Shown here one piece after another: positions 1 through 64,000 of a stretch of 64,000 nucleotides of DNA. The DNA is from a virus (Duplodnaviria; Heunggongvirae; Uroviricota; Caudoviricetes), in the IMG/VR virus record IMGVR_UViG_3300031555_002005; one strand, given 5' to 3'. How positions within the stretch are numbered: position 1 is the stretch's first letter; each line of letters opens with the position of its first letter. The notes beneath the pieces are model-generated. The model saw nothing but the letters and a program-made list of their open reading frames with translations. It was not told the origin of the DNA and did not search any database. The translations under genes were made by a program, and so were the position numbers.

Positions 1-193
1 ATATTGAAGATTTCTTTGTTAATTTTGATGACTGTAATGGAAATGATCATGGAATTGGTTGGTGCGCCGACAATGTAAATAGCTCACAGTACAAAGTTAA
101 TATCCTTGACTTGTCTTTTGTAAATGTAGAAACCTATGATGAATATCCAGTATCAAAGGATACAATTAATAGATATAATCATGGGGTGATACA

Positions 194-400
194 ATGAGTA
201 AAAAATTTGTATTTGAAATTGAAGCATATGATGGCAATACAATGATGGCTTTTGAAGTCACAGTCAACGGAGACGAGCTTGAAGTAACCAAGACAATGGA
301 TTGTAGTCATGCAGATACAGACGCAGATTATATCTTTGATACAGAAGCAGACCTATATAGAATTCAATCAGACATATTGAGAATGGAGGGGTCTAATTAA
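194..400 (+). CDS. hypothetical protein (68 aa)
   Basis: ORF with upstream GGGGTG RBS; acidic small protein. Confidence 0.5.
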   Translation: MSKKFVFEIEAYDGNTMMAFEVTVNGDELEVTKTMDCSHADTDADYIFDTEADLYRIQSDILRMEGSN

Positions 401-561
401 TGAGAAAAATAACAGAAAAGGAATATAAGAAAATAAAGTCTTTAGAAAATGGTTTCTATAGAGGTGTTGAGAAATATTGCGAAGAACTGGAAGACACATG
501 GGATTTTGAGTATTACTTTCAAAAAATTATTGCGATTATTGATAGCGCAAGGAGGGAGTAA
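400..561 (+). CDS. hypothetical small protein (53 aa)
   Basis: ATG overlaps stop of the upstream ORF (TAATG); below the 60-aa track cut-off; weak RBS. Confidence 0.3.
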   Translation: MRKITEKEYKKIKSLENGFYRGVEKYCEELEDTWDFEYYFQKIIAIIDSARRE

Positions 562-563
562 GT

Positions 564-953
564 ATGGGAGCATGTTATAGTGTAAAAGTAAAAGTAAATG
601 TGCTTGATATGCCGGGAGCAATTAAGGCATTAAATGAGCATATTGTTAATGATACAAGTGCTGATTATTCTTTAGACGAGTATGCAGAACAAGGAATCAC
701 AACTGAAACATTTGATGGCTTGATGATGATTCTGTTGGCAAATCTTCAACAGGGAATTTTTGTTTACCAGGAAGGCAAGTTTACTATTTATGAAAGTGAC
801 TTTAATGCTTCTTATGGATGGGAGCGTATAATGATGGAGTGGTTTGAAGTGCTTGCGCCATTCCTTGCAAATGGTTCTCAGATGTTAATTTATCCTGATG
901 AAGATTATGATAAACTCGTAATTAGAAACGGGAAATGTGTGCAAATTCATTAG
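564..953 (+). CDS. hypothetical protein (129 aa)
   Basis: ORF preceded by AAGGAGGGAG RBS. Confidence 0.6.
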   Translation: MGACYSVKVKVNVLDMPGAIKALNEHIVNDTSADYSLDEYAEQGITTETFDGLMMILLANLQQGIFVYQEGKFTIYESDFNASYGWERIMMEWFEVLAPFLANGSQMLIYPDEDYDKLVIRNGKCVQIH

Positions 954-968
954 TTTGGAGGTATATGT

Positions 969-1178
969 ATGAAATACGTAGTTGTTGTAACAGAAAAACT
1001 TGAAAGAGGATATATTGTAGAAGCAGACAATCCAAAAGAAGCAGAAAAGAAAGTGTCGGAAGTATATAATAACCAGGAAATTACTCTTGATTATAGCGAC
1101 TATAATGGCTATGAGATTTCATGTGATAGAGAGGCAAGTGAATGTGACCTTGACCTTTATGACGATTTAGAAGATTAA
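969..1178 (+). CDS. hypothetical acidic protein (69 aa)
   Basis: ORF preceded by GGAGG RBS. Confidence 0.5.
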   Translation: MKYVVVVTEKLERGYIVEADNPKEAEKKVSEVYNNQEITLDYSDYNGYEISCDREASECDLDLYDDLED

Positions 1179-1207
1179 ACAATACAAAATTAACGGGAGG
1201 TGTAAAC

Positions 1208-2467
1208 ATGGATATTCTATTGAAGAAGTTCTTTGAAAAAGAACGATGGGAACAGGCACTTGAAACTGGTGTAGATAAGCACATTGACAAGGGAGAATTG
1301 AGAAAGCTTACATCTCCCGAAGTTAGACTTGCTTTGTATAGTGCAATTGTTAACGACAACTATGAGATTGCCCCGCCACATCAAGTACAGATTCCCAAAG
1401 ATAACGGAGACATGAGAATTGTATATGTCAATGAAAATGTTGACCGTATCTTCTTGTCTATTGTGAACAATCTTTTCTTTGAAATGTTCCCTGAGTTTGT
1501 GCATAAAAGCTGTAAGTCATATCAGTCTGGTATTGGCTGTGGCAAGATTGTACAGGAAGTTTCAAGAGAGATGGTTAAGGTAAACAGCAAGATTGTTGGC
1601 TTTAAGGCAGATTTAACTAAATACTTTGATACTGTTCCTATTAAGTACATAGATGAAATCTTTGACAGAATGGAAAGCAAAGTTGGTAAGTCCAAAATCA
1701 TTGATGTTGTGCGCAAGTATTATCATGCTGATTTATGCTTTGACTACAACGGAGAGCTTATTGAACATTATCAGTCTTTAAAGCAAGGTTGTGCAGTAGC
1801 AAGCTTCTTGGCTGATGCAGTGCTCTATCCAATCGATAAGGAAATCAGTGACATGGATGTTTACTATGTAAGATATTCTGATGATTTGCTTGTAGTTGGT
1901 AGGTGTTACGATGAAGCTTTTCAGATTTTAAAGGCAATGCTGAAAGAGATGGACATGACTTTGAATCCCAAGAAAGTAGAAACTGTTTGCAAAGACAGAT
2001 GGGTTAAATTCCTTGGTTTTAATATCAAAGGAAGCCAGATTACGCTTTCCAAGCAGCGTGTTAAGTCTTTCCAAAAGGAGATTGAAGCACGAACTATTAA
2101 GCAGCGCAAAACTTCTATGGAAAGAGCCATCAACCAAGTGAATAACTATCTCTATAAAGGAGATGGAACTTATTCTTGGGCGACATCTGTGTTACCTATT
2201 ATCAATGTAGAAAAAGACATTGATTCTTTGAATGAATTTGTCATGGATGCAATCAGAGCGTGTGCTACTGGTAAGAAAAAGATTGGAGGTCTGGGAAGTG
2301 TAAACAGCAAAGAAGACTATACAATTCTGCGTGGCACTGGCAAGAATGTGAGCGCAAACAGAGACAAGACTGAAAAGGAAATTGACGGTTTCCTAAGCTT
2401 AAGGTGCATGAGAAACGCTATTCTTACAAACCGAAGTGTATATGAGACTTTGGTAAGAAGTATGTAA
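1208..2467 (+). CDS. reverse transcriptase (retron/Abi/UG-DRT-like or DGR-like; class unresolved)
   Basis: RT motifs 1-7 read in the translation: IPKDNGDMRIV, SYQSGIGCGK, FKADLTKYFDTVP, QGCAVASFLADAVL, YVRYSDDLLVVG, LNPKKVE, FLGF. GGGAGG RBS. About 170-aa C-terminal extension. Confidence 0.85.
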   Translation: MDILLKKFFEKERWEQALETGVDKHIDKGELRKLTSPEVRLALYSAIVNDNYEIAPPHQVQIPKDNGDMRIVYVNENVDRIFLSIVNNLFFEMFPEFVHKSCKSYQSGIGCGKIVQEVSREMVKVNSKIVGFKADLTKYFDTVPIKYIDEIFDRMESKVGKSKIIDVVRKYYHADLCFDYNGELIEHYQSLKQGCAVASFLADAVLYPIDKEISDMDVYYVRYSDDLLVVGRCYDEAFQILKAMLKEMDMTLNPKKVETVCKDRWVKFLGFNIKGSQITLSKQRVKSFQKEIEARTIKQRKTSMERAINQVNNYLYKGDGTYSWATSVLPIINVEKDIDSLNEFVMDAIRACATGKKKIGGLGSVNSKEDYTILRGTGKNVSANRDKTEKEIDGFLSLRCMRNAILTNRSVYETLVRSM

Positions 2468-3018
2468 TCAAAGTTGTAATGCAGCAATAAATTGCAAGGC
2501 AACCGAATTCAACTATCTTCCGTCCACCGGCATATCAGAGGAGATACCCAGCTCGCTGTCGCTCCGCTGGAGTATCGCCTCGATCATGCAGGCGAACAGA
2601 AGCTAATATGAAGCAAATAAAGAAATGCATCGTGGTTGTGAGCAATTTAATTGGCAGTGCGGCCATAGATTGCAAGGTAATTAAATTCAATGACGCAGCA
2701 TACAATTCAGAAATTATGATCTTACTTGCGTGCTATCTCACGCCATAAGATCATAATCTTCTGGCCAATGCTGCATATATGAAGCTATTAAAGTAACGCA
2801 CCAATATTATGAGCAATCTACATTTGGAGTATACCAAAAGAAATGCAAGGCAGTTAAATTCAATACCCTGCAATTGATAAGCCCTAATATGAGGCTCCTT
2901 CAGGGTATCCCCTGAAGCTGCCTCATCTGATGGCTTCCAATCTCAGGGTTACATGAAACATCTAAAGTTATATACCGAAACTGTTGAGCATCTTATATTT
3001 TATAAAGGAGGTAAATCA
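2468..3018 (+). ncRNA. highly structured non-coding region downstream of the RT (candidate RT-associated ncRNA)
   Basis: No ORF. Three copies of TGCAAGG-N-TAAATTCAA (about 2493, 2670, 2844). Two ATATGAAGC-N-TAAAG boxes (2606, 2776). Perfect 12-bp hairpin 2713-2757. Nested hairpin 2888-2930. Confidence 0.45.
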
Positions 3019-3480
3019 ATGACTATCTATGAAGAGCTGATTAAGCGAGTTGAAGAGGGTGAGTCATTTTATATTAACTTTAAGAATCAGGCGCTCAAAA
3101 TTGGCAAGGAATTTATTGTTGCTGATGGTTTTTATGACGATGAACGCATTCTTTATACAACTTCTGAATTGGAAATGTCTGAGATTTTGGCATATATTGA
3201 AACGCTGTATGAAAACTACAAGTACTCTTTACCAAGCGAAAGAAGCGACAGTAGGCGCAGACAGTATTTTAAGGCACTGCCAGTGGACAAGCTTACTGAT
3301 AAGCAAATGGCAACTGGGCAAAGACGTGAGGTTGCAAGAGCGAGGCTTGAAGGTTTCATTCTTTGCATGATTGTTGATGGCTTCTTTGTATGGAACGAAG
3401 AAGAAATGGGCAAGTGGTTTTACCAGTCTAATAGAAATCCTGATTTAGTAATTCTGAGAAACTGGATTGAAAATAATTAA
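3019..3480 (+). CDS. hypothetical protein
   Basis: ATG at 3019 with AAAGGAGG RBS 7 nt upstream; the track ORF starts earlier at 2953 without an RBS. Confidence 0.55.
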   Translation: MTIYEELIKRVEEGESFYINFKNQALKIGKEFIVADGFYDDERILYTTSELEMSEILAYIETLYENYKYSLPSERSDSRRRQYFKALPVDKLTDKQMATGQRREVARARLEGFILCMIVDGFFVWNEEEMGKWFYQSNRNPDLVILRNWIENN

Positions 3481-3500
3481 TAGAAAAGGAGAATGATATT

Positions 3501-4424
3501 ATGATGCACAAAGAAAGAATGGAAAAGTTAAATAAGGCAGGTATAAACACTAGTAAGTATTTCACTGTTGATCTCGACAATGGAACTAAGATTCACCTTA
3601 TCATTGACGAGAATGGACAGCCTGTGGTTGTTAACAACAAGAACGATGAAATTGCTGAGCAGATTATTGCTGATGGCTATGTAAGAAACACCAAGCTTCA
3701 TAGAAGATTCGTTATGGCTCAGATGTTCCATATGCTTAACTATGTATCCTATGATGGAAAAGAGTCTGGCTATAATGCATACCTGAAGAATTACTATGGC
3801 TATCACTATACTCTCACCATGATGCTTGAAGAGGTTAGAGTGCTTGCTAAGCTGGAGGGTAGAGACAAGGAAAGTTTTGATGAGAGAAGCCACTTCTTTA
3901 CCAAGAGGGTTGTCATTGCTGTGCTTGAGGACTATGTGGAAAAGTTGAAGAAATATGTGGACAACCTGCCTGACCGCAAGTGCAAGGGTGTTCCTTATAA
4001 GAGAATTAAGGGTCAGGATATCTTTAATGCAGACCTTGACAAGAAGCTGTATGTTCCTTTGAGAAATAAGCTCAACTATGTTCGCTTTGCATCCAATTAT
4101 ACTGAAATCTATAATGCAATGCAGAAGTTTATGAATGATATGATTAAGCTTCCTTATGACACTCCTAAGAGTAAGATTTGGATTGATGCTTACAAGGGAG
4201 AAGGTGCTTACTATACTCTTAAGAATCTGATTATGTTCCATGAATGCAAGATTCTTGCTCGCTATGTGTTTTATACTACTAGTGAAAGTATGGACATTCT
4301 TAAGCAGAAACTTGATGAATACAAGGGAGAAGGCTGGAGAATGTTTGCTCTCATGAAGAAGGTAATTGAGGATAACAATTTTAACTTCAATGACAGAATG
4401 AAAGAAATATATTCTGACAAGTAA
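3501..4424 (+). CDS. hypothetical protein (307 aa)
   Basis: AAAAGGAGA RBS; no recognisable motifs. Confidence 0.6.
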   Translation: MMHKERMEKLNKAGINTSKYFTVDLDNGTKIHLIIDENGQPVVVNNKNDEIAEQIIADGYVRNTKLHRRFVMAQMFHMLNYVSYDGKESGYNAYLKNYYGYHYTLTMMLEEVRVLAKLEGRDKESFDERSHFFTKRVVIAVLEDYVEKLKKYVDNLPDRKCKGVPYKRIKGQDIFNADLDKKLYVPLRNKLNYVRFASNYTEIYNAMQKFMNDMIKLPYDTPKSKIWIDAYKGEGAYYTLKNLIMFHECKILARYVFYTTSESMDILKQKLDEYKGEGWRMFALMKKVIEDNNFNFNDRMKEIYSDK

Positions 4425-4803
4425 ACAACTGTCAGCAGATAGATACTGTTTAATGCACAAGGTATTTGTACTTCAATTTACCGTCTATTGATAACATCTT
4501 ACCAGCCAATTGGCGGCATATCTGCCGCCAGTTTCGCTGGTAATATGTCACATATACGGTATATATGAAACAGTTAAAGTAATATCTACAGAAATACAGA
4601 GTGCATTTGGTATAAGCGCCAATATACACAAGGGAATTGGTTCAATATAACCTGCGTAGACACCTGGTTACAGGATCCTTTATTCTGGATATCTCCCGAA
4701 ACAGGATCCTTTACCAGGTTAACGCAGGTTAAATATGAGACAGTTAAAGGGAGCTTGCGCAATTCATGAGTGTATATAATTTTATAAAAATGGAGGTTAA
4801 AAT
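4425..4803 (+). ncRNA. structured intergenic region with repeated boxes
   Basis: Hairpin GGCGGCATATCTGCCGCC near 4509. ATATGA[AG]ACAGTTAAAG boxes at 4561 and 4731 flank a roughly 80-nt perfect long hairpin (4649-4730). Confidence 0.4.
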
Positions 4804-5073
4804 ATGAGCAAAATGGCTTTTATTGAAAAACCAGAAGTTCCTAATTACATAATGAAAGATTTACGCCAGCGCAGAGAACTTGATGAAAATGACACATCTC
4901 AAGATGAAGAGATACTTGGGCTCAGTGGATTTGAGTTCTTTGATGAGTGGTTAAAGTGGAATGGGTTCCTTGGTTACACAAGAGATTTCATTGATGTAAT
5001 CTATTTTGCTTATGGAATTGATTTGACTGAATATCCGTTTTATGAAGAGATTGAAAGAAGCTTGATGGAATAA
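4804..5073 (+). CDS. hypothetical protein (89 aa)
   Basis: AATGGAGG RBS. Confidence 0.6.
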   Translation: MSKMAFIEKPEVPNYIMKDLRQRRELDENDTSQDEEILGLSGFEFFDEWLKWNGFLGYTRDFIDVIYFAYGIDLTEYPFYEEIERSLME

Positions 5074-5098
5074 AATATAAGATTTGGAGGTAATACAT

Positions 5099-5776
5099 AT
5101 GAAACAAGAAAAAGACTTTACAATGAGCAGACAGGAATACATAGATTTTCTTGCAAACAAAAGCAATGAAATCAATATGGGAAATAAGAACAGCAAGACT
5201 GGCGCAGCTTGTTTGAATCTTGCATTTCCTGTGGCTGTATGTCGTGAAGATGCACCTTGTAAGGCAACTTGCTATGCATGTAAAGGATGTCAGACTATGG
5301 CAAATGTGCAGGCAGCTTACTACAGAAATCTGAGACTGTATCATGATGATCCTGATAATTTCTTTGAACAGGTTTACTGCAAGGTAAAGTTCTCTGGACT
5401 ACCCAAAGTGAGACTGTTTGATAGTGGCGATTTTCCTGATGCAGACTTCTTGGTAAGGCTTGTGGATCTGTGTAAGAAAACTCCTGACACTAAGTATATG
5501 GCATTTACTAAGAAGTATGAGATTGTTAATGATTACATTGACAAGAATGGAGAGCTGCCTGAAAACCTTAACATTATATTCTCTGCATGGGACAAGCTTT
5601 GGGAAGTACCTAATCCTCATGGACTTGGTATGGCCTATGTGGATTTTAATGATAAGAGGTTGAATGCTGAATGGCCTAAAAACGCATTTATATGCCCCGG
5701 CAGAGCATCTACTTGTTCCGCTTGTGGCGCTTGCTGGTCTAAGAGACTTAAGGCAGTTGTGTTTCATCAGCACTAA
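5099..5776 (+). CDS. Cys-rich protein, possible Fe-S/radical-SAM-like phage protein
   Basis: TGGAGG RBS before the ATG at 5099; multiple CxxC/CxxxC clusters. Confidence 0.5.
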   Translation: MKQEKDFTMSRQEYIDFLANKSNEINMGNKNSKTGAACLNLAFPVAVCREDAPCKATCYACKGCQTMANVQAAYYRNLRLYHDDPDNFFEQVYCKVKFSGLPKVRLFDSGDFPDADFLVRLVDLCKKTPDTKYMAFTKKYEIVNDYIDKNGELPENLNIIFSAWDKLWEVPNPHGLGMAYVDFNDKRLNAEWPKNAFICPGRASTCSACGACWSKRLKAVVFHQH

Positions 5777-5857
5777 CAATACAAAATTAATGTAAATGTT
5801 TAAGTAGACCGTATCATTTCTTTTATAGTATAATATGAAGGAAATGAGGTGTATGTA

Positions 5858-6043
5858 ATGGGAAATAAAATCATTGAACTAACAAAAGTTAATGATGACC
5901 ATACTTGTCTTATTTGTTGCAAAAATGACGCAACAATTAAAATGAAAATCAATCGACTGGTGCTTGACGATAGTGTTACAAGTTTTTCAATTTGTGATGA
6001 TTGTCTTGCAAAGATGCAAAAGGATATTGAGACCTGCGAGTAA
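5858..6043 (+). CDS. zinc-ribbon small protein
   Basis: GAGGTG RBS; CLICC...CDDC. Confidence 0.5.
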   Translation: MGNKIIELTKVNDDHTCLICCKNDATIKMKINRLVLDDSVTSFSICDDCLAKMQKDIETCE

Positions 6044-6075
6044 GTGGGTCTCTTATTTTGTGATTACAATACAAA
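6044..6075 (+). terminator. rho-independent terminator
   Basis: GAGACC-TGCGAGTAAGT-GGGTCTC stem followed by TTATTTTG. Confidence 0.6.
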
Positions 6076-6108
6076 ATTAATGAAATGACGATTTGGTGAG
6101 GTAATAAA

Positions 6109-6309
6109 ATGGAATATAGATATGTGACTTGTCCTAATTGTGGTTTGAGTGATGGTAATGATGATAAGATTTTGTCTAGCAAAGTTATCGACAAATCATA
6201 CAATGGTGGGGAACTCGTGATTCTTGAAGAAAGAAAGTGTGATATCTGCCAAAAGATATACAGAGTGGAGATGCACTATACGCTCAAATACGAAGAGTTG
6301 AGAGTATAA
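6109..6309 (+). CDS. zinc-ribbon small protein
   Basis: GGTGAGG RBS; CPNCG...CDIC. Confidence 0.55.
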   Translation: MEYRYVTCPNCGLSDGNDDKILSSKVIDKSYNGGELVILEERKCDICQKIYRVEMHYTLKYEELRV

Positions 6310-6340
6310 AAGAGTGAGTGATTTTAAGTGAGGCAAATAT

Positions 6341-6946
6341 ATGATTATTGAACAGAAACGTTATGAAATTGCAGATGTCTTTGGCCTTTTAGGAGAAGAA
6401 TATCTTTGTAGAAATAATGATGGCGGTCAGTCTGGAAGTGATATTGTTGTAGATGGATTTAATGTACATCCAATTTCTCTTCGATATATGACATTCTATC
6501 AGAAAGGTACAAAGTGTGTTTGTTGTGGAAAAGAAGGAACCCACTTCAAGCTTTGTGGCGATGAAAATACAAATCGAAGACATTTTAATCTGTATGCAGA
6601 AGATGGAACTCTAATGACAAAAGATCATATTTTGCCTAAGAGTAAGGGTGGTCTTAATAGAGTATCTAATATGCAAACAATGTGTACAGACTGTAATAGC
6701 GCAAAAGGCTCTCACTGCCCTGGCTATGAAAAAGAATATATTGTTGGCCGAAATGCAGAGGGAAAAGAAATTGCATTTTCCTCAATTGAAAAGGCAGTTT
6801 ATCACTTGGTAAACAATCATATGAAGAAAAAGAATACCAAAGAGGATTGGGCAAGAAAAGCTATTAATATTACTTTGCAATTACTCAATGTAATTGAAAC
6901 AGGAGAGTGTTATCAAAATAGAATTTGGACAAAGGAAATGAGATAA
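6341..6946 (+). CDS. HNH homing endonuclease
   Basis: DHILPKSKGG...N...CTDCNSAKG HNH motif. Confidence 0.75.
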   Translation: MIIEQKRYEIADVFGLLGEEYLCRNNDGGQSGSDIVVDGFNVHPISLRYMTFYQKGTKCVCCGKEGTHFKLCGDENTNRRHFNLYAEDGTLMTKDHILPKSKGGLNRVSNMQTMCTDCNSAKGSHCPGYEKEYIVGRNAEGKEIAFSSIEKAVYHLVNNHMKKKNTKEDWARKAINITLQLLNVIETGECYQNRIWTKEMR

Positions 6947-6966
6947 ATATAAATGGAGGGATATTA

Positions 6967-7266
6967 ATGAGTAAAATTTCTCTTGAAAATGAATTTAACA
7001 TAAAGGAACTAAATCGTCTAAAGGAATTGGGATATCCAGAGTGTTGTACAACCCCATTAACTGCTGATGAAATTAAAAATTTAAAAATTGGCGCAGTTTG
7101 TTATGTCGCCACGCTGCAGTCCACATTCAAGCTCATGATGTTTACTGGCTATCTACAGAATGTAGATGAATTTAGTTTTTGCTGCTATCAGGGTACATAT
7201 TGGTATAAGGCAAGAAATGTTGCAAAAACATATAATGTATTTAATGCAAATATGAAGGAGGATTAA
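6967..7266 (+). CDS. hypothetical protein
   Basis: AATGGAGGGA RBS before the ATG at 6967. Confidence 0.5.
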   Translation: MSKISLENEFNIKELNRLKELGYPECCTTPLTADEIKNLKIGAVCYVATLQSTFKLMMFTGYLQNVDEFSFCCYQGTYWYKARNVAKTYNVFNANMKED

Positions 7267-7268
7267 CT

Positions 7269-7502
7269 ATGAAAGCTTTTACTATTAATGAAATGGAAAA
7301 TATTTTCGAGATTGGTCGTGCTATGCAGTGCGCAGCCGATGAAGGAGAAATTGAAATTGAAGATAGCAAGAATGCATTTCTTTTTGCAGCAAAACTTGCA
7401 ATGGAGTTTGAAGAAAAATATCCTGATTCTGAGGATTATTACTATGATCTGGATGAGTTCATTACAGAGAAAATTGTAAAGGAATTCAACAAAGGCAATT
7501 AA
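7269..7502 (+). CDS. hypothetical acidic protein
   Basis: AAGGAGG RBS. Confidence 0.6.
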   Translation: MKAFTINEMENIFEIGRAMQCAADEGEIEIEDSKNAFLFAAKLAMEFEEKYPDSEDYYYDLDEFITEKIVKEFNKGN

Positions 7503-7512
7503 ATAATAAATA

Positions 7513-7541
7513 GGGCCAGGGGTTTCCCTGGCCTTTTTTGT
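7513..7541 (+). terminator. rho-independent terminator
   Basis: GGGCCAGGGG-TTTC-CCCTGGCC followed by a T run. Confidence 0.7.
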
Positions 7542-7563
7542 ATTTAGAAAGGAGATTTAAATT

Positions 7564-8085
7564 ATGAGCACAAACTATGGATGGAAATTATTTGAGCAAG
7601 ATCCTGATGGTAACTTATATCCTTTGTTTCTGGACAAGAATACTGTATACCCCATTGATGAGTGGATTAATGCAGAAATTCACTATGGTGCAAAGTTCGC
7701 ACCGAGACCCGGTATTCATTGTGGAATCATTCCTGCGGCTCCTTGGCTCATGTCTGTTGATGCTCTTGGCAATGGATTTTATAAGGGAAGGCGCAAGGGC
7801 TGGAAGCGTGTTTGGGCATACATTGAATATAACTGCACTATCAATTATAACGATGAGGTGTCCAAGCTAAAGAAAAAGTGTTTTGAAGACAGAATTCCTG
7901 AGAATGGTTGGTATTACTTCAAGGAATATGGTAAGGCAACTTGGATTATTACTGATAAAATTAAGATCTTGAGAACTATTACCGAAGAAGAAAGACAGAA
8001 GATTCTTGGTAATGTTGGTTATGACGAAGCCAAGGAATTTATTCCATATAAAAATGCAATTCTGAAACGCAAAAAGATTGCATAA
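7564..8085 (+). CDS. hypothetical protein (173 aa)
   Basis: AAAGGAGA RBS. Confidence 0.6.
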   Translation: MSTNYGWKLFEQDPDGNLYPLFLDKNTVYPIDEWINAEIHYGAKFAPRPGIHCGIIPAAPWLMSVDALGNGFYKGRRKGWKRVWAYIEYNCTINYNDEVSKLKKKCFEDRIPENGWYYFKEYGKATWIITDKIKILRTITEEERQKILGNVGYDEAKEFIPYKNAILKRKKIA

Positions 8086-8111
8086 AATTGAACAAATATT
8101 CGAAATTAATT

Positions 8112-8140
8112 ATACTTGACAATCCAAAATTAATGTAGTA
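8112..8140 (+). promoter_or_regulatory. sigma-A-type promoter with the conserved element in the spacer
   Basis: TTGACA-atccaaaattaatgtag-TATAAT. Confidence 0.6.
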
Positions 8141-8164
8141 TAATGCAGAAAGGAAAAATTAAAA

Positions 8165-8410
8165 ATGAAACAGTGCTTATTTAATACTTGTTCTGACAAT
8201 TGCTGTGCATATTGTAAGTTGCATCATTGTTCTATGACAGTAAAGCAGATGAAGGCAAAGAACTGTCTTCAGAAACAGTGCTGGCATTTGGCAAAGAATG
8301 AAGAACATCCGTATTGGCGACAGAGAGACAATACAAAACAGAAGAGAAAGAATAGAAAGCAAGCTATTAATGATTATGTAAATTCTGTAAGTGGAGGTAT
8401 TTCTGTATGA
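8165..8410 (+). CDS. Cys-rich small protein
   Basis: ORF downstream of the promoter. Confidence 0.5.
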   Translation: MKQCLFNTCSDNCCAYCKLHHCSMTVKQMKAKNCLQKQCWHLAKNEEHPYWRQRDNTKQKRKNRKQAINDYVNSVSGGISV

Positions 8411-8625
8411 ACAAGGCAAGACGTAAGGCAATTCAGGATGCAGTAAGAAAAATTGAAGATCTTGTGCAAAATATTTTAGACGATGAACAGGAAGCATACG
8501 ACAACATGCCCGAAAGTTTGCAAGAATCTGAAAACGGATTGAATTCAGCAGAAGCGCAGGAAAATCTTGAAGCAGCTATTGACGCACTTGAAGAGGCAAT
8601 TTCTTATCTGGAGGATATTTGCTAA
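8407..8625 (+). CDS. hypothetical acidic helical protein
   Basis: ORF with GGAGG RBS. Confidence 0.5.
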   Translation: MNKARRKAIQDAVRKIEDLVQNILDDEQEAYDNMPESLQESENGLNSAEAQENLEAAIDALEEAISYLEDIC

Positions 8626-9044
8626 TGAGCGAAAGAGAGAATTTTATTGTCGTCAATGGTCAAAAATATTATACCGGAACTGTTTTTCTGATTGATTTTC
8701 ATGGTAAGGTACAAGAGGCATCTTTTGTCTGCACTGTTGTCAAGACAAATAGAGTTCGATGTAAACTTGCTAACTCTTACTGGTTTATACATGCTGACGA
8801 TTTTCGCAAAAGAATTGTTGAGATCACAGATAAGGTTGATTCCAGTGTGCACATGCCCGTTACCAAAACAATGAAAGACACTGAGATTGGCAGCCTGTTT
8901 ATTGGCTGGCTGTGGTATATTTTTCTTATGGCAATTAGCACGATTTTTAAAAATGCAATTGGACTGTGGTGTTTTATTTCTTGGGTGTTTTTTACTTGGA
9001 GAGCTAAGAAAATAAAAGAGGAGGGGACTTACATTGAGTGGTAG
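8619..9044 (+). CDS. membrane protein (C-terminal TM helices)
   Basis: Hydrophobic C-terminus. Confidence 0.5.
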   Translation: MLMSERENFIVVNGQKYYTGTVFLIDFHGKVQEASFVCTVVKTNRVRCKLANSYWFIHADDFRKRIVEITDKVDSSVHMPVTKTMKDTEIGSLFIGWLWYIFLMAISTIFKNAIGLWCFISWVFFTWRAKKIKEEGTYIEW

Positions 9045-10008
9045 ACTTGAAAAAGAAAGACAAATCGAACAGCAGGTCATGAAAAAACTTGACTCTATGC
9101 CTTCTATCTTAACAGACTATTATTATAGTTTAATTGGTGCAGGCAAATCATATAGAACTGCAAAAGTATATATAGAAAATGTAATTCAGTTTGTAAAATT
9201 TACATTTGGAAAAAATATTAAAGAAGACTTTTATTCTAGTGTGAACGCAATCCATATCAATAGATATATTGCTTCTCTGAGAACAAAGACTGTAAAAGGA
9301 AAAACGGAGCGCACATCTGATAGTCACAAAACATTAAATTGGTCTTCTTTAAATTCGTTTTTTCAATTCTTGGTTCCAGATTATATTTCCACAAACCCTG
9401 TGGCAAATACAAAAAGACCCAAAATGAAAGATAATCCAAATGTTACATTCTTGGACACGGAAGAAATGGCAAAAATCTTTAAAAATGTTAAAGAAAAAGC
9501 GAATCCACGAATGTTAAATAGAGATATGTGCCTTTTAAAACTTGGGTTTGCTACGGGCTTACGTATTTCTGCAATAGTACAAATTGATATTGATGATTTA
9601 GATTTAAAACGTAATCAAATCAGAATTACAGAAAAGGGAGATCATGACGATTATGTGATTATAGGAGATAATCTTAAAGCGCAAGTTGAACTGTGGCTAA
9701 AAGACAGAGAGGAATATTTTAGTGATGTAAACAGTAATGCTCTGTTTGTTTCGCAAGAAAAGAATAGACTTAGCGCACGATCTGTTAAGGATTTAATGGA
9801 TAAATATACACTTGGCGCAACTGATAAAAAGGTTACACCTCATGTAATGCGTCACTCTTGTGCGACAAATTTGTATGAAAAAACTGGAGATATTTATCTG
9901 TGTGCAAGACAGTTACATCATAAAAATGTATCTACAACACAGAGATATGCTGAGCTGTCTAAAGAGAAACAGAAAAAGGCGGCGAATATTCTTGATGACA
10001 TGATTTGA
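9034..10008 (+). CDS. tyrosine recombinase/integrase (XerD-like)
   Basis: R...HxxR...Y catalytic residues (GLRISA, HVMRHSCAT, TQRYAE); GAGGAGGGG RBS; TTG start. Confidence 0.75.
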   Translation: MSGRLEKERQIEQQVMKKLDSMPSILTDYYYSLIGAGKSYRTAKVYIENVIQFVKFTFGKNIKEDFYSSVNAIHINRYIASLRTKTVKGKTERTSDSHKTLNWSSLNSFFQFLVPDYISTNPVANTKRPKMKDNPNVTFLDTEEMAKIFKNVKEKANPRMLNRDMCLLKLGFATGLRISAIVQIDIDDLDLKRNQIRITEKGDHDDYVIIGDNLKAQVELWLKDREEYFSDVNSNALFVSQEKNRLSARSVKDLMDKYTLGATDKKVTPHVMRHSCATNLYEKTGDIYLCARQLHHKNVSTTQRYAELSKEKQKKAANILDDMI

Positions 10009-10042
10009 CAAGAATATGATTATTCCAACAATTACAAATTGA

Positions 10043-10071
10043 CAAACACGTGTTCGCAATGTATAATATTC
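10043..10071 (+). promoter_or_regulatory. sigma-A-type promoter
   Basis: TTGACA-N17-TATAAT. Confidence 0.55.
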
Positions 10072-10090
10072 CACGAAGGGGTGGCAAACA

Positions 10091-11005
10091 ATGTATCAAT
10101 CTGAAATGAAAGAGGGTTTTATAAAAGACTATATGAGATCAAGGGTGGTTGCTCGAACGTCTTTATATAGTTTATTCAGAAAAACAGAACCATTTGAAGA
10201 AGAGAATAAAAAGGATTGCAGTCAGTTCAATCAAGATGAAGCTTTATCTATGTACACAAAATTTAAAGCAAAATCAATTTATGTGCTTCTTAATTATAAT
10301 ACAATTTTAAAAGCTTATTGTGCATGGAGACACTATTACCATAAAGAAAAAGTTACGGACTCATATGACAATACTACTATAGAATTACTGAAACCATGTG
10401 TCCCAGAAGATAGTAATAAGTTTTTATCAAGAGAAGAAATAATAGAAATAGAAGATCAATTATATAATTGGACCGACAAGGCAATTGTAGAGTGTTTATG
10501 GGAAGGTATTTCTGGACCAAGTATGATTGACTTGGTGAATATCAATAGATCTATGGTCGATTTTAAGGAAAAGGAAATGTACTTTTCAGACGGAAGAATA
10601 ATTGAATTAACTGATAGGTTATGTGAGCTTTTAAACAAGACATTTGATGAAATTGAGTATATGTGCTACGGAGAATCATTAAGAGTTAAAAAGCTTGTTG
10701 GAATTGGCAATCTATACAAAGAAAGAGATAATGCGCATGCAACAGATTCAAATGATAAATATTTCAGATGGGTGTATAGGAAAGTACAAAATTTTAGAGA
10801 TCATGTTGGTATCCCCGGACTAACCATGAAAAATATACACATATCTGGTATGTATCATTATTTGTGTCAAGGGATGCAAGAAACTGGGCTTGACCTGAAA
10901 AGCTTCTTGAAATCTCAAGATGGTGCGGAATTGGCTTGTAAATATGGTTTTCATTCAGATAGTTACGTAGATAATTTAACACACCGCTTTAAAGATTTTG
11001 TTTAA
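10091..11005 (+). CDS. hypothetical protein (304 aa)
   Basis: GAAGGGG RBS. Confidence 0.55.
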   Translation: MYQSEMKEGFIKDYMRSRVVARTSLYSLFRKTEPFEEENKKDCSQFNQDEALSMYTKFKAKSIYVLLNYNTILKAYCAWRHYYHKEKVTDSYDNTTIELLKPCVPEDSNKFLSREEIIEIEDQLYNWTDKAIVECLWEGISGPSMIDLVNINRSMVDFKEKEMYFSDGRIIELTDRLCELLNKTFDEIEYMCYGESLRVKKLVGIGNLYKERDNAHATDSNDKYFRWVYRKVQNFRDHVGIPGLTMKNIHISGMYHYLCQGMQETGLDLKSFLKSQDGAELACKYGFHSDSYVDNLTHRFKDFV

Positions 11006-11035
11006 GTTATTGACATTATTAAGGGGGATTTAGAA

Positions 11036-11305
11036 TTGTTTCAGACTATTACTACAGAATTTACGAGAAAATTTAATGAATTGAACGGAAAAAATGCAGA
11101 TGTCCAAATTAAGCATGCTCTTTATGGATCTCAAAAAATTAAAAGATGTGTTCTCCATCCTTTTGTTGATGGGGAACGCATTGGATTAAATATTAATGAG
11201 GAAGATATTTACATTACAACTGAAGAGCTAAGGGAGACTAGGGTGGGGGCAAATCAATATGTTATTAAAGGGGAATTGATGGAATTATATATTAGTTTAT
11301 TATAA
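11036..11305 (+). CDS. hypothetical protein (TTG start)
   Basis: AAGGGGGA RBS. Confidence 0.45.
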   Translation: MFQTITTEFTRKFNELNGKNADVQIKHALYGSQKIKRCVLHPFVDGERIGLNINEEDIYITTEELRETRVGANQYVIKGELMELYISLL

Positions 11306-11327
11306 GAAAAGTATGGCGGCGAGGGAG

Positions 11328-11356
11328 GGCTTGACAAAATAGAAAAAATATGTTAT
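11328..11356 (+). promoter_or_regulatory. sigma-A-type promoter
   Basis: TTGACA-N17-TATACT, followed by the conserved element. Confidence 0.5.
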
Positions 11357-11389
11357 ACTATCACTAGCAAAAGAAACAATACAAAATGA

Positions 11390-11635
11390 ATGTGTGTTTT
11401 ACAGCTGGTGAAGGGAGGTTACATATGTTTGGAAGGCAGGGGAAAAGAGCGCACGTGGATTCAGTGCCAAAGTTGTGGGCATATATACCAAACAAACAAA
11501 AAAGTTTCTATTGAGAAATCGATAATTGAATCAGTTTGTCCAGAATGTGAGGGACATGTTGGGTTAAACTGCGGAGATAAAGAAGAAGATATTTATGTTT
11601 ATATGAATCCAAATTTAGATAATAGATACTACTAA
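11390..11635 (+). CDS. zinc-ribbon protein (start uncertain; possible TTG at 11429)
   Basis: CQSCGH...CPECEGH. Confidence 0.45.
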   Translation: MCVLQLVKGGYICLEGRGKERTWIQCQSCGHIYQTNKKVSIEKSIIESVCPECEGHVGLNCGDKEEDIYVYMNPNLDNRYY

Positions 11636-11693
11636 GGAAATTATATTTTTATAATTAACAATACAAAATTTATGACAAAAAGAGAGGTACTAT

Positions 11694-12047
11694 ATGGTTT
11701 ATTACGGAACTAGTAAAATTGAAACTCTATGGGTTGGGCCAGAGAACGACATGGATGATGTTTGCTGCATTGACATGACTAAGGCATATGATGAGAATAT
11801 GTTTTATGTTAGTACATGCTGTAATACTGATTGGGTGTGGAAGTTCAAGATGGAGGGAGAAACCAACTATGAAATGGTAAAGTACACCATTATTGATGAA
11901 ATTTTTGAATGCGAGAATATGATTGAACTGATGGATCATCTTGATGACATTTTTGGAGAACTTTTTGATGATATTGTTGCGTATGAAGATGAGGCACATG
12001 ATGAGCTGTGTTGTGAAAATTGCAACCATAGAAGTTGCTTGAATTAA
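11694..12047 (+). CDS. hypothetical acidic Cys-containing protein
   Basis: AGAGAGG RBS. Confidence 0.55.
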   Translation: MVYYGTSKIETLWVGPENDMDDVCCIDMTKAYDENMFYVSTCCNTDWVWKFKMEGETNYEMVKYTIIDEIFECENMIELMDHLDDIFGELFDDIVAYEDEAHDELCCENCNHRSCLN

Positions 12048-12071
12048 TAAATAGAAAAGTGTGTTGGTAAA

Positions 12072-12944
12072 ATGGAGGAAATTAATAATGGCGTTTTAAC
12101 AATACAAAAAATTTCAAATGAAAAACAAAATTGGTGTGTTTATTTACATACAAACAAAATAAATGGGAAGAAATATGTTGGTATCACTGGCCAAAATCCA
12201 GAAGATAGATGGAGAAGAGATGGTAAAGGATACAGAACTCAAAAGTATTTTTGGAGAGCAATTCAGAAATATGGATGGAACAACTTTAAACATGAAGTTG
12301 TTTTATATAACGAAACTTTTAAATACGCATGTGCCGTAGAAAAATGTTTAATAAAGCATTATAAATCTAATGATCCAAGGTATGGTTATAATCTTACTGA
12401 TGGTGGCGAAGGCGTTTCTGGTAGAACTCCATGGAATTATGGAATACCAATGTCTGACGAAATGAAAGAAATAATACGGAAAGCAAATACTGGGAGAAAA
12501 ATATCCGAAGAAACACGTAAAAAATTAATTAATGCAAAAAAGGGTAAGCCTCCCAATAACGCAGGGCGTCCAATGTCAGACGAAACAAAAAGAAAATTGT
12601 CAATGTCGCTTATTGGACGAGTGTTTGATGATGAGACAAAACAAAAAATTAGCAATTCCAAAAAAGGAAAATACACAGGCGTAGATAGCTCTAGACATCA
12701 CCCAATTTATTGCGTTGAATTAAATGAAATTTTTTGGGGTGCAAAGGCTGTGAAAGATAAGTATGGTTTTACCACATGTAATATTGGAGCATGTTGTAGA
12801 GGAGAGCGAAATTATGCCAATAAACATCCAGACACCGGAGAGAAGCTTCATTGGATCTATTGTGATGATGCAATAAAAAATGGATATATTACATCATTTC
12901 AACTTGATAATTACTATAAAGGATTAATGGACAAAGGAGATTAA
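12072..12944 (+). CDS. GIY-YIG homing endonuclease (I-TevI-like)
   Basis: NWCVYLHTN...KKYVGIT GIY-YIG motif plus NUMOD-like repeats; start codon uncertain. Confidence 0.75.
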   Translation: MEEINNGVLTIQKISNEKQNWCVYLHTNKINGKKYVGITGQNPEDRWRRDGKGYRTQKYFWRAIQKYGWNNFKHEVVLYNETFKYACAVEKCLIKHYKSNDPRYGYNLTDGGEGVSGRTPWNYGIPMSDEMKEIIRKANTGRKISEETRKKLINAKKGKPPNNAGRPMSDETKRKLSMSLIGRVFDDETKQKISNSKKGKYTGVDSSRHHPIYCVELNEIFWGAKAVKDKYGFTTCNIGACCRGERNYANKHPDTGEKLHWIYCDDAIKNGYITSFQLDNYYKGLMDKGD

Positions 12945-12948
12945 CAAA

Positions 12949-14016
12949 ATGAGCAACAGGGTATTTGATTTGCAGGAAACCAAGGGAACCTTTCAGGTGA
13001 GAGGTATTATTAATGGTGTAGAAAAGGATCGCTTCTATACTGATAAGAAGACTAAGACTGGCAAGGATTTTAGAGCAGTAAATTTTGGCTGCGAATATGA
13101 TGATAAGCAGACTATTTATCTAAATCTGAATGGTATGCCCCAGCAGAAGGTTTATTTTTCTAAGAGAAATCAGGCAACTGGCAAGACTGAAACTAAGGAC
13201 GTGCCTTGGGCAAATAGAAACAAGTTTAACGAAGAGGGCTTCCGCATGATTGGCGTTGGTCTTGGACTAACTAAGACTAGAGATAATAGTGGCAAGGAAG
13301 TTAATGACAAGAAGACTATGGCACCCTTTGATGCATGTGAGTATATCAATGCAAATCTAAAGGATGATATGTCTACTTTTATTAAGGGCAATGTCGAATT
13401 TAGCAGCTATACTGATAACGAAGGTAATATTCGTAGAAGTGTAAAGTATATTCCTAGCCAGATTTCTCTGTGTAAGGAAGTAGATTTCAGTAAGTATGAT
13501 GATGCAGATAATAAGCCTGCACATGATTTCACTCAGACCATTGTGTTTATGGGCGTAGATCAGGAAAAGGTAGATGATAAGGCAACTGGTAGATTCATTG
13601 TTTCTGCTAAGATTGTAACTTATTCTGATATTGTTGATACTGAATTCTATATTCTTGATAAGAGCCTAGCGAACCTATTTAAGAAGAATCTAAAGCCCTA
13701 TACTGCTATTACTGTACATGGTAAGATTGAAGTATCTCATAGCGTTCAGGAAGTTGAGGAAGAGGATTCTTGGGGTGAAGCAAATGCAATGAATAGAGTT
13801 TCTAATCCTACTAAGGCTGAAATGATTATTACGGGTGCCACTCCTAGTACTATTGATCGTGAGACTTATAATGAGAAGAATGTTGCAGAGGCGGTTGCAA
13901 AGGTAAAGGCATCTAAGACTGCCGAGCAGAATTTCTCTGGCAAGACAACTGAGAGTTCTGATGATAGTTGGGGCGATAGTTATGATGATACAGACGATGA
14001 GTCTGATCCATGGTAA
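12949..14016 (+). CDS. single-stranded DNA-binding protein-like
   Basis: Acidic C-terminal tail ending DDESDPW as in SSB/gp2.5; sits in the recombination module. Confidence 0.45.
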   Translation: MSNRVFDLQETKGTFQVRGIINGVEKDRFYTDKKTKTGKDFRAVNFGCEYDDKQTIYLNLNGMPQQKVYFSKRNQATGKTETKDVPWANRNKFNEEGFRMIGVGLGLTKTRDNSGKEVNDKKTMAPFDACEYINANLKDDMSTFIKGNVEFSSYTDNEGNIRRSVKYIPSQISLCKEVDFSKYDDADNKPAHDFTQTIVFMGVDQEKVDDKATGRFIVSAKIVTYSDIVDTEFYILDKSLANLFKKNLKPYTAITVHGKIEVSHSVQEVEEEDSWGEANAMNRVSNPTKAEMIITGATPSTIDRETYNEKNVAEAVAKVKASKTAEQNFSGKTTESSDDSWGDSYDDTDDESDPW

Positions 14017-14049
14017 TTAACATTTGACATAAAAGGAGATTAAAGATAT

Positions 14050-15198
14050 ATGGCAATAGCAAGAAGTGGAAGCACAATTAAACCAAAGCTAAACATGTTA
14101 TTTTATGGTGAGCCAGGTGTTGGTAAGTCAACTATGGCGCTACAGCTGGCTTATTTTAAGAGAGAGGATGGAACTCCTTTTAGATTACTAGTTCTAGATG
14201 CAGAGAGTGGCGGCTGTGAAGAATGCCTAGCTGAACTAGAAGAGAACGGTATTGATTTGAGAAACGTATATATTGTATATAGCCAGTCTCAGAAGGAAAT
14301 TAAGGAATACATTGCAAAGGTAAGAGATCACGAGCCATTCTACGAATTGGATGAAGATGGTAATGAAACTGATGAGATCGTTAAGGATGCTTATGGTGAA
14401 GACTTCTACCCTGATGCGCTAGTTCTAGATGGTACTTCTGTTCTAAAGCTAGTTAGCTCTCAGAGCCTACTGGATCTATCTAGAAAGAGAAATAAGATTA
14501 AGGCTGAAAAGTCTGGCGCAACTGCAGAAGAGAAGTTTGTTGCAGTAAGTAATGCAAACCTAGAGCTAAAGGACTACTCCCAGCTGAATTACTCAGGACA
14601 GGATCTAGTTCTTTCTCTGATGGCATGTGGTGTGCATGTTATTATCACTGCAAGAGAAAAGGACGAGACTGTTTCCGTCAAAGGAGACGATGGTAAGATT
14701 ACTAGCGTTGCTACTGGCAAGCGTGTGTATGATTCCTTTAAGGGAATGGATTACAACACTAAGACTCTAGTCAGATTGTATAGAGATGATCTAGGTCAGG
14801 TGTGTGCCGAAGTTATTAAGGATAGAACTCGTGTTTACTCTGCAGGTGAGATTATTGAGAATCCTTCCTTGCTTGCTTGGGAAAGTGTTATTCAGAAGGG
14901 TAAGGGCAAGGCAGATTTTACTTTGAGAAATGACTTGGACAAGGCAATTGACACCGATCAGGCAATCTTTGAAAAGCAGATGATGGGTAGTAATGCTGCG
15001 GAAGCAGAGGATAAATCTGTAGCTGCTGGTTCAGCTGATAGTTTGAGAGCAACAATCAAGAGTGCTGTTGCAAAGCTAAGTAATGAAGGTAAGCAGGAAA
15101 TGAAAAAGAAGCTGACTGAAGCAAATCTTCCTACGAATTTTACAAAGGTAACTGATGTAAATGTCCTTCAGCAGATTCTAAATATTGTTTCTGAATAA
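14050..15198 (+). CDS. RecA-fold ATPase (Sak4/RecA-like recombination protein)
   Basis: Walker A GEPGVGKST; Walker B LLVLDAESG. Confidence 0.5.
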   Translation: MAIARSGSTIKPKLNMLFYGEPGVGKSTMALQLAYFKREDGTPFRLLVLDAESGGCEECLAELEENGIDLRNVYIVYSQSQKEIKEYIAKVRDHEPFYELDEDGNETDEIVKDAYGEDFYPDALVLDGTSVLKLVSSQSLLDLSRKRNKIKAEKSGATAEEKFVAVSNANLELKDYSQLNYSGQDLVLSLMACGVHVIITAREKDETVSVKGDDGKITSVATGKRVYDSFKGMDYNTKTLVRLYRDDLGQVCAEVIKDRTRVYSAGEIIENPSLLAWESVIQKGKGKADFTLRNDLDKAIDTDQAIFEKQMMGSNAAEAEDKSVAAGSADSLRATIKSAVAKLSNEGKQEMKKKLTEANLPTNFTKVTDVNVLQQILNIVSE

Positions 15199-15217
15199 CA
15201 GTATGAAATTAATGTAG

Positions 15218-15240
15218 GGAGGCTTAGTCCTCCCTATCTT
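15218..15240 (+). terminator. rho-independent terminator
   Basis: GGGAGG-CTTAGT-CCTCCC followed by a T-rich run. Confidence 0.55.
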
Positions 15241-15272
15241 TATATATGCATTGGCAGAAATGGAGATCTAAA

Positions 15273-15929
15273 ATGGCTAATTCTACAGTAAGAAAGTGTG
15301 AGCATTGTAAGGACAGTATACTTATTGACAGAAATAATGTTCATGATGTAACACTGTTTAAAAATAAATATTATCATAGCAAGTGCTTTAAAGAACGTGT
15401 AGAACAAAGACTTGCAGGTAAAAATCCACATAAGATGTGGAAGGATGCATTGAGCCACGTGGGCGAGTATGAAAATGACGCAAAGGAAGCAATAGAATTT
15501 TGGTTCAATAGAGATGATATATACAATCACTTGTTAGACAACTATGATATTGTAGAGGTTCCAGGTACAGTATTTACACGTCTTGATGCGGTTATTACTG
15601 GTACATATGGACGTAAGTCAAAGCCAATTGACTATGCAGATTTTGTGTCATGTTGGCGTGATGGTCAAACAACTCTTAATAGGATTAACAGAAATAATAG
15701 GGTGAATGGTAAAAATATCGATGGAGTTCATAGAATAAATTATGACTTGGCAGTTGTTCTCAAGAAGTTTCCGCAGTGGAGAAAGCATCAAGAGAAATTG
15801 AAAGCTGAGCGCATTGAAGCTGAAAGAGCGCAAAGGGAAGCTGTGCGCATTAATTATGATAGCATGATCAGAACAGAAATCAAGCATGAAGGTTTGGATG
15901 ACATTTCTGATTTACTAGATGAATTTTAA
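15273..15929 (+). CDS. hypothetical protein with N-terminal zinc finger
   Basis: ATGGAGAT RBS before the ATG at 15273. Confidence 0.5.
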   Translation: MANSTVRKCEHCKDSILIDRNNVHDVTLFKNKYYHSKCFKERVEQRLAGKNPHKMWKDALSHVGEYENDAKEAIEFWFNRDDIYNHLLDNYDIVEVPGTVFTRLDAVITGTYGRKSKPIDYADFVSCWRDGQTTLNRINRNNRVNGKNIDGVHRINYDLAVVLKKFPQWRKHQEKLKAERIEAERAQREAVRINYDSMIRTEIKHEGLDDISDLLDEF

Positions 15930-15933
15930 GTAG

Positions 15934-17490
15934 GTGACAGAATTGCAAAATGAAAATAATGCAGTGAAATTTGATAAAACAAATGTACAGTCGGAGCTAT
16001 TGTTTTGCGGCTGTATGTATAAAGAACCAGATTTATATCTAAGTTATGGTGAATCTACAAAGTCTAAGTATGACTTGTCTGATCCTGCGACAAGATTTTT
16101 TTATGACTTGTTTGAAGATTACTATTTAACTTTCAGTCAGGATATTTCTCAGAACAAAATCAATAATTTTGTAACGCAAAACTCTGAAAGATTGAAGTCA
16201 TACAAGAGTTATGGTGGATGGAAAACCATTCAGAACATGATGGATTTAGCAGATCCTAATGATTTTAAGAACGTATTTAATACGGTCAAGAAGTATTCAT
16301 TGATTCGTGAATATGACAAGCAAGGATTCCCTGCTGAAAAAATGCTGTCAATGAAGAACTTCCAGTACATGACGGCTCATGATGTGTATCGTATGATGCG
16401 CAGTAAGGCAGATAAAATTAATACTAAAATTAATGTTATTGAAGAGCCTGTATTGCTTACTAAGGGAGTTTCTAAAGTTGTTGATTCTTATTTGTTGGCT
16501 CCGCAATTTGGCATTCAGACGCACTGGAAGGGATACAATGAATATTTTAGAGGTCTATTGCCTGGAAATGTTTTATTCCAAGGTTTTCTTTCCAATGAAG
16601 GTAAGTCAAGAAATCTTGTTAATCTAATTGCATATGTTACTCTTGTTAAAAAACAAAAGTTTATGCTGCTAAGTAATGAGATGACTGAAGATGCAATGAA
16701 GAACTGCTTGATTACTACTGTACTAAACTGCAAGGAATTTAAGGAACTTCATGGTGTTGAGCTTATGAAGCCTGAAAAAGAAATCACCATGGGCATGTAC
16801 AGAGATGATGTTACAGGTGAGTTTATAGAAAGAAAAAATGATGGCAAGGGAAACTTCACAGAAAGCGAAGAAGATTTCCTTAACAGAATTAAAAGCACAA
16901 AGGAATATCAGGACGTAATTAAGGTTGCCAACTGGATGGAAGAACAGCTGGAAGGCAAATTCTATTTTAATGATATTACCTCTGATTATAGCGATGAAGC
17001 AATTGAGTTGGAAGTCAGAAGAGCAAAGCTTGTTTATAATTGTAATTGCTTTGCGGTTGATACATTGAAAGCTTGGGGCGCTGAGGACTGGGTTAAGGTT
17101 AAGGCAACTGCTACCAAGATTGTTGAGCTTGGAAAGGAATTGAAGTTATTCGGTATGTGCACATTCCAGCTGACTGACGCAACAGTATTTGATAGTGTGT
17201 TTGATCTGTCGAGTAATAATATTGGTGCGGCTAAGGGCATAAAGCATCCAGTCGATTTATTGACGCTTGGTAAAAGAATTACACCAGAAGAATATCCGTC
17301 GTTGCAATATTTGGCTTATGACGATAATTGGGGCGAAGAGGTAGCACATGACCTTGATCCTCAGAAGCAATATTTTGGCCTGCGAATCGACAAGAACCGT
17401 CTAAATGAGAAGGGTAAGATACTATTGTTTTCCTACGATTTAAATTTCAATTTTTGGTACAACGAGGGAATTTTGATTAAAAAGAAATAA
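15934..17490 (+). CDS. DnaB-like replicative helicase (divergent)
   Basis: GxLxxxxxxxGKS pattern resembling the DnaB C-terminal domain; size 518 aa; non-ATG start. Confidence 0.4.
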   Translation: MTELQNENNAVKFDKTNVQSELLFCGCMYKEPDLYLSYGESTKSKYDLSDPATRFFYDLFEDYYLTFSQDISQNKINNFVTQNSERLKSYKSYGGWKTIQNMMDLADPNDFKNVFNTVKKYSLIREYDKQGFPAEKMLSMKNFQYMTAHDVYRMMRSKADKINTKINVIEEPVLLTKGVSKVVDSYLLAPQFGIQTHWKGYNEYFRGLLPGNVLFQGFLSNEGKSRNLVNLIAYVTLVKKQKFMLLSNEMTEDAMKNCLITTVLNCKEFKELHGVELMKPEKEITMGMYRDDVTGEFIERKNDGKGNFTESEEDFLNRIKSTKEYQDVIKVANWMEEQLEGKFYFNDITSDYSDEAIELEVRRAKLVYNCNCFAVDTLKAWGAEDWVKVKATATKIVELGKELKLFGMCTFQLTDATVFDSVFDLSSNNIGAAKGIKHPVDLLTLGKRITPEEYPSLQYLAYDDNWGEEVAHDLDPQKQYFGLRIDKNRLNEKGKILLFSYDLNFNFWYNEGILIKKK

Positions 17491-17547
17491 AAGCGAAACA
17501 AAAAGCTCAAAAAGAAAGGAATTTGACAACATGGAAGTGACTTAATA

Positions 17548-18603
17548 TTGGAACAAATCAATAATAATTGGTGTGTTTATATGCACACCAATATCATAAA
17601 TAATAAAAAATATATTGGAATTACGTGCAAGAAGCCAGAACATAGGTGGAATGAAGGCAAAGGATATAAACATAATAGATATTTTTGGAATGCAATTCAA
17701 AAATATGGTTGGGAAAATTTTAAACATGAAATTGTTTCATTTAACCTCTCTCACGATGATGCTTGTAAAATGGAAAAATATTTAATCGCTTATTATAGCT
17801 CGAATAATTCGATATATGGTTATAATCTTACAAGTGGTGGAGATAGTGGGTTTTTACATACTGAAGAAACAAAAGAGAGAATAAGACAAGCTAATAGTGG
17901 TATAAGCAATGCAATGTACGGTATTTCTCCAAAAGAACGAATGGATGAAGATACGTACAAACAATGGCTTTATAAGCAACAGACAAATAAACCACACGGT
18001 GAAGATAATCCACAATATGGTGTATCTCCAAAAGAGAGAATGGATGAAACAACATACCAAGAATGGTTGTACAAACAGAAAAATAACAAGCCAAAAGGGA
18101 AAGACCATCCTATGTATGGAGTGTCGCCACAGGAGCGAATGGACGAAGATACATACAAAAATTGGTTGGAAAAAATGAAAAATCCAGCCAAAAGCATATC
18201 TGTTAAGTGCATTGAAACAGATAAAATATATAAAAGTGCAAGAGAAGCAGAAAGAGAAACAGGAATTGCACACAGTTCAATTGTGAAGTCTTGTATGTCA
18301 GAAGATCATTCGGTAATTGCTGGCGGATTTCATTGGTGTTTGGGCAGCGATAATTTTTCTATGGAGGATCTTGGCTTAGAATATAAAGGTAAGAGGTACA
18401 TTAGGTGCATAGAGACTAATCGTATTTATAAAACAGCCAGAGAAGTTAAGAGAGAAACAGGTTTGGATGACTCATCCATTAACAAATGTTGCAAGGGATA
18501 TTATTTCAAAACAGTTGGTGGCCTTCATTGGGAATATATTTATTTGCTTCCAGAACAATACGAAGAATGGTGCAAAACCAACAACTTAACAACACAAAAT
18601 TAA
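17548..18603 (+). CDS. GIY-YIG homing endonuclease
   Basis: NWCVYMHTN...KKYIGIT; three tandem 32-aa linker repeats. Confidence 0.75.
   Translation: MEQINNNWCVYMHTNIINNKKYIGITCKKPEHRWNEGKGYKHNRYFWNAIQKYGWENFKHEIVSFNLSHDDACKMEKYLIAYYSSNNSIYGYNLTSGGDSGFLHTEETKERIRQANSGISNAMYGISPKERMDEDTYKQWLYKQQTNKPHGEDNPQYGVSPKERMDETTYQEWLYKQKNNKPKGKDHPMYGVSPQERMDEDTYKNWLEKMKNPAKSISVKCIETDKIYKSAREAERETGIAHSSIVKSCMSEDHSVIAGGFHWCLGSDNFSMEDLGLEYKGKRYIRCIETNRIYKTAREVKRETGLDDSSINKCCKGYYFKTVGGLHWEYIYLLPEQYEEWCKTNNLTTQN
17917..18190 (+). repeat. three tandem roughly 96-nt repeats within the GIY-YIG endonuclease gene
   Basis: YG(I/V)SPKERMDE(D/T)TY..WLYKQ repeated three times. Confidence 0.6.
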
Positions 18604-18624
18604 TAAACGAAAGAAGGGAAGTTC

Positions 18625-18885
18625 ATGGCAGTAAACCTACAATTACGTGCCGAACTCCCAGAGGATGCAATAGTCTTTGACAACATGTCATATGATGGTT
18701 CAATAGTGGGAGTAACGACAGATGGTAGAGTAGTTTATGACTACGATAAAATGGTAGAAGAATTAATGCATGATGAAGAATGGAGCTATGAAGAGGCCGC
18801 AGAGTGGATCGACTATAACACAATTAGAGCGCTTCCATATGCAGGCGAGAATGGTCCAATTATTATGTTTAGTATACTAGAATAA
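18625..18885 (+). CDS. hypothetical protein
   Basis: GAAGGGAAG RBS. Confidence 0.55.
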   Translation: MAVNLQLRAELPEDAIVFDNMSYDGSIVGVTTDGRVVYDYDKMVEELMHDEEWSYEEAAEWIDYNTIRALPYAGENGPIIMFSILE

Positions 18886-18892
18886 CCAGTTA

Positions 18893-18926
18893 GGCAGGGT
18901 AAAATTTGTTTATCCTGCCTAATTGA
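18893..18926 (+). terminator. rho-independent terminator
   Basis: TTAGGCAGG...CCTGCCTAA stem. Confidence 0.5.
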
Positions 18927-18980
18927 CATATGGAAAATTTTTGGTATAATAACAATACAAAATTAATAGGAGTGAATATT

Positions 18981-19118
18981 ATGGTAAATAAAGATAATTG
19001 TGATGCTTACGATAGTGGTTATTGTTATCGTTTAGGCAGACCTTTAACGGATGAAGAAGATGATATGTGCGAACATTGTTGTTGTGAAGATATTAAACAA
19101 ATAAAAGCAGAGTTTTAA
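18981..19118 (+). CDS. Cys-rich small protein
   Basis: AGGAGTG RBS; the track's earlier start overlaps promoter and motif. Confidence 0.45.
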   Translation: MVNKDNCDAYDSGYCYRLGRPLTDEEDDMCEHCCCEDIKQIKAEF

Positions 19119-19129
19119 GAGGTAAGAAT

Positions 19130-19486
19130 ATGATTAAAGTTATATATAGTAAAGACGGACAACCTATTTCTGACTTTAAGGTATACGATGCTGTTGACGA
19201 TATGATTGAAGTTTATAACACCCATAGAAACACAATCACACAAGATATTCCTATTAAAACTTCTAGTGAACTTTATCTATCGGTTTTTTCTCTGCGTGTA
19301 ATGGAAGGGAAAATTTCAGCGGACGAAGTAGAGTTTTACTGTGAAGACGAAAAGTTAGAATTCGATATCTATTTCGGAGTTTCAATATCAAAAAATCACG
19401 CTATGGGATTTTTTGCGGAAGTTACTGAGAAAGCCGTTGTAACTGGATATAAAAATATGAAACGAGATAGATGTTACGACATATAA
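19130..19486 (+). CDS. hypothetical protein
   Basis: AAGAGGTAAG RBS. Confidence 0.55.
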   Translation: MIKVIYSKDGQPISDFKVYDAVDDMIEVYNTHRNTITQDIPIKTSSELYLSVFSLRVMEGKISADEVEFYCEDEKLEFDIYFGVSISKNHAMGFFAEVTEKAVVTGYKNMKRDRCYDI

Positions 19487-19517
19487 AAGAAGATTTTTAA
19501 ATGGAGAAGATAAACTA

Positions 19518-19724
19518 ATGGAACAGAATGCAAAGATTAAACCCTTTAAATGGGCAGATCTTACACTAGTTGTGCAATTTGAACATTGCACAAAGTGCAA
19601 ATATTTTTCTAGTTGTTATGATATAAAAGAATTGGCATGTGAATATGATGGACGTTCACGTGTTGTTAAAAAAGTGCCAAATTATATAAGTCAAGATTGT
19701 TTTAAGGAAGGAAGCGAAGATTAG
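19518..19724 (+). CDS. hypothetical protein
   Basis: AATGGAGAAG RBS. Confidence 0.5.
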   Translation: MEQNAKIKPFKWADLTLVVQFEHCTKCKYFSSCYDIKELACEYDGRSRVVKKVPNYISQDCFKEGSED

Positions 19725-19726
19725 AA

Positions 19727-20254
19727 ATGAACCTAACAAAAGTAAGTAAATATATTAGTTTAATTTTGCGCCATAAGCCAGAAACAATTGGCATCAGCCT
19801 TGATGAGCATGGCTGGGCCAATGTAAAGGATCTTATTGATGGCGTAAATAAAACTCACAAGCTAGATATGAAAATGCTTGAAGAGATTGTAGCAACAGAT
19901 GATAAGCAGCGCTATTCTTTCAATGAAGATAAGACTATGATTCGTGCCAATCAGGGGCATTCTATTGATGTAGACGTGGAACTTGAAGAAGCTGTGCCTC
20001 CTGAGATGCTTTGGCATGGAACTGGTGTTAAATACATGAAGAGCATTGATACAGAGGGGCTTATTCCTAAGTCCAGATTGTATGTGCATTTGTCTACTGA
20101 TCCTAATACGGCAATGGAGGTCGGTAAGAGACATGGTGCACCTATGATTTACTGCATTGATGCGCTAAGAATGCATGAAGATGGATATAAGTTTTACAAA
20201 TCCAAGAACGGTGTGTGGTTAACTAAACATGTGCCTGCGGAGTATTTTAGGTAA
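19727..20254 (+). CDS. kptA: RNA 2'-phosphotransferase (Tpt1/KptA family)
   Basis: Strong similarity to E. coli KptA: LRHKPE, GW..V..L, RANQGHS, LWHGT, YVHLS, NGVWLT motifs. Confidence 0.85.
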   Translation: MNLTKVSKYISLILRHKPETIGISLDEHGWANVKDLIDGVNKTHKLDMKMLEEIVATDDKQRYSFNEDKTMIRANQGHSIDVDVELEEAVPPEMLWHGTGVKYMKSIDTEGLIPKSRLYVHLSTDPNTAMEVGKRHGAPMIYCIDALRMHEDGYKFYKSKNGVWLTKHVPAEYFR

Positions 20255-20265
20255 GGGAAAAGCGA

Positions 20266-20448
20266 ATGAAATGGATACATAAGGAAAATATAATTGGAGA
20301 GACAGTCAGTCATGAATGCTGTTGTTCTAAGTGTGGGTATGTAACCATAAGATACTCGCATTTAATTTATGATTTGAGAGCGGGAAAGCCATATAGTGCG
20401 CCTAAGTATAATTATTGCCCAAATTGTGGAGAGGGAGTGGAAGCATGA
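20266..20448 (+). CDS. zinc-ribbon small protein
   Basis: CCCSKCG...CPNCG. Confidence 0.45.
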   Translation: MKWIHKENIIGETVSHECCCSKCGYVTIRYSHLIYDLRAGKPYSAPKYNYCPNCGEGVEA

Positions 20449-20702
20449 ATATTAATCAAAAGTGTAACGGTAGAAATAATGTAATGATTGGTAGCTGCAA
20501 TGTAATTAAGGGAAGCAACATTATTAGTGGGTCTGCTATTATTGACGGAACTGTTATTGTTAATGGCGTAGAATTGCCACCGCCTCCTACTAAGTGCCGT
20601 AGCACTACAATTATTAATAATAAAGTATATATTGACGGCTATGAATTTAAGAATGGCAAATGGAAGAAGACGCTACGGGCGTGGTGGCATTTGTGGTTTT
20701 AA
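20445..20702 (+). CDS. hypothetical protein
   Basis: GGAGAGGGAG RBS before the ATG at 20445. Confidence 0.45.
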   Translation: MNINQKCNGRNNVMIGSCNVIKGSNIISGSAIIDGTVIVNGVELPPPPTKCRSTTIINNKVYIDGYEFKNGKWKKTLRAWWHLWF

Positions 20703-20714
20703 GGAGGTGTAAGT

Positions 20715-21509
20715 ATGCCCAAATTTTTTGTAAGTTCTGATATTCATAGTGCATATACTCCGTGGATGAAGGCATTAAAAGAAGCGGGTTTTGATGAAAA
20801 CAATCCTAGTCACAAAATTGTCGTATGCGGAGATTTGTTCGATAGACTGGATGAATCTATTCAGGTGTACGATTTTGTTAAGGACATGCTTGAAAAAGAT
20901 AAGTTAATTTACGTAAAAGGAAATCACGAAAGTCTAATGGAAGAATGCCTTGAAAGAGGATACCCTGGAAGGCATGATTGGTCAAATGGTACGGCAAAAT
21001 CTATTATTGACCTCGTTCCCCATGCAGAGAATTTTTATGATGGTTGCGCCGTCGTACGTGAAAAAATGAAATCTTTGTGGGGCAAGACTGTCAATTATTT
21101 TGAGACTAAGAATTATATTTTTGTACATGGCTGGATCCCGGTTATTTGCAAGGATAATTTGCCTAGCTATTATACTAGAAATAGAAAGTTTGAATTTAAC
21201 CCAGAGTGGCGTCATGCGCACTTTTCTGAGTGGGAACAGGCTAGATGGTTAAACGGTATGGATATGGCCAGAAAAGGCTTTGTGGAGCCTGAGAAGACTA
21301 TTGTATGCGGACACTGGCATTGCAGCTATGGTCATATGATGGATGATATGGCTAAGAATGGCCCATTTGATTGTATTGATGAATTTGGAGAAACTGCAAT
21401 TTGGGAACCTTATTATGGAAATGGTATAATTGCAATTGATCGCTGCACTGCACATACTGGAGAGGTTAATGTTCTTGTCATTGAGGATGAACTGTTGGAG
21501 GAATTATGA
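20715..21509 (+). CDS. calcineurin-like metallophosphoesterase (candidate 2',3'-cyclic phosphodiesterase/phosphatase)
   Basis: GDLFDR and GNHE motifs; AAGGAGG RBS. Confidence 0.7.
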   Translation: MPKFFVSSDIHSAYTPWMKALKEAGFDENNPSHKIVVCGDLFDRLDESIQVYDFVKDMLEKDKLIYVKGNHESLMEECLERGYPGRHDWSNGTAKSIIDLVPHAENFYDGCAVVREKMKSLWGKTVNYFETKNYIFVHGWIPVICKDNLPSYYTRNRKFEFNPEWRHAHFSEWEQARWLNGMDMARKGFVEPEKTIVCGHWHCSYGHMMDDMAKNGPFDCIDEFGETAIWEPYYGNGIIAIDRCTAHTGEVNVLVIEDELLEEL

Positions 21510-21661
21510 AAAAGTTAACAGCAAAGCAATGAGCAAACATACAATGGGCAAAGGGGAAAAATCCAATTCACTTATTTGGTAACGTATATTTGGTACGCTA
21601 TAAGTCTACACAGCTCTCTAAAATCCCATTTTATTTGATCAAAATTTTTAAAGAATACCCT

Positions 21662-21690
21662 CTTGACAAATAGAAATAAATATGCTATAA
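21662..21690 (+). promoter_or_regulatory. sigma-A-type promoter
   Basis: TTGACA-N17-TATAAT. Confidence 0.6.
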
Positions 21691-21738
21691 TACAGACACT
21701 TCAGAGATACAATACAAAATTAACGAAGGAGTAAAGAT

Positions 21739-22071
21739 ATGAGCAAGAATTACTTTGCCATTGAAAGAAACGAACAGTGTTGGACTCCCGTAATCCTGGC
21801 GGATAGAAACGGAAATCCCGCATTTGAAGAGTTTTTTGACATGAGCTATGATGAAATGAAGAACAGTGCGCTGCTTGAGGATTTCGTTGTTGCCGCTATG
21901 GAGGCAGCGGATATAGTTTGTGGTGTAGAAGATGATCAGACTATCATGACGCTTGTGGGCAGCGATGATGTTTTCATTTGGAGTATCATTATGGGATATG
22001 AAAATGATGATATTCGATATTGCCTTGTTGACTGGAAGAAAGATGGTCATTCTTACAGATATGCAACTTAA
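21739..22071 (+). CDS. hypothetical acidic protein
   Basis: AAGGAG RBS. Confidence 0.6.
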   Translation: MSKNYFAIERNEQCWTPVILADRNGNPAFEEFFDMSYDEMKNSALLEDFVVAAMEAADIVCGVEDDQTIMTLVGSDDVFIWSIIMGYENDDIRYCLVDWKKDGHSYRYAT

Positions 22072-22079
22072 ATACCCCC

Positions 22080-22108
22080 TTGACAAATAATGGAAAGTGT
22101 GCTATAAT
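22080..22108 (+). promoter_or_regulatory. sigma-A-type promoter (first of a tandem pair)
   Basis: CCCCTTGACAAAT-N-GTGCTATAATAC. Confidence 0.6.
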
Positions 22109-22158
22109 ACAGATACTTCAAAGGAGAGCGGCCTTGAATCGGGAGATTACAAAGGGGC

Positions 22159-22187
22159 TTGACAAATGAAGAAAGATGTGCTATAAT
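22159..22187 (+). promoter_or_regulatory. sigma-A-type promoter (second of a tandem pair)
   Basis: GGCTTGACAAAT-N-GTGCTATAATAT. Confidence 0.6.
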
Positions 22188-22233
22188 ATTTACAGCTTAA
22201 AACAATACAAAATTAATGAGAGGAACAAAAAAT

Positions 22234-22578
22234 ATGGCAATTAAGTATTTTGTAAACGAAGAGAAGCGACAGGTTATTGGTCTGCTGGAAAACACTCGGT
22301 GGGACGCACTGAATAAGATTTGTAAGACTGTTGCGGATACTGATTTTTGTGTAGTGCCCAATGAAAAGTACATGATGCCCTCTGAATTCAGAACTGTTGT
22401 CACCTGTGATCCTAGAGATGAGTTTGATGTAGAGATTGGTAAGAAGATTGCCAAGGAGCGTCTACTAAAGAATTATTACGCATCTCTTGATAAGCGTGTG
22501 AACAAGTTCTTGGACGCTGCGCTGATCTTCAATGGAAAGGTATTCAAGACTCCTGAAACGCTTGAAAATAACACTTGA
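22234..22578 (+). CDS. hypothetical protein
   Basis: GAGAGGAAC RBS before the ATG at 22234. Confidence 0.55.
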   Translation: MAIKYFVNEEKRQVIGLLENTRWDALNKICKTVADTDFCVVPNEKYMMPSEFRTVVTCDPRDEFDVEIGKKIAKERLLKNYYASLDKRVNKFLDAALIFNGKVFKTPETLENNT

Positions 22579-22603
22579 CAAAATGTAAGATGTATGATAT
22601 AAT
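22575..22603 (+). promoter_or_regulatory. sigma-A-type promoter driving the tRNA array
   Basis: TTGACA-N17-TATAAT followed by the conserved element. Confidence 0.55.
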
Positions 22604-22697
22604 ACATACACTTAATCACAATACAAAATTAATGGAAAGTTACGATTGAATAATGGGTAACGAGTCAGCTGATGAGGTTTAGAGCTGGCATGAATTT

Positions 22698-22774
22698 GGT
22701 TCCGTGGCTCAGTGGTCTAGAGCAGCGGGCTCATAATCCGTCAGACTTCGGTTCGAATCCGAACGGAACCACCA
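22698..22774 (+). tRNA. tRNA-Met/Ile2 (anticodon CAU), CCA encoded
   Basis: Cloverleaf folded by hand: acceptor GGTTCCG/CGGAACC, T-loop TTCGAAT. Confidence 0.75.
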
Positions 22775-22777
22775 AAT

Positions 22778-22854
22778 GCTCTAGTAGCTCAGTTGGTTAG
22801 AGTATTCGCCTGATAAGCGAAAGGTCGGCTGTTCAAGTCAGCCCTAGAGCACCA
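22778..22854 (+). tRNA. tRNA-Ile (GAU), CCA encoded
   Basis: Acceptor GCTCTAG/CTAGAGC; anticodon loop CTGATAA. Confidence 0.8.
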
Positions 22855-22857
22855 AAT

Positions 22858-22983
22858 GACGGTGTAGCTCAGTTGGAAGAGCAATAGCCTTTGTCAGATG
22901 CAGGCTTGCACTAATTCAGTTCGATTCTGAAGTTTGGCACCATAAGCTATGGGTCGAGAGTTCGAGCCTCTCCACCGTCACCA
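22858..22983 (+). tRNA. interrupted tRNA. A 57-nt anticodon loop (about 50 extra nt) contains a tRNA-like minihelix ending in CCA. Would be tRNA-Lys (UUU) if the insert is excised.
   Basis: Acceptor GACGGTG/CACCGTC; D-arm; anticodon stem ATAGC/GCTAT separated by 57 nt; T-arm GAGAG-TTCGAGC-CTCTC; CCA encoded. Confidence 0.55.
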
Positions 22984-23009
22984 AAAGAAATGGAGTTTAT
23001 TATGTATCA

Positions 23010-23265
23010 TTCTTATTCTTGGAAGAAACATCATGATTGGGTTAAAGCGATAAGGAAAAGAAAAGTTGCAAAAGACATTTTCCCTTTTTATGACGAATGC
23101 CCCGAATTACATAAGCTCCATCATTATTCTAAAAATAAATTTCATTGTGTTTGGACTTATTCTCCGAAAACAAAGCAGAATGGAATTTATAACTACAAAG
23201 TAAGTGACATGCGAAAAATCCAAAGATTATTTGATTCTAAAAAAGAATATGATATGGTCCCTTAG
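23010..23265 (+). CDS. hypothetical protein inside the tRNA array
   Basis: AAATGGAG RBS; stop overlaps the start of tRNA-Asn. Confidence 0.4.
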
Positions 23266-23331
23266 CTCAGTTGGCAGAGCAATAGGCTGTTAACCTATGT
23301 GTCGCTGGTTCGAGCCCAGCAGGGATCGCCA
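23256..23331 (+). tRNA. tRNA-Asn (GUU), CCA encoded
   Basis: Anticodon loop CTGTTAA; good cloverleaf. Confidence 0.8.
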
Positions 23332-23450
23332 AGCCTAGTTAGTTATCTGCGCAGATACGGCACATCCCATGGTTAAGGCGGCTGACCTTATAAAAGCCAC
23401 CCTGGTACGGTGATAATGCTTGCTAACGGCAAAACAACCGTACAACATAT

Positions 23451-23604
23451 ATCCCAGTAGCTCAGCTGGATAGAGCAACGGTCTTCGGGGAGTTCGTTAA
23501 AAGGTAAGATACTTTAGGATAAAACCTAAGGAGATTACAGTTCGAGTCTGTTGCTCCCCACCATAAACCGTAGGTCGGGGGTTCGAGTCCCTCCTGGGAT
23601 ACCA
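23451..23604 (+). tRNA. interrupted tRNA. An 87-nt anticodon loop (23483-23569) contains a nested tRNA-like element (23487-23563). Would be tRNA-Arg (UCU) if the element is excised.
   Basis: Acceptor ATCCCAG/CTGGGAT; D-arm GCTC..GAGC; anticodon stem ACGGT/ACCGT separated by 87 nt; T-arm GGGGG-TTCGAGT-CCCTC; CCA encoded. Confidence 0.55.
23487..23563 (+). ncRNA. nested tRNA-like element inside the anticodon loop (acceptor GGGGAGT/GCTCCCC, anticodon arm TTAGG-ATAAAAC-CCTAA, T-arm, CCA)
   Basis: Folded by hand; ends ACCA; flanked by CTTC and TAA, which would join into a 7-nt loop CTTCTAA. Confidence 0.4.
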
Positions 23605-23610
23605 AAATAT

Positions 23611-23745
23611 CGGGAACAGGTGGAATGGTATACACATCGGAACCATAACTGAGTTTTGATAAAAACTTGCCAACAGCAAATACGTGGACGTAAAATCCGA
23701 CGCTTTTGCAAGCATCCTTGGTTCGAATCCAAGGGTTCCCGACCA
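23611..23745 (+). tRNA. class-II-like tRNA with an extra stretch of about 47 nt (a 54-nt segment between the anticodon-stem strands)
   Basis: Acceptor CGGGAAC/GTTCCCG; anticodon stem TCGGA/TCCGA separated by 54 nt; long variable hairpin; T-arm CCTTGG-TTCGAAT-CCAAGG; CCA encoded. Confidence 0.4.
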
Positions 23746-23748
23746 AAT

Positions 23749-23823
23749 GGTCCCGTCGTCTAGTGGCTAGGACTCAGGATTTTCATTCCTGCAACAGGGT
23801 TTCGAATACCCTCGGGATCACCA
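23749..23823 (+). tRNA. tRNA-Glu (UUC), CCA encoded
   Basis: Anticodon loop TTTTCAT; T-arm AGGGT-TTCGAAT-ACCCT. Confidence 0.8.
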
Positions 23824-23896
23824 ATAAAGTAATTCTTGTCAAACGATACACAAAAGATGCTAAAGAATTACCTAATTTTAAAAGTTAGGTGATAGC

Positions 23897-24541
23897 ATGG
23901 AACAGAAGAAAAAAGATTATTCCAAGTATAGAAAAAAGTATTGGAGAGAACAAATAAAACATAGAGGTGTTCAATTTCTAGGTGGTGTGTGTCGTAATTG
24001 CGGAGGCGCTTTTGAAGATTGTTGCTATGATTTTCATCATTTAAATCCAAAAGAAAAAGACTTCACGATTGGAAATGTACAAACTAACGGAGCAAAAAGT
24101 TGGTTTAAAGTACGTGACGAATTAAAGAAGTGTGTACTATTATGTGCGAACTGTCATCGTCTTGCTCATGCAGGACTAATTGAAACAGATCTTCAGTTAT
24201 ATTTTAATGATGAATACTATGAATGGGATTTGACAAAATTTAAACTAATTGATTCATCAACTGGTTTGCCCAAGGATGCAAATATTACATGTCCTATATG
24301 CGGACAATACAAATCTCCAAATGCAAATAAATGTTCAGAGTGTGCAATGAAAGAGCAAATAAGATTTGAAGTCTCACGAGAAGAATTAAAAGAAATGATA
24401 TACACTATGGCATTTACTGATATTGGTAAAAAATATGGGGTTTCTGATAATTCTATTAGAAAAAGATGTGAAAAATTTGGATTACCATCTTACAAGAAAG
24501 ATATTCTAAAATACTCACCAGAAGAGTGGGCATCTATTTAG
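23897..24541 (+). CDS. HNH homing endonuclease
   Basis: HHLNPKEKD...CANCHRLAH. Confidence 0.75.
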   Translation: MEQKKKDYSKYRKKYWREQIKHRGVQFLGGVCRNCGGAFEDCCYDFHHLNPKEKDFTIGNVQTNGAKSWFKVRDELKKCVLLCANCHRLAHAGLIETDLQLYFNDEYYEWDLTKFKLIDSSTGLPKDANITCPICGQYKSPNANKCSECAMKEQIRFEVSREELKEMIYTMAFTDIGKKYGVSDNSIRKRCEKFGLPSYKKDILKYSPEEWASI

Positions 24542-24611
24542 ATATTATTCTATAAAACATAGACAATAAGTTTTAAGAATGTATATTCTGTTTTAAAGTT
24601 GTCATTTATAC

Positions 24612-24687
24612 GGTGGTGTAGCATAGTGGCTAATGCGCTGGACTGTCTCTCCAGTTACCGTGGGTTCGAGTCCCATCACCATCGCCA
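24612..24687 (+). tRNA. tRNA-Asp (GUC), CCA encoded
   Basis: Anticodon loop CTGTCTC. Confidence 0.75.
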
Positions 24688-24690
24688 TAT

Positions 24691-24775
24691 CGGTGAGTCG
24701 CCTAGTTGGTTAGGGCAGCAGACTGTAAATCTGCCGGTTTTACCATCGTTGGTTCAAATCCAACCTCACCGACCA
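24691..24775 (+). tRNA. tRNA-Tyr (GUA), CCA encoded
   Basis: Anticodon loop CTGTAAA; long variable arm. Confidence 0.8.
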
Positions 24776-24917
24776 GTCCTCTTGATGCAGCGAGAGTAAG
24801 ATAATTTCAGCCGATGACAAGGCTATACATTGGTACTGCATTACCGATTCACGACGTAAATACGGATATAACAACGTATTTGAAGGACAGTGCCAACTAC
24901 TGGTTAGTTGGAGATCT

Positions 24918-24992
24918 GCGGTAGTAGCTCAATGGTAGAGTTCCAGATTTCCAATCTGGCTGTTGCGAGTTCGAGTCTCGTCTACCGCTCCA
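24918..24992 (+). tRNA. tRNA-Gly (UCC), CCA encoded
   Basis: Acceptor GCGGTAG/CTACCGC; anticodon loop TTTCCAA. Confidence 0.8.
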
Positions 24993-25214
24993 TGCTATAT
25001 GGAGTATGCAACTTTAATTAAATGAATTTAGTAATAAAGACTTCGGGCCTTGATGCGTACGACAGGGCTTTATGTAAAGGTGGATTAATAAGCTTAGAAG
25101 TACAAAAAGCTAAATGAGTTTAATTCATTGGGGGTTGTGCATAGCTCCGCTTCATATAGCAACCACCTGAACAAATGACATAGTGTTATGTGTGGCTGAC
25201 CAACCTTAAGGTCA

Positions 25215-25700
25215 ATGAATATTGAACAAGTAATTCTTTATAAAAGAATCGAAAAAGTACTTAAGAATTACCTAATAAATGACTTGGGTGATTCACAAAT
25301 GAAGAAAAAGGAAAGCTATTGTTTGAATTGTGGAGTTTCTATACCAAATAGAAATAAATATTGCTCAAACAAATGCCAACTAGATTTCCAATATAAAGAG
25401 TATATACAGAGATGGAAAAATGGGCTTGAAGATGGTATGAGAGGTGAATATCTTATATCAGTACACATTAGAAAATATTTAATGGAAAAGTTTGATAACA
25501 AATGCTCAAAATGTGGATGGGGAGAAATAAATCCTTATACCAAAAATGTACCACTAGAAGTCCATCATAAAGATGGAGATTATACCAATAATTCAGAAGA
25601 CAATCTTGACTTACTATGTCCAAATTGTCACTCATTAACAGAAACATATAAAGCTGCAAATAAAGGCAATGGAAGAAAAGATCGTAAAAAATACACATAA
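25215..25700 (+). CDS. HNH homing endonuclease
   Basis: EVHHKDGD...NLDLLCPNCH. Confidence 0.7.
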   Translation: MNIEQVILYKRIEKVLKNYLINDLGDSQMKKKESYCLNCGVSIPNRNKYCSNKCQLDFQYKEYIQRWKNGLEDGMRGEYLISVHIRKYLMEKFDNKCSKCGWGEINPYTKNVPLEVHHKDGDYTNNSEDNLDLLCPNCHSLTETYKAANKGNGRKDRKKYT

Positions 25701-25703
25701 TAT

Positions 25704-25777
25704 GCCCCGATAGTTCAACGGTAAAACGGTGGATTTGTAATCCTCTGTTCTCGGTTCAAGTCCGGGTCGGGGCTCCA
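25704..25777 (+). tRNA. tRNA-Thr (UGU), CCA encoded
   Basis: Acceptor GCCCCGA/TCGGGGC; anticodon loop TTTGTAA. Confidence 0.65.
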
Positions 25778-25914
25778 TATTAAAAGCACAAGTGGATAAG
25801 TACTTTATAGTCAACTGACTAGTCATGTCACGAAAGGTAAGACGAGTTTGCACAAAAATGGCCATGGACATTTAGTGATGAATCCGCAAATCTACGAAAC
25901 GGAGGATATTGCCT

Positions 25915-25962
25915 ATGATTGTTTGTAGTGAATCCAGTGTGGGGGACACCCCACCCGCTTAG
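25915..25962 (+). CDS. conserved 15-codon mini-ORF (MIVCSESSVGDTPPA), copy A
   Basis: GGAGGA RBS; homologous copy at 30959; followed by hairpin 25971-25998 and then the next gene. Confidence 0.4.
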   Translation: MIVCSESSVGDTPPA

Positions 25963-26017
25963 TAGTGGGTTTCGCCGTTCCCACCAAAAACGGCGAACTT
26001 AATTAAGAGGTAATAAA

Positions 26018-26200
26018 ATGTGTAAACACCAAAACGGAAGTATATCAAGTATGTTTGGCATTCCAGTAGATCCTTGTGTGTACAAGGATATTGAAGCATA
26101 CAAGAATGTAACAGTAATTGTTAGCAAATGTATTCACTGTGGTGCTATTAATATCAGTTGGAAGCGTCAGGAAGATACTGAAGAAATTGAAGTTGAGTAA
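26018..26200 (+). CDS. Cys-containing small protein
   Basis: AGAGGTAA RBS. Confidence 0.5.
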   Translation: MCKHQNGSISSMFGIPVDPCVYKDIEAYKNVTVIVSKCIHCGAINISWKRQEDTEEIEVE

Positions 26201-26208
26201 TTAAATAT

Positions 26209-26299
26209 GGGGAATTGGCCGAGTGGTCGAAGGCAGCTGACTTGAAATCAGTAGACGGTGCTGAGCCGTCCGTGGGTTCGAATCCTACATTCCCCGCCA
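26209..26299 (+). tRNA. tRNA-Ser (UGA), CCA encoded
   Basis: Class II; anticodon loop CTTGAAA. Confidence 0.75.
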
Positions 26300-26344
26300 C
26301 AAAATGGGCTTACGGCTTCACCCAACCAAAGAAGCCGACGATAT

Positions 26345-26436
26345 GGAGCAGTACCCAAGTGGCTATAAGGGGACGCCCTGCTAAGGCGTTAGACCGAGCA
26401 ATCGGTGCGAGAGTTCGAATCTCTCCTGCTCCGCCA
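26345..26436 (+). tRNA. tRNA-Ser (GCU), CCA encoded
   Basis: Class II; anticodon loop CTGCTAA. Confidence 0.75.
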
Positions 26437-27064
26437 TGCACTCAAGGGCACTACAGATGTTACCGATATTAGAAAACTCATATCGCCCTCGTAAATACTA
26501 AGAATGGTGCGAAGTATTTACACAAATCTCACGCAACACTACTTATTGCAGTAAGTTGATTGAATAAAGGTGTTGCTTATATAGGGGAGTCGTTCAAAGG
26601 AAGGACTGTAGTCTCCAAAACTACCAATGGGATATCGTGATTCTCCTCCCCTGCCAAGTAAGTGATACTTAAATACTGCAGAATAAAGGATTTGCCTTCC
26701 AGGGAACTGTGCCTGCATAGATCCCGTTTACTGGTGTTGATGCCAAAGTACACGGTGCAGTAGCCAGCTGATAAAGCCAACAACAAAGATTGGCCGCTTG
26801 TTTCGTGCGGCATATAAAAGTGAAACTCGCTAGTCACAGTGTGAACCTGAAAAAGATGCTTCGTCAAAAGCTTAAAATGGCATCGCTCTTCAATAATTGG
26901 CGGTTGTTGGAAATCTAAAGAAAGGAAATTATGTATCATGTGGAAGACTTTTAAAAAGAGACTTTTTGATGCTATTGTTGAATACGGTAAGTTTGTTCAG
27001 TTTATGTATTCCTAATAGCGTTATTAAGTGGATCATTGAGCCTAAAAAGCTTAATGATTCCCTC

Positions 27065-27093
27065 TTGACAAATCTTAAAACATGTGATATAAT
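27065..27093 (+). promoter_or_regulatory. sigma-A-type promoter
   Basis: TTGACA-N17-TATAAT, followed by the conserved element and tRNAs. Confidence 0.55.
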
Positions 27094-27128
27094 TCCTTCA
27101 GTTCAAAGGAACAATACAAAATTAATAT

Positions 27129-27216
27129 TGGGGATTCGCCTAGAGGCTAAGGGCGGCGGGCTTTGACCCCGTTTGGAGAAATCCTATCGTGTGTTCGAAT
27201 CACACATCCCCAACCA
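27129..27216 (+). tRNA. tRNA (anticodon UUG, Gln-like) with an atypically long variable arm
   Basis: Acceptor TGGGGAT/ATCCCCA; anticodon loop CTTTGAC; T-arm GTGTG-TTCGAAT-CACAC. Confidence 0.5.
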
Positions 27217-27219
27217 TAT

Positions 27220-27296
27220 AGAGCCGTAGCCAAGCGGTTAAGGCATCAGACTCTGACTCTGACATTTCATTGGTTCAAATCCAATCGGCTCTACCA
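27220..27296 (+). tRNA. tRNA-Gln (CUG), CCA encoded
   Basis: Acceptor AGAGCCG/CGGCTCT; anticodon loop CTCTGAC. Confidence 0.7.
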
Positions 27297-27322
27297 TTAT
27301 TTATTTGACATTAAAGAAGTGA

Positions 27323-27922
27323 TTGACATTGGCGAAACATGTAACTACAGAAGAAATAGCAACAAGAATAAAAAATACTTTTAAACAAAATGTTTCATTA
27401 GTTGGAGAATATAAGAATAAACGATCAAAATTAACATTACATTGTAATGATTGTGGACATGAATGGGAATCTCCATCAAGTAGTGTTATATATGGAGATA
27501 GACACGAGTGTCCTCGGTGTGGAAGACATGCAAAACAATTGAATGAATTTCAATGTACAAACTGTGGACAAGTTGTGTATCGTAAAGATTCAGACATTAA
27601 AAAGAATCAAACAGGTAATTTCTTTTGTTCTCAACAATGTGGAAATGAGTTTAAAAATCGAATACGAAAAGAAAGTGGAGAATGGGATAACTCGTTAAGC
27701 TATAGACGGAAAGCATTTGAAACTTATGAACATTTATGTTGTGTATGCGGTTGGAATGAAGATGAAAGAATTTTAGAAGTTCATCATAAAGATGAAGATC
27801 GTACAAACAATATGGTAAATAATCTATGTATTCTATGTCCTACATGTCATAGAAAAATAACATTAGGATATTATGAATTAACAGATGATTTCAAGCTAGT
27901 TGATAAAAATCAAAAGAATTAA
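27323..27922 (+). CDS. HNH homing endonuclease (start uncertain)
   Basis: EVHHKDEDRTNN...CPTCHRK; N-terminal CxxC pairs. Confidence 0.65.
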   Translation: MTLAKHVTTEEIATRIKNTFKQNVSLVGEYKNKRSKLTLHCNDCGHEWESPSSSVIYGDRHECPRCGRHAKQLNEFQCTNCGQVVYRKDSDIKKNQTGNFFCSQQCGNEFKNRIRKESGEWDNSLSYRRKAFETYEHLCCVCGWNEDERILEVHHKDEDRTNNMVNNLCILCPTCHRKITLGYYELTDDFKLVDKNQKN

Positions 27923-27925
27923 TAT

Positions 27926-28003
27926 CCGGTAGTGGCCAAATTTGGTAAGGCTCTTGATTTGGGTTCAAGAAATTTGCACGTTCGAGTCGTGTCTACCGGA
28001 CCA
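27926..28003 (+). tRNA. tRNA-Pro (UGG), CCA encoded
   Basis: Acceptor CCGGTAG/CTACCGG; anticodon loop TTTGGGT. Confidence 0.75.
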
Positions 28004-28028
28004 CAAAAAATAACAAAAGGAGATTTTT

Positions 28029-28202
28029 ATGCTAGAATTTGGAACAACTGTAACCGATACCAACACTGGATATTCAGGTAAGATCACCGCACGTGCAGAG
28101 TATAATATTGGTACAATTTTGTATCTGGTCGAAAGCGTTGATACAACTGGTAGACCGATTGAACAGTGGATTAACTCTGAAAGAATTGAAGTAGAAATTT
28201 AA
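28029..28202 (+). CDS. hypothetical small protein (57 aa)
   Basis: AAGGAGA RBS. Confidence 0.5.
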   Translation: MLEFGTTVTDTNTGYSGKITARAEYNIGTILYLVESVDTTGRPIEQWINSERIEVEI

Positions 28203-28212
28203 AAAATACCCC

Positions 28213-28240
28213 TTGACAAATCAGAATTATATGATATAAT
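28213..28240 (+). promoter_or_regulatory. sigma-A-type promoter for the tRNA-like cluster
   Basis: TTGACA-N16-TATAAT, then the conserved element. Confidence 0.5.
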
Positions 28241-28269
28241 ACAAGCAGTTCAAGGGAACAGTACAAAAT

Positions 28270-28560
28270 TAATAAAGGCGCACACAGCAAATTTACTATA
28301 TGGTTAAAATTTTTTATGTTTGTGTTAAAAAATGAGAAGGTTCAAATCCTTTAAAAATTTCATGCGCCTTGACAAAAAAAGACACTAACAGCAACTTTAT
28401 TAACTATACAATTTGGGCTTGTAAATATTGTTAATAGTGTCTTGAATATGGGAACGTCCGGTGGCAGTAAATAAGTGCATGGAGTGGGCAGCACACACAG
28501 CAATTTTACTTAACAATTTCTGGAAAAAATTGACTCCTTGGTTCAACTCCGAGGGTTCCC
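28270..28560 (+). ncRNA. three hairpin-enclosed RNA units, each carrying a CACANACAGCAA(A)TTT motif
   Basis: 8-bp closing stems AAGGCGCA/TGCGCCTT, AAGACACT/AGTGTCTT, AGTGGG/CCCACT. T-arm-like GGTTCAAATCC inside unit 1. Confidence 0.35.
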
Positions 28561-28582
28561 AAAAATCCCACTAACTTAATAT

Positions 28583-28712
28583 GCGGAAGTAGCTCAGCTG
28601 GGAGAGCAATAGTATTTATTTAAAAATGTGTTTAGATTAACACTAACAGCAATTTTTATTTAAAGAAGAAGTTGGGGACTATGGGTCGTAGGTTCGAGCC
28701 CTACCTTCCGCA
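28583..28712 (+). tRNA. interrupted tRNA: 64-nt anticodon loop carrying the ACAGCAATTTTTA motif
   Basis: Acceptor GCGGAAG/CTTCCGC; D-arm GCTC-AGCTGGGA-GAGC; anticodon stem ATAGT/ACTAT separated by 64 nt; T-arm GTAGG-TTCGAGC-CCTAC. Confidence 0.5.
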
Positions 28713-28724
28713 TCAACTAAATAT

Positions 28725-28852
28725 GCCAGAGTAGCTCAGTTGGTAGAGCACGTATATATCAACCAACGTGGTATGAAAATTTCACGCACAGCAATTTTAA
28801 TGATTCTTGCCTTTTAAGCACGTTGTCGTGGGTTCGAGTCCCATCTCTGGCA
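28725..28852 (+). tRNA. interrupted tRNA: about 55 extra nt between the D- and T-arms carrying the ACAGCAATTTTA motif
   Basis: Acceptor GCCAGAG/CTCTGGC; D-arm GCTC-AGTTGGTA-GAGC; T-arm GTGGG-TTCGAGT-CCCAT. Confidence 0.45.
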
Positions 28853-28862
28853 AACTTTATAT

Positions 28863-28981
28863 GGCGCAATGGTGTAATGGTAGCACAACGTAATAATTGA
28901 GGTTTGTTAAAATCTTAAACTGCAATTTTACAATGCATGATCACGCCGTAGGTTGAAGTTCGATTCTTCATTGCGTCTCCA
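28863..28981 (+). tRNA. interrupted tRNA-like: about 45 extra nt carrying a CTGCAATTTTA motif; CCA encoded
   Basis: Acceptor GGCGCAA/TTGCGTC; D-arm GTGT-AATGGTA-GCAC; T-arm TGAAG-TTCGATT-CTTCA. Confidence 0.4.
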
Positions 28982-28997
28982 AATTAACAATTAAATA

Positions 28998-29118
28998 AAG
29001 GCACATACAGCAATTTTAAATTCTGAAGCAGCCATTTTGCTTTGTAGTATAACTGGTTAGTACGCAGGACTGATAATCCTGAAATGCTGGTTCGAGTCCA
29101 GTCTTTAAAAATGTGCCT
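28998..29118 (+). ncRNA. 9-bp-stem-enclosed unit: the motif plus a tRNA-like 3' three-quarter (anticodon arm CAGGA-CTGATAA-TCCTG, T-arm)
   Basis: Outer stem AAGGCACAT/ATGTGCCTT; no canonical acceptor pairing found. Confidence 0.35.
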
Positions 29119-29353
29119 TGCAATTAAAAGAGAGACGAACAGCAAATTGATTGAATTAAAGAAGATAGAAAACTTATTTACTAATTATTGTTGTTTTATT
29201 TATGTATTAGATTATTTATCACTTTTAAGTCTCTCGAATAAATAAAATCTCCAAAGACGCTAACAGCAATGTACGACTTGACTGCAAATCAATAATCGTA
29301 AAATGCGTCTTGGATTTTAGTAATAAAATCAAAACTTTTAGGAGGAACAAAAA

Positions 29354-30907
29354 ATGGAATTTATGAGTGCAGTTAGACAGACTCTCAATAATGAGTACAA
29401 TGTGTCTATCACTGAGAACGGCGCAGTTGGTTATAGAACCACTGGCAAGGAGCTGCTTGACCTGAACTTTGCAGTAGCATCTCTTCGTAAGATGACCGAT
29501 GCAGAAGTCGCAAAGAGATTCAAGAAGGCTTTTTGTGAAGATCAGGTTCTCGCAATGAAGTGGCTGTTCTACGCAAGAGACGTTCGTGGTGGTTTGGGTG
29601 AGCGTAGACTGTTCAGAGTTGTTCTGGCAGATCTGGTACAGTCCAATCCTGAAATGGTTATTCCTGTCATGAATCTGATTCCTGAGTATGGTCGCTACGA
29701 TGACCTGTGGTGTCTGTTAGATGACAAGGAAGCAGCTAATGTGATTTATCAGATTGTTGATAATCAGCTGAAGCGTGACTGGGAAAACATGGCTTCAAAG
29801 AAGCCTATTTCTATTCTGGCAAAGTGGATGCCTTCTATCAATGCATCTTCTGCTAAGACCAAGGAATACGGAAAGAAGCTGTGCAAGGCTCTGAAGATGA
29901 CTGAGCGTGAATACCGCAAGGCTCTGAGCAAGCTTCGTGCATATCTGGATGTTGTTGAAGTTAAGATGTCCGATAAGAACTGGTCTGCAATTAAGTATGA
30001 AGCAGTTCCTTCTCGTGCAAATCTGATTTACAACAGCGCATTCCTGAGAAATGACGAAGCAAGACGTAGAGAATATCTTGGCCAGCTTGAAAAGGGCGAG
30101 ACTAAGATTAACGCATCTACTCTGTTCCCTCACGATATTGCTCATAAGTATACTAACAACTCATGGGGTCGTGGTCTAAAGGCAAAGGATGCAACCATTG
30201 AAGCTCTGTGGAAGGCGCTACCTGACACTGTAAATGGCTGTGGTAATACTATTGTTGTTGCTGACGGCTCTGGTAGTATGACTTGCACTGTTGACAATCA
30301 CTCTCGTGTTACTGCACTTGAAGTTGCAAACGCACTGGCAATTTACTTTGCTGAGCACTCTTCTGGTCAGTTCAAGGATAAGTACATTACTTTCTCTGAA
30401 AGACCTCAGTTTGTTGACTTCAGCAATTGTAAGACTCTGCATGACAAGCTACACACTGCACTAATGCATAATGAAGTTGCAAATACTAACATCGAAAAGG
30501 TGTTTGATTTGATTCTGACTTCTGCGGTCAATAACCATATGCATCAGGAAGATCTTCCTCAGAACATCCTGATCATCTCTGATATGGAGTTTGATAGCTG
30601 TGCAACTTCTGGCAATGTTGATCGTTGGAGCTACCGTAACAGACCTACTCAGAAGCTATTCGATGTTATCGCTCAGAAGTACGCAAGAGCAGGTTACAAG
30701 ATGCCTCGTCTGGTATTCTGGAATGTAAACTCTCGCACTGGTACTATTCCTGTAAAGGAAAATGACCTTGGTGTGGCACTGGTCAGCGGTTTCTCTGTAA
30801 ACGTTGCCAAGATGGTCATGAGTGGCAAGACTGATCCTTTCGAGTGTCTGCTTGAAACTCTGAACTCTGAGAGATATGCTCCTGTTGAGGAAGCTTTAAA
30901 TCAGTAA
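29354..30907 (+). CDS. vWA-domain protein (DUF2828-like; possibly a Ro60/TROVE-related RNA-binding protein)
   Basis: MIDAS motif VVADGSGSM in the C-terminal half; helical N-terminal domain; GGAGG RBS. The family assignment is from memory. Confidence 0.5.
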   Translation: MEFMSAVRQTLNNEYNVSITENGAVGYRTTGKELLDLNFAVASLRKMTDAEVAKRFKKAFCEDQVLAMKWLFYARDVRGGLGERRLFRVVLADLVQSNPEMVIPVMNLIPEYGRYDDLWCLLDDKEAANVIYQIVDNQLKRDWENMASKKPISILAKWMPSINASSAKTKEYGKKLCKALKMTEREYRKALSKLRAYLDVVEVKMSDKNWSAIKYEAVPSRANLIYNSAFLRNDEARRREYLGQLEKGETKINASTLFPHDIAHKYTNNSWGRGLKAKDATIEALWKALPDTVNGCGNTIVVADGSGSMTCTVDNHSRVTALEVANALAIYFAEHSSGQFKDKYITFSERPQFVDFSNCKTLHDKLHTALMHNEVANTNIEKVFDLILTSAVNNHMHQEDLPQNILIISDMEFDSCATSGNVDRWSYRNRPTQKLFDVIAQKYARAGYKMPRLVFWNVNSRTGTIPVKENDLGVALVSGFSVNVAKMVMSGKTDPFECLLETLNSERYAPVEEALNQ

Positions 30908-30958
30908 ACTGGTACACGCAAGTGTCTTGTTTAAATAATCCAAAGGAGGACTTTGCCT

Positions 30959-31006
30959 ATGATTGTATCAGCTAATTCCAACTTGGAGGATTGTCCACCA
31001 GCTTAG
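30959..31006 (+). CDS. conserved 15-codon mini-ORF (MIVSANSNLEDCPPA), copy B
   Basis: GGAGGA RBS; about 75-nt conserved element shared with 25893-25975. Confidence 0.4.
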   Translation: MIVSANSNLEDCPPA

Positions 31007-31073
31007 GTGGAGTCCTGGGTAAGACTTAAAACTGCCCATTCAGACATTAACAGCAAACAATAATTACTTGGTT

Positions 31074-31148
31074 GCGAGGTTAGCTTAGCTGGTCTAAAGC
31101 AATAGATGTGAAAATCTATGATCACTGGTTCGAACCCAGTACCTTGTG
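31074..31148 (+). tRNA. tRNA-like with a non-canonical (6- or 8-nt) anticodon loop; identity undetermined; no CCA
   Basis: Acceptor GCGAGGT/ACCTTGT with G-U pairs; D-arm GCTT..AAGC; ATAGA-TGTGAAAA-TCTAT; T-arm ACTGG-TTCGAAC-CCAGT. Confidence 0.4.
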
Positions 31149-31176
31149 TTTAAGTGATAATGTCTAGTTTCTATAT

Positions 31177-31254
31177 TGCGGAGTGGACAAGAGGTCTAAG
31201 TCGCCAGCCTCATAAGCTGGAGGTCGCTGGTTCGAATCCAGCCTCACGCAACCA
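31177..31254 (+). tRNA. tRNA-like with CAU anticodon arm; acceptor stem imperfect (possible pseudo-tRNA or mis-parse)
   Basis: CCAGC-CTCATAA-GCTGG; T-arm GCTGG-TTCGAAT-CCAGC; acceptor pairs only 5 of 7. Confidence 0.3.
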
Positions 31255-31257
31255 TAT

Positions 31258-31344
31258 GCCGCTGTGGTGGAATCGGTAGACACCAGGGACTTAAAATCCC
31301 TTGCTGACAACAGCGTACGAGTTCGAGTCTCGTCAGCGGCACCA
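31258..31344 (+). tRNA. tRNA-Leu (UAA), CCA encoded
   Basis: Acceptor GCCGCTG/CAGCGGC; anticodon loop CTTAAAA; long variable arm. Confidence 0.8.
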
Positions 31345-31379
31345 TAAAAAATATTGGCACTTTGAAAGGAGAAATTAAA

Positions 31380-31538
31380 ATGCCTGTATTTTATATTTTA
31401 GTCATTCTCGCAGCGTGTCTGTTGTGGTTCTTACTAGCTTTTATGTTTAAGCCAATGGGAAAGCTTGGACATAGAATCTGGAAAGATGCAGTAGATGCAA
31501 TGAATGAGGATGATGAAAACGAAAACAAAAAGGAGTAA
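31380..31538 (+). CDS. small membrane protein (52 aa)
   Basis: AAGGAGAAA RBS; hydrophobic N-terminus. Confidence 0.5.
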   Translation: MPVFYILVILAACLLWFLLAFMFKPMGKLGHRIWKDAVDAMNEDDENENKKE

Positions 31539-31544
31539 AAACAA

Positions 31545-32465
31545 ATGAGAAAAGGTAGTATTGGCGCAATTCTTCTGGCATTTCTGATCTTTGGTGGACT
31601 GCTTCTATGTCTAGCATGCACAGAAAAGATTCCGACTGGTTATGTTGGTGTTGTTTACAACATGAGCGGTGGCGTAGATGGTGAAGTGCTTTCCCAGGGC
31701 TTCCATATCGTAGCACCCACTAAGAAGGTAACCACTTATTCTGTAGGACTAGAGCAGAGTTATCTGTCTTCTGAAGATGTTGGCGACTCCCCGAAGGATG
31801 AAAGTTTCAACATTCCTACTTCTGATGGTAAGACTGTCCGTGTAAATCTAGAATTCTCTTATCGTTTTGATTCCGAGCGTGTTGCAGAAACCTTTACTAT
31901 GTTTAAGGGTAAGTCTGGTGAAAACATTAAGGAAACCTTTATTAAGCCCAAGGTAATGGCATGGACTCAGGAAGTTTCCGCAAAGTATCCTGTTACAGAC
32001 ATTTTTGGTGACAAGCGTACTGCTATCAATGCAGAGCTAGACATTTATCTGCGTGAAAAGTTTGCACCTTATGGCATTATTATTGACACTGTAAACTTTA
32101 CTGACATTTCTGTTGACAATGAAACTGCCGCAGCAATTCAGAAGAAGGTTAATGCACAGCAGGAACTAGAGCTTGCAAACATTGAAGCAGAAACTGCAAA
32201 GATTCAGGCCCAGAAGGACAAAGAGGTTGCACGTGTTCAGGCAGAAAAGGACAAGGAAGTTGCCGCTATTAAGGCAGAGCAGAAGATTATTGCAGCCGAA
32301 GCAGATGCCGAGGCACTAAGAATTGCATCTGAAGCAGAAGCAGAAGCAAACCGTGAGATCGCAGCTTCTCTGACTCCTCAGCTAATCGAGAAGATTAAGT
32401 ATGAGCAGTGGAATGGTCAGATGCCCAAGGTCACTGGTGGCAGTTCTATTGTAAGTATTGATTAA
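31545..32465 (+). CDS. SPFH/band-7 (prohibitin/HflK-like) membrane protein
   Basis: N-terminal TM; SPFH core; Ala/Glu-rich coiled-coil repeats. Confidence 0.7.
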   Translation: MRKGSIGAILLAFLIFGGLLLCLACTEKIPTGYVGVVYNMSGGVDGEVLSQGFHIVAPTKKVTTYSVGLEQSYLSSEDVGDSPKDESFNIPTSDGKTVRVNLEFSYRFDSERVAETFTMFKGKSGENIKETFIKPKVMAWTQEVSAKYPVTDIFGDKRTAINAELDIYLREKFAPYGIIIDTVNFTDISVDNETAAAIQKKVNAQQELELANIEAETAKIQAQKDKEVARVQAEKDKEVAAIKAEQKIIAAEADAEALRIASEAEAEANREIAASLTPQLIEKIKYEQWNGQMPKVTGGSSIVSID

Positions 32466-32485
32466 AACTAAATTGAGGTAACACA

Positions 32486-32749
32486 ATGAAGAAGAACAAG
32501 CAGGATATTCTCACTCTAAAGACTCAGGAATATGCATCTGCGGCAAAGGAAGCAGAAAATGCAGTGTCTATGGTTTCTACTGCTATGAATCGTCTAAAGG
32601 CAGCAAACCATAGAATGGAAAGCAACATGAAGGACATTCGAGAGTATTGTACCAACATGATGGCTATTCATGATCAGATGGGCAAGGATCATGCCCACAA
32701 TGAAGCAGTTATTTCCAACTTTTCTAAGCTGCTATGCATTGAAGAGTAA
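32486..32749 (+). CDS. hypothetical protein
   Basis: GAGGTAA RBS. Confidence 0.55.
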   Translation: MKKNKQDILTLKTQEYASAAKEAENAVSMVSTAMNRLKAANHRMESNMKDIREYCTNMMAIHDQMGKDHAHNEAVISNFSKLLCIEE

Positions 32750-32756
32750 TTAAATA

Positions 32757-32780
32757 TAGGGGTGTTTTACACCCCTAAAA
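32757..32780 (+). terminator. rho-independent terminator
   Basis: AGGGGTG-TTTTA-CACCCCT. Confidence 0.6.
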
Positions 32781-32858
32781 TATTAATAACAGGCTCATAT
32801 TATTTACAACAAAATGCAAGTTCGAGTCTTAAATAAATTTTAAGCGGGTGACAAGAAC

Positions 32859-33704
32859 TTGAAAAAATTTCATATCATTTGTGCACTAATATTGATTATT
32901 ACATTAATTATTGGTTGTGCACATGTACCAAATAATAATAACATTTCAAATAATATAATAGAAACAACAGTTGTTGAAACTGAAATTCCAGCAACAACAG
33001 AAGCAGAATACACTTTCTTTAATCCAGATAGCATATTTTCATATGAATATATTTATGATGGAGAAATTATTCCACATATTTTATTTACGCCTTCAATAAG
33101 TGATGAAAGTAGACCAAAGCCATTAATTGTATGGCTACATGGAACTGGCGAAAGAAATGCAAATAAGCTAGATTTTTTACTATCTGGTCTACCTTTAACA
33201 ATCAACATGTGGTTAACTGATGGATTTGATGCTTATGTTCTATGTCCACATCTAACTGGTAAATGGAATATTAGCGTTTGGAATTACATTTATTCAGCAG
33301 ATAATTTAAAATTATTATTGGATAAATTTATCAGTGAACATAATGTAGACACAGGCAATATTGTTATTGTTGGTCACAGCTTAGGCGGTCAAGGCGCACT
33401 ATATATGGCACATCAGTTGCCAGAGTATTTTTCTAAATGCGTTGTTCTTAGTGGATATCCAGCAGGAATAGATATTTCAGAAATCAAAATACCTACTATC
33501 GGATATGTTGGACAATATAACTGTGGAGAAAGCCGTGACAGCATTAATTATATGATGAACTATTTCGCCCCAGTTTTCGGAGAAGAAAATACATTTAGCA
33601 TTCCAACTTCTCATGGTAAATTACCATTTGTAGTTTTCAATCAGGATGTTGATGATAATAATAGATCAGATGTTATTGAATGGATGTTTGATGGCATTGA
33701 TTAA
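32859..33704 (+). CDS. lipoprotein alpha/beta-hydrolase (esterase-like)
   Basis: Lipobox LIIGC; GHSLGG nucleophile elbow; TTG start. Confidence 0.6.
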   Translation: MKKFHIICALILIITLIIGCAHVPNNNNISNNIIETTVVETEIPATTEAEYTFFNPDSIFSYEYIYDGEIIPHILFTPSISDESRPKPLIVWLHGTGERNANKLDFLLSGLPLTINMWLTDGFDAYVLCPHLTGKWNISVWNYIYSADNLKLLLDKFISEHNVDTGNIVIVGHSLGGQGALYMAHQLPEYFSKCVVLSGYPAGIDISEIKIPTIGYVGQYNCGESRDSINYMMNYFAPVFGEENTFSIPTSHGKLPFVVFNQDVDDNNRSDVIEWMFDGID

Positions 33705-33707
33705 TAT

Positions 33708-33792
33708 GCAGGTGTGTATGGAATGGTAGACAGGGTAGACTCAAAATCTACTGGCATATGCCGTGTGGGTTCGAATCCCACCACCTGCACCA
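33708..33792 (+). tRNA. tRNA-Leu (CAA), CCA encoded
   Basis: Acceptor GCAGGTG/CACCTGC; anticodon loop CTCAAAA; long variable arm. Confidence 0.75.
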
Positions 33793-33957
33793 AATCCCAA
33801 AGCTGACAGAGCGCAGGGGTGAACTTGATGATCCCGTCAGCAGGGCCCGAGCTAAGCCGGGAAGGAAAGCGGCGCTTTTCGGTGAAGTGCGACGCCAAGG
33901 ATATATCTGGAGAACTGTGTTCTCAATTTAAGGGTTATATCAAACCGAATTAAATAT

Positions 33958-34049
33958 CCAGCAATGGCGAAAATGGTAAACGCAGTCCGCAGTAGGATTG
34001 CCTGATAGCGCAGTCGGGCATGATAGTTCAAGTCTATCTTGCTGGGCCA
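33958..34049 (+). tRNA. tRNA-like with an enlarged 25-nt anticodon loop; CCA encoded
   Basis: Acceptor CCAGCAA/TTGCTGG; D-arm GCG..CGC; stem GTCCG/CGGGC separated by 25 nt; T-arm GATAG-TTCAAGT-CTATC. Confidence 0.35.
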
Positions 34050-34089
34050 GAATTAAATTAAAAAAAACAAAAAAGGACGGTAACAAATT

Positions 34090-34290
34090 ATGCATTACGA
34101 ACTACCCGCAATGGAGCGACATGCCATGGAAGAACGAATTAATGAGCTTGAATCTATGCTCAAAGCTATGCAGTCTGATTTTGCAAAGAGCGCAAGAGGA
34201 ATTTCTCCGTGTTTCTTCTGTGCCAAAGATGATAGTTGTCAGTGTGTAGACGATAAAAAGTGTGAGTTTGTATGGGAAAAGCATAATTAA
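34090..34290 (+). CDS. hypothetical Cys-containing protein
   Basis: ORF with a weak RBS. Confidence 0.35.
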   Translation: MHYELPAMERHAMEERINELESMLKAMQSDFAKSARGISPCFFCAKDDSCQCVDDKKCEFVWEKHN

Positions 34291-34306
34291 TTAGGAGGAA
34301 ACAAAA

Positions 34307-34429
34307 ATGTTTAACACTATTGATTCACTAAAGACTCGTATTCATAATCTGCAGCAGCGTGACCCTGTTGCTAATGCAAAGATTATTGCAAAGCTGAAGC
34401 GAAGAATCCGTGCACTAGAAAATAAGTAA
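34307..34429 (+). CDS. small basic helical protein (40 aa)
   Basis: AGGAGGAAAC RBS. Confidence 0.5.
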   Translation: MFNTIDSLKTRIHNLQQRDPVANAKIIAKLKRRIRALENK

Positions 34430-34439
34430 AAAATATAAA

Positions 34440-34470
34440 GCCAGGGGTCTTCCCTGGCTTATTTTTTTTG
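34440..34470 (+). terminator. rho-independent terminator
   Basis: GCCAGGGG-TCTT-CCCTGGC followed by a T8 run. Confidence 0.75.
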
Positions 34471-34476
34471 TTACTT

Positions 34477-34505
34477 GACAAAATGGTAAAATGTGTTATA
34501 ATAAC
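34477..34505 (+). promoter_or_regulatory. sigma-A-type promoter
   Basis: TTGACA-N16-TATAAT, then the conserved element. Confidence 0.55.
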
Positions 34506-34535
34506 AATACAAATTTAATGAAGGGAGTATACATA

Positions 34536-35630
34536 GTGACATATCTTGACTACGCTGCCACAACGCCAATATGTGATGCAGCACAGCAAACAATAATTAA
34601 GTATTTAAATTACTTTGGCAACCCATCAAGTTCTCATGAGTTTGGAAGACAATCCAGACTGTTAATCGAAGATGCACGTGAAAGAATTGCCCAATGTATC
34701 AACGCAGATCCTAGTGAAATTTACTTCACGTCTGGAGGTTCTGAAGCAAATACACTTGCGTTAAACAATAGGAGATATTCAGCGTCTTCAAAATTTGAGC
34801 ATCATTCTGTGGTGTCAAATTGGCCAAAAATTTCTATTACAAAAGATGGATTTATCAAGGTACATAAACTAAATAATATGATCTCAGAATGGTGGGAGGT
34901 TCCATTTGATGTTATGTCTTGCATGTATGTGAACAATGAAATTGGAACAATACAGCCAGTAAAAGAGCTATCTACTGTAGCGCATAGATATGGTATTTTA
35001 CTTCACACTGACGCAGTTCAGGCAATGCCTTATGTACACATAGACGTTAAAGATTTGGGTTGCGATATGTTATCTGCAAGTGGGCATAAGTTTGGTGCAC
35101 CAAAAGGCATAGGATTTTTATATGCAAATTCTCGTTCAAGAATCAAGCCGATCATTAATGGAGGCAAGCAAGAAAACTCTATGCGCCCAGGTACTGAAAA
35201 TATTTTAGGCATTCTGGCCATGGCTTCGGCGCTTGAAGACGCTGTGGAACATATGGATGAACGTAATGAGCGCATTAAATCTTTAAGAGACAGTCTGCTT
35301 GATAAGTTACTTAAAATTGATGGAGCGCATCTTAATGGCTCACTTGAAAATCGCATTCCAGGCAACATCAATATCAGATTTGATGGGGTTTACGGTTCAA
35401 GACTAGTTACATTGTGCAGTTTATATGGAGTTTATATTTCCGCAGGATCTGCATGCAACGAAGGCACCACTGAGCCAAGCCACGTGCTTAAAGCAATTAA
35501 TCTATCAGACGAAGAAGCATTAAGTAGCGTAAGAATTACTTTGGGGCATCAAACTACCGAAGAAGATGTTAACATAGCAGCAGATATTATTACAGCACTA
35601 GTTAAAAGGATTCGTTCAGATGAATCTTAA
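34536..35630 (+). CDS. cysteine desulfurase (NifS/IscS-like, class V aminotransferase)
   Basis: SGHKFGAPKG PLP-lysine motif; GAAGGGAG RBS with GTG start at 34536. The track start at 34491 overlaps the promoter. Confidence 0.75.
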   Translation: MTYLDYAATTPICDAAQQTIIKYLNYFGNPSSSHEFGRQSRLLIEDARERIAQCINADPSEIYFTSGGSEANTLALNNRRYSASSKFEHHSVVSNWPKISITKDGFIKVHKLNNMISEWWEVPFDVMSCMYVNNEIGTIQPVKELSTVAHRYGILLHTDAVQAMPYVHIDVKDLGCDMLSASGHKFGAPKGIGFLYANSRSRIKPIINGGKQENSMRPGTENILGILAMASALEDAVEHMDERNERIKSLRDSLLDKLLKIDGAHLNGSLENRIPGNINIRFDGVYGSRLVTLCSLYGVYISAGSACNEGTTEPSHVLKAINLSDEEALSSVRITLGHQTTEEDVNIAADIITALVKRIRSDES

Positions 35631-35694
35631 GACATTTGTTATAATGTGCGCTATTATGCTTTCAGCAATGTTTATTAGCTGGTGTATAATACTC

Positions 35695-35723
35695 TTGACA
35701 ATACAAAATTAATGTGTTATAAT
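35695..35723 (+). promoter_or_regulatory. sigma-A-type promoter with the conserved element as spacer
   Basis: TTGACA-atacaaaattaatgtgt-TATAAT. Confidence 0.6.
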
Positions 35724-35755
35724 GATGGCACATTAAGAACTAACAGGTGAGCAGA

Positions 35756-36790
35756 ATGGATATCAGAGATCTGAAAGAAGAAATTTTGAATAGAGAGCTC
35801 ATTTCTGATATCTTGACAGAGCTTGGATGTCATCATGTCAGAGATAAAGGCGATTATATCCAAGCAGGCAATCGTGATGGAGATAACCCAAGCAGTATTG
35901 TAGTTTATAAGAATGAATATATCAGCTGTATCAACTATACAAGACAGATAACTAAAAATGGTAGAACAGCTGATATTTTTGACTTGGTTGCTTATGTAGA
36001 GGATTGTTCCTTCGCTGAGGCAATGAAATTTGTATGCGGAGTTGCAGGAATTGATTATTACGGTGAAAGAGAAGATTTGCCTGAGTCATTGCAAATTCTT
36101 CGTATGCTAAAAGATATGAGCATCAATGATGATGATGAAGATAATAGCCAAGTGAAGCCAATATCTGAAAAAATATTGAGCTACTATCTTCATTGTGGCA
36201 ATAAGATGTTTGAAGATGACAATATCTCTCTTGAAACCCAAAAAGAATTTGAGATTGGGTATGATCCTCAAAGCAATTATATTACTATCCCTATTCGTGA
36301 CAGTCTAGGAACGCTTTGTGGTATCAAGGGGCGCTATTTTGGTGAGCCTGACGAGTCACACACCAAATATACGTATTTGGAAAAGTGCAATAAGTCTAAA
36401 ATTTTATACGGATATTGGCAAAATCGAGAGCATATCAAGCAAAATAAGTATATATATGTGTTAGAAAGCGAAAAGGCAGTTCAGCAATTAGCTACTATTG
36501 GAGTGCGTTCATGCGTATCGACTGGCGGCAAAACTATTTCTAAGTACCAAGTTGAAGAGATTATACGAACTGGATGCACTCCAATTCTTGCACTTGATAA
36601 GGATGTTGATGAAGAAGAGTTAAAAAAAATAGCATCAATGTTTATGGATGGCATCACCGTTTATGCTGTTATAGATAAAGAAAACATTCTTGATGAAAAA
36701 GAAAGCCCATCTGATTGCCCCGAGAAATGGGCAAAGCTTGTTAATAATCATATCTATGATATTAGCAAAGGGGGTGAGTCAGATGGTTAG
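35756..36790 (+). CDS. DNA primase (Toprim domain)
   Basis: N-terminal zinc-binding region; Toprim E...DxD (YVLESEKAV ... LDKDVDEEE). Confidence 0.55.
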   Translation: MDIRDLKEEILNRELISDILTELGCHHVRDKGDYIQAGNRDGDNPSSIVVYKNEYISCINYTRQITKNGRTADIFDLVAYVEDCSFAEAMKFVCGVAGIDYYGEREDLPESLQILRMLKDMSINDDDEDNSQVKPISEKILSYYLHCGNKMFEDDNISLETQKEFEIGYDPQSNYITIPIRDSLGTLCGIKGRYFGEPDESHTKYTYLEKCNKSKILYGYWQNREHIKQNKYIYVLESEKAVQQLATIGVRSCVSTGGKTISKYQVEEIIRTGCTPILALDKDVDEEELKKIASMFMDGITVYAVIDKENILDEKESPSDCPEKWAKLVNNHIYDISKGGESDG

Positions 36791-36983
36791 GTTTGAAGAT
36801 GAGTGTGTTGGATGCCCTCCAGAAATTGGATGTATGGGAGAATATTGCCCTTATAAAAACGTCCCTACATTATATTGCGATGAATGCGAGGAAGAGAATC
36901 AACTTTATTGGTTTGATGGCCAACAGCTTTGTCTTGGTTGTATAGAGGCACGATTGGAAAGGGTTGAATACGACGATGATTGA
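36783..36983 (+). CDS. zinc-ribbon small protein
   Basis: GGGGGTGAG RBS; CVGC...CDEC...CLGC. Confidence 0.45.
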   Translation: MVRFEDECVGCPPEIGCMGEYCPYKNVPTLYCDECEEENQLYWFDGQQLCLGCIEARLERVEYDDD

Positions 36984-37133
36984 TAAAAATAAGAAAAAAG
37001 AAGAGGCTAAACAGCAGCGCAATCTGTGGCCAATGAGTCCAGTAACAAGAATTGTTGAGAGCCGAAAAAAGTATAACAGGCAAAAAGATCGCAAGAATAA
37101 GAAATTGTATGATTAAAAAAGAGGTAGAGTGTT

Positions 37134-37550
37134 GTGGATTTGACAAAGAAAGACAGAGCATATTTTAATATTGCAAAAGAAGTATCTAAGCTGTCTGATT
37201 TTCCTAGAGTTCAAATTGGTGCGTGTGCAGTATACAAGCATAAAGTAATCAGCACAGGTTGTAACTCTATGCGCACAAGCCCTCTTCAGAAGAAATATAA
37301 TCAGTACAGATTTACGGTGGAAACTCCACACACTTGCCACGCCGAAACAAGTTGCCTTAAGCCGCTTATTGGGCGCAAGGATATCGATTTTAGAAATGTA
37401 GATATTTACATATTCAGGTCTTATAAAAACGGCGAACTGGGGCTTGCACGGCCTTGTGAGAGCTGTTTTAACTTGATAAAAGACCTTGGAATCAGAAATA
37501 TTTATTACTCTAATGAGGGCGGGTTCTCTCATGAAGAGATTATATATTAA
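37134..37550 (+). CDS. dCMP/cytidine deaminase
   Basis: HAE...PCESC zinc-binding motifs; GTG start with AGAGG RBS. Confidence 0.75.
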   Translation: MDLTKKDRAYFNIAKEVSKLSDFPRVQIGACAVYKHKVISTGCNSMRTSPLQKKYNQYRFTVETPHTCHAETSCLKPLIGRKDIDFRNVDIYIFRSYKNGELGLARPCESCFNLIKDLGIRNIYYSNEGGFSHEEIIY

Positions 37551-37579
37551 CAATACAAAATTAATAAGGAGAGTTATTA

Positions 37580-37741
37580 ATGAGTCAACAGGATATATAC
37601 GAATCTCTTTGTAAGAAGTGTTATATTCGTATTATGAAGCCGACCAAGAAGGAAATTAAGAAGATTGTTATGAGTGACGAAGAGTATCAGTGTGATTGTT
37701 GTAATAAGACTGATTACATTGTTGAGTATGTGGAGGATTAA
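37580..37741 (+). CDS. zinc-ribbon small protein (53 aa)
   Basis: AAGGAGAG RBS; CKKC...CDCC. Confidence 0.5.
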   Translation: MSQQDIYESLCKKCYIRIMKPTKKEIKKIVMSDEEYQCDCCNKTDYIVEYVED

Positions 37742-37743
37742 CA

Positions 37744-38520
37744 ATGACAGAAGAAAGACTGAAATTCATTCAGCCAATTTTAGACACATTTGAGAATGAA
37801 GATATTAAAGAATTTGCAGTTGTTTTGCTTGGCGATTTGCCTGATTATATTTGGCATGTAGGCGCAAGCTCCACTGGCAAATATCACCCAGCATATTCGC
37901 TTGGAGAAATGGGTTTGATGAGACATCAAGTTGCAGTAGTTAGATTTTTAAATTTCTTTTTGGAGTTAGAACAATATAATAGCAAGTTAACAAGCAGAGA
38001 AAGGGATCTTATTAGACTTTCTGGACTTGTGCACGATGGGCGCAAATCAGGATCTCAGGAAGATTATGAAAAGTCCAAGTACACCAGATTTAATCATCCT
38101 ATTCTGATGGCAGACGTAATTAGAAGTTTTGATGGAAAGTATTTAACTCATGAAGAAATTGAAATGGTAGCCGATACCATTAGCAAACATATGGGACAAT
38201 GGAACGAAGACAAAAAAACTGGTGTTGAGCTTCCTAAGCCTAATAATAAGTTTGCCAGAATGGTTCATGTTGCAGACTATCTTGCATCTAGAAAATGCTT
38301 GACTATGGACTTTGATGGATATTTCATGGTGCAAGAAAATGTTGAATTTGATGAGAATTATACACTACCATTCGGTAAGCATTCAGGTAAACGTCTAATT
38401 GATGTGTATAGATCTGCGCCTGACTATATTGCGTGGATGGAAGAAAACATTAAAAAGCCTGATATTTTGAATATGATTAAGGCAATGAAAGAACATTTGA
38501 ATAAGGAGAATAAAGAATGA
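37744..38520 (+). CDS. HD-domain phosphohydrolase-like protein
   Basis: H...HD (GLVHDGRK) pattern. Confidence 0.45.
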   Translation: MTEERLKFIQPILDTFENEDIKEFAVVLLGDLPDYIWHVGASSTGKYHPAYSLGEMGLMRHQVAVVRFLNFFLELEQYNSKLTSRERDLIRLSGLVHDGRKSGSQEDYEKSKYTRFNHPILMADVIRSFDGKYLTHEEIEMVADTISKHMGQWNEDKKTGVELPKPNNKFARMVHVADYLASRKCLTMDFDGYFMVQENVEFDENYTLPFGKHSGKRLIDVYRSAPDYIAWMEENIKKPDILNMIKAMKEHLNKENKE

Positions 38521-38939
38521 AGGTTGAAGTGCTAACTGGTGGAGAATTTCGTGATGTCGTAAGTCATCTACATATTGCAGCAAAGCGTACATATAGATGT
38601 CCGCATGATCCATACAATGACCATCCTTATTATGAAGTTTGGAAAGTAGAAAAGTGTGACCTAGGCAATATTGAATCATTCTGTATGAATGAAGAAATTT
38701 TCTGCTGCTTTTCAAATGGCGAGCACAGAGGAACCGCATATGATTTCCTAACCATTAATGGTGTTGGAGTAATTGCTTGGCAAGAGGGAAGCAAGAAAGA
38801 TACATTTAATTGTCTAAGTGATTACTTTAAGGATTGTATTGGTGTAACTGATAGCTATAAGATTGGCGCTTATTCTGTGTATCTGGCAAAGACTAACGGT
38901 TGGTCTTTGAGTGATATGTGGAAGAAATTGGAGGGCTAA
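38517..38939 (+). CDS. hypothetical protein
   Basis: ORF overlapping the upstream stop. Confidence 0.5.
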   Translation: MKVEVLTGGEFRDVVSHLHIAAKRTYRCPHDPYNDHPYYEVWKVEKCDLGNIESFCMNEEIFCCFSNGEHRGTAYDFLTINGVGVIAWQEGSKKDTFNCLSDYFKDCIGVTDSYKIGAYSVYLAKTNGWSLSDMWKKLEG

Positions 38940-38943
38940 GAGA

Positions 38944-39399
38944 ATGACTGTAACAGAGTGCAAGGTAGAAACGATTAAGCACATTGAAAATGTAAGAATG
39001 TATATTAGAATGTTTACAGATGCACTTACAACTCGTGGAGTTAAACATGATGCTTCTAAGCTAGAAAGTCCAGAAGTAGAAGCATTTACTAAATGCACTC
39101 CAAAGTTGGCAAAACTGACTTACGGAACACCAGAATATAACGAGTCACTAAAGGAACTTAATACAGCACTTCAACATCACTATGCGTGTAATCGTCATCA
39201 TCCTGAGCATTTTAGCAAAGGTATTAACGATATGACTCTTGTTGATGTTGTGGAAATGTTATGTGATTGGAAGGCTGCTAGTATGAGGCAACATGATGGC
39301 AATCTGCTCAAATCAATTGAAATTAACGCAACAAGATTTGGATATGATGACCAGCTAAAGCAGATCTTTATTAATACTGCAAAAATGCTTGATGAATAA
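38944..39399 (+). CDS. hypothetical protein (His-rich motif RHHPEH)
   Basis: GAGGGCTAAGAGA RBS. Confidence 0.45.
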   Translation: MTVTECKVETIKHIENVRMYIRMFTDALTTRGVKHDASKLESPEVEAFTKCTPKLAKLTYGTPEYNESLKELNTALQHHYACNRHHPEHFSKGINDMTLVDVVEMLCDWKAASMRQHDGNLLKSIEINATRFGYDDQLKQIFINTAKMLDE

Positions 39400-39426
39400 A
39401 TGTTGATTTTATTTGAGGTATGAAAA

Positions 39427-39834
39427 ATGAGTAATGAATGGAAAGATTATCAGCATGATATTCGGACAGATTTTGAATATAACTTTGAATCTTCAATTGA
39501 TGGTATTCCAGATGGCTGGATTAAGTCATTTTTCCCTCAATTAAAAGACGAATTGTTTAAAGCGTGCGGCGCATATGCGGACGAGATAATGTTTTATCAG
39601 ATTAAAGAAAAGTACGGGCAGTTAACTGTGTACTGGAATTTCCCCGATAAAGATTATTATACAGATATAGACAATAAAGATATTGAAGAGATCATTCCGA
39701 CTGTCCAAGATATTATTAAGAGGTATACTGAAATTAGCAGACATACCTGTATAATCTGTGGCAAAGAAACAGCACATATGACGTATGGACATATCATTGT
39801 GCCGCTTTGTGGTAGTTGCGAAGATAAACTTTAA
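39427..39834 (+). CDS. hypothetical protein
   Basis: GAGGTA RBS. Confidence 0.5.
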   Translation: MSNEWKDYQHDIRTDFEYNFESSIDGIPDGWIKSFFPQLKDELFKACGAYADEIMFYQIKEKYGQLTVYWNFPDKDYYTDIDNKDIEEIIPTVQDIIKRYTEISRHTCIICGKETAHMTYGHIIVPLCGSCEDKL

Positions 39835-39848
39835 CTAAAATAAACAAA

Positions 39849-39880
39849 TGGCCGAAGTGATCTTTGGCCATTTTGCCATA
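39849..39880 (+). terminator. rho-independent terminator
   Basis: GGCCGAAGTGATCTTTGGCC followed by ATTTTG. Confidence 0.65.
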
Positions 39881-39939
39881 TTGATTTCTGGAAAATATAT
39901 GATATACTAACAGTACAAAATGAATGGAGGTACAAAACA

Positions 39940-40104
39940 ATGCTTGATCTAAAATATGAACTGAAGAAATGTAAGGAATGTAGCTGCTCTAGATGCAGTC
40001 TAAATGGAACAAATGGATGCTTTATTGAAGTTGCTATTAAAGAGCTTGATAGATATGAGCAGGCTTTTGATTCCATGGAAAAACATAAGAATGATGAAGA
40101 TTAA
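39940..40104 (+). CDS. Cys-rich small protein (54 aa)
   Basis: AATGGAGGTA RBS. Confidence 0.5.
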   Translation: MLDLKYELKKCKECSCSRCSLNGTNGCFIEVAIKELDRYEQAFDSMEKHKNDED

Positions 40105-40123
40105 TTAGAAAGGACAATAAGAA

Positions 40124-41509
40124 ATGGCTTATACAGCATTTATTACAAGAATTAAGAATCTGCGTACACACCCTAAGGCGGATCGACTGCAGATGGGTGA
40201 GTGCTTTGGTAACACTGTAATTGTCTCTCTGGAATACGAGGACAACCAGCTTGGCATTTACTTCCCTTCTGATGGACAGATTAGCACTGCATTTGCAGAA
40301 GCAAATAACCTGCTTCGCAAGAAGGATGAAAACGGCAATAACATTGGCGGTTACATGGATCCCGACAAGCGCAACGTCACTGCTATTAAGCTTCGTGGAG
40401 AAAAGTCTGATGGCCTGTTCCTGCCTCTGAAGTCTCTTGAGCCTTTTGGTGACATTACCACTCTGCGTGAGGGTGACCGAATTGATAACTTTAATGGACA
40501 TGAGATTTGCTGCAAGTATGTACCTTTTAAGCGTGAACGTACTGCCGCAGGTGGAGCAGGAAAGCGCATTAAGCGTAGAGCTAAGAGAAGCATTGCACCT
40601 CTGTTTTATGAGCATATGGACACTGAGCAGCTCGCCTACAATCTGGCAGCTTTTAAGCCCGGTGACGAGATTGAAATCACTCTAAAGATGCATGGCACTT
40701 CTCAGCGAACTGCACACCTACCTGTGTTTAAGGACTACAAGCGCACAATCTGGGACAAACTATTCCGTCGTGAAGGTACTCCTGTTTATGATTGGGGTTA
40801 CGTCTCTGGCACTCGTCGTACTGTTCTAGAGAATTTTGAAGGTGGATATTATGGATCTAACGAGTTCCGTGAAGCACATTCTAAGTTCTTTGAGGGCAAG
40901 CTGTGGAAGGGCGAAGAGGTCTACTACGAGGTGGTTGGTTTCACTCATACTGGCGCACCTATTATGTCTACGGCAGACAATAAGAAGCTGAACGACAAGG
41001 AGTTTGTTAAGCAGTATGGAAAGACTACTACTTTCTCTTATGGTTGTGCCCCTGATGGTGTAAATTCCGCAGATGGAGTTATTCCTCAGTCTGATATCTA
41101 CGTTTACCGTATGACAATGACCAATGAAGATGGTGATGTTGTCGAGTACACTCCTGATTTCATGCGCTATCGTTGTGAGCAGATGGGTGTTAAGACTGTC
41201 CCTGTGATGTGGAAGGGCACTATTCCTTACGCAGATTGGCTTGAAGCTAACACGTGGGAAAGCGCAGGGCATTATGCAATTACTCGTGCAGAAAAGTACT
41301 ATGATGGTCCCGACCCTATTGGCAAGACTCATGTCCGTGAAGGCGTTGTAGTTCGTATTCTGAACCGTCCTAAATTCTGTGCATACAAGCATAAGAACTG
41401 GTCTTTCAAGGCTCTTGAAGGAATTGTTAAGGTTGAAGCTGAGGCTCCTGATATGGAAGAAGCCGATGGCATTAATGAGGAAGTGATGACTGATGAATTT
41501 TCACAGTGA
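40124..41509 (+). CDS. RNA ligase (Rnl2/Rnl5-type nucleotidyltransferase) fused to an N-terminal EMAP/Trbp111-type tRNA-binding OB domain
   Basis: N-terminus HPKADRL...SDGLF resembles a tRNA-binding OB fold. Ligase motif I LKMHGTS (KxHG), motif IV EGVVVR, motif V KHKNWSFK. Confidence 0.7.
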   Translation: MAYTAFITRIKNLRTHPKADRLQMGECFGNTVIVSLEYEDNQLGIYFPSDGQISTAFAEANNLLRKKDENGNNIGGYMDPDKRNVTAIKLRGEKSDGLFLPLKSLEPFGDITTLREGDRIDNFNGHEICCKYVPFKRERTAAGGAGKRIKRRAKRSIAPLFYEHMDTEQLAYNLAAFKPGDEIEITLKMHGTSQRTAHLPVFKDYKRTIWDKLFRREGTPVYDWGYVSGTRRTVLENFEGGYYGSNEFREAHSKFFEGKLWKGEEVYYEVVGFTHTGAPIMSTADNKKLNDKEFVKQYGKTTTFSYGCAPDGVNSADGVIPQSDIYVYRMTMTNEDGDVVEYTPDFMRYRCEQMGVKTVPVMWKGTIPYADWLEANTWESAGHYAITRAEKYYDGPDPIGKTHVREGVVVRILNRPKFCAYKHKNWSFKALEGIVKVEAEAPDMEEADGINEEVMTDEFSQ

Positions 41510-42302
41510 TGAATGGATCATGCGGAATGTTCGAGAGCACTACAACGAGGCTCTCGAACACTTCCCCGAAGATAGAATTGTAGGTATCTTTTATCAGGGC
41601 AGCGGTAACTACGGCCTTGACTATGAAGGTTCTGATGTAGACACCAAGCTGATTGTCACGCCAACCTTTGAAGATATTGCAATGAATAAAAAGGCAGTAA
41701 GTACAACTCATATCAGAGAGAATGAAGAGCACATCGATTTTAAGGATATTAGACTCTATATCCAGACTTTCAGAAAGCAAAACTTGAACTTCCTAGAAAT
41801 CCTGTTTACTAAATATGCAATTATCAATCCTATGTATAAAGATGAATGGGATAGACTTGTAAAGGCTCGTGAGAAAATTGCACGCTATGCACCTGTACAG
41901 GCTATTAAGTCTATGAAGGGCATTGCAAAAGAAAAGTATCATGCAATGGAACATCACTATCCTGCACGAATGGCATGGATTGAGAAGTTTTCTTACGATC
42001 CGAAACAACTGCATCATCTACTGAGAGTTAATGAATATATCAGCAGATACATTGACGGCGAATCATATGAAGATTGCTTGATTTCAAAAATGCCAGACTA
42101 TTTACAGTCAGTAAAACTTGGTTTTCACAACCTGGATGATGCTCGCATGATTGCTAATTGGGCTATTGGCTGTATTGATAAAATGTGCGATAAGTATCTA
42201 GAGACTTGTTCAACTGAAGTTGATAAAGATGTTGATGTTCTACTTGATGATGTGCAGTACAACATTATGAAGATTGCTATTAAGAAAGAAATTGGTGATT
42301 AA
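41493..42302 (+). CDS. Pol-beta-superfamily nucleotidyltransferase
   Basis: GSGNYGLDYEGSDVDTKL NTase signature. Confidence 0.6.
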   Translation: MNFHSDEWIMRNVREHYNEALEHFPEDRIVGIFYQGSGNYGLDYEGSDVDTKLIVTPTFEDIAMNKKAVSTTHIRENEEHIDFKDIRLYIQTFRKQNLNFLEILFTKYAIINPMYKDEWDRLVKAREKIARYAPVQAIKSMKGIAKEKYHAMEHHYPARMAWIEKFSYDPKQLHHLLRVNEYISRYIDGESYEDCLISKMPDYLQSVKLGFHNLDDARMIANWAIGCIDKMCDKYLETCSTEVDKDVDVLLDDVQYNIMKIAIKKEIGD

Positions 42303-42303
42303 A

Positions 42304-43200
42304 ATGAACAGACCTAGTTTAATTTTACTTGTCGGAATTCCCGGCTCAGGCAAAACTACATACGCAGAAAAATATATTAAAGAGAATCCCAATACAGTAC
42401 ATCTTTCCTCCGACAAGATTCGTGAAGAACTTTGGGGTAATGAAGCTACTCAGGGCGACAACAACAAAGTGTTTTCTCTGATGCAGTCTAGAGCAATTGA
42501 AGCACTGAATAACGGACAGTCTGTGGTATATGACGCTACGAACATTACAAGAAAAGACAGATCTTACATTATCACTCTTTGCCCTAAGTTTGCTAAGATT
42601 GAGTGCCATATTATTTGGGCACCTATTGAGACTTGCATCGAGAGAGACGCTGCCAGAGAACGCACTGTTGGCAAGGAAGTCATTGATAGAATGCTTAAGC
42701 GATTCCAGGCACCTTATTATGATGAAGGGTTTGATGGTATCTATATTCGTTATTCTGATGACAATTTTAATGCAAAAGAATACAGTAAAAAGATAGTTAT
42801 GAACATGGATATCCCTCATGATAACCCTCATCACACTTTGAATATTTTAGATCATTGTGCTGAAGCAGGATCATATTTTTATGAAAGAGGTCAGTATGAC
42901 GAAGTGTGGGTGGCAGCTATGTATCATGACATAGGAAAACCATACGTAAAAGCATTTGTTGATAGCAAAGGTAATCCTTGTGAGAATGCTCATTACTACC
43001 AGCATCAATGTTTGGGTTCATATATGTATTATGGAATGACTAGTGAAATTGGTGGTACTAGTGACACATGGGTAAAAATTGCTTGGCTGATTTCCACACA
43101 TATGGATCCTTATCTAAATACGAAATATTACAATAGACTTCCTGCTTATCTAAAGAAACAGGTAGATTTGCTTCACGAGGCGGACAGGAATGCACATTAA
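42304..43200 (+). CDS. pnk: polynucleotide 5'-kinase fused to a C-terminal HD-domain phosphoesterase (RNA end-healing enzyme)
   Basis: Walker A LLVGIPGSGKTTYA as in T4 Pnk; C-terminal H...HD motifs (HHTLNILDH, MYHDIGK). Confidence 0.7.
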   Translation: MNRPSLILLVGIPGSGKTTYAEKYIKENPNTVHLSSDKIREELWGNEATQGDNNKVFSLMQSRAIEALNNGQSVVYDATNITRKDRSYIITLCPKFAKIECHIIWAPIETCIERDAARERTVGKEVIDRMLKRFQAPYYDEGFDGIYIRYSDDNFNAKEYSKKIVMNMDIPHDNPHHTLNILDHCAEAGSYFYERGQYDEVWVAAMYHDIGKPYVKAFVDSKGNPCENAHYYQHQCLGSYMYYGMTSEIGGTSDTWVKIAWLISTHMDPYLNTKYYNRLPAYLKKQVDLLHEADRNAH

Positions 43201-43260
43201 GTAATTAAAAATAAAAGATGCATAGACGATACAAAATTAATGTAAAATTGGAGTGGTTCT

Positions 43261-44049
43261 ATGCCAAATAAAATTGATAAAAAAACAGAAAAAGATATAA
43301 TTGATTTATATAATAATGGATACGGGACTATGGAAATATCACAAAAATGTGAAATTCATAGAGCAACTGTTCAAAGAATTTTAAAAAGAAATAATATAGA
43401 TTTACGTAAACGTACACCTGTACATTATGACATTCATTTCTTTGACGAATACAATGAAAATAGTTGTTATTGGGCAGGGTTTATTGCAGCAGATGGATAT
43501 GTGAGATCCGACAGAGCAGCTGTAACAATACATTTAGCAAGTGTAGATTATGAGCATTTGTTAAAACTTGCCAAATTAACCAATTATGAAGGGAACGTCA
43601 AACTCAATAAGAATGATTGTTATATTACATTTGCTGGCAAATGGTTTCAAGATGCTCTAGATAAAAATTTTAATATACGTCCAAATAAAACATTTGATAT
43701 TACAATTCCAGACAAAATTCCAGAAGATATGGTTAAACATTTTATTCGTGGTTACTTTGATGGCGATGGTAGTGTAACTCATACAAACAATTATTTACGC
43801 ATTAATTTCACTTCTGGATCTGAAACTATGCTTCAACAGATTATGAATTTTGTATATAACAATAATATATTAGTTCGAAATAATACTGGAATGCCACCAA
43901 TCCATCAATATGTAATTAACTATTCTTGTAGTGTTGCATATAAAATTCTAGACATATTATATGGATGTTCATCAGACTTAACAAGACTGGATAGAAAATA
44001 TCAATTATATTTAAGTTATAAAAAATCTAAAAGTCCATTGGCAAATTAA
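43261..44049 (+). CDS. LAGLIDADG homing endonuclease with N-terminal HTH
   Basis: GFIAADGYV and GYFDGDGSV motifs. Confidence 0.75.
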   Translation: MPNKIDKKTEKDIIDLYNNGYGTMEISQKCEIHRATVQRILKRNNIDLRKRTPVHYDIHFFDEYNENSCYWAGFIAADGYVRSDRAAVTIHLASVDYEHLLKLAKLTNYEGNVKLNKNDCYITFAGKWFQDALDKNFNIRPNKTFDITIPDKIPEDMVKHFIRGYFDGDGSVTHTNNYLRINFTSGSETMLQQIMNFVYNNNILVRNNTGMPPIHQYVINYSCSVAYKILDILYGCSSDLTRLDRKYQLYLSYKKSKSPLAN

Positions 44050-44069
44050 TTTGATTGGAGAATAATATT

Positions 44070-44903
44070 ATGGATACAAGTGAACTAGCAAAAAGAATGA
44101 AAGACTATGAGTCTGTGCCAAAAGCAAGGCTGATGAGGCGTTGTCCCGTGGCATGTCGTATTGACGGAAAGGCTCACCATAGCTTTACAAAAGGATTCAA
44201 AAGACCGTTTGACGAAGTTTATATTAAGTCGATGCAGAAAACAGCAAAATATTTATGTGAAAATGTACAAGGTGTTGTGCTGTCATATCAGCAGTCAGAT
44301 GAAATTACTTTGATTTTAATTGACTATAAAGAATTCAACACATCTCCATATTTTGACTACGAAATTCAAAAGCTGTGTTCAATTCTAGCTTCTATGGCAA
44401 CTATGGCGTTCAATAAGTTTTTTGCAAACGAATGTTGTCAGTGGTTTGAAAATAACATTGATTGGAGTGACCTAGACGTTGTCGCAGCAGATGAAGATAT
44501 CAAGAAGTTGTTTAATGCCTATACCAAGGCTTGTGAAAAAGGTGCAATGTTCGATGCTAGAGTATTTAATATCCCTAAGGAAGAAGTCATGAACCTTCTA
44601 TATTGGAGACAGTTAGATGCTACTAGAAACAGCATTCAAATGGTTGGGCAGGCAAACTTCTCTCATAATCAGCTTCACGGTAAGAACTGTAGCGATATTC
44701 AGGATATGTTAATGTTCGAAAAGGGCATCAACTGGAACGATTATCCGACTCACCTAAAGCGTGGCAGCTGTTGTATTAAGAAACCTTTCAAGATTAATGA
44801 GGGCACCGAGCAGGAAACAGTTCGTAACAAATGGGTAATTGACACTGAGATACCTATTTTCACGCAAGATAAAGATTATGTAAATAAATTGATTTTTATT
44901 TAA
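44070..44903 (+). CDS. Thg1-like protein (tRNA 3'-5' nucleotidyltransferase / tRNA 5'-end repair)
   Basis: RIDGKAHHSFTKGFKRPFD matches the Thg1 signature RIDGRNFHKFT...FEKPND. Confidence 0.65.
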   Translation: MDTSELAKRMKDYESVPKARLMRRCPVACRIDGKAHHSFTKGFKRPFDEVYIKSMQKTAKYLCENVQGVVLSYQQSDEITLILIDYKEFNTSPYFDYEIQKLCSILASMATMAFNKFFANECCQWFENNIDWSDLDVVAADEDIKKLFNAYTKACEKGAMFDARVFNIPKEEVMNLLYWRQLDATRNSIQMVGQANFSHNQLHGKNCSDIQDMLMFEKGINWNDYPTHLKRGSCCIKKPFKINEGTEQETVRNKWVIDTEIPIFTQDKDYVNKLIFI

Positions 44904-44986
44904 AAAAGTTCTTGACAAACAAAGAATATATGATATAATACACACAGTTAAATAACAACACAAAATTAATTAAGGAGAAAAACATT

Positions 44987-45595
44987 GTGGGTAAATATCA
45001 GAAAAAAGTAAATCGCTTTTCTCAAATTCAAAAAGTAGTGATTTACGTAATCATTTTTGCTATTGTGATTATGACTCCCGTTGTAAGTCAACGAGTCAAG
45101 TACGAAAAGCAAATTGCAGAAATTAATGCCAATCACGAAGAAGAGATGGTTGCTCTTCGTGCAGAATTACAGAGTGATTACGAATCCAAAGTCTCTGAAC
45201 TTGAACAATACTATGAATATGGTGGAGATGTTTCTCAGATCGAACGAGAAGCAGAATACATCGCAAAGGTTATTTATGGCACTGCTCGCAATCATGTGGA
45301 TTCCGATAAGAAAGCTGTTGTGTGGTGTATCTTAAATCGAGTTGAACATTATGCCCACCCTGACACTATTGCAGAAGTTTGTGAACAGCCTAAACAGTGG
45401 ATGGGCTACTCTAGTGACAATCCAGTTTTAACTGAGAATTATGATTTAGCTCTAGCTGAATTAAAGACCTGGTATAACGATGGTCATCGCCCTATGAGTA
45501 GTGACTACATCTATTTATCTTGGTCTTCCAAGGAAATTCTGTTGCGAGATACTTTTGAAGAAAACAAGAACACCCATTATTGGCGTATGAGATAA
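44987..45595 (+). CDS. SleB-like cell-wall hydrolase with N-terminal membrane anchor
   Basis: VVWCILNRVEH..HPDTIAEVCEQPKQW Hydrolase_2 motif; GTG start with AAGGAG RBS. Confidence 0.6.
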   Translation: MGKYQKKVNRFSQIQKVVIYVIIFAIVIMTPVVSQRVKYEKQIAEINANHEEEMVALRAELQSDYESKVSELEQYYEYGGDVSQIEREAEYIAKVIYGTARNHVDSDKKAVVWCILNRVEHYAHPDTIAEVCEQPKQWMGYSSDNPVLTENYDLALAELKTWYNDGHRPMSSDYIYLSWSSKEILLRDTFEENKNTHYWRMR

Positions 45596-45607
45596 AGGAG
45601 ACTTTAA

Positions 45608-46156
45608 ATGAAGAGTTCAAAGATTGTATTAATTACTATTGCAATTATTATTGCAACTATTCTACTGGGTGTATTTGCATTCCAGGGTGTGCAGAATAAA
45701 GCAATTTCCCTAGAGGAGCAGATTTACACTGCATACTCTGACATTGATGTTCAGCAGAAGCGCAGAGCAGACCTTATTCCCAATCTGGTAGACTGCGTTA
45801 AAGCATATGACAAGCATGAATATCAGACTCTGATGGACGTTGTGAGCGCAAGAGGCACTGATTCTGACCAGTCTGTAGCAGAAATCCAGACTATGATTCA
45901 GGCGGTTGCAGAAGCGTATCCTGACCTGAAGAGCAATGAGAACTATAAGGAGCTTATGAATGAGCTTGCAACCACAGAGAATCTAATTGCAAACTACCGT
46001 AGCAACTATAATAAATGGATCAAGAGCTATAATCAGTATGTTCGCAAGTTCCCTAACAAGCAGATTCTAAGTATGCTTGGCTATGAAGCAGTTGCCTATA
46101 CTTATTTGGACTATAATACGTCTGCCGATGCCCCTACTAATTTGTTTGGTGATTAA
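45608..46156 (+). CDS. lemA: LemA family membrane protein
   Basis: N-terminal TM plus the LemA-like motif RADLIPNLV. Confidence 0.65.
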   Translation: MKSSKIVLITIAIIIATILLGVFAFQGVQNKAISLEEQIYTAYSDIDVQQKRRADLIPNLVDCVKAYDKHEYQTLMDVVSARGTDSDQSVAEIQTMIQAVAEAYPDLKSNENYKELMNELATTENLIANYRSNYNKWIKSYNQYVRKFPNKQILSMLGYEAVAYTYLDYNTSADAPTNLFGD

Positions 46157-46158
46157 TA

Positions 46159-46911
46159 ATGAAAGTTACAAAACGAGAAGTTCTGTTTAGCATTGTTATT
46201 GTTTGTGCCATGCTCATCATTGGTATTGTTATTGCTGGCAATATCAATGATGCAGTTATGGAAAAGCAGCAAGAATATATTACTGCATTGCAAATTAATA
46301 ATGATAAAGACCTATTTGAATATGGTATGAGAACGAACGTTGGTAATGCATTTGTATATGGTGAGCTAAAAGCTGTTGACACCGTGACGTTCGATGAAAT
46401 TGGTGGAGAATATTCATATGTTGAAAAAGTCAAAGAGAGATACACAAGACACACCAGAACCGTAACAAAAACTAGAACTGTTAATGGCAAGACTCAAACA
46501 TATACTGAAACAGAAGTGTATTGGACCTGGGATGAAGTAGATAGTTGGGATAAACATTCTGAGAAAATTACATTTTTAGACGTTGAGTTTGATTATGGTA
46601 AAATTAATTTTCCCAGTGAACGTCATATTGACACACAAGATGGCGGATATCATATTAGATATGTATACTATGGTGCACCAACATACAGCATTGGTACAAT
46701 TTATACAAATTTAAAAGATGATACAATTTCTAACTATACCACTATGTATCATAACTGCACAATTGAAGAAACTCTTGAGATTAAAACAAACGATTTTGGA
46801 ATTATATTCTTTTGGATTTGTTGGGTTTTCCTAACTGGCGTAGTTGTTTATGGATTCTATTATATCGACAATAGGTGGCTCGAAGACAACTATAGAAGAA
46901 GATATTATTAA
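46159..46911 (+). CDS. membrane protein (N- and C-terminal TM helices)
   Basis: Hydrophobic termini. Confidence 0.5.
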   Translation: MKVTKREVLFSIVIVCAMLIIGIVIAGNINDAVMEKQQEYITALQINNDKDLFEYGMRTNVGNAFVYGELKAVDTVTFDEIGGEYSYVEKVKERYTRHTRTVTKTRTVNGKTQTYTETEVYWTWDEVDSWDKHSEKITFLDVEFDYGKINFPSERHIDTQDGGYHIRYVYYGAPTYSIGTIYTNLKDDTISNYTTMYHNCTIEETLEIKTNDFGIIFFWICWVFLTGVVVYGFYYIDNRWLEDNYRRRYY

Positions 46912-46917
46912 TTTATA

Positions 46918-46950
46918 CGGGTCACGGCAAAACTGTGGCCCGTTTTTTGT
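46918..46950 (+). terminator. rho-independent terminator
   Basis: CGGGTCAC...GTGGCCCG followed by a T6 run. Confidence 0.6.
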
Positions 46951-46964
46951 ATATATTGTCAATA

Positions 46965-46993
46965 TTGACAATACAAAATTAATGTGGTATAAT
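46965..46993 (+). promoter_or_regulatory. sigma-A-type promoter with the conserved element as spacer
   Basis: TTGACA-atacaaaattaatgtgg-TATAAT. Confidence 0.6.
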
Positions 46994-47021
46994 AGCGATG
47001 CTAGAAAGGAGTTGGAATTAT

Positions 47022-48749
47022 TTGAAATATAAACTAATAGGAAGCAATGATACAAATAATATAATTAAAACAATATTAAACAACAGAGGAATAGAAGACT
47101 GGAATGGGTACATTAACCTTAGTAAAGCTCCACGAGACACATATGATAACTTGGATAATATTGCAAAAGCTGTTTTTGCGTTTGATTTGCACTATGTACA
47201 GAAACATCCAATTGCAATTCTTGTGGACAATGACGTTGATGGTGTTTGTAGTAGTACATTAATGTACAGGTTTATTAAGACACTTGATCCAGATTACGAT
47301 GTTAGAATGTATGTTCACAGAAAAAATAAGAGTCATGGACTAGATGGAGACTTCGACATTGACAGTGATATTAAGTTGTTAATTGTGCCAGATGCAGGAT
47401 CCAACGATGTTGCAGAGCATAAAAGACTGTATTACGAGCTTGGAATTGATTGTTTGTGTTTAGACCATCACCAAGTAACTGTTGATACAAGCAAGAGCCC
47501 AGCGATCATTGTTAACAATCAAACAAGTGATAGATATGAAAACAAAGGATGCTGTGGCGCATCAGTGACACTAGAATTCTGCAGAGCACTAGAAGAATTT
47601 TATTGGGAAGACGTATGCGACGATCTGTTAGACCTTGCCGCTGTGGCAAATGTATGTGACATTATGCCAATCACTGAATTTGAAACTAGAGCAGTAATTA
47701 ATGAGGGCTTGTCTAATATAAACAACAAGATGCTACAAGAAATCATTAAAGCTCAAGACTTCTCCATGAAAGGTATTGTGAGTCCACATACAGTAGGTTT
47801 TTATGTTGGCCCTCTAATCAATGCTTTTATTCGCATGGCAACTTTTGAAGAGCGTCAACTACTTGTTCGAGCATTTTGCGAAGATGAGTCTGAAACTTTT
47901 TCGTACACAAAACGTGGAGAATCACTACCAACTGAAGAGAACATTTATGAACATGTTGTTCGACTAATGAAGTCATATAAGGGCAAACAAGACCGACAGA
48001 GACAAAATACTTTACCTACGCTTGTAAACAAGGGTAAAGAGTGTGATGGTAACGTTGCACTTATTGATGCCACTGGCATTATTGACACATCTCTAACAGG
48101 AGTTGTGGCAATCAAGGTTTCAGAATCTTTAAACAAGCCAACATTACTTTTACAACAAAGAAATGACAAAGTGTATGGAGGAAGTGGCAGAGTATTTGAT
48201 AACTGTCCAATAGAAGACTTCAGAGCACTTGTTGATGAATGTCCTTACACCACCTTGGCACAAGGGCACCCAGGTGCATTCGGAATTGAGATTCCAGTTG
48301 AGAATATAGGACTTGCAAGAGATTGGCTTAACGAGCGGCTTGCGAATGTTGATATGGATAAAGTCTACAACGTTGACTTCGAAATCAACGCAGAAAATCT
48401 TTCTATTCCAATGTTCCAAGCGCTTGACCAAAACAAAACACTTTGGGGACATAACGTTAACGAACCTTTGTTCGCAATTAATAATCTACACATATCTTCT
48501 GAGAACTCTAGAATCTGTGGCAAAAGTCAAAATACAATTCAGATTTATGATGAAGTAGCAAACGTAAAGTATGTTATGTTCTTCTGCAATGGAGCAGAGG
48601 AACTGTATCAATGGATTAGTAATAACTGGGGAGATGATAAAGCAGTTATTACTGTTATTGGTACACTTGGATTGAGCTTGTATGAAGGTAAGCTAGATAG
48701 TCAAGTTATTATTAAGGATGCAAGAATAGAAAAAACAATACAAAATTAA
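47022..48749 (+). CDS. DHH-family phosphoesterase (RecJ-like ssDNA exonuclease)
   Basis: DNDVDG and CLDHHQ DHH motifs; probable TTG start after AAAGGAG. Confidence 0.65.
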   Translation: MKYKLIGSNDTNNIIKTILNNRGIEDWNGYINLSKAPRDTYDNLDNIAKAVFAFDLHYVQKHPIAILVDNDVDGVCSSTLMYRFIKTLDPDYDVRMYVHRKNKSHGLDGDFDIDSDIKLLIVPDAGSNDVAEHKRLYYELGIDCLCLDHHQVTVDTSKSPAIIVNNQTSDRYENKGCCGASVTLEFCRALEEFYWEDVCDDLLDLAAVANVCDIMPITEFETRAVINEGLSNINNKMLQEIIKAQDFSMKGIVSPHTVGFYVGPLINAFIRMATFEERQLLVRAFCEDESETFSYTKRGESLPTEENIYEHVVRLMKSYKGKQDRQRQNTLPTLVNKGKECDGNVALIDATGIIDTSLTGVVAIKVSESLNKPTLLLQQRNDKVYGGSGRVFDNCPIEDFRALVDECPYTTLAQGHPGAFGIEIPVENIGLARDWLNERLANVDMDKVYNVDFEINAENLSIPMFQALDQNKTLWGHNVNEPLFAINNLHISSENSRICGKSQNTIQIYDEVANVKYVMFFCNGAEELYQWISNNWGDDKAVITVIGTLGLSLYEGKLDSQVIIKDARIEKTIQN

Positions 48750-48767
48750 TATAAAAGGAGCAATAAA

Positions 48768-49937
48768 ATGATTCATTCTTATCAGAAACCTTTGAGTGGC
48801 AAAAGTGTTGGTGTAGTATTTGGCTCTTTTGCCCCTCTACACCAAGGTCATCTGGACTGCATTATGAGGGCAAAGAAAGAAAATGATGGCGGCGCAATTG
48901 TAATCGTTTGCGGATTCGACGGTGACAAGGGTGGTAAAATGATGCCACTAAAGCGAAGATACAGATATGTTAGAGAGTTCTTCTCTGATGATGATTTGGT
49001 TGCTGTATATGCAATTGATGACGGTGAGATTGGCGCAGAGCCTTATCCTAATGGTTGGGAAAAGTGGCTCGACGAGTTTTGGAATATTTGGGAAAAGGCC
49101 ACTGAGCTATCTTGGAAAGAAACAGATGGTCCAGAAGGTTTTGAAACTAGTGTTAGTTTGGAACGTCCTAAGCGCCACTGGTATGCAGGTGACCCTAATT
49201 ATGTGAGTGACCTCGTTGAACGTGGCGAAGAAGCAACTCTGCTTGACCGTGTAGCAGACAATCCTATTTGTGCAACAATGATTCGTCAGAATCCTATTAA
49301 GCACTGGGATAAAATTACTTTCCCCTTCCGTCGTCTGTTTAGCCACAACATTCTAATTTGTGGCACAGCATCTGAAGGTAAATCAACTCTTACAACGGAT
49401 CTTGGTAAGTATTTCAATGCGCCTTATAGCTATGAATGGGCACGTGACTATATGAGAGAAAGTTGCGTTATTGACTGGGAACTAGATGGCGCAGATTATA
49501 TGGCTTTCCTTGAAGGCCAGTACAACCTAAACAAGCAGATGATTAATTCTCCTGGCAATCATGGCATTTTCTTTGCTGATTCTGACTCTATGGTAACTAG
49601 AATGTATGCAGAGTATTATGCTCAGGATGAAACTTGTGCGCTTACTCAAGAAGAATTTGAACGAGTAGCAGTAATGGCCGATGAAATTACACGTAAATCT
49701 CGTTGGGACAAGATCTTCTTACTGGCACCGCATGGTGTATTTGTTGACGACCATGAAAGATATATGGCTCATTCTGGCATGAAGGAACGGCAAGAGCTAT
49801 TTGAAATCCTATGCAGAAACATTAAGGAATCTGGAAACTGGGACAAGGTTACAATTCTAACTGGAAACTATTACGAAAATTTCATGGCAATTGTAAGTTA
49901 TGTAAAAGATCGAATTGAGAAAGGCATGGCTGATTAA
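48768..49937 (+). CDS. nadR: NadR-like bifunctional NMN adenylyltransferase / ribosylnicotinamide kinase
   Basis: GSFAPLHQGH (HxGH nucleotidyltransferase) N-terminal domain; C-terminal P-loop GTASEGKST. Confidence 0.7.
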   Translation: MIHSYQKPLSGKSVGVVFGSFAPLHQGHLDCIMRAKKENDGGAIVIVCGFDGDKGGKMMPLKRRYRYVREFFSDDDLVAVYAIDDGEIGAEPYPNGWEKWLDEFWNIWEKATELSWKETDGPEGFETSVSLERPKRHWYAGDPNYVSDLVERGEEATLLDRVADNPICATMIRQNPIKHWDKITFPFRRLFSHNILICGTASEGKSTLTTDLGKYFNAPYSYEWARDYMRESCVIDWELDGADYMAFLEGQYNLNKQMINSPGNHGIFFADSDSMVTRMYAEYYAQDETCALTQEEFERVAVMADEITRKSRWDKIFLLAPHGVFVDDHERYMAHSGMKERQELFEILCRNIKESGNWDKVTILTGNYYENFMAIVSYVKDRIEKGMAD

Positions 49938-50429
49938 ATGGCTAAAATGTATTTAATGTGCGGTTGCAGTGGCGCAGGAAAGACAACATTTGCAAAAGAG
50001 TTTGCCAAGAAAAATAGCCTTAAGTATTTAGGTATTGATGATTTCTACGCACTAGTCAATGGTGATGAATGTATACACACTAATTCATTTGAAGTGTGGA
50101 TTGAATTTTATAAAGCAATTCATGAAGCAGAGATTAATAATCTTGACGTAGTTATTGATACAAATGCAATTACTCGTTCTCATCGTGAACAGTTTATTGA
50201 TTGGTTTCCAACTTTTGAACATCATCTAATTTACATTAAAGCTACACATGACCTAAGAAAGCAGAACAATAAATCTCGTCGCAGACAAGTTCCAGACGAT
50301 GTAATGGATAAAATGCGTGACCAATTTCAAATACCTTTGTTGAGTGAAAAGTTTAAAACAATCACAATAATTAGAAACGTTGATAATAATTTTAGAGTAC
50401 CTATTGTATTAAAAGGAGAAGCAAAATGA
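49938..50429 (+). CDS. P-loop kinase (AAA_33/zeta-like)
   Basis: MCGCSGAGKTT Walker A. Confidence 0.5.
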   Translation: MAKMYLMCGCSGAGKTTFAKEFAKKNSLKYLGIDDFYALVNGDECIHTNSFEVWIEFYKAIHEAEINNLDVVIDTNAITRSHREQFIDWFPTFEHHLIYIKATHDLRKQNNKSRRRQVPDDVMDKMRDQFQIPLLSEKFKTITIIRNVDNNFRVPIVLKGEAK

Positions 50430-51118
50430 AGAATTGGGTATTGAAGAATTTTTGGAATGGATACACTCTTTTCGAGAAGCTGTTTATGCTAGTAGCAGTA
50501 GCAATGCAGGTGATTGTCTTTATGATTACACCTGATAGTTGGCTAAATATCGTAGCTGGCCTTGCTGGTGTAGTGTCTGTTATTATGTGCGCCAAGGGTA
50601 GAACCATGTTCTATTTTATTGGCTTTATTCAGACGGTAACGTATCTGGTTCTTGCATGGCAGAATAGATTTTATGGCGAAGTGCTTGAAAACATTTTCTA
50701 CTTTGTAACTATGATTTTGGGCATTTTTGAGTGGAAGAAGAATGAAGTCACCAATGCTGACGGTACTGAGGATGTTATTGCCAAGAAGTTCAGTCCCACT
50801 CAGTGGATTCTGTCTATTGCTGGCACTGTAATTGCAACGATGGCTATGGGTTACTGGTTAGACGGTATTGGTAGCGCACAGGCATATACAGATGCAGCTA
50901 CTAATGTTATGGCTATCTTTGCTCAGCTTTTAATGGTTTGGAGATTCCGTGAGCAGTGGATTTGGTGGATCGTAATTGATCTGTTCTGCATCAAGATGTG
51001 GTTCGTTGCAGGTAATTGGTCCATGGTTGCAATGTACATTGTTTGGACTGTAAATGCAATTTATGGTTGGATTAATTGGAGTAAGTTGAACAAGATTCAG
51101 AGCGTTAAGGAGGCTTAA
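50426..51118 (+). CDS. pnuC: PnuC nicotinamide riboside transporter
   Basis: About 230-aa polytopic membrane protein, Trp-rich, with PnuC-like layout, immediately after NadR. Confidence 0.6.
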   Translation: MKNWVLKNFWNGYTLFEKLFMLVAVAMQVIVFMITPDSWLNIVAGLAGVVSVIMCAKGRTMFYFIGFIQTVTYLVLAWQNRFYGEVLENIFYFVTMILGIFEWKKNEVTNADGTEDVIAKKFSPTQWILSIAGTVIATMAMGYWLDGIGSAQAYTDAATNVMAIFAQLLMVWRFREQWIWWIVIDLFCIKMWFVAGNWSMVAMYIVWTVNAIYGWINWSKLNKIQSVKEA

Positions 51119-51120
51119 AT

Positions 51121-51567
51121 ATGACACTAGAAAAGCTACAGTCTGAAATGGTTCAGGCTATGAAGGACAAAGATAAACTACGCAAGTCCGTACTTTCTGG
51201 ACTTGTGGACGCAGTAAAGAAAGCATCTATGACCAATAATGGTCGTATTGAAATTACAGAGCAGCTTGTTGATGAAGTTCTGTTAAAGTATAAGAAAATG
51301 GTTCAAGAACAGATTGACACTTGTCCTGCAAAGCGCATTGAAACTCTTGAAGAGTATAAGGCGCAGATGGCAGTTGTTACCGAATTTGCACCTACTCTGA
51401 TCACTGATGAAACTGAGATTCATTATCTCATTCTTGACATTGTTAATAATGAACATGAATTCTCAAAATCAAATAGAGGCGTTCTTATGAAGATTCTTGC
51501 TCCTGTACTGAAGGGTAAGGCAGATATGAGTATTGTTAATAAGGTACTTGGAGGAATGTTGCAGTGA
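51121..51567 (+). CDS. GatB/YqeY-domain protein
   Basis: N-terminal LQSEMVQAMKDKDKLRKSVL resembles the YqeY family. Confidence 0.55.
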   Translation: MTLEKLQSEMVQAMKDKDKLRKSVLSGLVDAVKKASMTNNGRIEITEQLVDEVLLKYKKMVQEQIDTCPAKRIETLEEYKAQMAVVTEFAPTLITDETEIHYLILDIVNNEHEFSKSNRGVLMKILAPVLKGKADMSIVNKVLGGMLQ

Positions 51568-52841
51568 ACACTAATATATTTGTGCCAAAGCAAATCAATG
51601 TTGGTTTTCAAAATCGCAAAGATACATATTCTGGCAAGCTCGCATATGTAATTTACTTTGACGAAAAAGGAAAACTTCGCAAAGAAACTTCATGGAATAG
51701 TTGGAGAGATGAGAACATCCCCAATGAAATCTATGACAATGAGCCAACTGAAGGATTTGTTTTAAACAAAAAGGTTGGCGGTGTGGAAGAATGTTGGGGC
51801 TGGGATCCAAGAAAAACATACACAAGAGTCTATGATCCAAGAGGATTTGAATTTGAAATTACAATTCCTAATCTGCTATGGATTCTAGAAAACGCCAATT
51901 GTATTAAGGGCAAGGGTCTTGAAGGTGAGTTTGTTTATGGTTGGGATGGAAAGGAACTATTGCTAGTTCCTGTAGACTCTGCAGACTATAAAGAAATTGA
52001 AAGAAAGAATAAGATTTTCCACAATAACGAATTTATTAAAGCAAAAGACTTAAAAGTTGGCGCAACATATTTAAGTAAAAACGACGGTAAATACGTATAT
52101 ATGGGAAAGTTTGATAAATATGAACAAGGTTATTGGAAAAATGGTTTGTTCTTTACAACTCGCAAAAAGATGATTAAATATTGTGAAGAAAACAATATTC
52201 CGCCAACAAAAACATATAATGGTTATTGGACTACAAGCTGTTATGAAGCAGATAAGTGGGATTATGGCCCTGTTGGTAAACAGCATTGTTTCTATTACTC
52301 ATGGACAGACAGTAATGGTGCAGAGCGTTCTACATTTGAATGGAAAGCTTCAATTAGTAAATTTTTAATTAATGTAATTGATGAAAATTGTAATGCAAAT
52401 TATGCAACATATTTTGATTCATTGGAGCGCAAGCCAAGCTATTCTATGCCAGATAACGATAAAGTAACATACCACGAAGAGTTACTTGAAGACTTCTCTA
52501 AAAGAGCATATACTCCAAATTATTATTGGCCATATGCAACAGTTTATTTTTATTCAAATATAAATGGCAAAATTGAACGTTTTAAAATTGTTCCTAAAAA
52601 TAGTAATGTTAATGAATATGTGTTATATAAATGCAAAGTAGATAATAATTATGCAGAAAAAGAAGTTCTAGATATTTTTCCTGTAATAAGTGAAGAAAAA
52701 ACTGAATATCGTTGGCCATATAAAAAGTACACAGAACATCACATGATTCCAGCAACATGGCAGGAAATATATAATAAAATGAAACCAATGTACAAGCAAA
52801 CTTATTTAACTAATGGAAAAGAATATACAAAGGGGTATTAA
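51564..52841 (+). CDS. hypothetical protein (425 aa)
   Basis: GTG start overlapping the upstream stop. Confidence 0.5.
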   Translation: MNTNIFVPKQINVGFQNRKDTYSGKLAYVIYFDEKGKLRKETSWNSWRDENIPNEIYDNEPTEGFVLNKKVGGVEECWGWDPRKTYTRVYDPRGFEFEITIPNLLWILENANCIKGKGLEGEFVYGWDGKELLLVPVDSADYKEIERKNKIFHNNEFIKAKDLKVGATYLSKNDGKYVYMGKFDKYEQGYWKNGLFFTTRKKMIKYCEENNIPPTKTYNGYWTTSCYEADKWDYGPVGKQHCFYYSWTDSNGAERSTFEWKASISKFLINVIDENCNANYATYFDSLERKPSYSMPDNDKVTYHEELLEDFSKRAYTPNYYWPYATVYFYSNINGKIERFKIVPKNSNVNEYVLYKCKVDNNYAEKEVLDIFPVISEEKTEYRWPYKKYTEHHMIPATWQEIYNKMKPMYKQTYLTNGKEYTKGY

Positions 52842-52843
52842 TT

Positions 52844-53257
52844 ATGAGCAAGAATGATGATAGAATTTTAACTCTCAAGAAACAGATTGAAGACAAGAAG
52901 AAGGAGCTAGGTAAGCAGCCTAGATTCACTCCTGTAACCACATGTATGTTTACTTATAACGGCAATAGAGTGAATATTCACACTCTAACATCTGTTAAGG
53001 ATATTAATGCAATGTTAGTTTATTTTAATATCTACGCCATGTCTGCAGAGAACCTTGGCATTAACCTAGAAGATGTTGCTTTTGATGGTTTTTCTGTTGC
53101 TGATTGGATGGAAGACCTACATTCTAAGAAGACAGTTATTGAATATACCGCAAAGAAGTCTCAGCTAACTGTAATGGAAAAGAAGTTGGACAAGCTACTA
53201 TCTGACGATAAGAAGACAGAGCTAGAAATTGATGCAATTGCTGACCTGTTGGGGTGA
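52844..53257 (+). CDS. hypothetical protein
   Basis: ORF. Confidence 0.5.
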   Translation: MSKNDDRILTLKKQIEDKKKELGKQPRFTPVTTCMFTYNGNRVNIHTLTSVKDINAMLVYFNIYAMSAENLGINLEDVAFDGFSVADWMEDLHSKKTVIEYTAKKSQLTVMEKKLDKLLSDDKKTELEIDAIADLLG

Positions 53258-53262
53258 TAAAT

Positions 53263-53616
53263 ATGTTTGGTTTTAACAAAAATAATAGCTTTAGTCGAAT
53301 TGTTATTAATGGAAAATCCATTGACTGTGTTGGTAATAACATTACTGTACAAAACGGCAAAGTCATCGTTGATGGCAAGGTAATTCAGTCCAACATTGGA
53401 TATGATATCAAGGTTGTTGTATATGGTGACGTAAATAAGCTTGATTGCGCTGGCTCTGTTGAAGTGCATGGCAATTGTGGTTCCATTGATTGTAGCGGCA
53501 GCTGTAAAGTAGATGGTAATGTTAATGGTGACATTGACGCAAGTGGATCTGTGACTTGTGGTAATGTCTCAGGTGATATTGATTGCAGTGGAAGTGTAAG
53601 ATGTAGAAGGGGATAA
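53263..53616 (+). CDS. Gly/Asp/Cys-rich repeat (beta-helix-like) small protein
   Basis: GGGGTGA RBS; repeats DCxGSV. Confidence 0.45.
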   Translation: MFGFNKNNSFSRIVINGKSIDCVGNNITVQNGKVIVDGKVIQSNIGYDIKVVVYGDVNKLDCAGSVEVHGNCGSIDCSGSCKVDGNVNGDIDASGSVTCGNVSGDIDCSGSVRCRRG

Positions 53617-53617
53617 A

Positions 53618-55573
53618 GTGAATAAAATTGATAGAATTAAAGAACTCGTAGAGCTGCTAAATCATTATCGAAATGAATATTATAACAACTCTCGCAGTGA
53701 AATCTCAGATTTTGAATATGACCAGTTATTTGACGAACTTGTTAGTCTAGAATCAGAAACTGGTTTTATTATGGCAGTGTCACCAACACAAACAGTTGGT
53801 TATGAGGTTAAGTCAGAACTGAAAAAAGTGAAACATAATCATCCTATGTTGTCACTTGATAAAACCAAAAGCGTAGATGATGTACTTTCATTCCTTGATG
53901 GAAAAGATGGCGCAATTATGGCCAAGATGGATGGGCTGACATGTTCGCTACGATATTTGAATGGAGAGCTTGTTTCTGCTGAAACGAGAGGCAATGGTGA
54001 GGTCGGAGAGGATATTTTGCACTGTGCAAAAACTATTAAAAATATTCCTCTTAAAATTAATTGCACAGAAGAAATCATTATTGATGGCGAAGTGATTATT
54101 ACATATGATGACTTTGAAAAAATCAATTCCACATTACCAGACGATCAAAAATACAAACATCCACGAAACCTTGCGTCAGGATCTATTAGACAGCTTGATA
54201 GCAATATTGCCGCACAAAGAAACATGAAGTTCATTGCGTGGAAAGTTATTAAAGGTTGTAGTAATAATTCTTTTATACGTAGGTTGATGTTTGCAAGTGG
54301 ACTTGGGTTTAGCACTACTCCACTAATTCCACTGCCGACGATTTTTCAAAATAAAGAGCAGATTCAAATTGCGATTGAACAAATTAAGATTTGGTCTAAA
54401 GAAGAAGGATATCCTATTGACGGATGTGTGTTTGGATATGACGATGTAGCTTATGGTAAATCACTTGGTGCAACAGGACACCATCTGCGTAGCCAACTTG
54501 CTTTTAAGTTTTATGATGAGTTATATCCTACAAGATTACAATATATTGATTGGACAATTGGTAAGTCTTCTCAGCTAACACCAACAGCAGTATTTGATAC
54601 TGTAGAAATTGATGGAGCCGATGTGTCACGTGCATCACTACATAATATCAGTATTATTAAAAATCTTGGACTGACTAATGGTTGTACTGTAAATGTATTT
54701 AAGGCCAATCAAATTATCCCACAGATTGACTCTTGTGAAAATGATGGCAGTGGTGATATTGAAATCCCTATGACTTGCCCGATTTGTGGAGGAGCAACTG
54801 CTATTAAAAGAGATAATGAATCTGAGGTGCTAATCTGTACAAATTCTGAGTGTGCGGGCAAGAAGCTTGCGCAGTTTACTCACTTTGTTTCTAAGAAAGG
54901 TATGGATATTAAAAATTTATCTGAGGCAACACTTCAAGATTTGATCTCACATGGATTTATCCACAACTTCAAAGACATTTACCATCTTGCTGACCATAAA
55001 CAGCAACTTATTCGTCTAGATGGATTTGGCAAAAAATCAGTGGAAAATCTGCTAAAATCTATTGAAGATTCGAGGAATGTGAAGCTTGAGAATTTTATTG
55101 CTGCACTAGGCATTCCAAACATTGGACTATCAGCGTCTAAAACTATATCAAAACACTTCAGTGGCAGCTATAAAGAATTAATGAATACATATTTTTACTG
55201 GCGTTTTGATTGGACAGCTCTTGAAGACTTTGGAGATGTTATGGCAGAAAGTATCAATAAGTATTTGTGTAATCATTTTGAAGAAATTAATGAATTGGCC
55301 GATGAAATGAATTTTATACTTCCAGAGGAGCATAATGATAATTCTCTTGAAGGATTAAAGTTTTGCATAACTGGCAGTTTCAGTCAGCCTAGAGATGGCC
55401 TCAAGAAGCAGTTAGAGAGCCGTGGAGCCAAGTTTATCAGCTCCGTGAGCAAGAATCTGGACATTCTTTTCGCAGGAGAGAAGGCTGGCAGCAAGCTTAC
55501 AAAGGCACAACAGCTTGGTGTTAGAGTTGCAAATGAAGAAGAATTAATGAAGATGCTTGGAGAACATATATGA
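53618..55573 (+). CDS. ligA: NAD-dependent DNA ligase
   Basis: KMDGL adenylation motif; CPICGG zinc finger; HhH; C-terminal BRCT-like; GTG start. Confidence 0.85.
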   Translation: MNKIDRIKELVELLNHYRNEYYNNSRSEISDFEYDQLFDELVSLESETGFIMAVSPTQTVGYEVKSELKKVKHNHPMLSLDKTKSVDDVLSFLDGKDGAIMAKMDGLTCSLRYLNGELVSAETRGNGEVGEDILHCAKTIKNIPLKINCTEEIIIDGEVIITYDDFEKINSTLPDDQKYKHPRNLASGSIRQLDSNIAAQRNMKFIAWKVIKGCSNNSFIRRLMFASGLGFSTTPLIPLPTIFQNKEQIQIAIEQIKIWSKEEGYPIDGCVFGYDDVAYGKSLGATGHHLRSQLAFKFYDELYPTRLQYIDWTIGKSSQLTPTAVFDTVEIDGADVSRASLHNISIIKNLGLTNGCTVNVFKANQIIPQIDSCENDGSGDIEIPMTCPICGGATAIKRDNESEVLICTNSECAGKKLAQFTHFVSKKGMDIKNLSEATLQDLISHGFIHNFKDIYHLADHKQQLIRLDGFGKKSVENLLKSIEDSRNVKLENFIAALGIPNIGLSASKTISKHFSGSYKELMNTYFYWRFDWTALEDFGDVMAESINKYLCNHFEEINELADEMNFILPEEHNDNSLEGLKFCITGSFSQPRDGLKKQLESRGAKFISSVSKNLDILFAGEKAGSKLTKAQQLGVRVANEEELMKMLGEHI

Positions 55574-55893
55574 TAAATATGGCGCCAATAGTATTAAACT
55601 TAATTAACGCATCAAGGCGTCCTACTGCAAGTAAAAGACAGCCTAATCCAAATTACAAGCATCCTGCATCAGTAGCTAATCGAGATATTCTTGATGGTAG
55701 AGGTTTAAAACCACTTGGGCACACAAATATTCCTATGTCACCAGTGAAACCGTCTGTCAAACATAATATACATATCAAAATGACTTATGATAATGTATGG
55801 CATATTTATGTTAATAATAAGCTAACATTTAGTACTACTTCAAACAAGAATTTACTAAAACATTTAGCAACAATTATTAATAATAAAAATTAA
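55570..55893 (+). CDS. hypothetical basic protein
   Basis: ORF. Confidence 0.45.
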   Translation: MINMAPIVLNLINASRRPTASKRQPNPNYKHPASVANRDILDGRGLKPLGHTNIPMSPVKPSVKHNIHIKMTYDNVWHIYVNNKLTFSTTSNKNLLKHLATIINNKN

Positions 55894-55894
55894 T

Positions 55895-55927
55895 TGAAAA
55901 GGGCACATGGGCTATCTATGTGCCCTT
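55895..55927 (+). terminator. rho-independent terminator
   Basis: GGGCACAT-GGGCTATCT-ATGTGCCC followed by TTAATTTG. Confidence 0.65.
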
Positions 55928-55936
55928 AATTTGCAC

Positions 55937-55964
55937 TTGACAAACTAGAAATTTCTGCTATAAT
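55937..55964 (+). promoter_or_regulatory. sigma-A-type promoter
   Basis: TTGACA-N16-TATAAT, then the conserved element. Confidence 0.55.
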
Positions 55965-55997
55965 AACAGTACAAAATTAATGAAAGGAATAACCAAT

Positions 55998-56483
55998 ATG
56001 GCAAGTAACAATATTGTCAACAATTACTGTAGCACTCTTATTCAGATTGCAACTGACGTGGTAAAAAAGTACGAAAGCAACGTAGAAATTATCAAGAAGA
56101 CTGAAGATGAGCTGAATGACGTTTATCACGAAATTGAGCTTGGTAAACCTCAGGATCTTTATGGCGGATATAAACTGTATAAACAAGTGAAGGATTTGCG
56201 TATGCAGAGAAGACAGGCCAAGGATGAGAATGATTTGCTCAAAGACATGTATGACTATATTAAGAGTCAGCCAGGACAGTCTTTCAAGAGTAAGATTCAG
56301 TCTATTCAGGGAAGCTCTGCAAAGGTTTATGAAGCACAGAATCGTAGAACTTATAATCCTCGACAAAGAAGTGATTTGACTATTACGAATAAGACTTGTG
56401 AGGTAAATAGACCGTTTGAGGATTTGATGAAGGAATTTAAGCAGACGAAGGTAACAATGCAGGGTGGCAAGTTAAGGAAGTGA
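55998..56483 (+). CDS. hypothetical protein
   Basis: AAAGGAATAA RBS before the ATG at 55998. Confidence 0.5.
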   Translation: MASNNIVNNYCSTLIQIATDVVKKYESNVEIIKKTEDELNDVYHEIELGKPQDLYGGYKLYKQVKDLRMQRRQAKDENDLLKDMYDYIKSQPGQSFKSKIQSIQGSSAKVYEAQNRRTYNPRQRSDLTITNKTCEVNRPFEDLMKEFKQTKVTMQGGKLRK

Positions 56484-56487
56484 ATTA

Positions 56488-57627
56488 ATGGTTTTAACTA
56501 ATGGACAAGAAAAAGGATTAAAGATAGCGGTTGAAAGATATAAAAAAGGAAAGCCGTACACAACTATTGTCGGGTACGCTGGAACTGGTAAAACGACACT
56601 TGTTAGATTTATTGTGGATGAACTCAAGCTACATGACTCTAAAGTTGTATACATTGCATACACAGGAAAGGCTGCATTAGTTCTACGTAACAAAGGATGT
56701 ACTAATGCTATGACCGCCCATAGGCTATTATATAAATCAGAAGAGCTTCCAGACGGAACATTTATTCATACGCCAAAAAAGAAGCTGGACAGAAATTATG
56801 ATCTAATTGTTTGTGATGAGGCGTCAATGCTGCCACAGGAGATGATAGACCTATTGTTGTCACACAGTGTTCATGTATTATTTCTTGGTGATAATGCACA
56901 GCTCCCTCCAATTGAAGGCAAGCAGACTATTCTCAATAATCCAAATGTATTTTTAACAGAGGTTACGAGGCAAGCACTTGATAATCCTATTATTCAATTA
57001 TCTATGGATGTGCGAGAAGGAAAACGGCTTGAATATGGCGGTGACAAGCGATGCAGAGTAATGCAGAATGACAAAGTTACAGATGCGTTGTTGCTTGGTG
57101 CAGATCAAATTATTGTTGGTAAAAATATTACCAGACATAAGATTAATGAGTATATGCGTCAATTAAAATGGGGAGAAAAATATTCTAAAGATCCCCTAGA
57201 AGGAGAAAAGTGTATTTGTCTTAAAAATAACTGGAACGAAACCGCATCAAATGGAGATCCATTAATTAATGGGCAAATTGGGCAGTTAACAAACATTCAC
57301 ATAATTGAAATGCCCCCTTATGAGAAAGTTATTGTTGCAGATTTTATATCTGATGATGGTGGAGTTTATGAAGATTTATTAATTGACTATAAGTTAATGG
57401 TTGAGGGAAAATCCACTGTAAATAAAGATAATTGGAAACAATATGCCGGTGCGCCAAAATTGCTTGAATTTGCATATGCATATGCGATCACTTGTCATAA
57501 GAGCCAAGGTTCTGAGTTTAATCGTGTGATTTTATTTGAAGAGTGGCTAGGAGATTATGAACAGCATCAGAAGTGGTTATATACCGGAATCACGAGAGCT
57601 TCAAAACAATTAGTAATTGTTAAATAA
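56488..57627 (+). CDS. RecD/Dda-like superfamily-1 DNA helicase
   Basis: Walker A GYAGTGKTT; LIVCDEASML; C-terminal motifs. Confidence 0.75.
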   Translation: MVLTNGQEKGLKIAVERYKKGKPYTTIVGYAGTGKTTLVRFIVDELKLHDSKVVYIAYTGKAALVLRNKGCTNAMTAHRLLYKSEELPDGTFIHTPKKKLDRNYDLIVCDEASMLPQEMIDLLLSHSVHVLFLGDNAQLPPIEGKQTILNNPNVFLTEVTRQALDNPIIQLSMDVREGKRLEYGGDKRCRVMQNDKVTDALLLGADQIIVGKNITRHKINEYMRQLKWGEKYSKDPLEGEKCICLKNNWNETASNGDPLINGQIGQLTNIHIIEMPPYEKVIVADFISDDGGVYEDLLIDYKLMVEGKSTVNKDNWKQYAGAPKLLEFAYAYAITCHKSQGSEFNRVILFEEWLGDYEQHQKWLYTGITRASKQLVIVK

Positions 57628-57660
57628 ACAATACAAAATTAATATAAGTGAGGTGAGAGT

Positions 57661-58314
57661 ATGGGAAAAATAATTGATATGACCGGATGGGTTATGAGTG
57701 AACATGGTGTTCCTGATAGCAAATGGAAAGTTATAGAGCGGTCTAAATCTTTAGACGGGAAAAATAGTTTTTGGTTATGCGAATGCTCCTGTGATAATCA
57801 TACAAGAAAAATTATAGCACGGCATAGTCTTGTAAGCGGAAATAGTAAGTCTTGTGGGTGTTTGTCAGCAGAAGAAACAAGTAAGAGAATAAGTACTCAT
57901 AAAATGTCTGGATCTCGCCTTCATAATATATGGAAAAGCATGAAAGAAAGATGCTATAACATTAATCACAACCAATATAAAGACTATGGCGGAAGAGGAA
58001 TTGCTATATGCGAAGAATGGAAAGATGATTTTATTTCTTTTTATAACTGGGCAACAAGTAATGGTTATAGTGACAATTTGACAATAGATAGGATTGATAA
58101 TAATAAAAATTACTGTCCTGAAAATTGTAAATGGAGCACAAGAAAAGAACAAAATAATAATCAGCGAACTAATCATTTGCTTACATATAACAATAAAACA
58201 CAAACAATGGCGCAGTGGGCGGAAGAGATTGGATTGAATCCACGTACATTGCAAACACGTATTTCAAGAGGATGGAATGTACAAGATGCATTGTTCGGAA
58301 AAGCACAAAATTAA
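57661..58314 (+). CDS. HNH (HNH_3/AP2-type) homing endonuclease
   Basis: NLTIDRIDNNKNYCPENC...NQRTNH. Confidence 0.65.
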   Translation: MGKIIDMTGWVMSEHGVPDSKWKVIERSKSLDGKNSFWLCECSCDNHTRKIIARHSLVSGNSKSCGCLSAEETSKRISTHKMSGSRLHNIWKSMKERCYNINHNQYKDYGGRGIAICEEWKDDFISFYNWATSNGYSDNLTIDRIDNNKNYCPENCKWSTRKEQNNNQRTNHLLTYNNKTQTMAQWAEEIGLNPRTLQTRISRGWNVQDALFGKAQN

Positions 58315-58333
58315 TGAGAGGGAGTGATATAAA

Positions 58334-61300
58334 TTGAGTTTTGTGAATCTTCATGTTCACTCAGCACAAGGTTCATTACTAGATTCAATTTTAACTATTG
58401 ACCAAATGGTCAAGTATGCTGTAGATAATAAACAACCAGCTATTGCACTGTCTGACCATGGAACAATGCATGGTTTTGTGGACCAAGTAGAGCTGTGTAA
58501 TAAACATGGCATTAAGCCCATTGTTGCTTGTGAAATTTATGAGGTAGATAACTACCTTGAAAAGCAAGATACTAAAGAATATAAACAGCCAAGATATCAC
58601 TTGCTTCTTATTGTCAAAACACAGCAAGGTCTAAAAAATCTATTTAAAATTGTAAGTGAAGCATCGACGACTGGTTTTTATGGCAAGCCAAGAATTTCAA
58701 TTCCTTGGATAAAAGATAATAATCTTGGTGATGGCATTATTTGCCTTACCGCATGTCAAGCAGGTCGTGTTAGTAGATATCTTGAAGCAGAAAGATATAA
58801 AGAAGCAGAAGAATATGTTAAGCTTCTTAAAGATACTTTCGATTATGTATCTCTTGAAATTCAATCTCACCCCACAGAACAGCAGTTGGCATGCAATACT
58901 TTAATTTTTAATTTTGCAAGATATATGAAAATGCCTTATGTCATTACTACTGATGCACATATGTTAAGCGCCGATCAGCTTGATTCTCATTCCATTTTTG
59001 TTGAAATCGGTGAAGGTCGTGAAGCCGGTGAGATTTATTCAGGATGTCATTTGCAAAATGAAAAAGATGTCTACAAATATTTAGGCAACTGGAATCTAGA
59101 CAGAGTAATTCAGGCGGGAATTGACGAAACAATTAAAATCACAAATATGATTGATGATGGTATTGATTATGGTCTAGGACATGGTAGTATTACTCCTGTA
59201 GTTGATGTTCCTGCAGAATATTCATCTCATGCAGACTATTTGCACTATCTTGTTTTCCAAACGTTTAATGAAAAGTTTGGATGGATGAGTAAAGAAGAGC
59301 AAGAAATTAGACGAGAGAGACTTGAAAGAGAGCTTCCTGTTATTAACGCTCTAGATTACACAGACTATTTTATTATGCTTTATATGATTGCAAAAGAAGC
59401 AGATAAACGTGGACTTCCTAGAGGGTATTCTAGAGGTTCTGGCGCAAACTGCTTGTGTCTATTTATGCTAAATGTCACTCAGGTTGACAGTGTAAGATGG
59501 ACGCTTGATTTTTCTCGTTTTGCTAATATGGGTCGTATTGGTAGTCTAGCAGACTTCGACTGGGATATTTCTAAGCGTAGACGTAAAGAAATTATTGAAA
59601 TTACAGAAGAGTTATTTGGCAAAGAAAACGTGGCACCAATTGCTACATTTAATACATTGTCTACAAAGGTTGCAATCAAAGATATTGGTAAGGTTCTTAA
59701 TGAAAAAGAAAGTAGCCCATATTTTGGTCAGATTCCATATTCAGTACGTGATGAAGTTGCAAAAATGATTCCTACTGTAAAAACATTAAGCGACCTTGGT
59801 GAAGCCGAAGAAAAAGATGTCTTGCTACGAGAACTCGTTGGTAAAAATGAAAAGCTTGACACAATTCACAAACAATTCCCTATGTGGTTTAAGTATGTTA
59901 TGGATCTTGAAGGACTTCCTAAGAGTAGGGGTAGACATGCAAGTGCAACATTGATTACGCCACATCCAGTTATTGAGCATATGCCATTATGTCTTGATAA
60001 CGACAAAAATGTTATGGCTCAGCTTGAAATGCATGCCGCTATGGACAAGCTGGGTTATTGTAAAATGGACTATCTTGGTCTTGAAAATCTTGACATTATT
60101 GATGATGCTTTAAAAAATGCAGGCTTGACATGGGATAATGTTAACATCAACCATCTAAACATTGATGACAAAAAAGTCTTTGATGAAGTATACAATTCTG
60201 GCAATACAATTGGAATTTTCCAGTTTGAATCTGCCGAAGCTAGAGCGATGAGTATTGCTGCGCATGTTGACAATATTGAAGATGTTATTGCAGTGAATGC
60301 AAGTAATCGTCCTGGCACTAAAAATAGTTTTCCTGACTACTGCAAGAATAAGCTACATCCAGAAAGTATAGAAAGCATCCATAAAGACCTTGATACTTTA
60401 TTTAAAACTACTCATAGTATTCTTTTGTACCAAGAAGATGCACTTCATTTATTTGCATATGCAGGTTTTCCCGAGGAAAAACAAGATGTTGCAAGAAGAG
60501 CAATTGGTAAGAAGAAAAAAGATGTCATGGCTTCTTTGTACGAAGAATTTAAAAATGGATTAGTTGCAAAGCAATGGTCAGAAAAGCAGATTCAAGATGT
60601 ATGGGCATTGCTTGCTAAGCAGGCAGAATATTCTTTTAACCGTGGGCATGCAGTTGCATACAGTTTGTTATCTTATTTGACAGCTTGGTTAAAAGTTTAT
60701 TATCCTGTTCAGTTTATGACTGCACTATTGACTGCAAAATCAGACCGTACTGAAAAGCTGAGCGCAATTATTAATGATTGTAATCGAATGGGTATCCAAG
60801 TGCTTCCTCCGAAGATCAATGAATCAAAGCAGTCATTTACGGGCAATGCCGCTAAGCGTGAGATTCTATTTGGATTTGGCGCAGTTAAAGGCATTGGAGA
60901 TTCAGTTATCTCTAAGATTATTGAAAATCAGCCATATAAAAGCTTTGATGATTATGTTGATAAAGTTCAAGATAAAACTGCAACTATTGCTCTCATTAAA
61001 GCAAATGCGTTTCCAACCAAAGATAGAATGAAACTTATGCAGAAATATGCAAAGAGTTTGTATCCTGAAAAAGAATATAAACCAGTTTCTTCTTTGCCCA
61101 CTAAAGCCAGGCTTCTACTTGATTGGGATATTGACACTTCCGATTATATGATTGGCAAAAAGGTCGATAAAGAAAGAGTGCTTAATATTTATAATCAAAA
61201 GCGCAAAGAAATATTTGATGCAGATCAAAAGCAAAAGTTTAAAGCTTTTATGGCAGAGTTTAAATGTAAATATGCGGAAGATGAATTCTTGTGGGAATTC

Positions 61301-61675
61301 CAGAGTCTATCTATGTTTATCACATTTAATCCTTTGAAAGAAGCCTATGATCTTATTGGCACCGAGTGGGATGATGTTCCAAGTGGCAACAAAGCAGTTG
61401 TGCCATGTGTTATTGTAGATATCAAACGTAAAAAGGATAGAAATAATAATCAGTTTGCATATTTAGATTTGTGTATTAATGACCGCATTCTAGAAGCAAC
61501 TATTTGGAGTAAACAGCTTAAAGAATATGCTGAGCTTATCACAAAGGGTAGTTGTATTTGCATTCTTGGTAAAAAAGAAGAAGAACATTTATTTGTTGAG
61601 AAGATTAAGCCGTATCAGGTTTGGCTTAACAAGATCAAAAAGCTTAAAGCAAAAGCTAATATTTATAACTATTAA
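58334..61675 (+). CDS. dnaE: DNA polymerase III alpha subunit (DnaE-type) with N-terminal PHP domain
   Basis: MSFVNLHVHSAQGSLLDS PHP motif; 1113 aa; polymerase core motifs; TTG start with GAGGGAG RBS. Confidence 0.85.
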   Translation: MSFVNLHVHSAQGSLLDSILTIDQMVKYAVDNKQPAIALSDHGTMHGFVDQVELCNKHGIKPIVACEIYEVDNYLEKQDTKEYKQPRYHLLLIVKTQQGLKNLFKIVSEASTTGFYGKPRISIPWIKDNNLGDGIICLTACQAGRVSRYLEAERYKEAEEYVKLLKDTFDYVSLEIQSHPTEQQLACNTLIFNFARYMKMPYVITTDAHMLSADQLDSHSIFVEIGEGREAGEIYSGCHLQNEKDVYKYLGNWNLDRVIQAGIDETIKITNMIDDGIDYGLGHGSITPVVDVPAEYSSHADYLHYLVFQTFNEKFGWMSKEEQEIRRERLERELPVINALDYTDYFIMLYMIAKEADKRGLPRGYSRGSGANCLCLFMLNVTQVDSVRWTLDFSRFANMGRIGSLADFDWDISKRRRKEIIEITEELFGKENVAPIATFNTLSTKVAIKDIGKVLNEKESSPYFGQIPYSVRDEVAKMIPTVKTLSDLGEAEEKDVLLRELVGKNEKLDTIHKQFPMWFKYVMDLEGLPKSRGRHASATLITPHPVIEHMPLCLDNDKNVMAQLEMHAAMDKLGYCKMDYLGLENLDIIDDALKNAGLTWDNVNINHLNIDDKKVFDEVYNSGNTIGIFQFESAEARAMSIAAHVDNIEDVIAVNASNRPGTKNSFPDYCKNKLHPESIESIHKDLDTLFKTTHSILLYQEDALHLFAYAGFPEEKQDVARRAIGKKKKDVMASLYEEFKNGLVAKQWSEKQIQDVWALLAKQAEYSFNRGHAVAYSLLSYLTAWLKVYYPVQFMTALLTAKSDRTEKLSAIINDCNRMGIQVLPPKINESKQSFTGNAAKREILFGFGAVKGIGDSVISKIIENQPYKSFDDYVDKVQDKTATIALIKANAFPTKDRMKLMQKYAKSLYPEKEYKPVSSLPTKARLLLDWDIDTSDYMIGKKVDKERVLNIYNQKRKEIFDADQKQKFKAFMAEFKCKYAEDEFLWEFQSLSMFITFNPLKEAYDLIGTEWDDVPSGNKAVVPCVIVDIKRKKDRNNNQFAYLDLCINDRILEATIWSKQLKEYAELITKGSCICILGKKEEEHLFVEKIKPYQVWLNKIKKLKAKANIYNY

Positions 61676-61680
61676 TTGTT

Positions 61681-61734
61681 AAGTCAAGAGGGAATTACCA
61701 CCCTCTTGACAATACAAAATTAATGTGATATAAT
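61681..61734 (+). promoter_or_regulatory. terminator-like hairpin overlapping a sigma-A promoter
   Basis: GTCAAGAGGG...CCCTCTTGAC hairpin whose 3' arm contains TTGACA; atacaaaattaatgtga spacer; TATAAT. Confidence 0.55.
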
Positions 61735-61766
61735 ATATCCGACTACAATGAAAGGAAGGTATTACA

Positions 61767-62090
61767 ATGGAAGATGAAATGAAGACCATTGAAGATCAGG
61801 AAAATGATAAGCCCGTTCTAGACGACGATGCTCTAAAGGGAGCAATTGAGGAACAGCTTTCTAAGATTCGAAGACAGTCTATGATTTTAGGCTTTAGAGT
61901 AAGCTGTCAGACTGTTCTAGACAAGATCACCGCATTTGAAAGATCCCCTGGCAGCAAGTCTAACAATGATCATAAGAGACTTATTAAGGATATTAAAAAG
62001 TTTGTAGAAACTGGACTTGCTCGTAAGATGAATGAGAATGGTGAAATCGAAGTTCCAGAAGAAACTGAATCTGAAACAGTACAAAATTAA
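61767..62090 (+). CDS. hypothetical acidic protein
   Basis: GAAAGGAAGG RBS. Confidence 0.55.
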   Translation: MEDEMKTIEDQENDKPVLDDDALKGAIEEQLSKIRRQSMILGFRVSCQTVLDKITAFERSPGSKSNNDHKRLIKDIKKFVETGLARKMNENGEIEVPEETESETVQN

Positions 62091-62104
62091 TGGAGGGCAA
62101 ATAC

Positions 62105-62818
62105 ATGAAAGTAACAATTTTAAACCCTGAAGAAACTACAAGACTTTTTGAGTATTGGGGAAAAGCAAGCTGTGTATGTTATGATACTGAAACCGACACT
62201 CCTGCAAATGTTGGTAAGCATTGTATGAATAGTGGCCATTTCTCTGGAAGTCGTGGAAGATTTATCTTATTCAAAGTAGAGGGCTGCCCCAGATTTACAA
62301 TTGATCAAGCCGTCAGACATGAAGTTGGCGTAATGAAAAATGTACAGTCATTTAGATACGTAAGTAAAGATGCGTTTGTCTATGAAATCCCTGTAGAAAT
62401 TACTGACAATCATGAGCTATTAGAAAAGTACCATGTACATATGATGGCTGCTAGAGATCTTTACTGTGAAATTCAGGAGTATGTTCTGAATAAAACTGGT
62501 TCTCATGAAAGAGCAAATGAACAGGCGAGACATGTTATTCCTATTTCTACTCATGCAGATTTTGTTATTGGCATGACTGTAGAAGCACTTATTCATTTTG
62601 AAAATTCTAGACTGTGCATCAGAGCAGAAGATAAAATTAGAGAACTGGCTTTAGGATTTAAAAATGCGACACTTGAACTTCTCCCTGAACTAAAAGAAAA
62701 GCTAGTTCCTAACTGTCAGGAGTTGCTGTGGTGCCCTGAGGGCAAAGCATCTTGCGGTGCATATCCTACCAAGAAACAGCTTAAGCAAATGATTGCAGAG
62801 GTGAGGGTTCGTGGATAA
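62105..62818 (+). CDS. thyX: flavin-dependent thymidylate synthase (ThyX-like)
   Basis: RHEVGVMKNVQSFRY resembles the ThyX RHR-x7-S motif; AATGGAGGG RBS before the ATG at 62105. Confidence 0.55.
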   Translation: MKVTILNPEETTRLFEYWGKASCVCYDTETDTPANVGKHCMNSGHFSGSRGRFILFKVEGCPRFTIDQAVRHEVGVMKNVQSFRYVSKDAFVYEIPVEITDNHELLEKYHVHMMAARDLYCEIQEYVLNKTGSHERANEQARHVIPISTHADFVIGMTVEALIHFENSRLCIRAEDKIRELALGFKNATLELLPELKEKLVPNCQELLWCPEGKASCGAYPTKKQLKQMIAEVRVRG

Positions 62819-63374
62819 TACTCTTTATTTATTCGTGGGCAAAAGTGCATCAGGCAAAACAACTGTGGCAAATTTTCTAGAACAAAAACATGGTTTTAAA
62901 CAGGTAAATTCCTACACCACAAGACCTCCTAGATATGAAGGTGAAATTGGTCACATCTTTGTAAGTGATGAAGAGTTTGATGATCTTGGAGAGATGGTGG
63001 CGTATACAGAATACAATGGTCATCGCTACGGCACAACAGCAGAACAGCTAGATCAGTGCCAGATGTATGTAGTTGATGTGCCTGGAGTGGAAACACTACT
63101 AGAAAGATATGAAGCAGATAGGCAAATTGCGATTTTATATTTTAGCACCAATGTTTGCACTCGCATTAATCGAATGATAGATAGAGGTGATAGCGATATG
63201 GCTATTATTTCTAGGCTTTTGCAAGACGAGAAAGAAGATTGGCATGACAAACTAGATGATGTTGTTTGGCGATATAGAGCTTATTATAACCGTCGAATTT
63301 TTTTGTTTGACATGTATGCAGATGATGATCTAGCATCTGTAGTCACTAGAGCTGAGCGCCACATGGGGGTGTAA
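62811..63374 (+). CDS. guanylate kinase-like (d)NMP kinase
   Basis: GKSASGKTT P-loop and the SYTTRPPRxxE guanylate kinase signature. Confidence 0.7.
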   Translation: MDNTLYLFVGKSASGKTTVANFLEQKHGFKQVNSYTTRPPRYEGEIGHIFVSDEEFDDLGEMVAYTEYNGHRYGTTAEQLDQCQMYVVDVPGVETLLERYEADRQIAILYFSTNVCTRINRMIDRGDSDMAIISRLLQDEKEDWHDKLDDVVWRYRAYYNRRIFLFDMYADDDLASVVTRAERHMGV

Positions 63375-63376
63375 AC

Positions 63377-63928
63377 ATGGTGATTGTATGTGATGTAGAC
63401 AATGTGATATGTAATCTTCAAGAAGTTGTAGTTAACTTATTTAATGAGCGCAATGGCACACATTATACACTTAATCATTTTACTGAGTATGATGTAATGA
63501 ATGTTTTACCTACATCTGATGCAATTAAAATGCGAGATATATACAGCGAAACAGGCTTATACAATATTGTAAAGCCGCTTATTGGGGCACAAGATTCATT
63601 ACAAAAATTAATTAGTGACGGTCATCAAGTATATTTGGTGACCGACGCAATTCCAAAAACATATGGAGAAAAAGTTGAATTTATTCATCGGTATTTTCCA
63701 TTCATCGATGATGGGCATATTGTTGCCATGAAACACAAGCATTTATTTAGATGTGATGTACTTATTGAAGATAATTTAGCTAATCTTCTTGCGAAGCCTT
63801 ATTATCATCGAATCTGTTTCAACTATCCTTGGAACGAATCAAAAAAGGATTATGTTTACGGCATTCATCGTTGTTACAACTGGGATGATGTTGTTGCAGC
63901 GATTAATAAAATTAATGATTTGGAGTGA
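63377..63928 (+). CDS. HAD-superfamily 5'(3')-deoxyribonucleotidase
   Basis: N-terminal DVDNV (DxDx[TV]) motif. Confidence 0.6.
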   Translation: MVIVCDVDNVICNLQEVVVNLFNERNGTHYTLNHFTEYDVMNVLPTSDAIKMRDIYSETGLYNIVKPLIGAQDSLQKLISDGHQVYLVTDAIPKTYGEKVEFIHRYFPFIDDGHIVAMKHKHLFRCDVLIEDNLANLLAKPYYHRICFNYPWNESKKDYVYGIHRCYNWDDVVAAINKINDLE

Positions 63929-64000
63929 TGAATATTGAACGTTCAAGAATGGCTTGGAGAAGATAATCAGTTAGGAATTGATATCTGGGAAAAAAAGTAC

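Follow-up and report, generated by a model that had tools for sequence, protein, structure and literature searches.

The window analysed here, a stretch of 64,000 nt from a virus of the Caudoviricetes, carries upstream from a gene for a vWA/Ro-like protein a cluster of tRNA-like genes and hairpins that all contain the same short motif. The question raised by this locus is what the motif does and which factor recognizes it; an endonuclease, a ligase and the adjacent vWA/Ro-like protein were all proposed in the initial annotation.

The initial annotation described nine motif copies on one strand behind a single promoter, and both statements were confirmed. The pattern GRCRC-NN-AC(A/T)GCAA was found in nine copies, all on the + strand, between the promoter at 28213-28240 and the gene at 29354. 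Exact ACAGCAA starts in the cluster at 28284, 28388, 28497, 28646, 28788, 29007, 29139 and 29263 (+), and the variant ACTGCAA is represented by a single copy starting at 28919 (+). When up to 3 mismatches were allowed, the 17-nt pattern gave 10 matches in 64 kb against 2.95 expected, a number reached by 0/100 shuffles; 7 of these 10 matches are located inside 28279-29018. Exact ACAGCAA occurs in the window 18 times on the + strand and 4 times on the - strand, with an expectation of 4.4 per strand. Two more copies are located outside the range first described, at 23673 and 31050. The features are as follows.

23612..23741, + strand: distant copy in a class-II-like tRNA-like gene; ACAGCAA 23673-23679 in the anticodon region; CCA encoded
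28213..28240, + strand: promoter TTGACA-16-TATAAT with TG in the spacer; 12/12 match to the sigma-70 consensus
28272..28373, + strand: unit 1, open; P1 28275-28281 / 28364-28370; ACAGCAA 28284-28290
28376..28446, + strand: unit 2, open hairpin; P1 28379-28385 / 28437-28443; ACAGCAA 28388-28394
28450..28560, + strand: unit 3, tRNA-like, capped P1 28476-28479 / 28491-28494; ACAGCAA 28497-28503
28583..28712, + strand: unit 4, interrupted tRNA, capped P1 28628-28632 / 28639-28643; ACAGCAA 28646-28652
28725..28852, + strand: unit 5, interrupted tRNA-Lys(UUU); insert 28753-28807 (55 nt); ACAGCAA 28788-28794
28863..28981, + strand: unit 6, tRNA-like, capped P1 28899-28905 / 28910-28916; ACTGCAA 28919-28925
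28998..29120, + strand: unit 7, open; P1 28998-29004 / 29113-29119; ACAGCAA 29007-29013
29127..29238, + strand: unit 8, open; P1 29130-29136 / 29229-29235; ACAGCAA 29139-29145
29251..29314, + strand: unit 9, open hairpin in the 5' leader of the protein gene; P1 29254-29260 / 29305-29311; ACAGCAA 29263-29269
29354..30907, + strand: Ro60-like protein gene; DUF2828 + DUF7788/vWA; PHROG 850 'RNA-binding protein'
31040..31150, + strand: extra copy just 3' of the gene; ACAGCAA 31050-31056 in the leader of a tRNA-like gene, 31074-31148

The motif forms one half of a module that consists of a 7-bp helix (P1) and the single-stranded ACAGCAA following it. The 5' strand of this handle reads P1, two variable bases, the single-stranded heptamer ACAGCAA and a U-rich stretch, and the last P1 pairs are usually G-R-C-R-C / G-Y-G-Y-C. 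Two circularly permuted topologies were distinguished. In the open one (units 1, 2, 7, 8 and 9) P1 carries the 5' and 3' ends of the RNA and encloses the cargo, as in YrlA; in the capped one (units 3-6) P1 is closed by a loop and set inside a tRNA body, so that the handle is part of the anticodon arm in a tRNA that is otherwise normal and the RNA ends at the acceptor stem. The cargoes are pieces of tRNA, namely T-arms, anticodon-like hairpins or whole tRNAs: tRNA bodies are present in units 3-7, a T-arm in unit 1 and only hairpins in units 2, 8 and 9. A CRISPR-like array was rejected because the stems differ among units and covary inside each unit.

Among the open units, the cargo of unit 1 contains a T-arm-like hairpin (GAAGGTTCAAATCCTTT), with a weak Rfam tRNA match across the T-arm. 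Unit 1 is matched by model R1 with 41.8 bits (E 5.7e-8) and unit 8, whose cargo is an A/U-rich hairpin, with 24.9 bits (E 1e-3), both units being outside the training set of the model; orthologues were found in loci L001 and L003 for unit 1 and in L001, L003, L004 and L005 for unit 8. Unit 2 (56.5 bits) is itself a member of the training set; its folding z-score is -3.6, and 0/200 shuffles were as stable. The cargo of unit 9 (45.1 bits with R1) is the anticodon-like hairpin TTGA CTGCAAA TCAA, and a unit 55-100 nt ahead of the start codon is the copy most widely kept across loci. In unit 7, P1 encloses a tRNA-like body with D-arm, anticodon arm (CAGGA CTGATAA TCCTG) and T-arm, in which an A/U helix continuous with P1 replaces the acceptor stem; Rfam gives a tRNA match of 48.8 bits at 29041-29110 (gathering 29) with the acceptor stem broken. 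Over 113 nt this unit shares 74.6% identity with an unannotated unit of Bacillus phage vB_BcoS-136, in which a promoter also precedes the units. The promoter-then-first-unit layout recurs in L001 and L003, and the copy after the gene, in a tRNA-like leader, is an arrangement repeated in L050 and L053.

The capped units required some revision of the initial annotation. Of the region 28270-28560, read there as hairpin-enclosed units, the part at 28450-28560 is instead a tRNA-like RNA with an acceptor stem (unit 3: GGGAAC/GTTCCC, plus a T-arm), in which a conserved 12-nt loop caps P1 and an intact anticodon-like hairpin, AATTT CTGGAAA AAATT, lies 3' of the motif; no CCA is encoded, and the loops of its orthologues read CTGCAAA, CTGGAAA, CTTGAAA or CTTCAAA. 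Of the three tRNA-like genes proposed, those at 28583-28712 and 28725-28852 (+) were called as tRNA by Rfam, and the one at 28863-28981 was called only in orthologues (L004 3349-3466, L005 3406-3523). The insertions had been placed between the D- and T-arms, which is imprecise: they either interrupt the 5' strand of the anticodon stem or come at its end.

In unit 4 an insert of about 57 nt follows this strand (ATAGT ... GTTGGGG ACTAT; Pro-type loop), and the Rfam tRNA alignment (51.1 bits, gathering 29) contains a 61-nt insertion in the anticodon arm. The P1 hairpin was retained in the folding centroid, orthologue loops read (A/T)TGGGGA, and CCA is not encoded. The insert of unit 5 splits the strand itself (CG / insert / TGC CTTTTAA GCACG); here Rfam gave 47.9 bits (gathering 29) with a 66-nt insertion in the anticodon arm, and again CCA is not encoded. 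In unit 6, which encodes CCA, the insert lies in the anticodon stem and the loop restored in the window would be of 8 nt; the restored arm of its L001 orthologue is GCGGC TTTGGGA GCCGC, of Pro type. P1 of unit 6 covaries among orthologues (GAGGTTT/AAATCTT, GAGTCTT/AAGACTT, GAGTTTT/AAGGCTC).

The distribution of the module was analyzed in related phages. It was found on the gene's strand and adjoining the gene in about 160 further loci, with protein identities of 30-84%, and also beside homologues of only 30-41% identity in cultured Bacillus, Listeria, Staphylococcus, Enterococcus and Mycobacterium phages. In 79 viral loci, successive 250-nt bins upstream from the gene contained 113, 86, 55 and 43 exact copies of ACAGCAA on the gene's strand and 0-2 on the opposite strand; the 250 nt 3' of the gene contained 15. 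In 87 further loci, 82/85 model matches were on the gene's strand. In these 85 matches, which come from loci left out of training, P1 pairing was kept in 99.8% of cells, with compensatory changes at all 7 pairs; 0/500 shuffles reached the observed value and slid controls gave 35-55%. Capped P1 stems averaged 5.7 bp, against 3.9 bp in shuffles. The core was nearly invariant in the same matches (A85 C84 A85 G85 C85 A80 A84), as was a G on the 3' side of P1 (81/85). Since the compared sequences are related by descent, these counts overstate the number of independent events. No unit was found near some distant homologues (L064, L082, L083 and FelixO1-like phage UAB_Phi87). In a motif-only scan of viral contigs, the retrieved piece lacked a DUF2828 gene for about half of the single matches; by our own rough estimate, chance would give about this number for the pattern in a collection as large as this, so that exclusivity of the motif to DUF2828 loci is not demonstrable.

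This distribution bears on two other explanations. It could be a processing signal, a stem plus ACAGCAA(U)n at which a host or phage RNase cuts the transcript, the linkage to the gene being due to co-transcription only. A single transcript holding all units, the near-invariant G flanking the 3' side of the stem and the single-stranded motif with U-rich sequence after it are in line with such a site. We consider it quite improbable: a site for a host RNase would hardly be conserved without change from phages of Clostridia to those of Bacillus, Listeria, Staphylococcus and Mycobacterium and yet follow a single family of phage proteins; the ordinary tRNAs of the same arrays lack the module; and in the capped units the motif is internal to the tRNA body, where a cut would destroy the RNA. 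Still less credible is a small ribozyme that cleaves or splices itself, or a selfish element that spreads by insertion among tRNA genes and is functionless for the phage. The module does occur in many different tRNA bodies and positions, and homing endonuclease genes are dotted across the tRNA region of the window, but it has only about 12 conserved positions and one helix, is far below the size of a group I intron and matches no ribozyme or intron family of Rfam in the window or the cluster. Between the U-rich sequence after ACAGCAA and the A-rich sequence before the P1 3' strand, no second helix (P2) with a constant register was found; pairing fractions were 0.3-0.55, the background level for A/U-rich sequence, and the P2 parsed by hand in units 4 and 7 was rejected as a general feature on this basis. 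The strict linkage of strand and position to one protein gene over deep divergence argues instead for selection on a function with the Ro-like protein.

The only Pfam families matched by this protein are DUF2828 and DUF7788, apart from a weak match to VWA_2; Pfam TROVE was not matched, and PHROGs assigned PHROG 850. A MIDAS-type DGSGS is present at residues 304-308, with D304, S306 and S308 invariant in 69 diverse homologues. In the PDB, the top five Foldseek matches were all Ro60/TROVE proteins, full length, with E values of 7e-8 to 9e-6, from a poor AlphaFold model built on a shallow alignment (mean pLDDT 58.5, TM about 0.3). A profile of the 69 homologues against the PDB returned Ro60 first, with a marginal E of 0.014 and for the vWA part only; nothing was found with the single sequence or a shallow profile against solved structures. 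The homologue of phage LeBron is annotated as 'Ro-like RNA binding protein'. The DUF2828/PHROG 850 family is abundant: public data contain 6,955 clusters of it at 50% identity, and 706 genomes of cultured phages encode a homologue, among them Listeria P100-like, Staphylococcus, Enterococcus, Bacillus, Campylobacter, Vibrio and FelixO1-like phages and mycobacteriophages. Its annotation is at best 'RNA-binding protein', with no known RNA partner.

Of the three recognizing factors first proposed, the Ro-like protein is favoured by the conservation of its gene as a neighbour and by the structural matches to Ro60/TROVE; no result of our tests supported a recognition signal for an endonuclease or ligase, though genes for an RNA ligase and a polynucleotide kinase are present in the phage. 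Because the handle adjoins a Ro60-like gene in hundreds of phages, it is likely to be the RNA partner of the Ro-like protein, and the module is most likely the partner of the DUF2828/PHROG 850 protein in general; we infer this protein-RNA link from gene neighbourhood and from analogy. Y RNA genes are known to adjoin Ro60, and the RNAs have a conserved 5'-strand motif at a stem-loop junction and show tRNA mimicry (PMC4201824); in one phage, two Y-like RNAs are located upstream from the Ro60 gene (PMC12135203). On balance we favour, with some reservation, a Y-RNA-like RNA family with a handle bound by the adjacent Ro-like protein, in a phage with tRNA-repair genes. The cluster would then be one transcription unit yielding first a set of Y-RNA-like small RNAs and then the mRNA of a Ro60-like protein (TROVE-like ring plus vWA). 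Each RNA would combine the common handle with a different tRNA-derived cargo, and the handle would be the putative binding site of the protein, like the 5'-strand GGUCCGA / GNCGAA of known Y RNAs. Binding to the leader copy (unit 9) could allow the protein to regulate its own synthesis.

Resemblance to the YrlA RNAs of Ro60/Rsr (RF02553; Chen et al. 2014, PMC4201824) is found at several levels: these RNAs too are encoded beside a Ro-type gene, the product of which has the ring-plus-vWA form predicted for the window protein, on the same strand and sometimes serially, pair their 5' and 3' ends in a terminal stem that opens next to a conserved 5'-strand motif (as in the open units 1, 2, 7, 8 and 9) and carry a tRNA-like cargo with T- and D-arms. 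In LeBron, a unit with the variant GCAGCAA directly 3' of the 'Ro-like' gene encloses a YrlA-like tRNA mimic, which is scored by the Rfam YrlA model at 39.8 bits (E 1.7e-7). Against the favoured reading, the motif is unlike the known Ro60 sites (GGUCCGA in animals, GNCGAAN0-1G in bacteria): ACAGCAA follows GRCRC, whereas the YrlA motif is GNCGAA(N)G, and CGAA arises only where the two variable bases happen to be GA. The window units were not detected by the Rfam YrlA model; the best RF02553 score in the window, 25.1 bits against a gathering score of 69, runs from the T-arm of one tRNA into the D-arm of the following one, and the weak YrlA matches in the cluster are artefacts bridging two adjacent tRNAs. 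With Rfam, at gathering score for the window and at E up to 10 for the cluster, only tRNA was found. Other differences are that the window protein is a DUF2828/DUF7788 protein outside Pfam TROVE, that the phage arrays reach nine units with bare anticodon-like hairpins among the cargoes, and that some handles are inserted into unpermuted, otherwise genuine tRNA genes ending at the acceptor stem. A family with this module is absent from Rfam, and no paper describing one was found in the literature.

The Ro60 of Thermus phage phiLo with its Yrl1/Yrl2 RNAs (PMC12135203; PDB 9KOP, 9L5Y) is likewise a phage Ro-type protein with small RNAs just upstream, and figures among the top structural matches of the window protein. 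The phiLo protein, in contrast, is recognisably TROVE, and its RNAs are two simple stem-bulge-stem RNAs with a CGAA motif, for which no tRNA bodies or anticodon-like loops are reported.

The term 'interrupted tRNAs' used in the initial annotation proved apt. Removal of the 55 nt at 28753-28807 from 28725-28852 leaves a textbook tRNA-Lys(UUU) with a perfect 5-bp anticodon stem, the core of which, joined in silico, is nearly identical to uninterrupted viral tRNA-Lys genes. The split stem is kept in orthologues through compensatory changes (CG+TGC/GCACG, CG+AGC/GCTCG, CG+GGG/CCCCG, ACG+GC/GCCGT, GCG+GC/GCCGC), and the predicted junction of the joined 73-76-nt tRNA would read, for example, ...GAGCACG joined to TGCCTTTTAAGCACG... 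Among 61 cargo loops of 7 nt, 39 fit YU-NNN-R-N; anticodon-loop-like sequences included CUUUUAA (12 times), CUUGAAA, CUGUUAA, CUGAUAA and UUUGGGU. Canonical anticodon loops were counted in 72/147 motif-bearing tRNAs, a heuristic and noisy count by which the splicing reading is not separated from the mimic reading. Two further approaches were abandoned: deletion of every insert followed by ARAGORN, which is too permissive, many deletions yielding some 'tRNA', and a search for insert-free alleles with a degenerate pattern, which was not specific enough and picked up ordinary tRNAs of many viruses; by comparison with these, joined unit 5 proved to be a standard tRNA-Lys.

The capped modules could be true tRNA introns, the stem plus ACAGCAA marking the insert for excision by protein enzymes and the ligase and kinase-phosphatase rejoining the halves; the Ro-like protein would possibly recruit the excision enzyme, and the free hairpins would be degenerate copies or would regulate by titrating the factor. 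The near-perfect tRNA features and the covarying split stems fit genes that would work as tRNAs after excision just as well as they fit mimics. Other points in its favour are the many canonical loops (CUUUUAA, CUGUUAA, UUUGGGA) and the enzymes encoded in the window, an RNA ligase, a kinase-phosphatase (polynucleotide kinase) and a weakly matched RlaP-like nucleotidyltransferase. We nevertheless regard this explanation as unlikely. The module is also carried by RNAs that have no tRNA body, and by unit 3, which has an intact anticodon-like hairpin even without excision. Joining would produce loops of 8 nt in unit 6 of the window and in the unit 5 orthologue of L003, and a Gly-like group would give AAGCCAA, without U33. 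CCA, which is found in the working tRNAs of these phages, is encoded by only 19/150 motif-bearing tRNA-like genes (13%) against 138/187 ordinary tRNAs of the same loci (74%; Fisher 4e-31); in the window it is encoded by 15/16 ordinary tRNAs and is absent from units 3-5. The distances from module to junction are variable (5-14 nt and 8-13 nt), and no splicing endonuclease was seen among the ORFs scanned.

The known tRNA introns (archaeal/eukaryal with a bulge-helix-bulge; bacterial group I) are similarly inserted in the anticodon arm, and their removal restores a canonical tRNA; in archaea they also occur at non-canonical positions, including the anticodon stem. The window inserts differ in being of about 55-60 nt, without bulge-helix-bulge or group I core, and in bearing a protein-type handle shared with free-standing RNAs. 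An archaeal-type intron was rejected on junction geometry, the two flanks facing each other at one three-way junction with no bulge-helix-bulge, and a group I intron because 55 nt are too few and no catalytic core is present. A more specific version, to which we give rather little credence, is that the capped modules are a new class of protein-dependent phage tRNA introns, the insert with its Ro-like handle being excised and the halves resealed by the phage ligase, kinase and RlaP-like enzymes. If this were true, the phage tRNAs would be inactive and nuclease-resistant until released by the Ro-like ribonucleoprotein, in what would be, for the bacterial world, the first case of tRNA splicing other than self-splicing.

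The favoured reading, a Y-RNA-like family with a Ro-like partner, is also in keeping with the rarity of encoded CCA among the motif-bearing tRNA-like genes and with the resemblance of cargo loops to anticodon loops. For this reading the genomic company is informative. Besides the enzymes already named, the window encodes a Thg1-like enzyme; an RNA ligase gene is near the DUF2828 gene in 16/79 loci, RtcB is near it in Listeria phage LP-048, and LeBron encodes a ligase plus a kinase. Phage tRNA repair systems (T4 Pnkp/Rnl1; the Salmonella RtcB/Rsr/Y RNA operon, PMC7790460; RlaP, PMC12776372) have similar company; these, unlike the present array, are defined by their enzymes, and no RNA component with an ACAGCAA motif is described for them. 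The tRNA-repair enzymes beside the array point to a role in the conflict between the phage and host tRNA-cutting defences. More tentatively, the ribonucleoprotein may present tRNA look-alikes to tRNA-binding enzymes in this conflict, either by drawing off host anticodon nucleases as a decoy or by serving the repair enzymes of the phage as a platform.

These findings provide the very common DUF2828/PHROG 850 family with a precise candidate RNA partner, a 7-bp stem plus ACAGCAA, which is easy to mutate and to search for and is carried by phages that can be grown in the laboratory. Module-bearing units would also account for the odd or missed 'tRNAs' returned by tRNA finders in these phages. The Ro60/Y-RNA theme would be widened to a single handle, permuted in two ways, that is joined to anticodon hairpins, T-arms and entire tRNA genes in arrays with as many as nine members.

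The roughly 1.1 kb that separate the promoter from the downstream gene contain no credible ORF. One promoter, nine motif-bearing RNA units (units 1-9) and one gene are arranged there on a single strand; the features named individually below are:

28213-28240, + strand: promoter, a perfect sigma-70-type sequence (TTGACA, 16-nt spacer with TG, TATAAT)
28450-28560, + strand: unit 3
28583-28712, + strand: unit 4
28725-28852, + strand: unit 5
28863-28981, + strand: unit 6
28998-29120, + strand: unit 7
29354-30907, + strand: DUF2828 gene, 517 codons

The initial annotation had described nine copies of a shared motif on one strand, and this was confirmed: there are eight copies of the heptamer ACAGCAA and one of its variant ACTGCAA, all on the + strand, and the 17-nt pattern matches at 10 places in the window where 2.95 would be expected, with none of 100 shuffles giving as many. 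Elsewhere in the window, two additional copies were found, at 23673 and 31050, the latter directly after the gene.

Comparison of 286 distinct clustered copies from related loci gave the consensus a-a-a-G-R-C-R-C-N-N-ACAGCAA-y-y-U-u-a, in which the two C positions are C in 87% and 86% of the copies. The 5' strand of P1, a 7-bp helix, consists of the bases preceding the heptamer; P1 and the single-stranded ACAGCAA together constitute the handle, and what an open P1 encloses is the cargo. An alignment of 67 simple units showed compensatory changes in six of the seven pairs. Because these units had been chosen for pairing, P1 was retested on independent loci: a covariance model built on the alignment was searched against 87 loci outside the training set and yielded 85 matches, of which 82 share the neighbouring gene's strand. 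Pairing was present in 99.8% of cells and two-sided changes occurred in all seven pairs; values as high as these arose in none of 500 shuffles, and pairing fell to 35-55% when the partner strand was slid. The handle is a covarying stem with a nearly invariant heptamer (A85 C84 A85 G85 C85 A80 A84 among the 85 matches), and a G directly follows the 3' strand of P1 in 81 of them. A second helix in fixed register was tested and was unsupported.

When searched over the 64-kb window, the model recovered exactly units 1, 2, 7, 8 and 9, with no other match at E < 0.1. In these units P1 is open, its strands lying 40-110 nt apart with the cargo enclosed. In units 3-6 P1 is capped: both strands lie directly upstream of the heptamer and are closed by a loop. 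Capped stems have a mean length of 5.7 bp, against 3.9 bp in shuffled controls, reach at least 7 bp in 56 of 139 cases (about 5 expected) and covary among orthologues (e.g. GAGGTTT/AAATCTT, GAGTCTT/AAGACTT, GAGTTTT/AAGGCTC). The open type has its termini at the handle, as in YrlA, and the capped type at the acceptor stem; they represent one design in two circularly permuted forms. Unit 3 and its orthologues carry a capped stem with a conserved 12-nt G-rich loop, e.g. ATGGAGTGGGCA and AATCGACGGTGG, and a conserved TCCGGTGGCAG in the 5' region; no partner or role was found for the G-rich loop or for TCCGGTGGCAG.

The cargoes are derived from tRNA. Units 4, 5 and 7 pass the Rfam tRNA threshold (51.1, 47.9 and 48.8 bits, respectively). 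The insert of unit 5 interrupts the anticodon stem within its 5' strand (CG / 55 nt / TGC CTTTTAA GCACG), and removal of 28753-28807 leaves a core nearly identical to uninterrupted viral tRNA-Lys(UUU) genes; among orthologues of this split-stem unit the stem halves stay complementary while their sequences differ, with anticodons UGU, GUU, UCU, UGA and GUC. Unit 4 has a Pro-type loop and its insert follows an intact 5' strand; unit 3 comprises an acceptor stem and T-arm, with an intact anticodon-like hairpin after the module; in unit 7 an A/U helix running into P1 replaces the acceptor stem of a tRNA-like body. The inner hairpin of simple hairpin units often has an anticodon-type 7-nt loop (CUUUUAA twelve times, also CUUGAAA, CUGUUAA, CUGAUAA and UUUGGGU), and 39 of 61 seven-nt loops fit YU-NNN-R-N.

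RNA-repair genes are present in the neighbourhood, together with an HD-domain protein gene and a homing endonuclease gene:

37744-38520: HD-domain protein gene
40124-44903: RNA-repair block, with genes for an RNA ligase (PHROG 968, E 9e-66), an RlaP-like nucleotidyltransferase, a polynucleotide kinase-HD phosphatase fusion and a Thg1-like enzyme
43261-44049: LAGLIDADG homing endonuclease gene, between the kinase and Thg1-like genes

The near-perfect tRNA halves that form the exons, together with phage genes for the ligase, the kinase-HD phosphatase fusion, the Thg1-like enzyme and the weakly matched RlaP-like protein (E 0.0019, below the Pfam cut-off; RlaP enzymes were recently shown to aid the restoration of badly damaged tRNAs, PMC12776372), are what splicing of the interrupted tRNAs would lead one to expect. 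We nevertheless consider splicing unlikely, as RNAs that have no tRNA body contain the module too, unit 3 requires no splicing, joining would in some cases give an 8-nt loop or one without U33, the junctions show no bulge-helix-bulge and no intron family was matched. Moreover, only 19 of 150 distinct motif-bearing tRNA-like genes encode CCA, whereas 138 of the 187 ordinary tRNAs in these loci do so (Fisher, 4e-31); within the window, 15 of 16 ordinary tRNAs have it, but units 3, 4 and 5 do not. That the interrupted tRNAs act as tRNA mimics, a reading compatible with splicing, appears reasonably probable.

Two more interrupted tRNAs in the window, 22858-22980 and 23451-23601 (Rfam, 55.8 and 52.4 bits), carry an insert of another kind, in the anticodon loop. 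It resembles a mini tRNA, with an acceptor-like stem, a T-arm CAGTTCGAKTCTG and a 3' CACCA; 23487-23563 is called a tRNA by ARAGORN. The flanks would form CTTT/../TAA (Lys UUU) and CTTC/../TAA (Arg UCU), and both host tRNAs encode CCA and lack ACAGCAA. It seems possible that RNase P and 3' processing excise this insert and that the phage ligase seals the ends. A comparable long tRNA match lies in a related locus (L001, 937-1079). Many homing endonuclease genes are spread across the tRNA region (GIY-YIG at 12072 and 17548, HNH at 25215 and 27323), and 1208-2467 and 9034-11005 hold a reverse transcriptase gene and two tyrosine-recombinase-type genes.

The protein encoded by the gene matches DUF2828 and DUF7788 in Pfam, with a weak vWA match, and belongs to PHROGs family 850, 'RNA-binding protein'. 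Its AlphaFold model is poor (mean pLDDT 58.5, shallow alignment); the five best solved-structure matches of this model are all Ro60/TROVE, aligned over the full length (E 7e-8 to 9e-6): a Thermus phage phiLo protein (two entries), Deinococcus Rsr, human Ro60 and Xenopus Ro60. A PDB profile search with 69 diverse homologues ranked Ro60 first, at an E of only 0.014 and over the vWA part only. These matches, the MIDAS-type DGSGS invariant among homologues and the label 'Ro-like RNA binding protein' given to a homologue by mycobacteriophage annotators lead us to treat the protein as Ro60-like in predicted architecture, an assignment short of established TROVE membership.

Co-occurrence of the units with this gene is deep. 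Across 79 viral loci with homologues 53-84% identical to the protein, exact ACAGCAA copies on the gene's strand numbered 113, 86, 55 and 43 in successive 250-nt bins upstream, against 0-2 on the opposite strand, and 15 more lay in the 250 nt downstream. The closest homologues in bacterial assemblies, from gut Clostridia (among them Clostridiales bacterium CCNA10, AP018533.1, about 1.01 Mb, locus L281), show a like unit arrangement. They come from Oscillospiraceae and Lachnospiraceae; one lies within a complete chromosome, which suggests a prophage and gut Clostridia as hosts of the phage in the window. At 30-41% identity, homologues occur in 706 cultured phage genomes, and units adjoin the gene in all Gram-positive and mycobacterial phage examples inspected:

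Bacillus phage vB_BcoS-136: nine units, interspersed with its tRNAs, unannotated
Bacillus phage Skywalker: several units
Listeria phage LP-048: three units upstream of the gene
Enterococcus phage VRE9_1: one unit, 99 nt upstream
Staphylococcus phage S-CoN_Ph7: three units directly downstream
Mycobacteriophage LeBron: three units directly downstream

No clear unit copy was found in a FelixO1-like phage, and no upstream copy in three distant viral loci. In LP-048, the DUF2828 gene is preceded, at a distance of about 1 kb, by a ROOL RNA match (RF03087; L275, 1469-2020; 90 bits, slightly below the gathering score of 99.1), and an RtcB ligase gene lies about 1.3 kb downstream. A class V aminotransferase (cysteine desulfurase-like) gene, at 34491-35630 in the window and with a homologue that immediately follows DUF2828 in 24 of 79 related loci, may be related to tRNA thiolation.

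In the middle unit of LeBron (variant GCAGCAA), a T-arm, a closed acceptor-like hairpin and a D-arm lie within the stem; Rfam scores them as YrlA-like (39.8 bits at an E of 1.7e-7, short of the gathering score), and the module is thereby tied directly to the known tRNA-mimicking Y RNA class. Y RNA genes adjoin Ro60. The terminal stem of a Y RNA bears on its 5' strand a conserved motif, which reads GGUCCGA in animals and GNCGAAN0-1G in bacteria, and bacterial and phage Y RNAs also possess a tRNA-like domain (PMC4201824). Structural work has been published on one phage Ro60 that has a pair of Y-like RNAs upstream (PMC12135203). The RNAs described here follow a like logic, but with another motif and a protein of a different family; new are arrays with as many as nine units, cargoes consisting of nothing but an anticodon-like hairpin, and the capped topology, in which the handle is inserted in an unpermuted tRNA gene. 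No paper that deals with these RNAs or with what DUF2828 does came up in full-text literature searches. The feature is both real and widespread, is undescribed as far as these searches reach, and is best filed as a variant within the Ro60/Y-RNA kind.

The Ro60-like protein would bind the handle as its putative site, and the leader copy may let it feed back on its own mRNA. More speculatively, enzymes that bind tRNA might be offered look-alikes by the particle, which would then serve as a decoy against host anticodon nucleases or as a repair platform. The feature supplies a candidate binding site open to testing, with cultured carrier phages at hand.

What the first reader, a model, noticed from the sequence alone, without database searches (positions are those of the whole stretch)
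29354..30907. vWA-domain (DUF2828/Ro60-TROVE-like?) protein immediately downstream of the tRNA-like RNA cluster
The 517-aa protein has a helical N-terminal half and a C-terminal vWA domain with an intact MIDAS motif (DGSGSM). From memory, this architecture matches the phage DUF2828 family, which is thought to be distantly related to Ro60/TROVE. Bacterial and phage Ro60 orthologues bind Y RNAs that carry tRNA-like modules and are encoded next to the gene.

The adjacency to nine motif-bearing tRNA-like or hairpin units fits a Ro/Y-RNA-like RNP or an RNA quality-control factor for the interrupted tRNAs.
Basis: partly seen in the sequence, partly recalled or inferred. Interest (0 to 1): 0.6.

Follow-up and report, generated by a model that had tools for sequence, protein, structure and literature searches.

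The report
Ro60-like phage protein with partner RNAs
This phage gene encodes a ring-shaped protein built like the RNA-binding Ro60 autoantigen, and it sits among ten small RNAs that share one conserved 'handle' and imitate parts of tRNAs, a gene-RNA pairing kept across hundreds of phages that I could not find described anywhere.

Summary
ORF 29354-30907 (+, 517 aa) belongs to the DUF2828 + DUF7788 family (PHROG 850, "RNA-binding protein"). Its MIDAS residues are invariant across the family.

The new result concerns the flanking RNAs:
- Each carries a 7-9 bp covarying helix followed by AC(A)GCAA.
- This "handle" lies on the gene's strand within 600 nt in 71 of 86 phage loci, and within about 1 kb in 66 of 80 bacterial-genome loci. 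That includes loci with no tRNAs.
- In the window and in the complete genome of Mycobacterium phage JoeDirt it occurs only next to the gene.
- It is absent from the phage T5 tRNA array and matches no Rfam family.
- Its payloads mimic anticodon stem-loops (Lys-UUU most often), T-arms or whole tRNAs.

Best reading: a Ro/Y-RNA-like particle acting in the conflict over tRNAs. Binding and function are inferred, not shown.

The parts
29354..30907 (+). Gene for a 517-aa Ro60-like protein (DUF2828 + DUF7788 family, PHROG 850)
29354..30223 (+). N-terminal all-helical domain (aa 1-290), structurally like the TROVE/HEAT-repeat ring of Ro60
30245..30829 (+). vWA domain (aa 298-492, DUF7788) with a complete MIDAS: D304, S306, S308 (nt 30263-30277), T378, D410
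   Evidence: Pfam DUF7788 E 3.4e-45. Invariant columns. The best PDB profile hits are the Ro60 vWA domain. hhalign to Ro60 gives E 2.3e-5 over 181 columns.
28213..28240 (+). Promoter-like site with a perfect consensus (TTGACA, 16 nt, TG-TATAAT) just upstream of the first unit
   Evidence: 12 of 12 consensus matches. The scan lists no terminator-like site before the gene; the nearest are inside it. Co-transcription of the units with the gene is inferred.
28272..28373 (+). Handle unit 1: helix AAGGCGCA/TGCGCCTT, ACAGCAA at 28284. The payload is a mini tRNA-like module (acceptor-like stem plus T-arm GGTTCAAATCC).
   Evidence: Model R1 scores 36.3 bits, E 7e-6, and this unit was not in the training set. 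Weak Rfam tRNA hit at 28308-28360. Sequence.
28376..28446 (+). Handle unit 2: helix AAGACACTA/TAGTGTCTT, ACAGCAA at 28388. The payload hairpin has a UUUGGGC loop (Pro-UGG-like).
   Evidence: R1 scores 50.3 bits; this unit was in the training set. Sequence.
28449..28562 (+). tRNA-like element with an acceptor-like stem, a T-arm and ACAGCAA at 28497
   Evidence: Motif position. RNAfold gives a terminal stem and a T-arm hairpin. R1 does not hit it.
28583..28712 (+). Interrupted tRNA (Pro-UGG-like). A 61-nt insert in the anticodon loop carries the hairpin GTGTT/AACAC followed by TA-ACAGCAA (28646).
   Evidence: Rfam tRNA 51.1 bits with a 61-nt insert. R1 scores 15.6 bits at 28636-28690. Read by eye.
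28725..28852 (+). Interrupted tRNA (Lys-UUU-like, loop CTTTTAA). A 66-nt insert carries the hairpin CGTG/CACG followed by C-ACAGCAA (28788).
   Evidence: Rfam tRNA 47.9 bits with a 66-nt insert. R1 scores 21.3 bits, E 0.022, at 28776-28837.
28863..28981 (+). tRNA-like element (ARAGORN calls it Cys) with ACTGCAA at 28919. Whether this is a handle variant or a genuine Cys anticodon loop is uncertain.
   Evidence: ACUGCAA and ACCGCAA handles do occur elsewhere.
28995..29122 (+). Handle unit 7: helix AAGGCACAT/ATGTGCCTT, ACAGCAA at 29007. It encloses a tRNA-Ile(GAU)-like module (29041-29110) with a truncated acceptor stem.
   Evidence: R1 scores 35.5 bits, E 1e-5, and this unit was not in the training set. 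The Rfam tRNA alignment shows 3 acceptor pairs missing.
29127..29240 (+). Handle unit 8: helix GAGAGAC/GTCTCTC, ACAGCAA at 29139, with an A/U-rich payload
   Evidence: R1 scores 19.9 bits, E 0.048, for 29127-29192. RNAfold closes the outer helix.
29251..29314 (+). Handle unit 9, 40 nt before the start codon: helix AAGACGC/GCGTCTT, ACAGCAA at 29263. The payload is the stem-loop TTGA-CTGCAAA-TCAA (Cys-GCA anticodon-loop mimic).
   Evidence: R1 scores 38 bits; this unit was in the training set. RNAfold.
31038..31169 (+). Handle unit 10, 130 nt after the stop codon: helix AGACATTA/TAATGTCT, ACAGCAA at 31050. It encloses a non-canonical tRNA-like module (31073-31149).
   Evidence: R1 scores 23.9 bits, E 0.0056, and this unit was not in the training set. 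ARAGORN gives 'tRNA-???' and Rfam tRNA 52.7 bits. RNAfold.

Best explanation
The gene encodes a Ro60-like protein: a helical-repeat domain plus a vWA domain with an intact metal site. It lies among ten small RNA modules, nine upstream (possibly read from one consensus promoter together with the gene) and one just downstream.

Each module has two parts:
- a protein-binding 'handle', a 7-9 bp helix (consensus AAGRCRC / GYGYCUU) whose strand runs straight into single-stranded AC(A)GCAA;
- a variable payload that imitates part of a tRNA: an anticodon stem-loop, a T-arm minihelix or a whole tRNA-like body.

In three tRNAs the handle sits as an insert in the anticodon arm.

I propose that the protein binds the handle, as Ro60 binds the basal helix of Y RNAs. 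This would stabilise and display the tRNA mimics. The resulting particles would act in the contest over tRNAs during infection, either as decoys or adaptors for host anticodon-directed nucleases, or as a platform for phage tRNA repair and processing enzymes.

**Shown here (computationally):** the fold, the conserved RNA module and its covariation, its exclusive linkage to the gene on the gene's strand, and the tRNA-like payloads.

**Inferred:** physical binding, processing into separate RNAs, and the biological role.
For: **Protein**
- Pfam DUF2828 + DUF7788, and PHROG 850 'RNA-binding protein' at E 1e-141.
- MIDAS residues are invariant in 118 diverse homologues.
- AlphaFold pLDDT 94.7, pTM 0.93.
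- Foldseek: its only three hits with E <= 0.001 are full-length Ro60/TROVE entries.
- In a family-profile search of the PDB, the four best hits are all Ro60/TROVE.

**RNA handle**
- Density of ACAGCAA is 3.0 per kb in the 500 nt upstream of the gene and 1.4 per kb just downstream. Background is about 0.1-0.2 per kb, and the opposite strand has almost none.
- 71 of 86 phage loci have at least one copy within 600 nt, and 59 of 86 have at least two.
- 66 of 80 bacterial-genome loci have the motif within 1 kb upstream or 0.7 kb downstream.
- It is also there in 25 of 29 and 42 of 52 loci that hold no tRNA at all.
- A closing helix of at least 7 bp is found in 205 of 267 units, against 70 of 267 after shuffling.
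- On a plain MAFFT alignment of 106 units, 221 cells change on both sides of a pair against 58 +/- 11 in shuffles (0 of 500). The covariation score is 0.60 against 0.22, and at most 0.20 when the partners are slid.
- RNAalifold finds the helix de novo.

**Specificity of the covariance model**
- All significant window hits flank the gene.
- In the complete 75-kb genome of Mycobacterium phage JoeDirt the only two hits fill the gap right after the gene.
- There are hits beside the gene in Salmonella, Listeria and Enterococcus phages, and none in the T5 tRNA array.
- Reverse test: 14 of 80 loci fetched by the handle pattern hold the gene, all 14 on the same strand.

**Payloads**
- 75 of 202 units have a 7-nt YUNNNRN hairpin loop against 17 expected. 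CUUUUAA (Lys-UUU) is the commonest.
- In 14 Lys-type units the stem covaries while the loop stays fixed.

**Context and precedent**
- The gene lies beside same-strand tRNA arrays in many phages: 48 of 80 loci have a tRNA within 2 kb, and 247 of 247 tRNAs are on the gene's strand.
- RtcB, RNA ligase, polynucleotide kinase, Tpt1 and Thg1 genes occur in the same genomes or neighbourhoods.
- Y RNA genes lie near Ro60 genes on the same strand and carry tRNA-like domains (PMC4201824).
- Bas63 gp130, probably the orthologue of this gene, counters the Ppl defence system (PMC11482910).
Against: - No experiment shows that this protein binds any RNA.
- No sequence method detects a TROVE domain. Pfam gives none at E <= 1, and hhalign against Ro60 aligns only the vWA part at 76% probability. 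The N-terminal likeness therefore rests on a predicted structure.
- The handle does not resemble the Ro60-binding motif of Y RNAs (GNCGAAN0-1G). The weak YrlA hits are artefacts spanning two neighbouring tRNAs.
- In the preprint, gp130 expressed alone from a plasmid or from T7 restores plaquing on Ppl. At least that activity may not need the phage's own RNAs.
- 15 of 86 loci lack the exact motif within 600 nt. Some of these have ACCGCAA or ACUGCAA variants and some have nothing.
- Some well-formed units lie in stretches with no such gene, for example L096.
- Only about a third of payloads look like anticodon loops.
- No protein partner is conserved next to the gene: the commonest neighbour family is present in 12 of 86 loci.
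Confidence: 0.6

Rival explanations
1. The handle units are cis-acting elements rather than trans-acting partner RNAs. They would be leader or trailer structures through which the protein (or RNases) controls expression and processing of its own transcript and of neighbouring tRNAs, for example by autoregulatory binding in the 5' UTR.
For: - Most copies lie within 500 nt upstream of the start codon on the same strand.
- In the window a consensus promoter precedes the array and the scan lists no terminator-like site before the gene.
- gp130 alone suffices against Ppl.
Against: - Units also lie downstream of the gene (1.4 per kb), between tRNAs and inside tRNAs.
- There are up to ten copies per locus.
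- The payloads are under their own selection. The Lys anticodon stem-loop keeps its loop while the stem covaries, which a mere binding or cleavage site does not need.
Confidence: 0.15
2. The handle marks small tRNA introns or mobile inserts. The protein would be a splicing or folding cofactor for the interrupted tRNAs, working with the phage's Tpt1, phosphoesterase and RNA ligase. The free-standing units would be decayed copies.
For: - Three tRNAs carry the handle in 61-66-nt inserts in the anticodon arm.
- Tpt1/KptA, a phosphoesterase and an RNA-ligase-like gene lie in the window.
- Homing endonucleases are scattered through the array.
Against: - Most loci with the gene and the handle have no tRNA nearby. 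JoeDirt has two free-standing units and ordinary tRNAs 22 kb away.
- Two other interrupted tRNAs in the window lack the handle.
- The protein has no nuclease or ligase domain.
- Free-standing units keep covarying helices, so they are not decaying.
Confidence: 0.12
3. The protein is a vWA/MIDAS protein-protein adaptor that inhibits a host defence protein directly. Its RNA neighbours would then be unrelated to it, for example promoter-proximal structures of the tRNA region.
For: - The invariant MIDAS site is typical of protein-ligand binding.
- gp130 alone transfers Ppl resistance to T7.
- Overexpression of LeBron gp53 alone is toxic to mycobacteria.
Against: - The N-terminal 290 residues match the Ro60 RNA-binding ring, not another adaptor.
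- The handle tracks the gene, strand-specifically, through phages of Actinobacteria, Firmicutes and Proteobacteria down to 38% protein identity, and it is absent from a tRNA array that lacks the gene.
Confidence: 0.08

Closest known systems
Ro60/Rsr with Y RNAs (bacterial Rsr-YrlA/Yrn1; Chen et al. 2014, PMC4201824)
   Same: - Partner RNA genes lie next to the protein gene on the same strand.
- The RNAs are modular: a basal helix presumed to bind the protein, plus a tRNA-mimicking module.
- Both are linked to RNA repair genes.
   Different: - Different Pfam family, with no TROVE HMM match. The helical domain is shorter.
- The conserved RNA element is helix + AC(A)GCAA, not GNCGAAN0-1G.
- Payloads are mostly bare anticodon stem-loops, whereas YrlA has T and D arms.
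- There are up to ten units per locus rather than one or two.
- The handle can sit inside tRNAs.
- Rfam YrlA is not matched (25 bits against a gathering score of 69, and that hit is an artefact).
Thermus phage phiLo phiRo60 with Yrl1/Yrl2 (PMC12135203)
   Different: phiRo60 is a recognisable TROVE protein. Its RNAs carry the CGAA motif and recruit host PNPase. None of that has been tested for the DUF2828 family.
Bas63 gp130 (Felixounavirus; PhageMaP preprint PMC11482910)
   Same: It is very probably the orthologue. Bas63 is a Felixounavirus, and 251 Ounavirinae records carry this gene directly upstream of their tRNA array. The preprint describes gp130 as structurally similar to Ro60, located upstream of tRNAs, and a counter to the Ppl defence system.
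   Different: The preprint guessed that some annotated tRNAs are the Y RNAs. Here the candidate partners are unannotated handle hairpins lying between the tRNAs: L001 7710-7782, 7877-7940, 8332-8405 and 8419-8549. I did not retrieve the Bas63 sequence, so orthology is inferred.
'Ro-like RNA binding protein' of cluster L mycobacteriophages (e.g. JoeDirt gp52, LeBron gp53)
   Same: Same family at 32-35% identity over the full length. The same handle RNAs are present: two units directly after gp52.
   Different: These are temperate siphoviruses of a 65% G+C host, and there is no tRNA array next to the gene.

Membership tests
DUF2828/DUF7788 family (PF11443 + PF25043; PHROG 850) | Matches to both Pfam models above their gathering scores | tested here: met
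   DUF2828 scores 122.6 bits (cut-off 29). DUF7788 scores 154.5 bits (cut-off 27.1). PHROG 850 gives E 1.2e-141 over aa 4-509.
DUF2828/DUF7788 family (PF11443 + PF25043; PHROG 850) | Full-length similarity to family members in phages | tested here: met
   706 phage records match, and 701 of them cover at least 80% of the query. The 50%-identity library holds 6955 matching representatives.
vWA domain with MIDAS | DxSxS ... T ... D metal-site residues on a Rossmann-like alpha/beta fold | tested here: met
   [not shown]
Ro60/TROVE (PF05731) | Sequence or profile match to the TROVE domain | tested here: not met
   No TROVE hit at E <= 1 in Pfam. The family profile against the PDB aligns only the vWA/MIDAS stretch of Ro60, at E 0.011-0.013. 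hhalign against a 3-sequence Ro60 alignment covers only the vWA domain (76% probability, E 2.3e-5).
Ro60/TROVE (PF05731) | Architecture: helical (HEAT-like) repeat domain joined to a C-terminal vWA domain | tested here: met
   [not shown]
Ro60/TROVE (PF05731) | Binds small structured RNAs encoded next to the gene | not testable with these tools
   Only the genomic linkage is shown.
Y RNA / YrlA (Rfam RF00019, RF02553) | Match to the family covariance model at its gathering score | tested here: not met
   No hit at gathering score in the window or in six phage loci. The best YrlA score is 25.1 bits against 69, and it joins the T-arm and D-arm of two adjacent tRNAs.
Y RNA / YrlA (Rfam RF00019, RF02553) | Conserved Ro60-binding element (bulged basal helix; GNCGAAN0-1G in YrlA) | tested here: not met
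   The conserved element here is AAGRCRC-NN-AC(A)GCAA with the partner strand GYGYCUU. The YrlA motif is as described in PMC4201824.
Y RNA / YrlA (Rfam RF00019, RF02553) | Modular build: a basal helix from the two ends plus a tRNA-like module, encoded near the protein gene on the same strand | tested here: met
   Units 1, 7 and 10 enclose tRNA-like modules. Anticodon stem-loop payloads are enriched. Strand and proximity are shown.

The most novel reading that the evidence does not exclude
Phages of many lineages carry a so far undescribed class of Y-like RNAs. Each is a universal protein-binding handle (helix + AC(A)GCAA) fused to faithful mimics of tRNA anticodon stem-loops (Lys-UUU, Cys-GCA, Asn-GUU, Pro-UGG, Met-CAU and others), or inserted into whole tRNAs. 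These RNAs would load onto a divergent Ro60-like protein and serve as decoys or adaptors that neutralise host anticodon-targeting defences.
Probability: 0.3. Interest if true: 0.85.

Novelty: new variant of a known kind. Interest (0 to 1): 0.72.

Why it matters
Ro60 and its Y RNAs are a long-studied but functionally elusive particle, and how phages use such proteins is barely explored. This protein family is common. It is found in 706 phage records, including Felixounavirus, Listeria phage LMTA-34 (Pecentumvirus), Staphylococcus, Campylobacter and Vibrio phages, and cluster L mycobacteriophages.

One probable member is reported to defeat a bacterial defence system, but its RNA partner was only guessed at. 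A precise, conserved and easily mutated RNA element makes that question directly testable in model phages.

If the anticodon-loop mimics are functional, they would be a new kind of viral tRNA mimicry in the arms race over tRNA cleavage. They would also be a compact natural scaffold for displaying RNA hairpins on a protein.

Tried and rejected
- **Close phage relative.** megablast of 27000-33000 against 50,697 phage records found nothing. The phage is known only from metagenomes.
- **Single-sequence phmmer against the PDB.** Only noise.
- **Rfam.** Searches at gathering score and at E <= 5 found tRNAs only. The two YrlA hits are artefacts joining the T-arm of one tRNA to the D-arm of the next.
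- **hhalign of the family against Ro60 (3 sequences).** It aligned only the vWA domain, so homology of the N-terminal domain could not be shown by sequence.
- **A conserved protein partner.** Clustering all neighbouring ORFs in 86 loci gave no family present in more than 12 loci. The recurrent ones were Band_7, Aminotran_5, Thg1 and TnpB.
- **Reverse scan with a 14-base handle pattern.** It is diluted by chance matches and short loci. Only 14 of 80 loci hold the gene, and about 27 more show well-formed units.
- **Bas63 accession.** My guess was wrong (MZ501108 is Bas27), so orthology with gp130 stays inferred.
- **Literature.** Searches for DUF2828, Ro-like proteins, anticodon-loop decoys and the motif string found no description of the RNA. 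The motif-string search was uninformative.
- **Handle as a general feature of phage tRNA arrays.** Rejected: T5 has none, and the handle stays with the gene where no tRNAs are present.
Full report
**1. The observation**

The ORF is exactly as described: 29354..30907, + strand, ATG start, 517 aa. AGGAGG precedes it. It lies inside a large same-strand tRNA array, with 21 ARAGORN genes and 22 Rfam tRNA hits between 22.7 and 34 kb.

Several of these tRNAs carry long inserts, at 22858-22980, 23451-23601, 28583-28712 and 28725-28852.

The window is a phage known only from metagenomes. There is no megablast match in 50,697 phage records. Protein relatives at 83-100% identity occur on metagenomic contigs of up to 178 kb. 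The closest homologues in bacterial genomes are in gut Clostridia.

**2. The protein**

*Family.*
- Pfam gives DUF2828 (E 2.5e-35) followed by DUF7788 (aa 298-492, E 3.4e-45), plus a sub-threshold VWA_2 hit.
- PHROGs gives family 850, "RNA-binding protein", at E 1e-141 over the full length.
- The family is large: 6955 representatives in the 50%-identity library and 706 phage records.
- Those records include Felixounavirus-type phages of E. coli and Salmonella; cluster L mycobacteriophages, where the gene is annotated "Ro-like RNA binding protein"; and Listeria, Staphylococcus, Campylobacter, Enterococcus, Bacillus and Vibrio phages.

*Conserved residues.* In an alignment with 117 diverse homologues, the MIDAS residues D304, S306, S308, T378 and D410 are invariant. 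Many basic and aromatic residues of the N-terminal half are nearly so.

*Structure.*
- AlphaFold2 with this alignment gives pLDDT 94.7 and pTM 0.93. The N-terminal 290 residues are all-helical and the C-terminal half is alpha/beta.
- Foldseek agrees.

*Sequence methods do not see TROVE.*
- Pfam shows no TROVE hit at E <= 1.
- A family profile against the PDB has Ro60/TROVE chains as its four best hits, but it aligns only the MIDAS stretch (E 0.011-0.62).
- hhalign against Xenopus, human and Deinococcus Ro60 covers only the vWA domain (76% probability, E 2.3e-5).

So the protein is built like Ro60, and its vWA domain is specifically Ro60-like. Membership of the TROVE family is not demonstrated.

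**3. What is already known**

- Annotation pipelines already call this family RNA-binding or Ro-like.
[quoted passage not shown] It counters the Ppl defence system, even when moved alone into T7. The authors speculate that some annotated tRNAs might be Y RNAs (PMC11482910).
- 251 Ounavirinae records carry the gene in that position. gp130 is therefore very probably the orthologue, but this is inferred because I did not retrieve Bas63.
- LeBron gp53 is toxic when overexpressed (PMC13148394).
- True TROVE-type Ro60 proteins with adjacent Y-like RNAs are known in phages (PMC4201824, PMC12135203).

**4. The flanking RNAs**

*In the window.*
- The heptamer ACAGCAA occurs eight times on the + strand between 28284 and 29269, and once at 31050, just after the gene.
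- Each copy directly follows one strand of a helix. In the free-standing units the partner strand lies 40-130 nt downstream. Examples are AAGACACTA...TAGTGTCTT and AAGGCACAT...ATGTGCCTT.
- In three interrupted tRNAs the partner strand lies just upstream, so a local hairpin plus the motif sits inside the anticodon arm.

*Across relatives.* I fetched 6 cultured-phage loci, 80 IMG/VR loci (38-81% protein identity) and 80 bacterial-genome loci.
- Over the loci held at that point (L001-L087), ACAGCAA occurs 470 times on the gene's strand and 75 times on the other.
- Its density is 3.0 per kb in the 500 nt before the gene and 1.4 per kb in the 500 nt after it. Background is about 0.1-0.2 per kb.
- 71 of 86 phage loci have at least one copy within 600 nt. 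66 of 80 bacterial-genome loci have one within 1 kb upstream or 0.7 kb downstream.

*The link is to the gene, not to tRNAs.*
- The motif is present in 25 of 29 and 42 of 52 loci that hold no tRNA at all.
- It is absent from the whole tRNA region of phage T5, which lacks the gene.

**5. The handle is an RNA structure**

- The consensus is AAAGRCRC-NN-ACAGCAA-UUUU.
- A closing helix of at least 7 bp exists in 205 of 267 distinct units, against 70 of 267 when the downstream sequence is shuffled.
- A plain MAFFT alignment of 106 non-redundant units aligns both strands in register.
- On that alignment the helix is 85.5% paired overall, and 92-97% at its seven core pairs. There are 221 cells with changes on both sides against 58 +/- 11 in shuffles (0 of 500).
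- The covariation score is 0.60, against 0.22 in shuffles and 0.09-0.20 for slid partners.
- RNAalifold recovers the helix de novo in a 14-sequence subset, with compensatory changes at all seven pairs.

*Covariance model built on this alignment (R1), run with filters off.*
- **Window:** seven hits at E < 0.05, all on the + strand and all flanking the gene. Five were not in the training set.
- **Mycobacterium phage JoeDirt, complete 75-kb genome:** exactly two hits, both in the 360-nt gap right after gp52.
- **Salmonella phage Mushroom:** four hits, in the gaps between tRNAs just after the gene.
- **Listeria phage LMTA-34:** three hits just before the gene.
- **Enterococcus phage VRE9_4:** one hit just before the gene.
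- **Loci without the exact heptamer:** ACCGCAA or ACUGCAA variants.

*Reverse search.* Searching IMG/VR for AAGACACNNACAGCAA returns the gene in 14 of 80 loci, always on the same strand. The rest are a mixture of chance matches and well-formed units in short stretches.

No Rfam 15 family matches these units, even at E <= 5. I found no description in the searchable literature.

**6. The payloads imitate tRNA parts**

- Of 202 units with a closing helix, 75 contain a hairpin with a 7-nt YUNNNRN loop, against 17 expected from shuffles.
- The commonest loops are CUUUUAA (Lys-UUU), CUUGAAA, CUGCAAA (Cys-GCA), CUGUUAA (Asn-GUU) and UUUGGGN (Pro-UGG). Some loops are T-loops.
- In 14 Lys-type units from phages at 47-81% protein identity, the 5-bp stem is 98.6% paired and shows compensatory changes at four of five pairs. 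The loop and the loop-closing A-U pair are invariant. The units were selected for that loop, so its invariance is by construction.
- From memory, the commonest versions (UUGA-CUUUUAA-UCAA) are nearly the E. coli tRNA-Lys anticodon arm.
- In the window:
  - unit 9 carries a Cys-GCA-type stem-loop;
  - unit 2 carries a Pro-UGG-type loop;
  - unit 1 carries an acceptor/T-arm minihelix;
  - units 7 and 10 enclose tRNA-like bodies with defective acceptor or anticodon features;
  - two tRNAs (Lys-UUU-like and Pro-UGG-like) carry the handle as an insert.

**7. Context**

- Across 80 IMG/VR loci, 48 have a tRNA within 2 kb, and all 247 tRNAs are on the gene's strand.
- RNA repair or tRNA enzymes recur in the same genomes or neighbourhoods:
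  - RtcB and RNA ligase in the Listeria phage;
  - polynucleotide kinase and RNA ligase in JoeDirt;
  - Tpt1/KptA, a phosphoesterase and an RNA-ligase-like protein in this window;
  - Thg1-like and cysteine-desulfurase-like genes in relatives.
- No single protein neighbour is conserved, the maximum being 12 of 86 loci. The RNA handle is by far the most constant companion of the gene.
- In the window a perfect consensus promoter lies just upstream of unit 1. The scan lists no terminator-like site before the gene.

**8. Interpretation**

- The best-supported model is a Ro60/Y-RNA-like particle. The protein binds the handle, and the handle tethers tRNA-like modules.
- The analogy with bacterial Rsr-YrlA is close in logic: an adjacent same-strand gene, a basal helix and a tRNA mimic. 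It is distinct in every sequence-level feature.
- I think the most likely role lies in the conflict over tRNAs. The anticodon-loop mimics would be decoys or adaptors for anticodon-directed nucleases, or a platform for tRNA repair and processing. The reported anti-defence phenotype of gp130 fits this. This step is inference.
- An important caveat is that gp130 alone protects T7 against Ppl. The RNAs may therefore regulate or extend the protein's function rather than be required for it.
- Three rivals remain possible and are listed with their tests:
  - cis-regulatory leader elements;
  - an intron or splicing cofactor;
  - a pure protein adaptor.

**9. Verdict**

The protein is a new member of a known, already Ro-like-annotated family. 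The conserved handle RNA with tRNA-mimic payloads appears to be undescribed. Together they make the system a new variant of the Ro60/Y-RNA theme, directly testable in several model phages.

Noticed in passing
window 22858-22980 and 23451-23601: Two further tRNAs carry inserts of about 50 and 80 nt that lack the ACAGCAA handle. By eye the flanks read CU|...|CAUAA, so the inserts lie between nucleotides 33 and 34 of CAU anticodon loops, and the insert ends pair with each other. They may be short tRNA introns of an unusual kind for a phage.
   Followed up: partly
window 19727-20254, 20715-21509, 40124-41509: An RNA 2'-phosphotransferase (Tpt1/KptA, E 3e-48), a calcineurin-like phosphoesterase and an RNA-ligase-like protein are encoded in the same genome as the interrupted tRNAs. 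Together they resemble a fungal or plant-type tRNA healing-and-sealing set.
   Followed up: partly
window 31545-32465; also L047 3351-4316 and others: A Band_7/SPFH protein is encoded just downstream of the gene. The same family recurs near the gene in 11 of 86 loci. A class-V aminotransferase (cysteine-desulfurase-like, window 34491-35630) recurs in 9 loci, and a Thg1-like tRNA-His guanylyltransferase in 6.
   Followed up: partly
window 1208-2467, 9034-10008, 12072-12944, 17548-18603, 6341-6946, 23897-24541, 25215-25700, 27323-27922: The window holds a reverse transcriptase, a tyrosine integrase-like gene, two GIY-YIG and several HNH homing endonucleases. Three of the HNH genes are interspersed in the tRNA array, as in phage T5.
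   Followed up: no
window 23640-23750: An isolated ACAGCAA at 23673 has only a 5-bp closing helix (CTTGC/GCAAG), followed by a T-arm-like hairpin. The covariance model does not hit it. It may be a degenerate unit.
   Followed up: no
window 28863-28981: A tRNA-like element called Cys by ARAGORN contains ACTGCAA at 28919. It is unclear whether this is a handle variant or a real Cys anticodon loop.
   Followed up: partly
L096 157-714 (IMG/VR GVMAG-M-3300017963-53_000001): Three well-formed tandem handle units lie about 270 nt apart on a contig labelled as a giant-virus MAG. No DUF2828 gene is present in the 11 kb held.
   Followed up: no
L003 1983-2081 (Listeria phage LMTA-34): An Rfam 'drum RNA' hit (50.2 bits against a gathering score of 43) lies inside the phage tRNA array.
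   Followed up: no
L291 (phage T5 20000-60000): The T5 tRNA region has eight annotated 'stable RNAs with unknown functions', some of them tRNA-like. None matches the handle model.
   Followed up: partly
L212-L290 (bacterial genome contigs): The closest bacterial-genome homologues (52-69% identity) are in gut Clostridia: Oscillospiraceae, Lachnospiraceae, Christensenella, and the complete genome AP018533.1. They are probably prophages, which suggests the host range of the window's phage.
   Followed up: no

Follow-up and report, generated by a model that had tools for sequence, protein, structure and literature searches.

The plus strand of the window, as the whole 64,000-nt stretch of viral DNA analysed here is called, carries five ORFs between positions 40124 and 44903, all of them at the coordinates given in the original prediction. 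They encode an RNA ligase, an RlaP-like nucleotidyltransferase (NTase), a kinase-HD end-healing enzyme (Pnk-HD), a LAGLIDADG endonuclease and a Thg1-like protein. The claim that five ORFs of the RNA-repair type are gathered in 4.8 kb was borne out by profile searches, which matched each one to a described family; on this evidence every protein of the module can be taken as a member of such a family. The ligase and RlaP ORFs share a 17-nt overlap, the stop codon of RlaP and the start codon of Pnk-HD are one base apart, and no terminator-like site was found on the plus strand within the block. A perfect sigma-70 consensus is located immediately past it, at 44912-44939. Judged from the sequence, the block most likely represents a co-transcribed, operon-like phage module for the repair of RNA breaks.

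The first gene (40124-41509, plus strand) encodes an ATP-dependent RNA ligase with an Rnl5-like architecture, made up of a PHA02142-type OB domain (aa ~6-125) and, C-terminal to it, an NTase domain that bears motifs I (K188), III, IV and V. The protein belongs to a divergent 461-aa subtype. It matches PHROG 968 'RNA ligase' at 9e-66; its Pfam matches, PF21189 (PHA02142 OB-fold, residues 6-102) and PF09414 (RNA_ligase), are both slightly under the gathering score, and its match to NCBIfam TIGR02306 (RNA_lig_DRB0094, DraRnl) at 4.8e-13 is under the curated cut-off. Profile searches also gave the N-domain of NgrRnl (5COT, 1.7e-4) and T4 Rnl2 (1.2e-4), and comparison by hhalign with a relative's PHA02142 ligase, of the canonical 391-aa type, gave a probability of 97.5%. 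The nucleotidyltransferase motifs on which the ligase had been predicted are real, and they do not vary among 10 aligned sequences: K188-H190-G191 (motif I), E269/G272, E406-G407-R411 (motif IV) and K422/K424 (motif V). The structure predicted for the ligase is of low confidence (pLDDT 32).

The fusion of an OB domain to the ligase, put forward as undescribed, is known: it defines the Rnl5 clade of DraRnl and NgrRnl, for which phage homologues have already been noted (PMC4408790), it is represented by PF21189 and TIGR02306, and it is present in 379 GenBank phage records. The OB domain itself stands, but its proposed likeness to the EMAP/Trbp111/Myf tRNA-binding domain comes down to a faint OB-fold echo (PF01588, E 0.15). 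Like the Rnl5 enzymes of Deinococcus (DraRnl) and Naegleria (NgrRnl), the window ligase has an N-terminal OB-type domain and NTase motifs I-V and is devoid of a C-terminal domain, but it is longer (461 aa versus ~340 aa), its NTase domain carries large insertions, and its scores are under the curated cut-offs.

The second gene (41493-42302, plus strand) encodes, as predicted, a nucleotidyltransferase of the Pol-beta superfamily, with the invariant residues G36-S37...D48-x-D50 and D82/D85. The suggestion that it may be a CCA-adding enzyme was rejected, given that PF10127 (RlaP) is the sole Pfam family found for it. This match is weak (1.9e-3; 18.4 bits versus a GA of 23), and the same family is matched by six of seven clade members, with a best value of 1.6e-5; for this reason the protein is considered RlaP-like, a divergent member of the family. 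It matches PHROG 388 nucleotidyltransferase at 3e-17, its homologues are labelled nucleotidyltransferase in 55 phage records, and a comparison with solved structures returned no match. The RlaP family takes its name from an association with RNA ligases (PMC12776372, PMC7824862), and RlaP places one or two NMP on the 3'-OH of damaged RNA, which is needed for over-damaged tRNA to be aminoacylated again (PMC12776372). The window NTase has in common with Pseudomonas PfRlaP and T4 NrdC.11 (PMC12776372) the Pol-beta NTase signature and a gene located beside an RNA ligase, but it is very divergent.

Pnk-HD (42304-43200, plus strand) has the makeup of a bifunctional end-healing enzyme: aa 1-150, with the P-loop, form the 5'-OH polynucleotide kinase at the N-terminus, and aa ~175-298 the HD phosphoesterase at the C-terminus. 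Both assignments, already made in the original prediction, were recovered by Pfam, with AAA_33 at 1e-27 and HD at 6.7e-4 (residues 177-271), the latter under the curated family cut-off. The kinase part matches CthPnkp (6e-17), Pnkp1 (2e-13) and T4 Pnk (5e-8), and the HD part matches the HD region of an A-adding/CCA-type enzyme (4e-5). Catalytic residues are invariant in the kinase (P-loop G11/G16-K17, S35-S36-D37, R40, R118/R120) and in the HD domain (H184, H208-D209, H234, H266, D294), and conservation of the N-terminus MNRPSL marks the ATG at 42304 as the true start. The domain order was said to be the reverse of that in the characterised bacterial HD-Pnk, which is true relative to the Runella enzyme (PMC6097658). 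The kinase-then-HD order is common in phages beside this type of ligase, and was observed in Bacillus phages Kirov and PBC2 and in 25 of 25 relatives.

Between Pnk-HD and the Thg1 gene lies a mobile insertion (43201-44069, plus strand) with the gene of a free-standing LAGLIDADG homing endonuclease (ORF 43261-44049; PF14528, 1e-15; PHROG 4645, 1e-38; N-terminal HTH). The endonuclease had been recognised correctly, but its inclusion in the repair repertoire does not hold: in relatives L012-L014, where the insertion is missing, the Thg1 start codon comes 10-20 nt past the Pnk-HD stop codon. The LAGLIDADG gene is a selfish insertion of ~850 bp that stands outside the repair pathway.

The Thg1-like protein predicted at 44070-44903 (plus strand) was recovered as a 3'-5' nucleotidyltransferase of the bacterial TLP type (PF04446, 1.2e-27; also PF14413; PHROG 4717, 1.7e-86), with homologues in 161 phage records. 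Its similarity to the TLP of Bacillus thuringiensis (BtTLP, PDB 4KGK) is strong and full-length (2.6e-59, the match falling in two stretches), but the window protein differs by an insertion of ~40 aa at aa 119-158. Members of the bacterial Thg1-like family repair the 5' ends of tRNAs in the 3'-5' direction on a template. The 64,000-nt window yielded no tRNA-His gene.

Two further genes on the plus strand, ~20 kb upstream, also have the identities first given to them. The unlinked accessory gene at 19727-20254 encodes a Tpt1/KptA RNA 2'-phosphotransferase (PF01885, 3.3e-48; PHROG 5470, 5e-76) that exceeds the equivalog cut-off of NF002014 (250.7 versus 239), and 20715-21509 encodes a calcineurin-type metallophosphoesterase (PF00149, 1.1e-13; phrog_8238 positions 173-312, 2.6e-12). 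The latter resembles the phosphatase module of bacterial Pnkp (TIGR04075 bacter_Pnkp positions 222-299, 1.3e-6), which makes it a candidate for the removal of 2',3'-phosphates. That these two proteins take part in the work of the module from such a distance is a guess.

The gene order ligase-[RlaP]-Pnk-HD recurs as a syntenic core in 25 IMG/VR relatives with 35-76% identity (tblastn best segment), in which the upstream neighbour of [RlaP]-Pnk-HD is an Rnl5-type ligase of either the 461-aa or the canonical 391-aa subtype. A distant lineage (L034) carries RlaP, ligase, a cREC cyclic-phosphate domain and Pnk-HD, and in unrelated phages the ligase adjoins Pnk-HD (Bacillus phages Kirov and PBC2) or a polynucleotide kinase (Microbacterium phage ASegato). 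The clustering is not due to chance, given that the ORFs overlap or abut and that their order is kept in the 25 relatives. The idea that these genes are neighbours without joint work would fit the variable position of Thg1, which is 4-10 kb off in several relatives, and that of Tpt1 and the metallophosphoesterase, but this synteny, together with the distant lineage and the ligase-kinase pairs of unrelated phages, has largely refuted it and leaves it a negligible probability. The module itself brings together known RNA-repair genes in a compact and conserved form in a large, uncultured phage, and the gene identifications lend good support to its description as an RNA healing-and-sealing module.

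Phage modules of RNA ligase, PNK, phosphoesterase, KptA, RlaP and Thg1 have been described as mending nuclease-cut tRNA (PMC7824862). This counter-defence role, one of the two originally proposed, is the established one for such modules and accounts for all the enzymes. The most likely job of the module, with a probability of about 0.7, would therefore be the repair of tRNAs, of host or phage, after cleavage by the host's defensive ribonucleases, for example anticodon nucleases or toxin RNases. The genome carries more than 20 tRNA genes, a large set that is typical for phages investing in translation under attack. Family membership, catalytic motifs, the operon-like arrangement and the conserved ligase-[RlaP]-Pnk-HD core are direct observations; for the pathway itself we infer the substrates, the order of the steps and the attacking nuclease. 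A nuclease cut would leave a 2',3'-cyclic phosphate and a 5'-OH. The 2',3' phosphate would be opened and taken off by the HD domain of Pnk-HD and/or the metallophosphoesterase, and the 5'-OH would be phosphorylated by the kinase domain. Where the 3' side has been nibbled, the RlaP-like NTase would restore one or two nucleotides, and where the 5' end of the acceptor stem is truncated, the Thg1-like enzyme would refill it 3'-to-5' against the template strand. The ligase would then join 3'-OH to 5'-PO4 via a lysyl-AMP intermediate at K188, and Tpt1 would remove any 2'-phosphate left at the junction.

In phage T4, tRNA is repaired by Pnkp and Rnl1 against the anticodon nuclease PrrC. The window system would follow the same logic, with a 5'-kinase and a 2',3'-phosphate remover that heal and an ATP-dependent ligase that seals, and its kinase domain is homologous to that of T4 Pnk. 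It differs in that the phosphoesterase is an HD domain whereas that of T4 is a HAD/DxD phosphatase, in that the ligase is Rnl5-like, and in the extra RlaP, Thg1-like and Tpt1 proteins. By analogy, a cellular parallel is offered by the RNA repair cluster of Runella slithyformis, composed of ligase, HD-Pnk, Tpt1 and MTase-HIT (PMC6097658). Tpt1 and an ATP-dependent ligase are common to both systems, as is the fusion of an HD phosphoesterase with a 5'-OH kinase, but the order in this fusion is kinase-HD in the window and HD-kinase in Runella, and the window system is viral, with an unlinked Tpt1 and no MTase-HIT.

Sealing of an anticodon loop by the window ligase would be an extrapolation, given that the Rnl5 enzymes characterised so far seal duplex nicks with an RNA 3'-OH strand and not single-stranded loop breaks (PMC4408790). 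This preference, the radiation sensitivity of Deinococcus upon loss of DraRnl (PMC4408790, PMC5397189) and the description of Runella HD-Pnk as a DNA/RNA end-healing enzyme (PMC6097658) would suit a ligase and Pnk-HD that mainly heal and seal nicks with ribonucleotide 3' ends in DNA or RNA:DNA hybrids, during phage replication, recombination or damage repair, and not tRNA. The block also sits among DNA-metabolism genes (primase-like at 35747, HD/ExoX-like at 37744, RecJ at 46998). Nonetheless, several features point to RNA and make a role in DNA improbable: RlaP and a Thg1-like enzyme for tRNA 5' ends are closely linked to the ligase and Pnk-HD, Tpt1 and a large array of tRNA genes lie elsewhere in the genome, and the literature agrees on RNA for modules of this kind (PMC7824862, PMC12776372).

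Unusually, the genome that carries this module also contains tRNA genes that small, tRNA-shaped inserts divide in two, and the ligase might re-join the halves. Both candidate substrates are on the plus strand and are split at anticodon nucleotides 35|36. The tRNA-Lys(UUU) gene (22858-22983) consists of exon 1 (22858-22892), a 50-nt tRNA-like insert (22893-22942; GTCAGAT...GTTTGGC-A-CCA) whose acceptor stem pairs at 7 of 7 positions, and exon 2 (22943-22983). Rfam matches it as a tRNA over its full length (55.8 bits), with 53 nt in the anticodon loop unaligned to the model, and ARAGORN reports an intron. In the tRNA-Arg(UCU) gene (23451-23604; Rfam tRNA match, 52.4 bits), exon 1 (23451-23486) and exon 2 (23564-23604) flank a 77-nt tRNA-like insert (23487-23563), which is in itself called 'tRNA-???' by ARAGORN. 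Both inserts have a 7-bp acceptor stem and an NCCA end. In the splice test, where removing the insert must restore a canonical anticodon loop, a 76-nt tRNA-Lys and a tRNA-Arg(tct) were recovered, and the tRNA-Lys(ttt) and tRNA-Arg(tct) orthologues of the relatives are uninterrupted. The two split tRNAs are real.

About 30 further split tRNAs were found, nearly all in viral contigs: the splice test was passed by ~30 of 63 pattern hits in viral contigs versus 2 of 120 in bacterial and archaeal genomes. Among 20 distinct inserts, 19 start with G, and the opening 7 nt pair at 139 of 140 positions with the 7 nt that precede the discriminator and CCA (controls, 4.0 of 7); some inserts are complete tRNAs. 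This anatomy, with its 7-bp acceptor stem and NCCA, predicts RNase P-type excision and the need for a ligase. Host RNase P would cut at the +1 G of the insert, so that exon 1 ends in a 3'-OH; past the CCA, cleavage by a 3'-end endonuclease would give exon 2 a 5'-PO4, or a 5'-OH for the kinase; and the halves would remain base-paired until the phage ligase sealed the anticodon loop. These are the ends that an ATP-dependent 3'-OH/5'-PO4 ligase needs, and the physiological role of Rnl5 ligases has been termed uncharted (PMC5397189). Genomic company is also suggestive: an independent lineage (contig of L034/L097) pairs a nested tRNA-Asn with RlaP, ligase, cREC and Pnk-HD, and the short loci L057 and L092 pass the splice test with Pnk-HD or RlaP inside. 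Pnk-HD is also present at L053, where ARAGORN found no tRNA and the splice test was not passed.

That a phage tRNA 'splicing' pathway relies on the module, or at least on its ligase, for the joining of the halves is compatible with tRNA repair, but on balance it is a tentative and rather unlikely proposal. Exon conservation is partly circular because the splice test selects for intact exons, and some pattern hits look like decayed remnants. The scheme needs only the ligase and perhaps the kinase, leaving RlaP, the Thg1-like protein, HD and Tpt1 with no obvious role, and the known Rnl5 enzymes favour duplex nicks. Moreover, ligase-Pnk pairs also occur in phages with ordinary tRNAs only, such as T4 and ASegato, the latter scanned as a complete genome.

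Fungi and plants splice tRNA with the Sen endonuclease, Trl1 and Tpt1, and archaea splice BHB introns. The window inserts are not archaeal/eukaryal-type BHB introns, a candidate that was rejected, and a Trl1/Tpt1-style pathway is therefore not at work; they have the form of tRNA-like units with a CCA end and not that of bulge-helix-bulge substrates, and lie at 35|36 instead of 37|38. Neither a splicing endonuclease nor a 2H cyclic phosphodiesterase was found among the ~30 window ORFs scanned. A further difference from these systems is that the ends predicted for the window tRNAs, 3'-OH and 5'-PO4, would need no healing. Kinase, phosphoesterase, ligase and Tpt1 activities all appear to be encoded. 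The outcome, if the inserts are indeed spliced, would be the same as in these systems, with an anticodon-loop insert excised and the halves re-joined by protein catalysis.

The five plus-strand ORFs of the block at 40124-44903 were confirmed at exactly the coordinates of the original prediction. They code for an RNA ligase (40124-41509, 461 aa), a Pol-beta nucleotidyltransferase (NTase) that is RlaP-like (41493-42302, 269 aa), a kinase-HD end-healing protein, here Pnk-HD (42304-43200, with its ATG at 42304, 298 aa), a free-standing LAGLIDADG endonuclease (43261-44049) and a Thg1-like protein (TLP; 44070-44903, 277 aa). The ORFs of the ligase and of RlaP overlap by 17 nt, and a single base separates the stop codon of RlaP from the ATG of Pnk-HD. 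In a consensus scan, no terminator-like site was found on the plus strand inside the block, and a promoter-like site with a perfect TTGACA-16-TGnTATAAT was found at 44912-44939, just 3' of the Thg1-like gene. Given the tight packing, the lack of an internal plus-strand terminator-like site and the promoter-like site that follows, the block looks, from its sequence, like one transcription unit. The site at 44912-44939 has the extended -10 sigma-70 consensus and opens the next unit, which codes for cell-wall hydrolase-like and LemA proteins. A megablast search of GenBank phages returned no near-identical cultured relative of the block.

The assignment of the 461-aa protein as an RNA ligase is borne out by its match to PHROG 968 'RNA ligase' (9e-66). 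Its Pfam matches are PF21189 'PHA02142 OB-fold domain' at residues 6-102 (21-25 bits versus a gathering score of 27; E 2.6e-5 for the isolated N-terminal domain) and PF09414 'RNA_ligase' (23 versus 27 bits), both slightly below the gathering score. Residues 7-196 match NCBIfam TIGR02306 'RNA_lig_DRB0094', a model built on Deinococcus DraRnl, with an E-value of 4.8e-13 and 48.7 bits versus a cut-off of 151. The single sequence found no match in the PDB; a profile of ten homologues aligned residues 6-125 to the N-terminal domain of Naegleria NgrRnl (5COT, residues 8-119, 1.7e-4) and the distal NTase part to T4 Rnl2 (2HVQ, 1.2e-4). In the alignment of these ten homologues the invariant residues are K188, H190 and G191 of motif I (K188-x-H-G), E269 and G272 of motif III, E406, G407 and R411 of motif IV (E406-G-V-V-V-R411), and K422 and K424 of motif V. 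The C-terminus extends 37 residues past K424 as an acidic tail with no further domain match. As judged by sequence comparison, the ligase is homologous to the Rnl5 family yet a divergent subtype of it, falling under all the curated cut-offs.

In the literature, the Rnl5 clade is defined by an N-terminal domain that precedes the NTase domain and by the lack of a C-terminal domain (PMC4408790), which means that the fusion first taken to be undescribed is a known architecture; the paper that named the clade already mentions phage homologues (PMC4408790). The proposed resemblance of the N-terminal domain to a tRNA-binding OB fold stands only in so far as the domain is of the OB type. Membership of the EMAP/Trbp111 tRNA_bind family was rejected, with PF01588 giving only an E-value of 0.15, a faint echo of the OB fold.

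Homologues of the ligase were found by tblastn in 379 GenBank phage records, mostly of mycobacteriophages, and the closest are those of the Bacillus phages Kirov and PBC2 (~50% identity). The metagenomic homologues number at least 8000, and the closest among the matches listed are on ~170-kb contigs. The AlphaFold2 model of the ligase has a pLDDT of 32, with a shallow alignment of 25 sequences that are 81-93% identical to the query. In the relatives of this virus, two very divergent Rnl5-type subtypes, of 461 aa and ~390 aa, share the position upstream of RlaP and Pnk-HD, the shorter being found in the IMG/VR loci L012 (7056-8231), L025 (8820-9998) and L034 (6893-8059), which were compared with 40124-41509 of the window. 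There was no tblastn cross-hit between the two subtypes. The 391-aa ligase found at the same locus in some relatives scores above threshold (PF21189 5e-21, PF09414 6e-17), and the profile of the window ligase aligns to it over nearly the full length with an hhalign probability of 97.5%. The novelty here is modest, and consists of a divergent 461-aa subtype that alternates with the canonical 391-aa subtype at one locus.

The NTase carries the Pol-beta signature G36-S37...D48-x-D50 together with D82 and D85, all of them invariant, and matches PHROG 388 'nucleotidyltransferase' (3e-17). RlaP (PF10127) is its sole Pfam family, matched weakly in the window protein (18.4 bits, E 1.9e-3, versus a gathering score of 23) and in six of the seven members of its clade (at best 1.6e-5). 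Neither the single sequence nor a profile found a match in the PDB. The prediction of a Pol-beta-type enzyme is upheld by the invariant GS...DxD, and the part of it that offered a CCA-adding enzyme was rejected because no such match appears in Pfam, NCBIfam or PHROGs. The gene adjoins that of the RNA ligase, an adjacency that is kept in relatives, and the family is named 'RNA ligase-associating Pol-beta' (PMC12776372, PMC7824862). RlaP extends the 3'-OH of damaged RNA by one or two nucleotides and, when a tRNA is over-damaged, is required for aminoacylation to be restored (PMC12776372).

In Pnk-HD the kinase occupies aa 1-150 and the HD domain aa 175-298, and the predicted fusion of a kinase P-loop to a C-terminal HD domain is well supported by AAA_33 in the N-terminal half (1e-27, 97.6 bits versus a gathering score of 27) and by an invariant HD motif. 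The kinase invariants are G11, G16 and K17 of the P-loop, D37, R40, R118 and R120, and the profile of this half matches Clostridium thermocellum Pnkp (CthPnkp, 6e-17), Pnkp1 (2e-13) and T4 Pnk (5e-8). The HD invariants in the alignment of homologues are H184, H208-D209, H234, H266 and D294 (the metal-binding motif H...HD...H...H...D). PF01966 HD scores 20.4 bits, just below the gathering score of 22, and a search with the profile of the HD half finds the HD region of A-adding/CCA-type enzymes (4e-5) as well as PhnZ. T4 Pnkp has a C-terminal HAD/DxDxT 3'-phosphatase, whereas Pnk-HD has an HD domain in its place and no HAD match. The predicted reversal of domain order also holds, given that in the Runella-type HD-Pnk the HD domain is N-terminal and the kinase C-terminal, so that the same parts occur here in the opposite order (PMC6097658). 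Kirov and PBC2 likewise have a protein of kinase-HD order beside a ligase of this type (32% and 31% full-length identity, respectively), and so does every IMG/VR relative. The order is not rare but biochemically uncharacterised, and its novelty is modest; Pnk-HD and the 461-aa ligase subtype are reasonable targets for biochemistry.

The protein at 43261-44049 is a LAGLIDADG endonuclease as predicted (PF14528 1e-15, 58.1 bits in two stretches, with an N-terminal HTH), and its gene lies on a segment of ~850 bp that is missing between the same two genes in the relatives L012-L014, where the stop codon of Pnk-HD is followed by the start codon of Thg1 within 10-20 nt. It is a free-standing homing endonuclease outside the repair pathway. 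The homing endonuclease load of the window is high, with further free-standing genes of the GIY-YIG/NUMOD3 type at 12072-12944 and 17548-18603 and of the HNH type at 25215-25700; one lies within the tRNA array.

The Thg1-like call on 44070-44903 was confirmed by PF04446 for the catalytic domain (1.2e-27, 96.9 bits versus a gathering score of 29.2) and PHROG 4717 (1.7e-86); PF14413, for the Thg1 C-terminal domain, is below its gathering score (22.4 versus 26.3). The protein aligns over its full length, with an insertion of ~40 aa, to PDB entry 4KGK (2.6e-59). This entry, the TLP of Bacillus thuringiensis, is deposited as 'Thg1-like uncharacterized protein'. The window protein is a bacterial-type TLP, and its homologues occur in 161 phage records. 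The tRNA searches of the window found no gene for tRNA-His, which makes general 5'-end repair a more likely role for this protein than G-1 addition.

Two further genes of this type lie upstream in the window. Tpt1/KptA is encoded at 19727-20254 (NF002014 250.7 versus an equivalog cut-off of 239; PF01885 3.3e-48), and an exact-protein look-up of it, aimed at close relatives of the tRNA region, returned only contigs of 1-5 kb. A metallophosphoesterase, similar to the phosphatase module of bacterial Pnkp, is encoded at 20715-21509. Two more genes lie a short way upstream of the ligase. The first, at 37744-38520, codes for a protein with an HD domain and an ExoX-like C-terminus (PHROG 5889); because it travels with the module in many relatives, it could be one more phosphoesterase or nuclease of the repair system. 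The second, at 38911-39399, codes for a DUF5662 protein (6e-38). A NadR-like nicotinamide-nucleotide adenylyltransferase/kinase is found at 48768-49937 (PHROG 3462, 3e-60). In Kirov and PBC2, genes for NAMPT and PRPP synthetase are found close to the homologous ligase-Pnk pair. A connection of NAD+ supply with Tpt1 or with counter-defence is possible.

The kinase-HD protein led to 25 IMG/VR loci. Each has an Rnl5-type ligase, of the 461-aa or the 391-aa subtype, directly upstream of Pnk-HD, usually with RlaP between the two. Thg1 directly follows Pnk-HD in the closest relatives and is 4-10 kb away in others. In the distant lineage L034 (36% Pnk-HD identity) the gene row is RlaP, a PHA02142-type ligase, a cREC protein and Pnk-HD. 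This order in the 25 loci and in L034 indicates that ligase-[RlaP]-Pnk-HD is a conserved functional unit, with which Thg1, Tpt1 and the metallophosphoesterase are more loosely associated. The additional L034 protein, at 9206-9538 of that locus between the ligase and Pnk-HD, has a cREC_REC 'cyclic-phosphate processing receiver' domain and is another candidate 2',3'-cyclic phosphate enzyme of this type of module.

The literature already covers the components of the cluster, how they are associated and the role presumed for them. ATP-dependent RNA ligases, polynucleotide kinase, phosphoesterases, KptA/Tpt1, RlaP and Thg1 have been described in large phages as a repertoire whose role is the repair of tRNAs cut by host RNases (PMC7824862), and the Runella cluster of ligase, HD-Pnk and Tpt1 is a cellular parallel of the phage module (PMC6097658). 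Since the comparative literature already gives the repertoire this role (PMC7824862), repair is the best explanation, and the counter-defence side of the original prediction is retained: the module is most likely a standard phage system for repairing RNase-cut tRNAs. From the observed families and motifs we infer the following substrates and order of steps. A 2',3'-cyclic phosphate would be healed by the HD domain and/or the metallophosphoesterase and the 5'-OH would be phosphorylated by the kinase; lost nucleotides would be replaced by RlaP on the 3' side and by the TLP on the 5' side; the ends would then be sealed by the ligase and the residual 2'-phosphate would be removed by Tpt1. Characterised Rnl5 enzymes favour nicked duplexes (PMC4408790), so that sealing of an anticodon loop by this ligase would be an extrapolation. 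On its own, the gene cluster is a clean, syntenic phage RNA-repair toolkit made of known families, and its value lies in annotation: the 461-aa protein as an Rnl5-type RNA ligase, the NTase as RlaP and the kinase-HD protein as an end-healing enzyme.

The nested tRNA genes, which lie outside the coordinates of the block, are a concrete candidate substrate for the ligase and would surprise a specialist. The interrupted tRNAs of the original prediction are real, with full-length Rfam tRNA matches of 52-56 bits. The tRNA-Lys gene at 22858-22983 (Rfam match 22858-22980) has 53 nt unaligned in the anticodon loop, and the tRNA-Arg gene at 23451-23604 (Rfam match 23451-23601) has a long unaligned stretch there; their split loops read CTTT|[50 nt]|TAA and CTTC|[77 nt]|TAA, respectively. 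Both inserts resemble tRNAs themselves, having an acceptor stem of 7 bp, a T-arm, a discriminator and CCA, and the tRNA-Arg insert (23487-23563) is called as a tRNA by ARAGORN. In relatives, the orthologues of tRNA-Lys and tRNA-Arg are uninterrupted and inserts of the same kind occur in other tRNAs. A permissive Rfam scan of the tRNA inserts found no small self-cleaving ribozymes or group I introns. With blastn, the nested tRNA-Lys had no match and a nested tRNA-Asn[Gly] matched only ordinary tRNA-Gly genes.

The pattern 'T-loop, 11-14 nt, CCA-TAA, 13-16 nt, T-loop', which yields short loci around its matches, was found in 63 IMG/VR loci. In ~30 of these, removal of the segment ending at CCA restores a canonical tRNA of 73-77 nt (the splice test), a test that selects for intact exons, and some of the pattern matches look like decayed remnants. 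The restored tRNAs are tRNA-Lys(UUU) or tRNA-Asn(GUU), with the junction between anticodon nucleotides 35 and 36. A 5' G is present in 19 of 20 distinct inserts. When the opening 7 nt of these inserts are set against the 7 nt that precede the discriminator, 139 of 140 positions pair, versus 4.0 of 7 in mismatched controls. Several of the inserts amount to whole tRNAs, of Gly-, Asp- and Thr-like type. In bacterial and archaeal genomes only 2 of 120 pattern matches pass the same test, one of them on a short, probably viral, MAG contig. The nested-tRNA architecture is recurrent and, among the collections searched, is found almost only in the viral one. A literature search on interrupted, nested or tRNA-like-intron phage tRNAs found nothing relevant. 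Further split sites are at 6937-7080 of L007, at 12373-12505 of L011 and in ~30 IMG/VR loci within L042-L103, and one tRNA-Leu is split at 34|35 instead of 35|36. The 77-nt tRNA-Arg insert of the window (23487-23563) resembles the 75-nt tRNA-Lys insert of the loci L081, L092 and L103, sharing ...CTAAGGAG..ATTA.AGTTCGAGTCT... with it, and the acceptor stems differ between the two and are still complementary. The presence of like inserts in tRNA-Arg and in tRNA-Lys suggests a family of inserts moving between tRNA genes.

It was also proposed that the module splices the interrupted tRNAs. The Rnl5-like ligase, possibly with the kinase, would then be the missing joining enzyme for a kind of interrupted gene not described before, tRNA genes (Lys, Arg, Asn) split within the anticodon by nested tRNA-like units, a function that is compatible with repair and not an alternative to it. 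Because each insert starts like a tRNA 5' end and stops at a CCA 3' end, excision is predicted to use host tRNA end-processing, namely RNase P at the +1 G and a 3' endonuclease after CCA. The identity of the 3'-cutting nuclease is one that we infer, and RNase Z/BN-type enzymes can cut after CCA. Exon 1 would then end in a 3'-OH and exon 2 begin with a 5'-PO4, the ends that an ATP-dependent RNA ligase joins, and the two halves would be sealed. Functional split tRNAs would need a ligase, and the phage encodes one; moreover, an independent lineage (the contig of L034/L097) has both a nested tRNA-Asn and the repair module, and Pnk-HD or RlaP is found within the short loci L057 and L092, which both pass the splice test. 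In L053, Pnk-HD is present and the splice test is not passed. Nonetheless, we regard this use of the ligase as unlikely: the ~30 passing loci come from a test that favours intact exons in a set that includes apparent decayed remnants, and only the ligase, perhaps with the kinase, would be required out of the whole module. Furthermore, ligase-Pnk pairs also occur in phages with only ordinary tRNAs, such as Microbacterium phage ASegato, whose complete genome was scanned and has three normal tRNAs, none of them interrupted. T4 is another such phage.

In eukaryal and archaeal tRNA splicing the intron lies at 37|38 in a bulge-helix-bulge that is cut by the Sen/EndA endonuclease, whereas in the phage the split is at 35|36 and each insert is a tRNA-like unit with an acceptor stem of 7 bp and CCA at its end, not a bulge-helix-bulge intron. 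No splicing endonuclease was found among the part of the window ORFs that was scanned. A Trl1/Tpt1-type pathway transplanted into the phage was rejected. Were the ligase to join these tRNAs, this would be protein-dependent tRNA splicing in a bacterial virus, with tRNA maturation enzymes borrowed to act as 'splicing endonuclease'. The Rnl5 family would thereby gain a natural substrate, and a novel mode of gene splitting and re-joining in viruses of bacteria would be indicated. The role of Rnl5-type ligases is still described as uncharted (PMC5397189). The wider interest lies in this genome and the ~30 other viral contigs with inserts bounded by tRNA 5' and 3' processing sites.

Other unusual tRNA-like genes are found in the same region. 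Three of them are in tandem at 28583-28715, 28725-28855 and 28863-28981, directly upstream of ORF 29354-30907, and have inserts of 35-66 nt that replace the anticodon loop and are not tRNA-like minihelices; two of the three share CAC..ACAGCAATTTT. ORF 29354-30907 codes for a DUF2828/DUF7788 protein whose sole label is PHROG 850 'RNA-binding protein' (1e-141), and this arrangement is kept in the relatives L007, L009, L010 and L011. The tandem genes may be Y-RNA-like partners of a Ro-like protein. The Rfam YrlA matches at 28.5-29.0 kb are weak and sub-threshold (25 bits versus a gathering score of 69) and span two adjacent tRNA-like units, and a PDB sequence search found no match for a Ro60/TROVE identity of the protein. 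ARAGORN also calls tRNA-like genes whose anticodon loops are abnormal, with 'anticodons' of 2 bases, at 31073-31149 and 33958-34049, and 31074-31148 is in addition an Rfam tRNA match of 52.7 bits. At the end of the tRNA array, 34491-35630 codes for a class-V aminotransferase/cysteine desulfurase-like protein (PF00266, 2e-63), which may be linked to tRNA thiolation.
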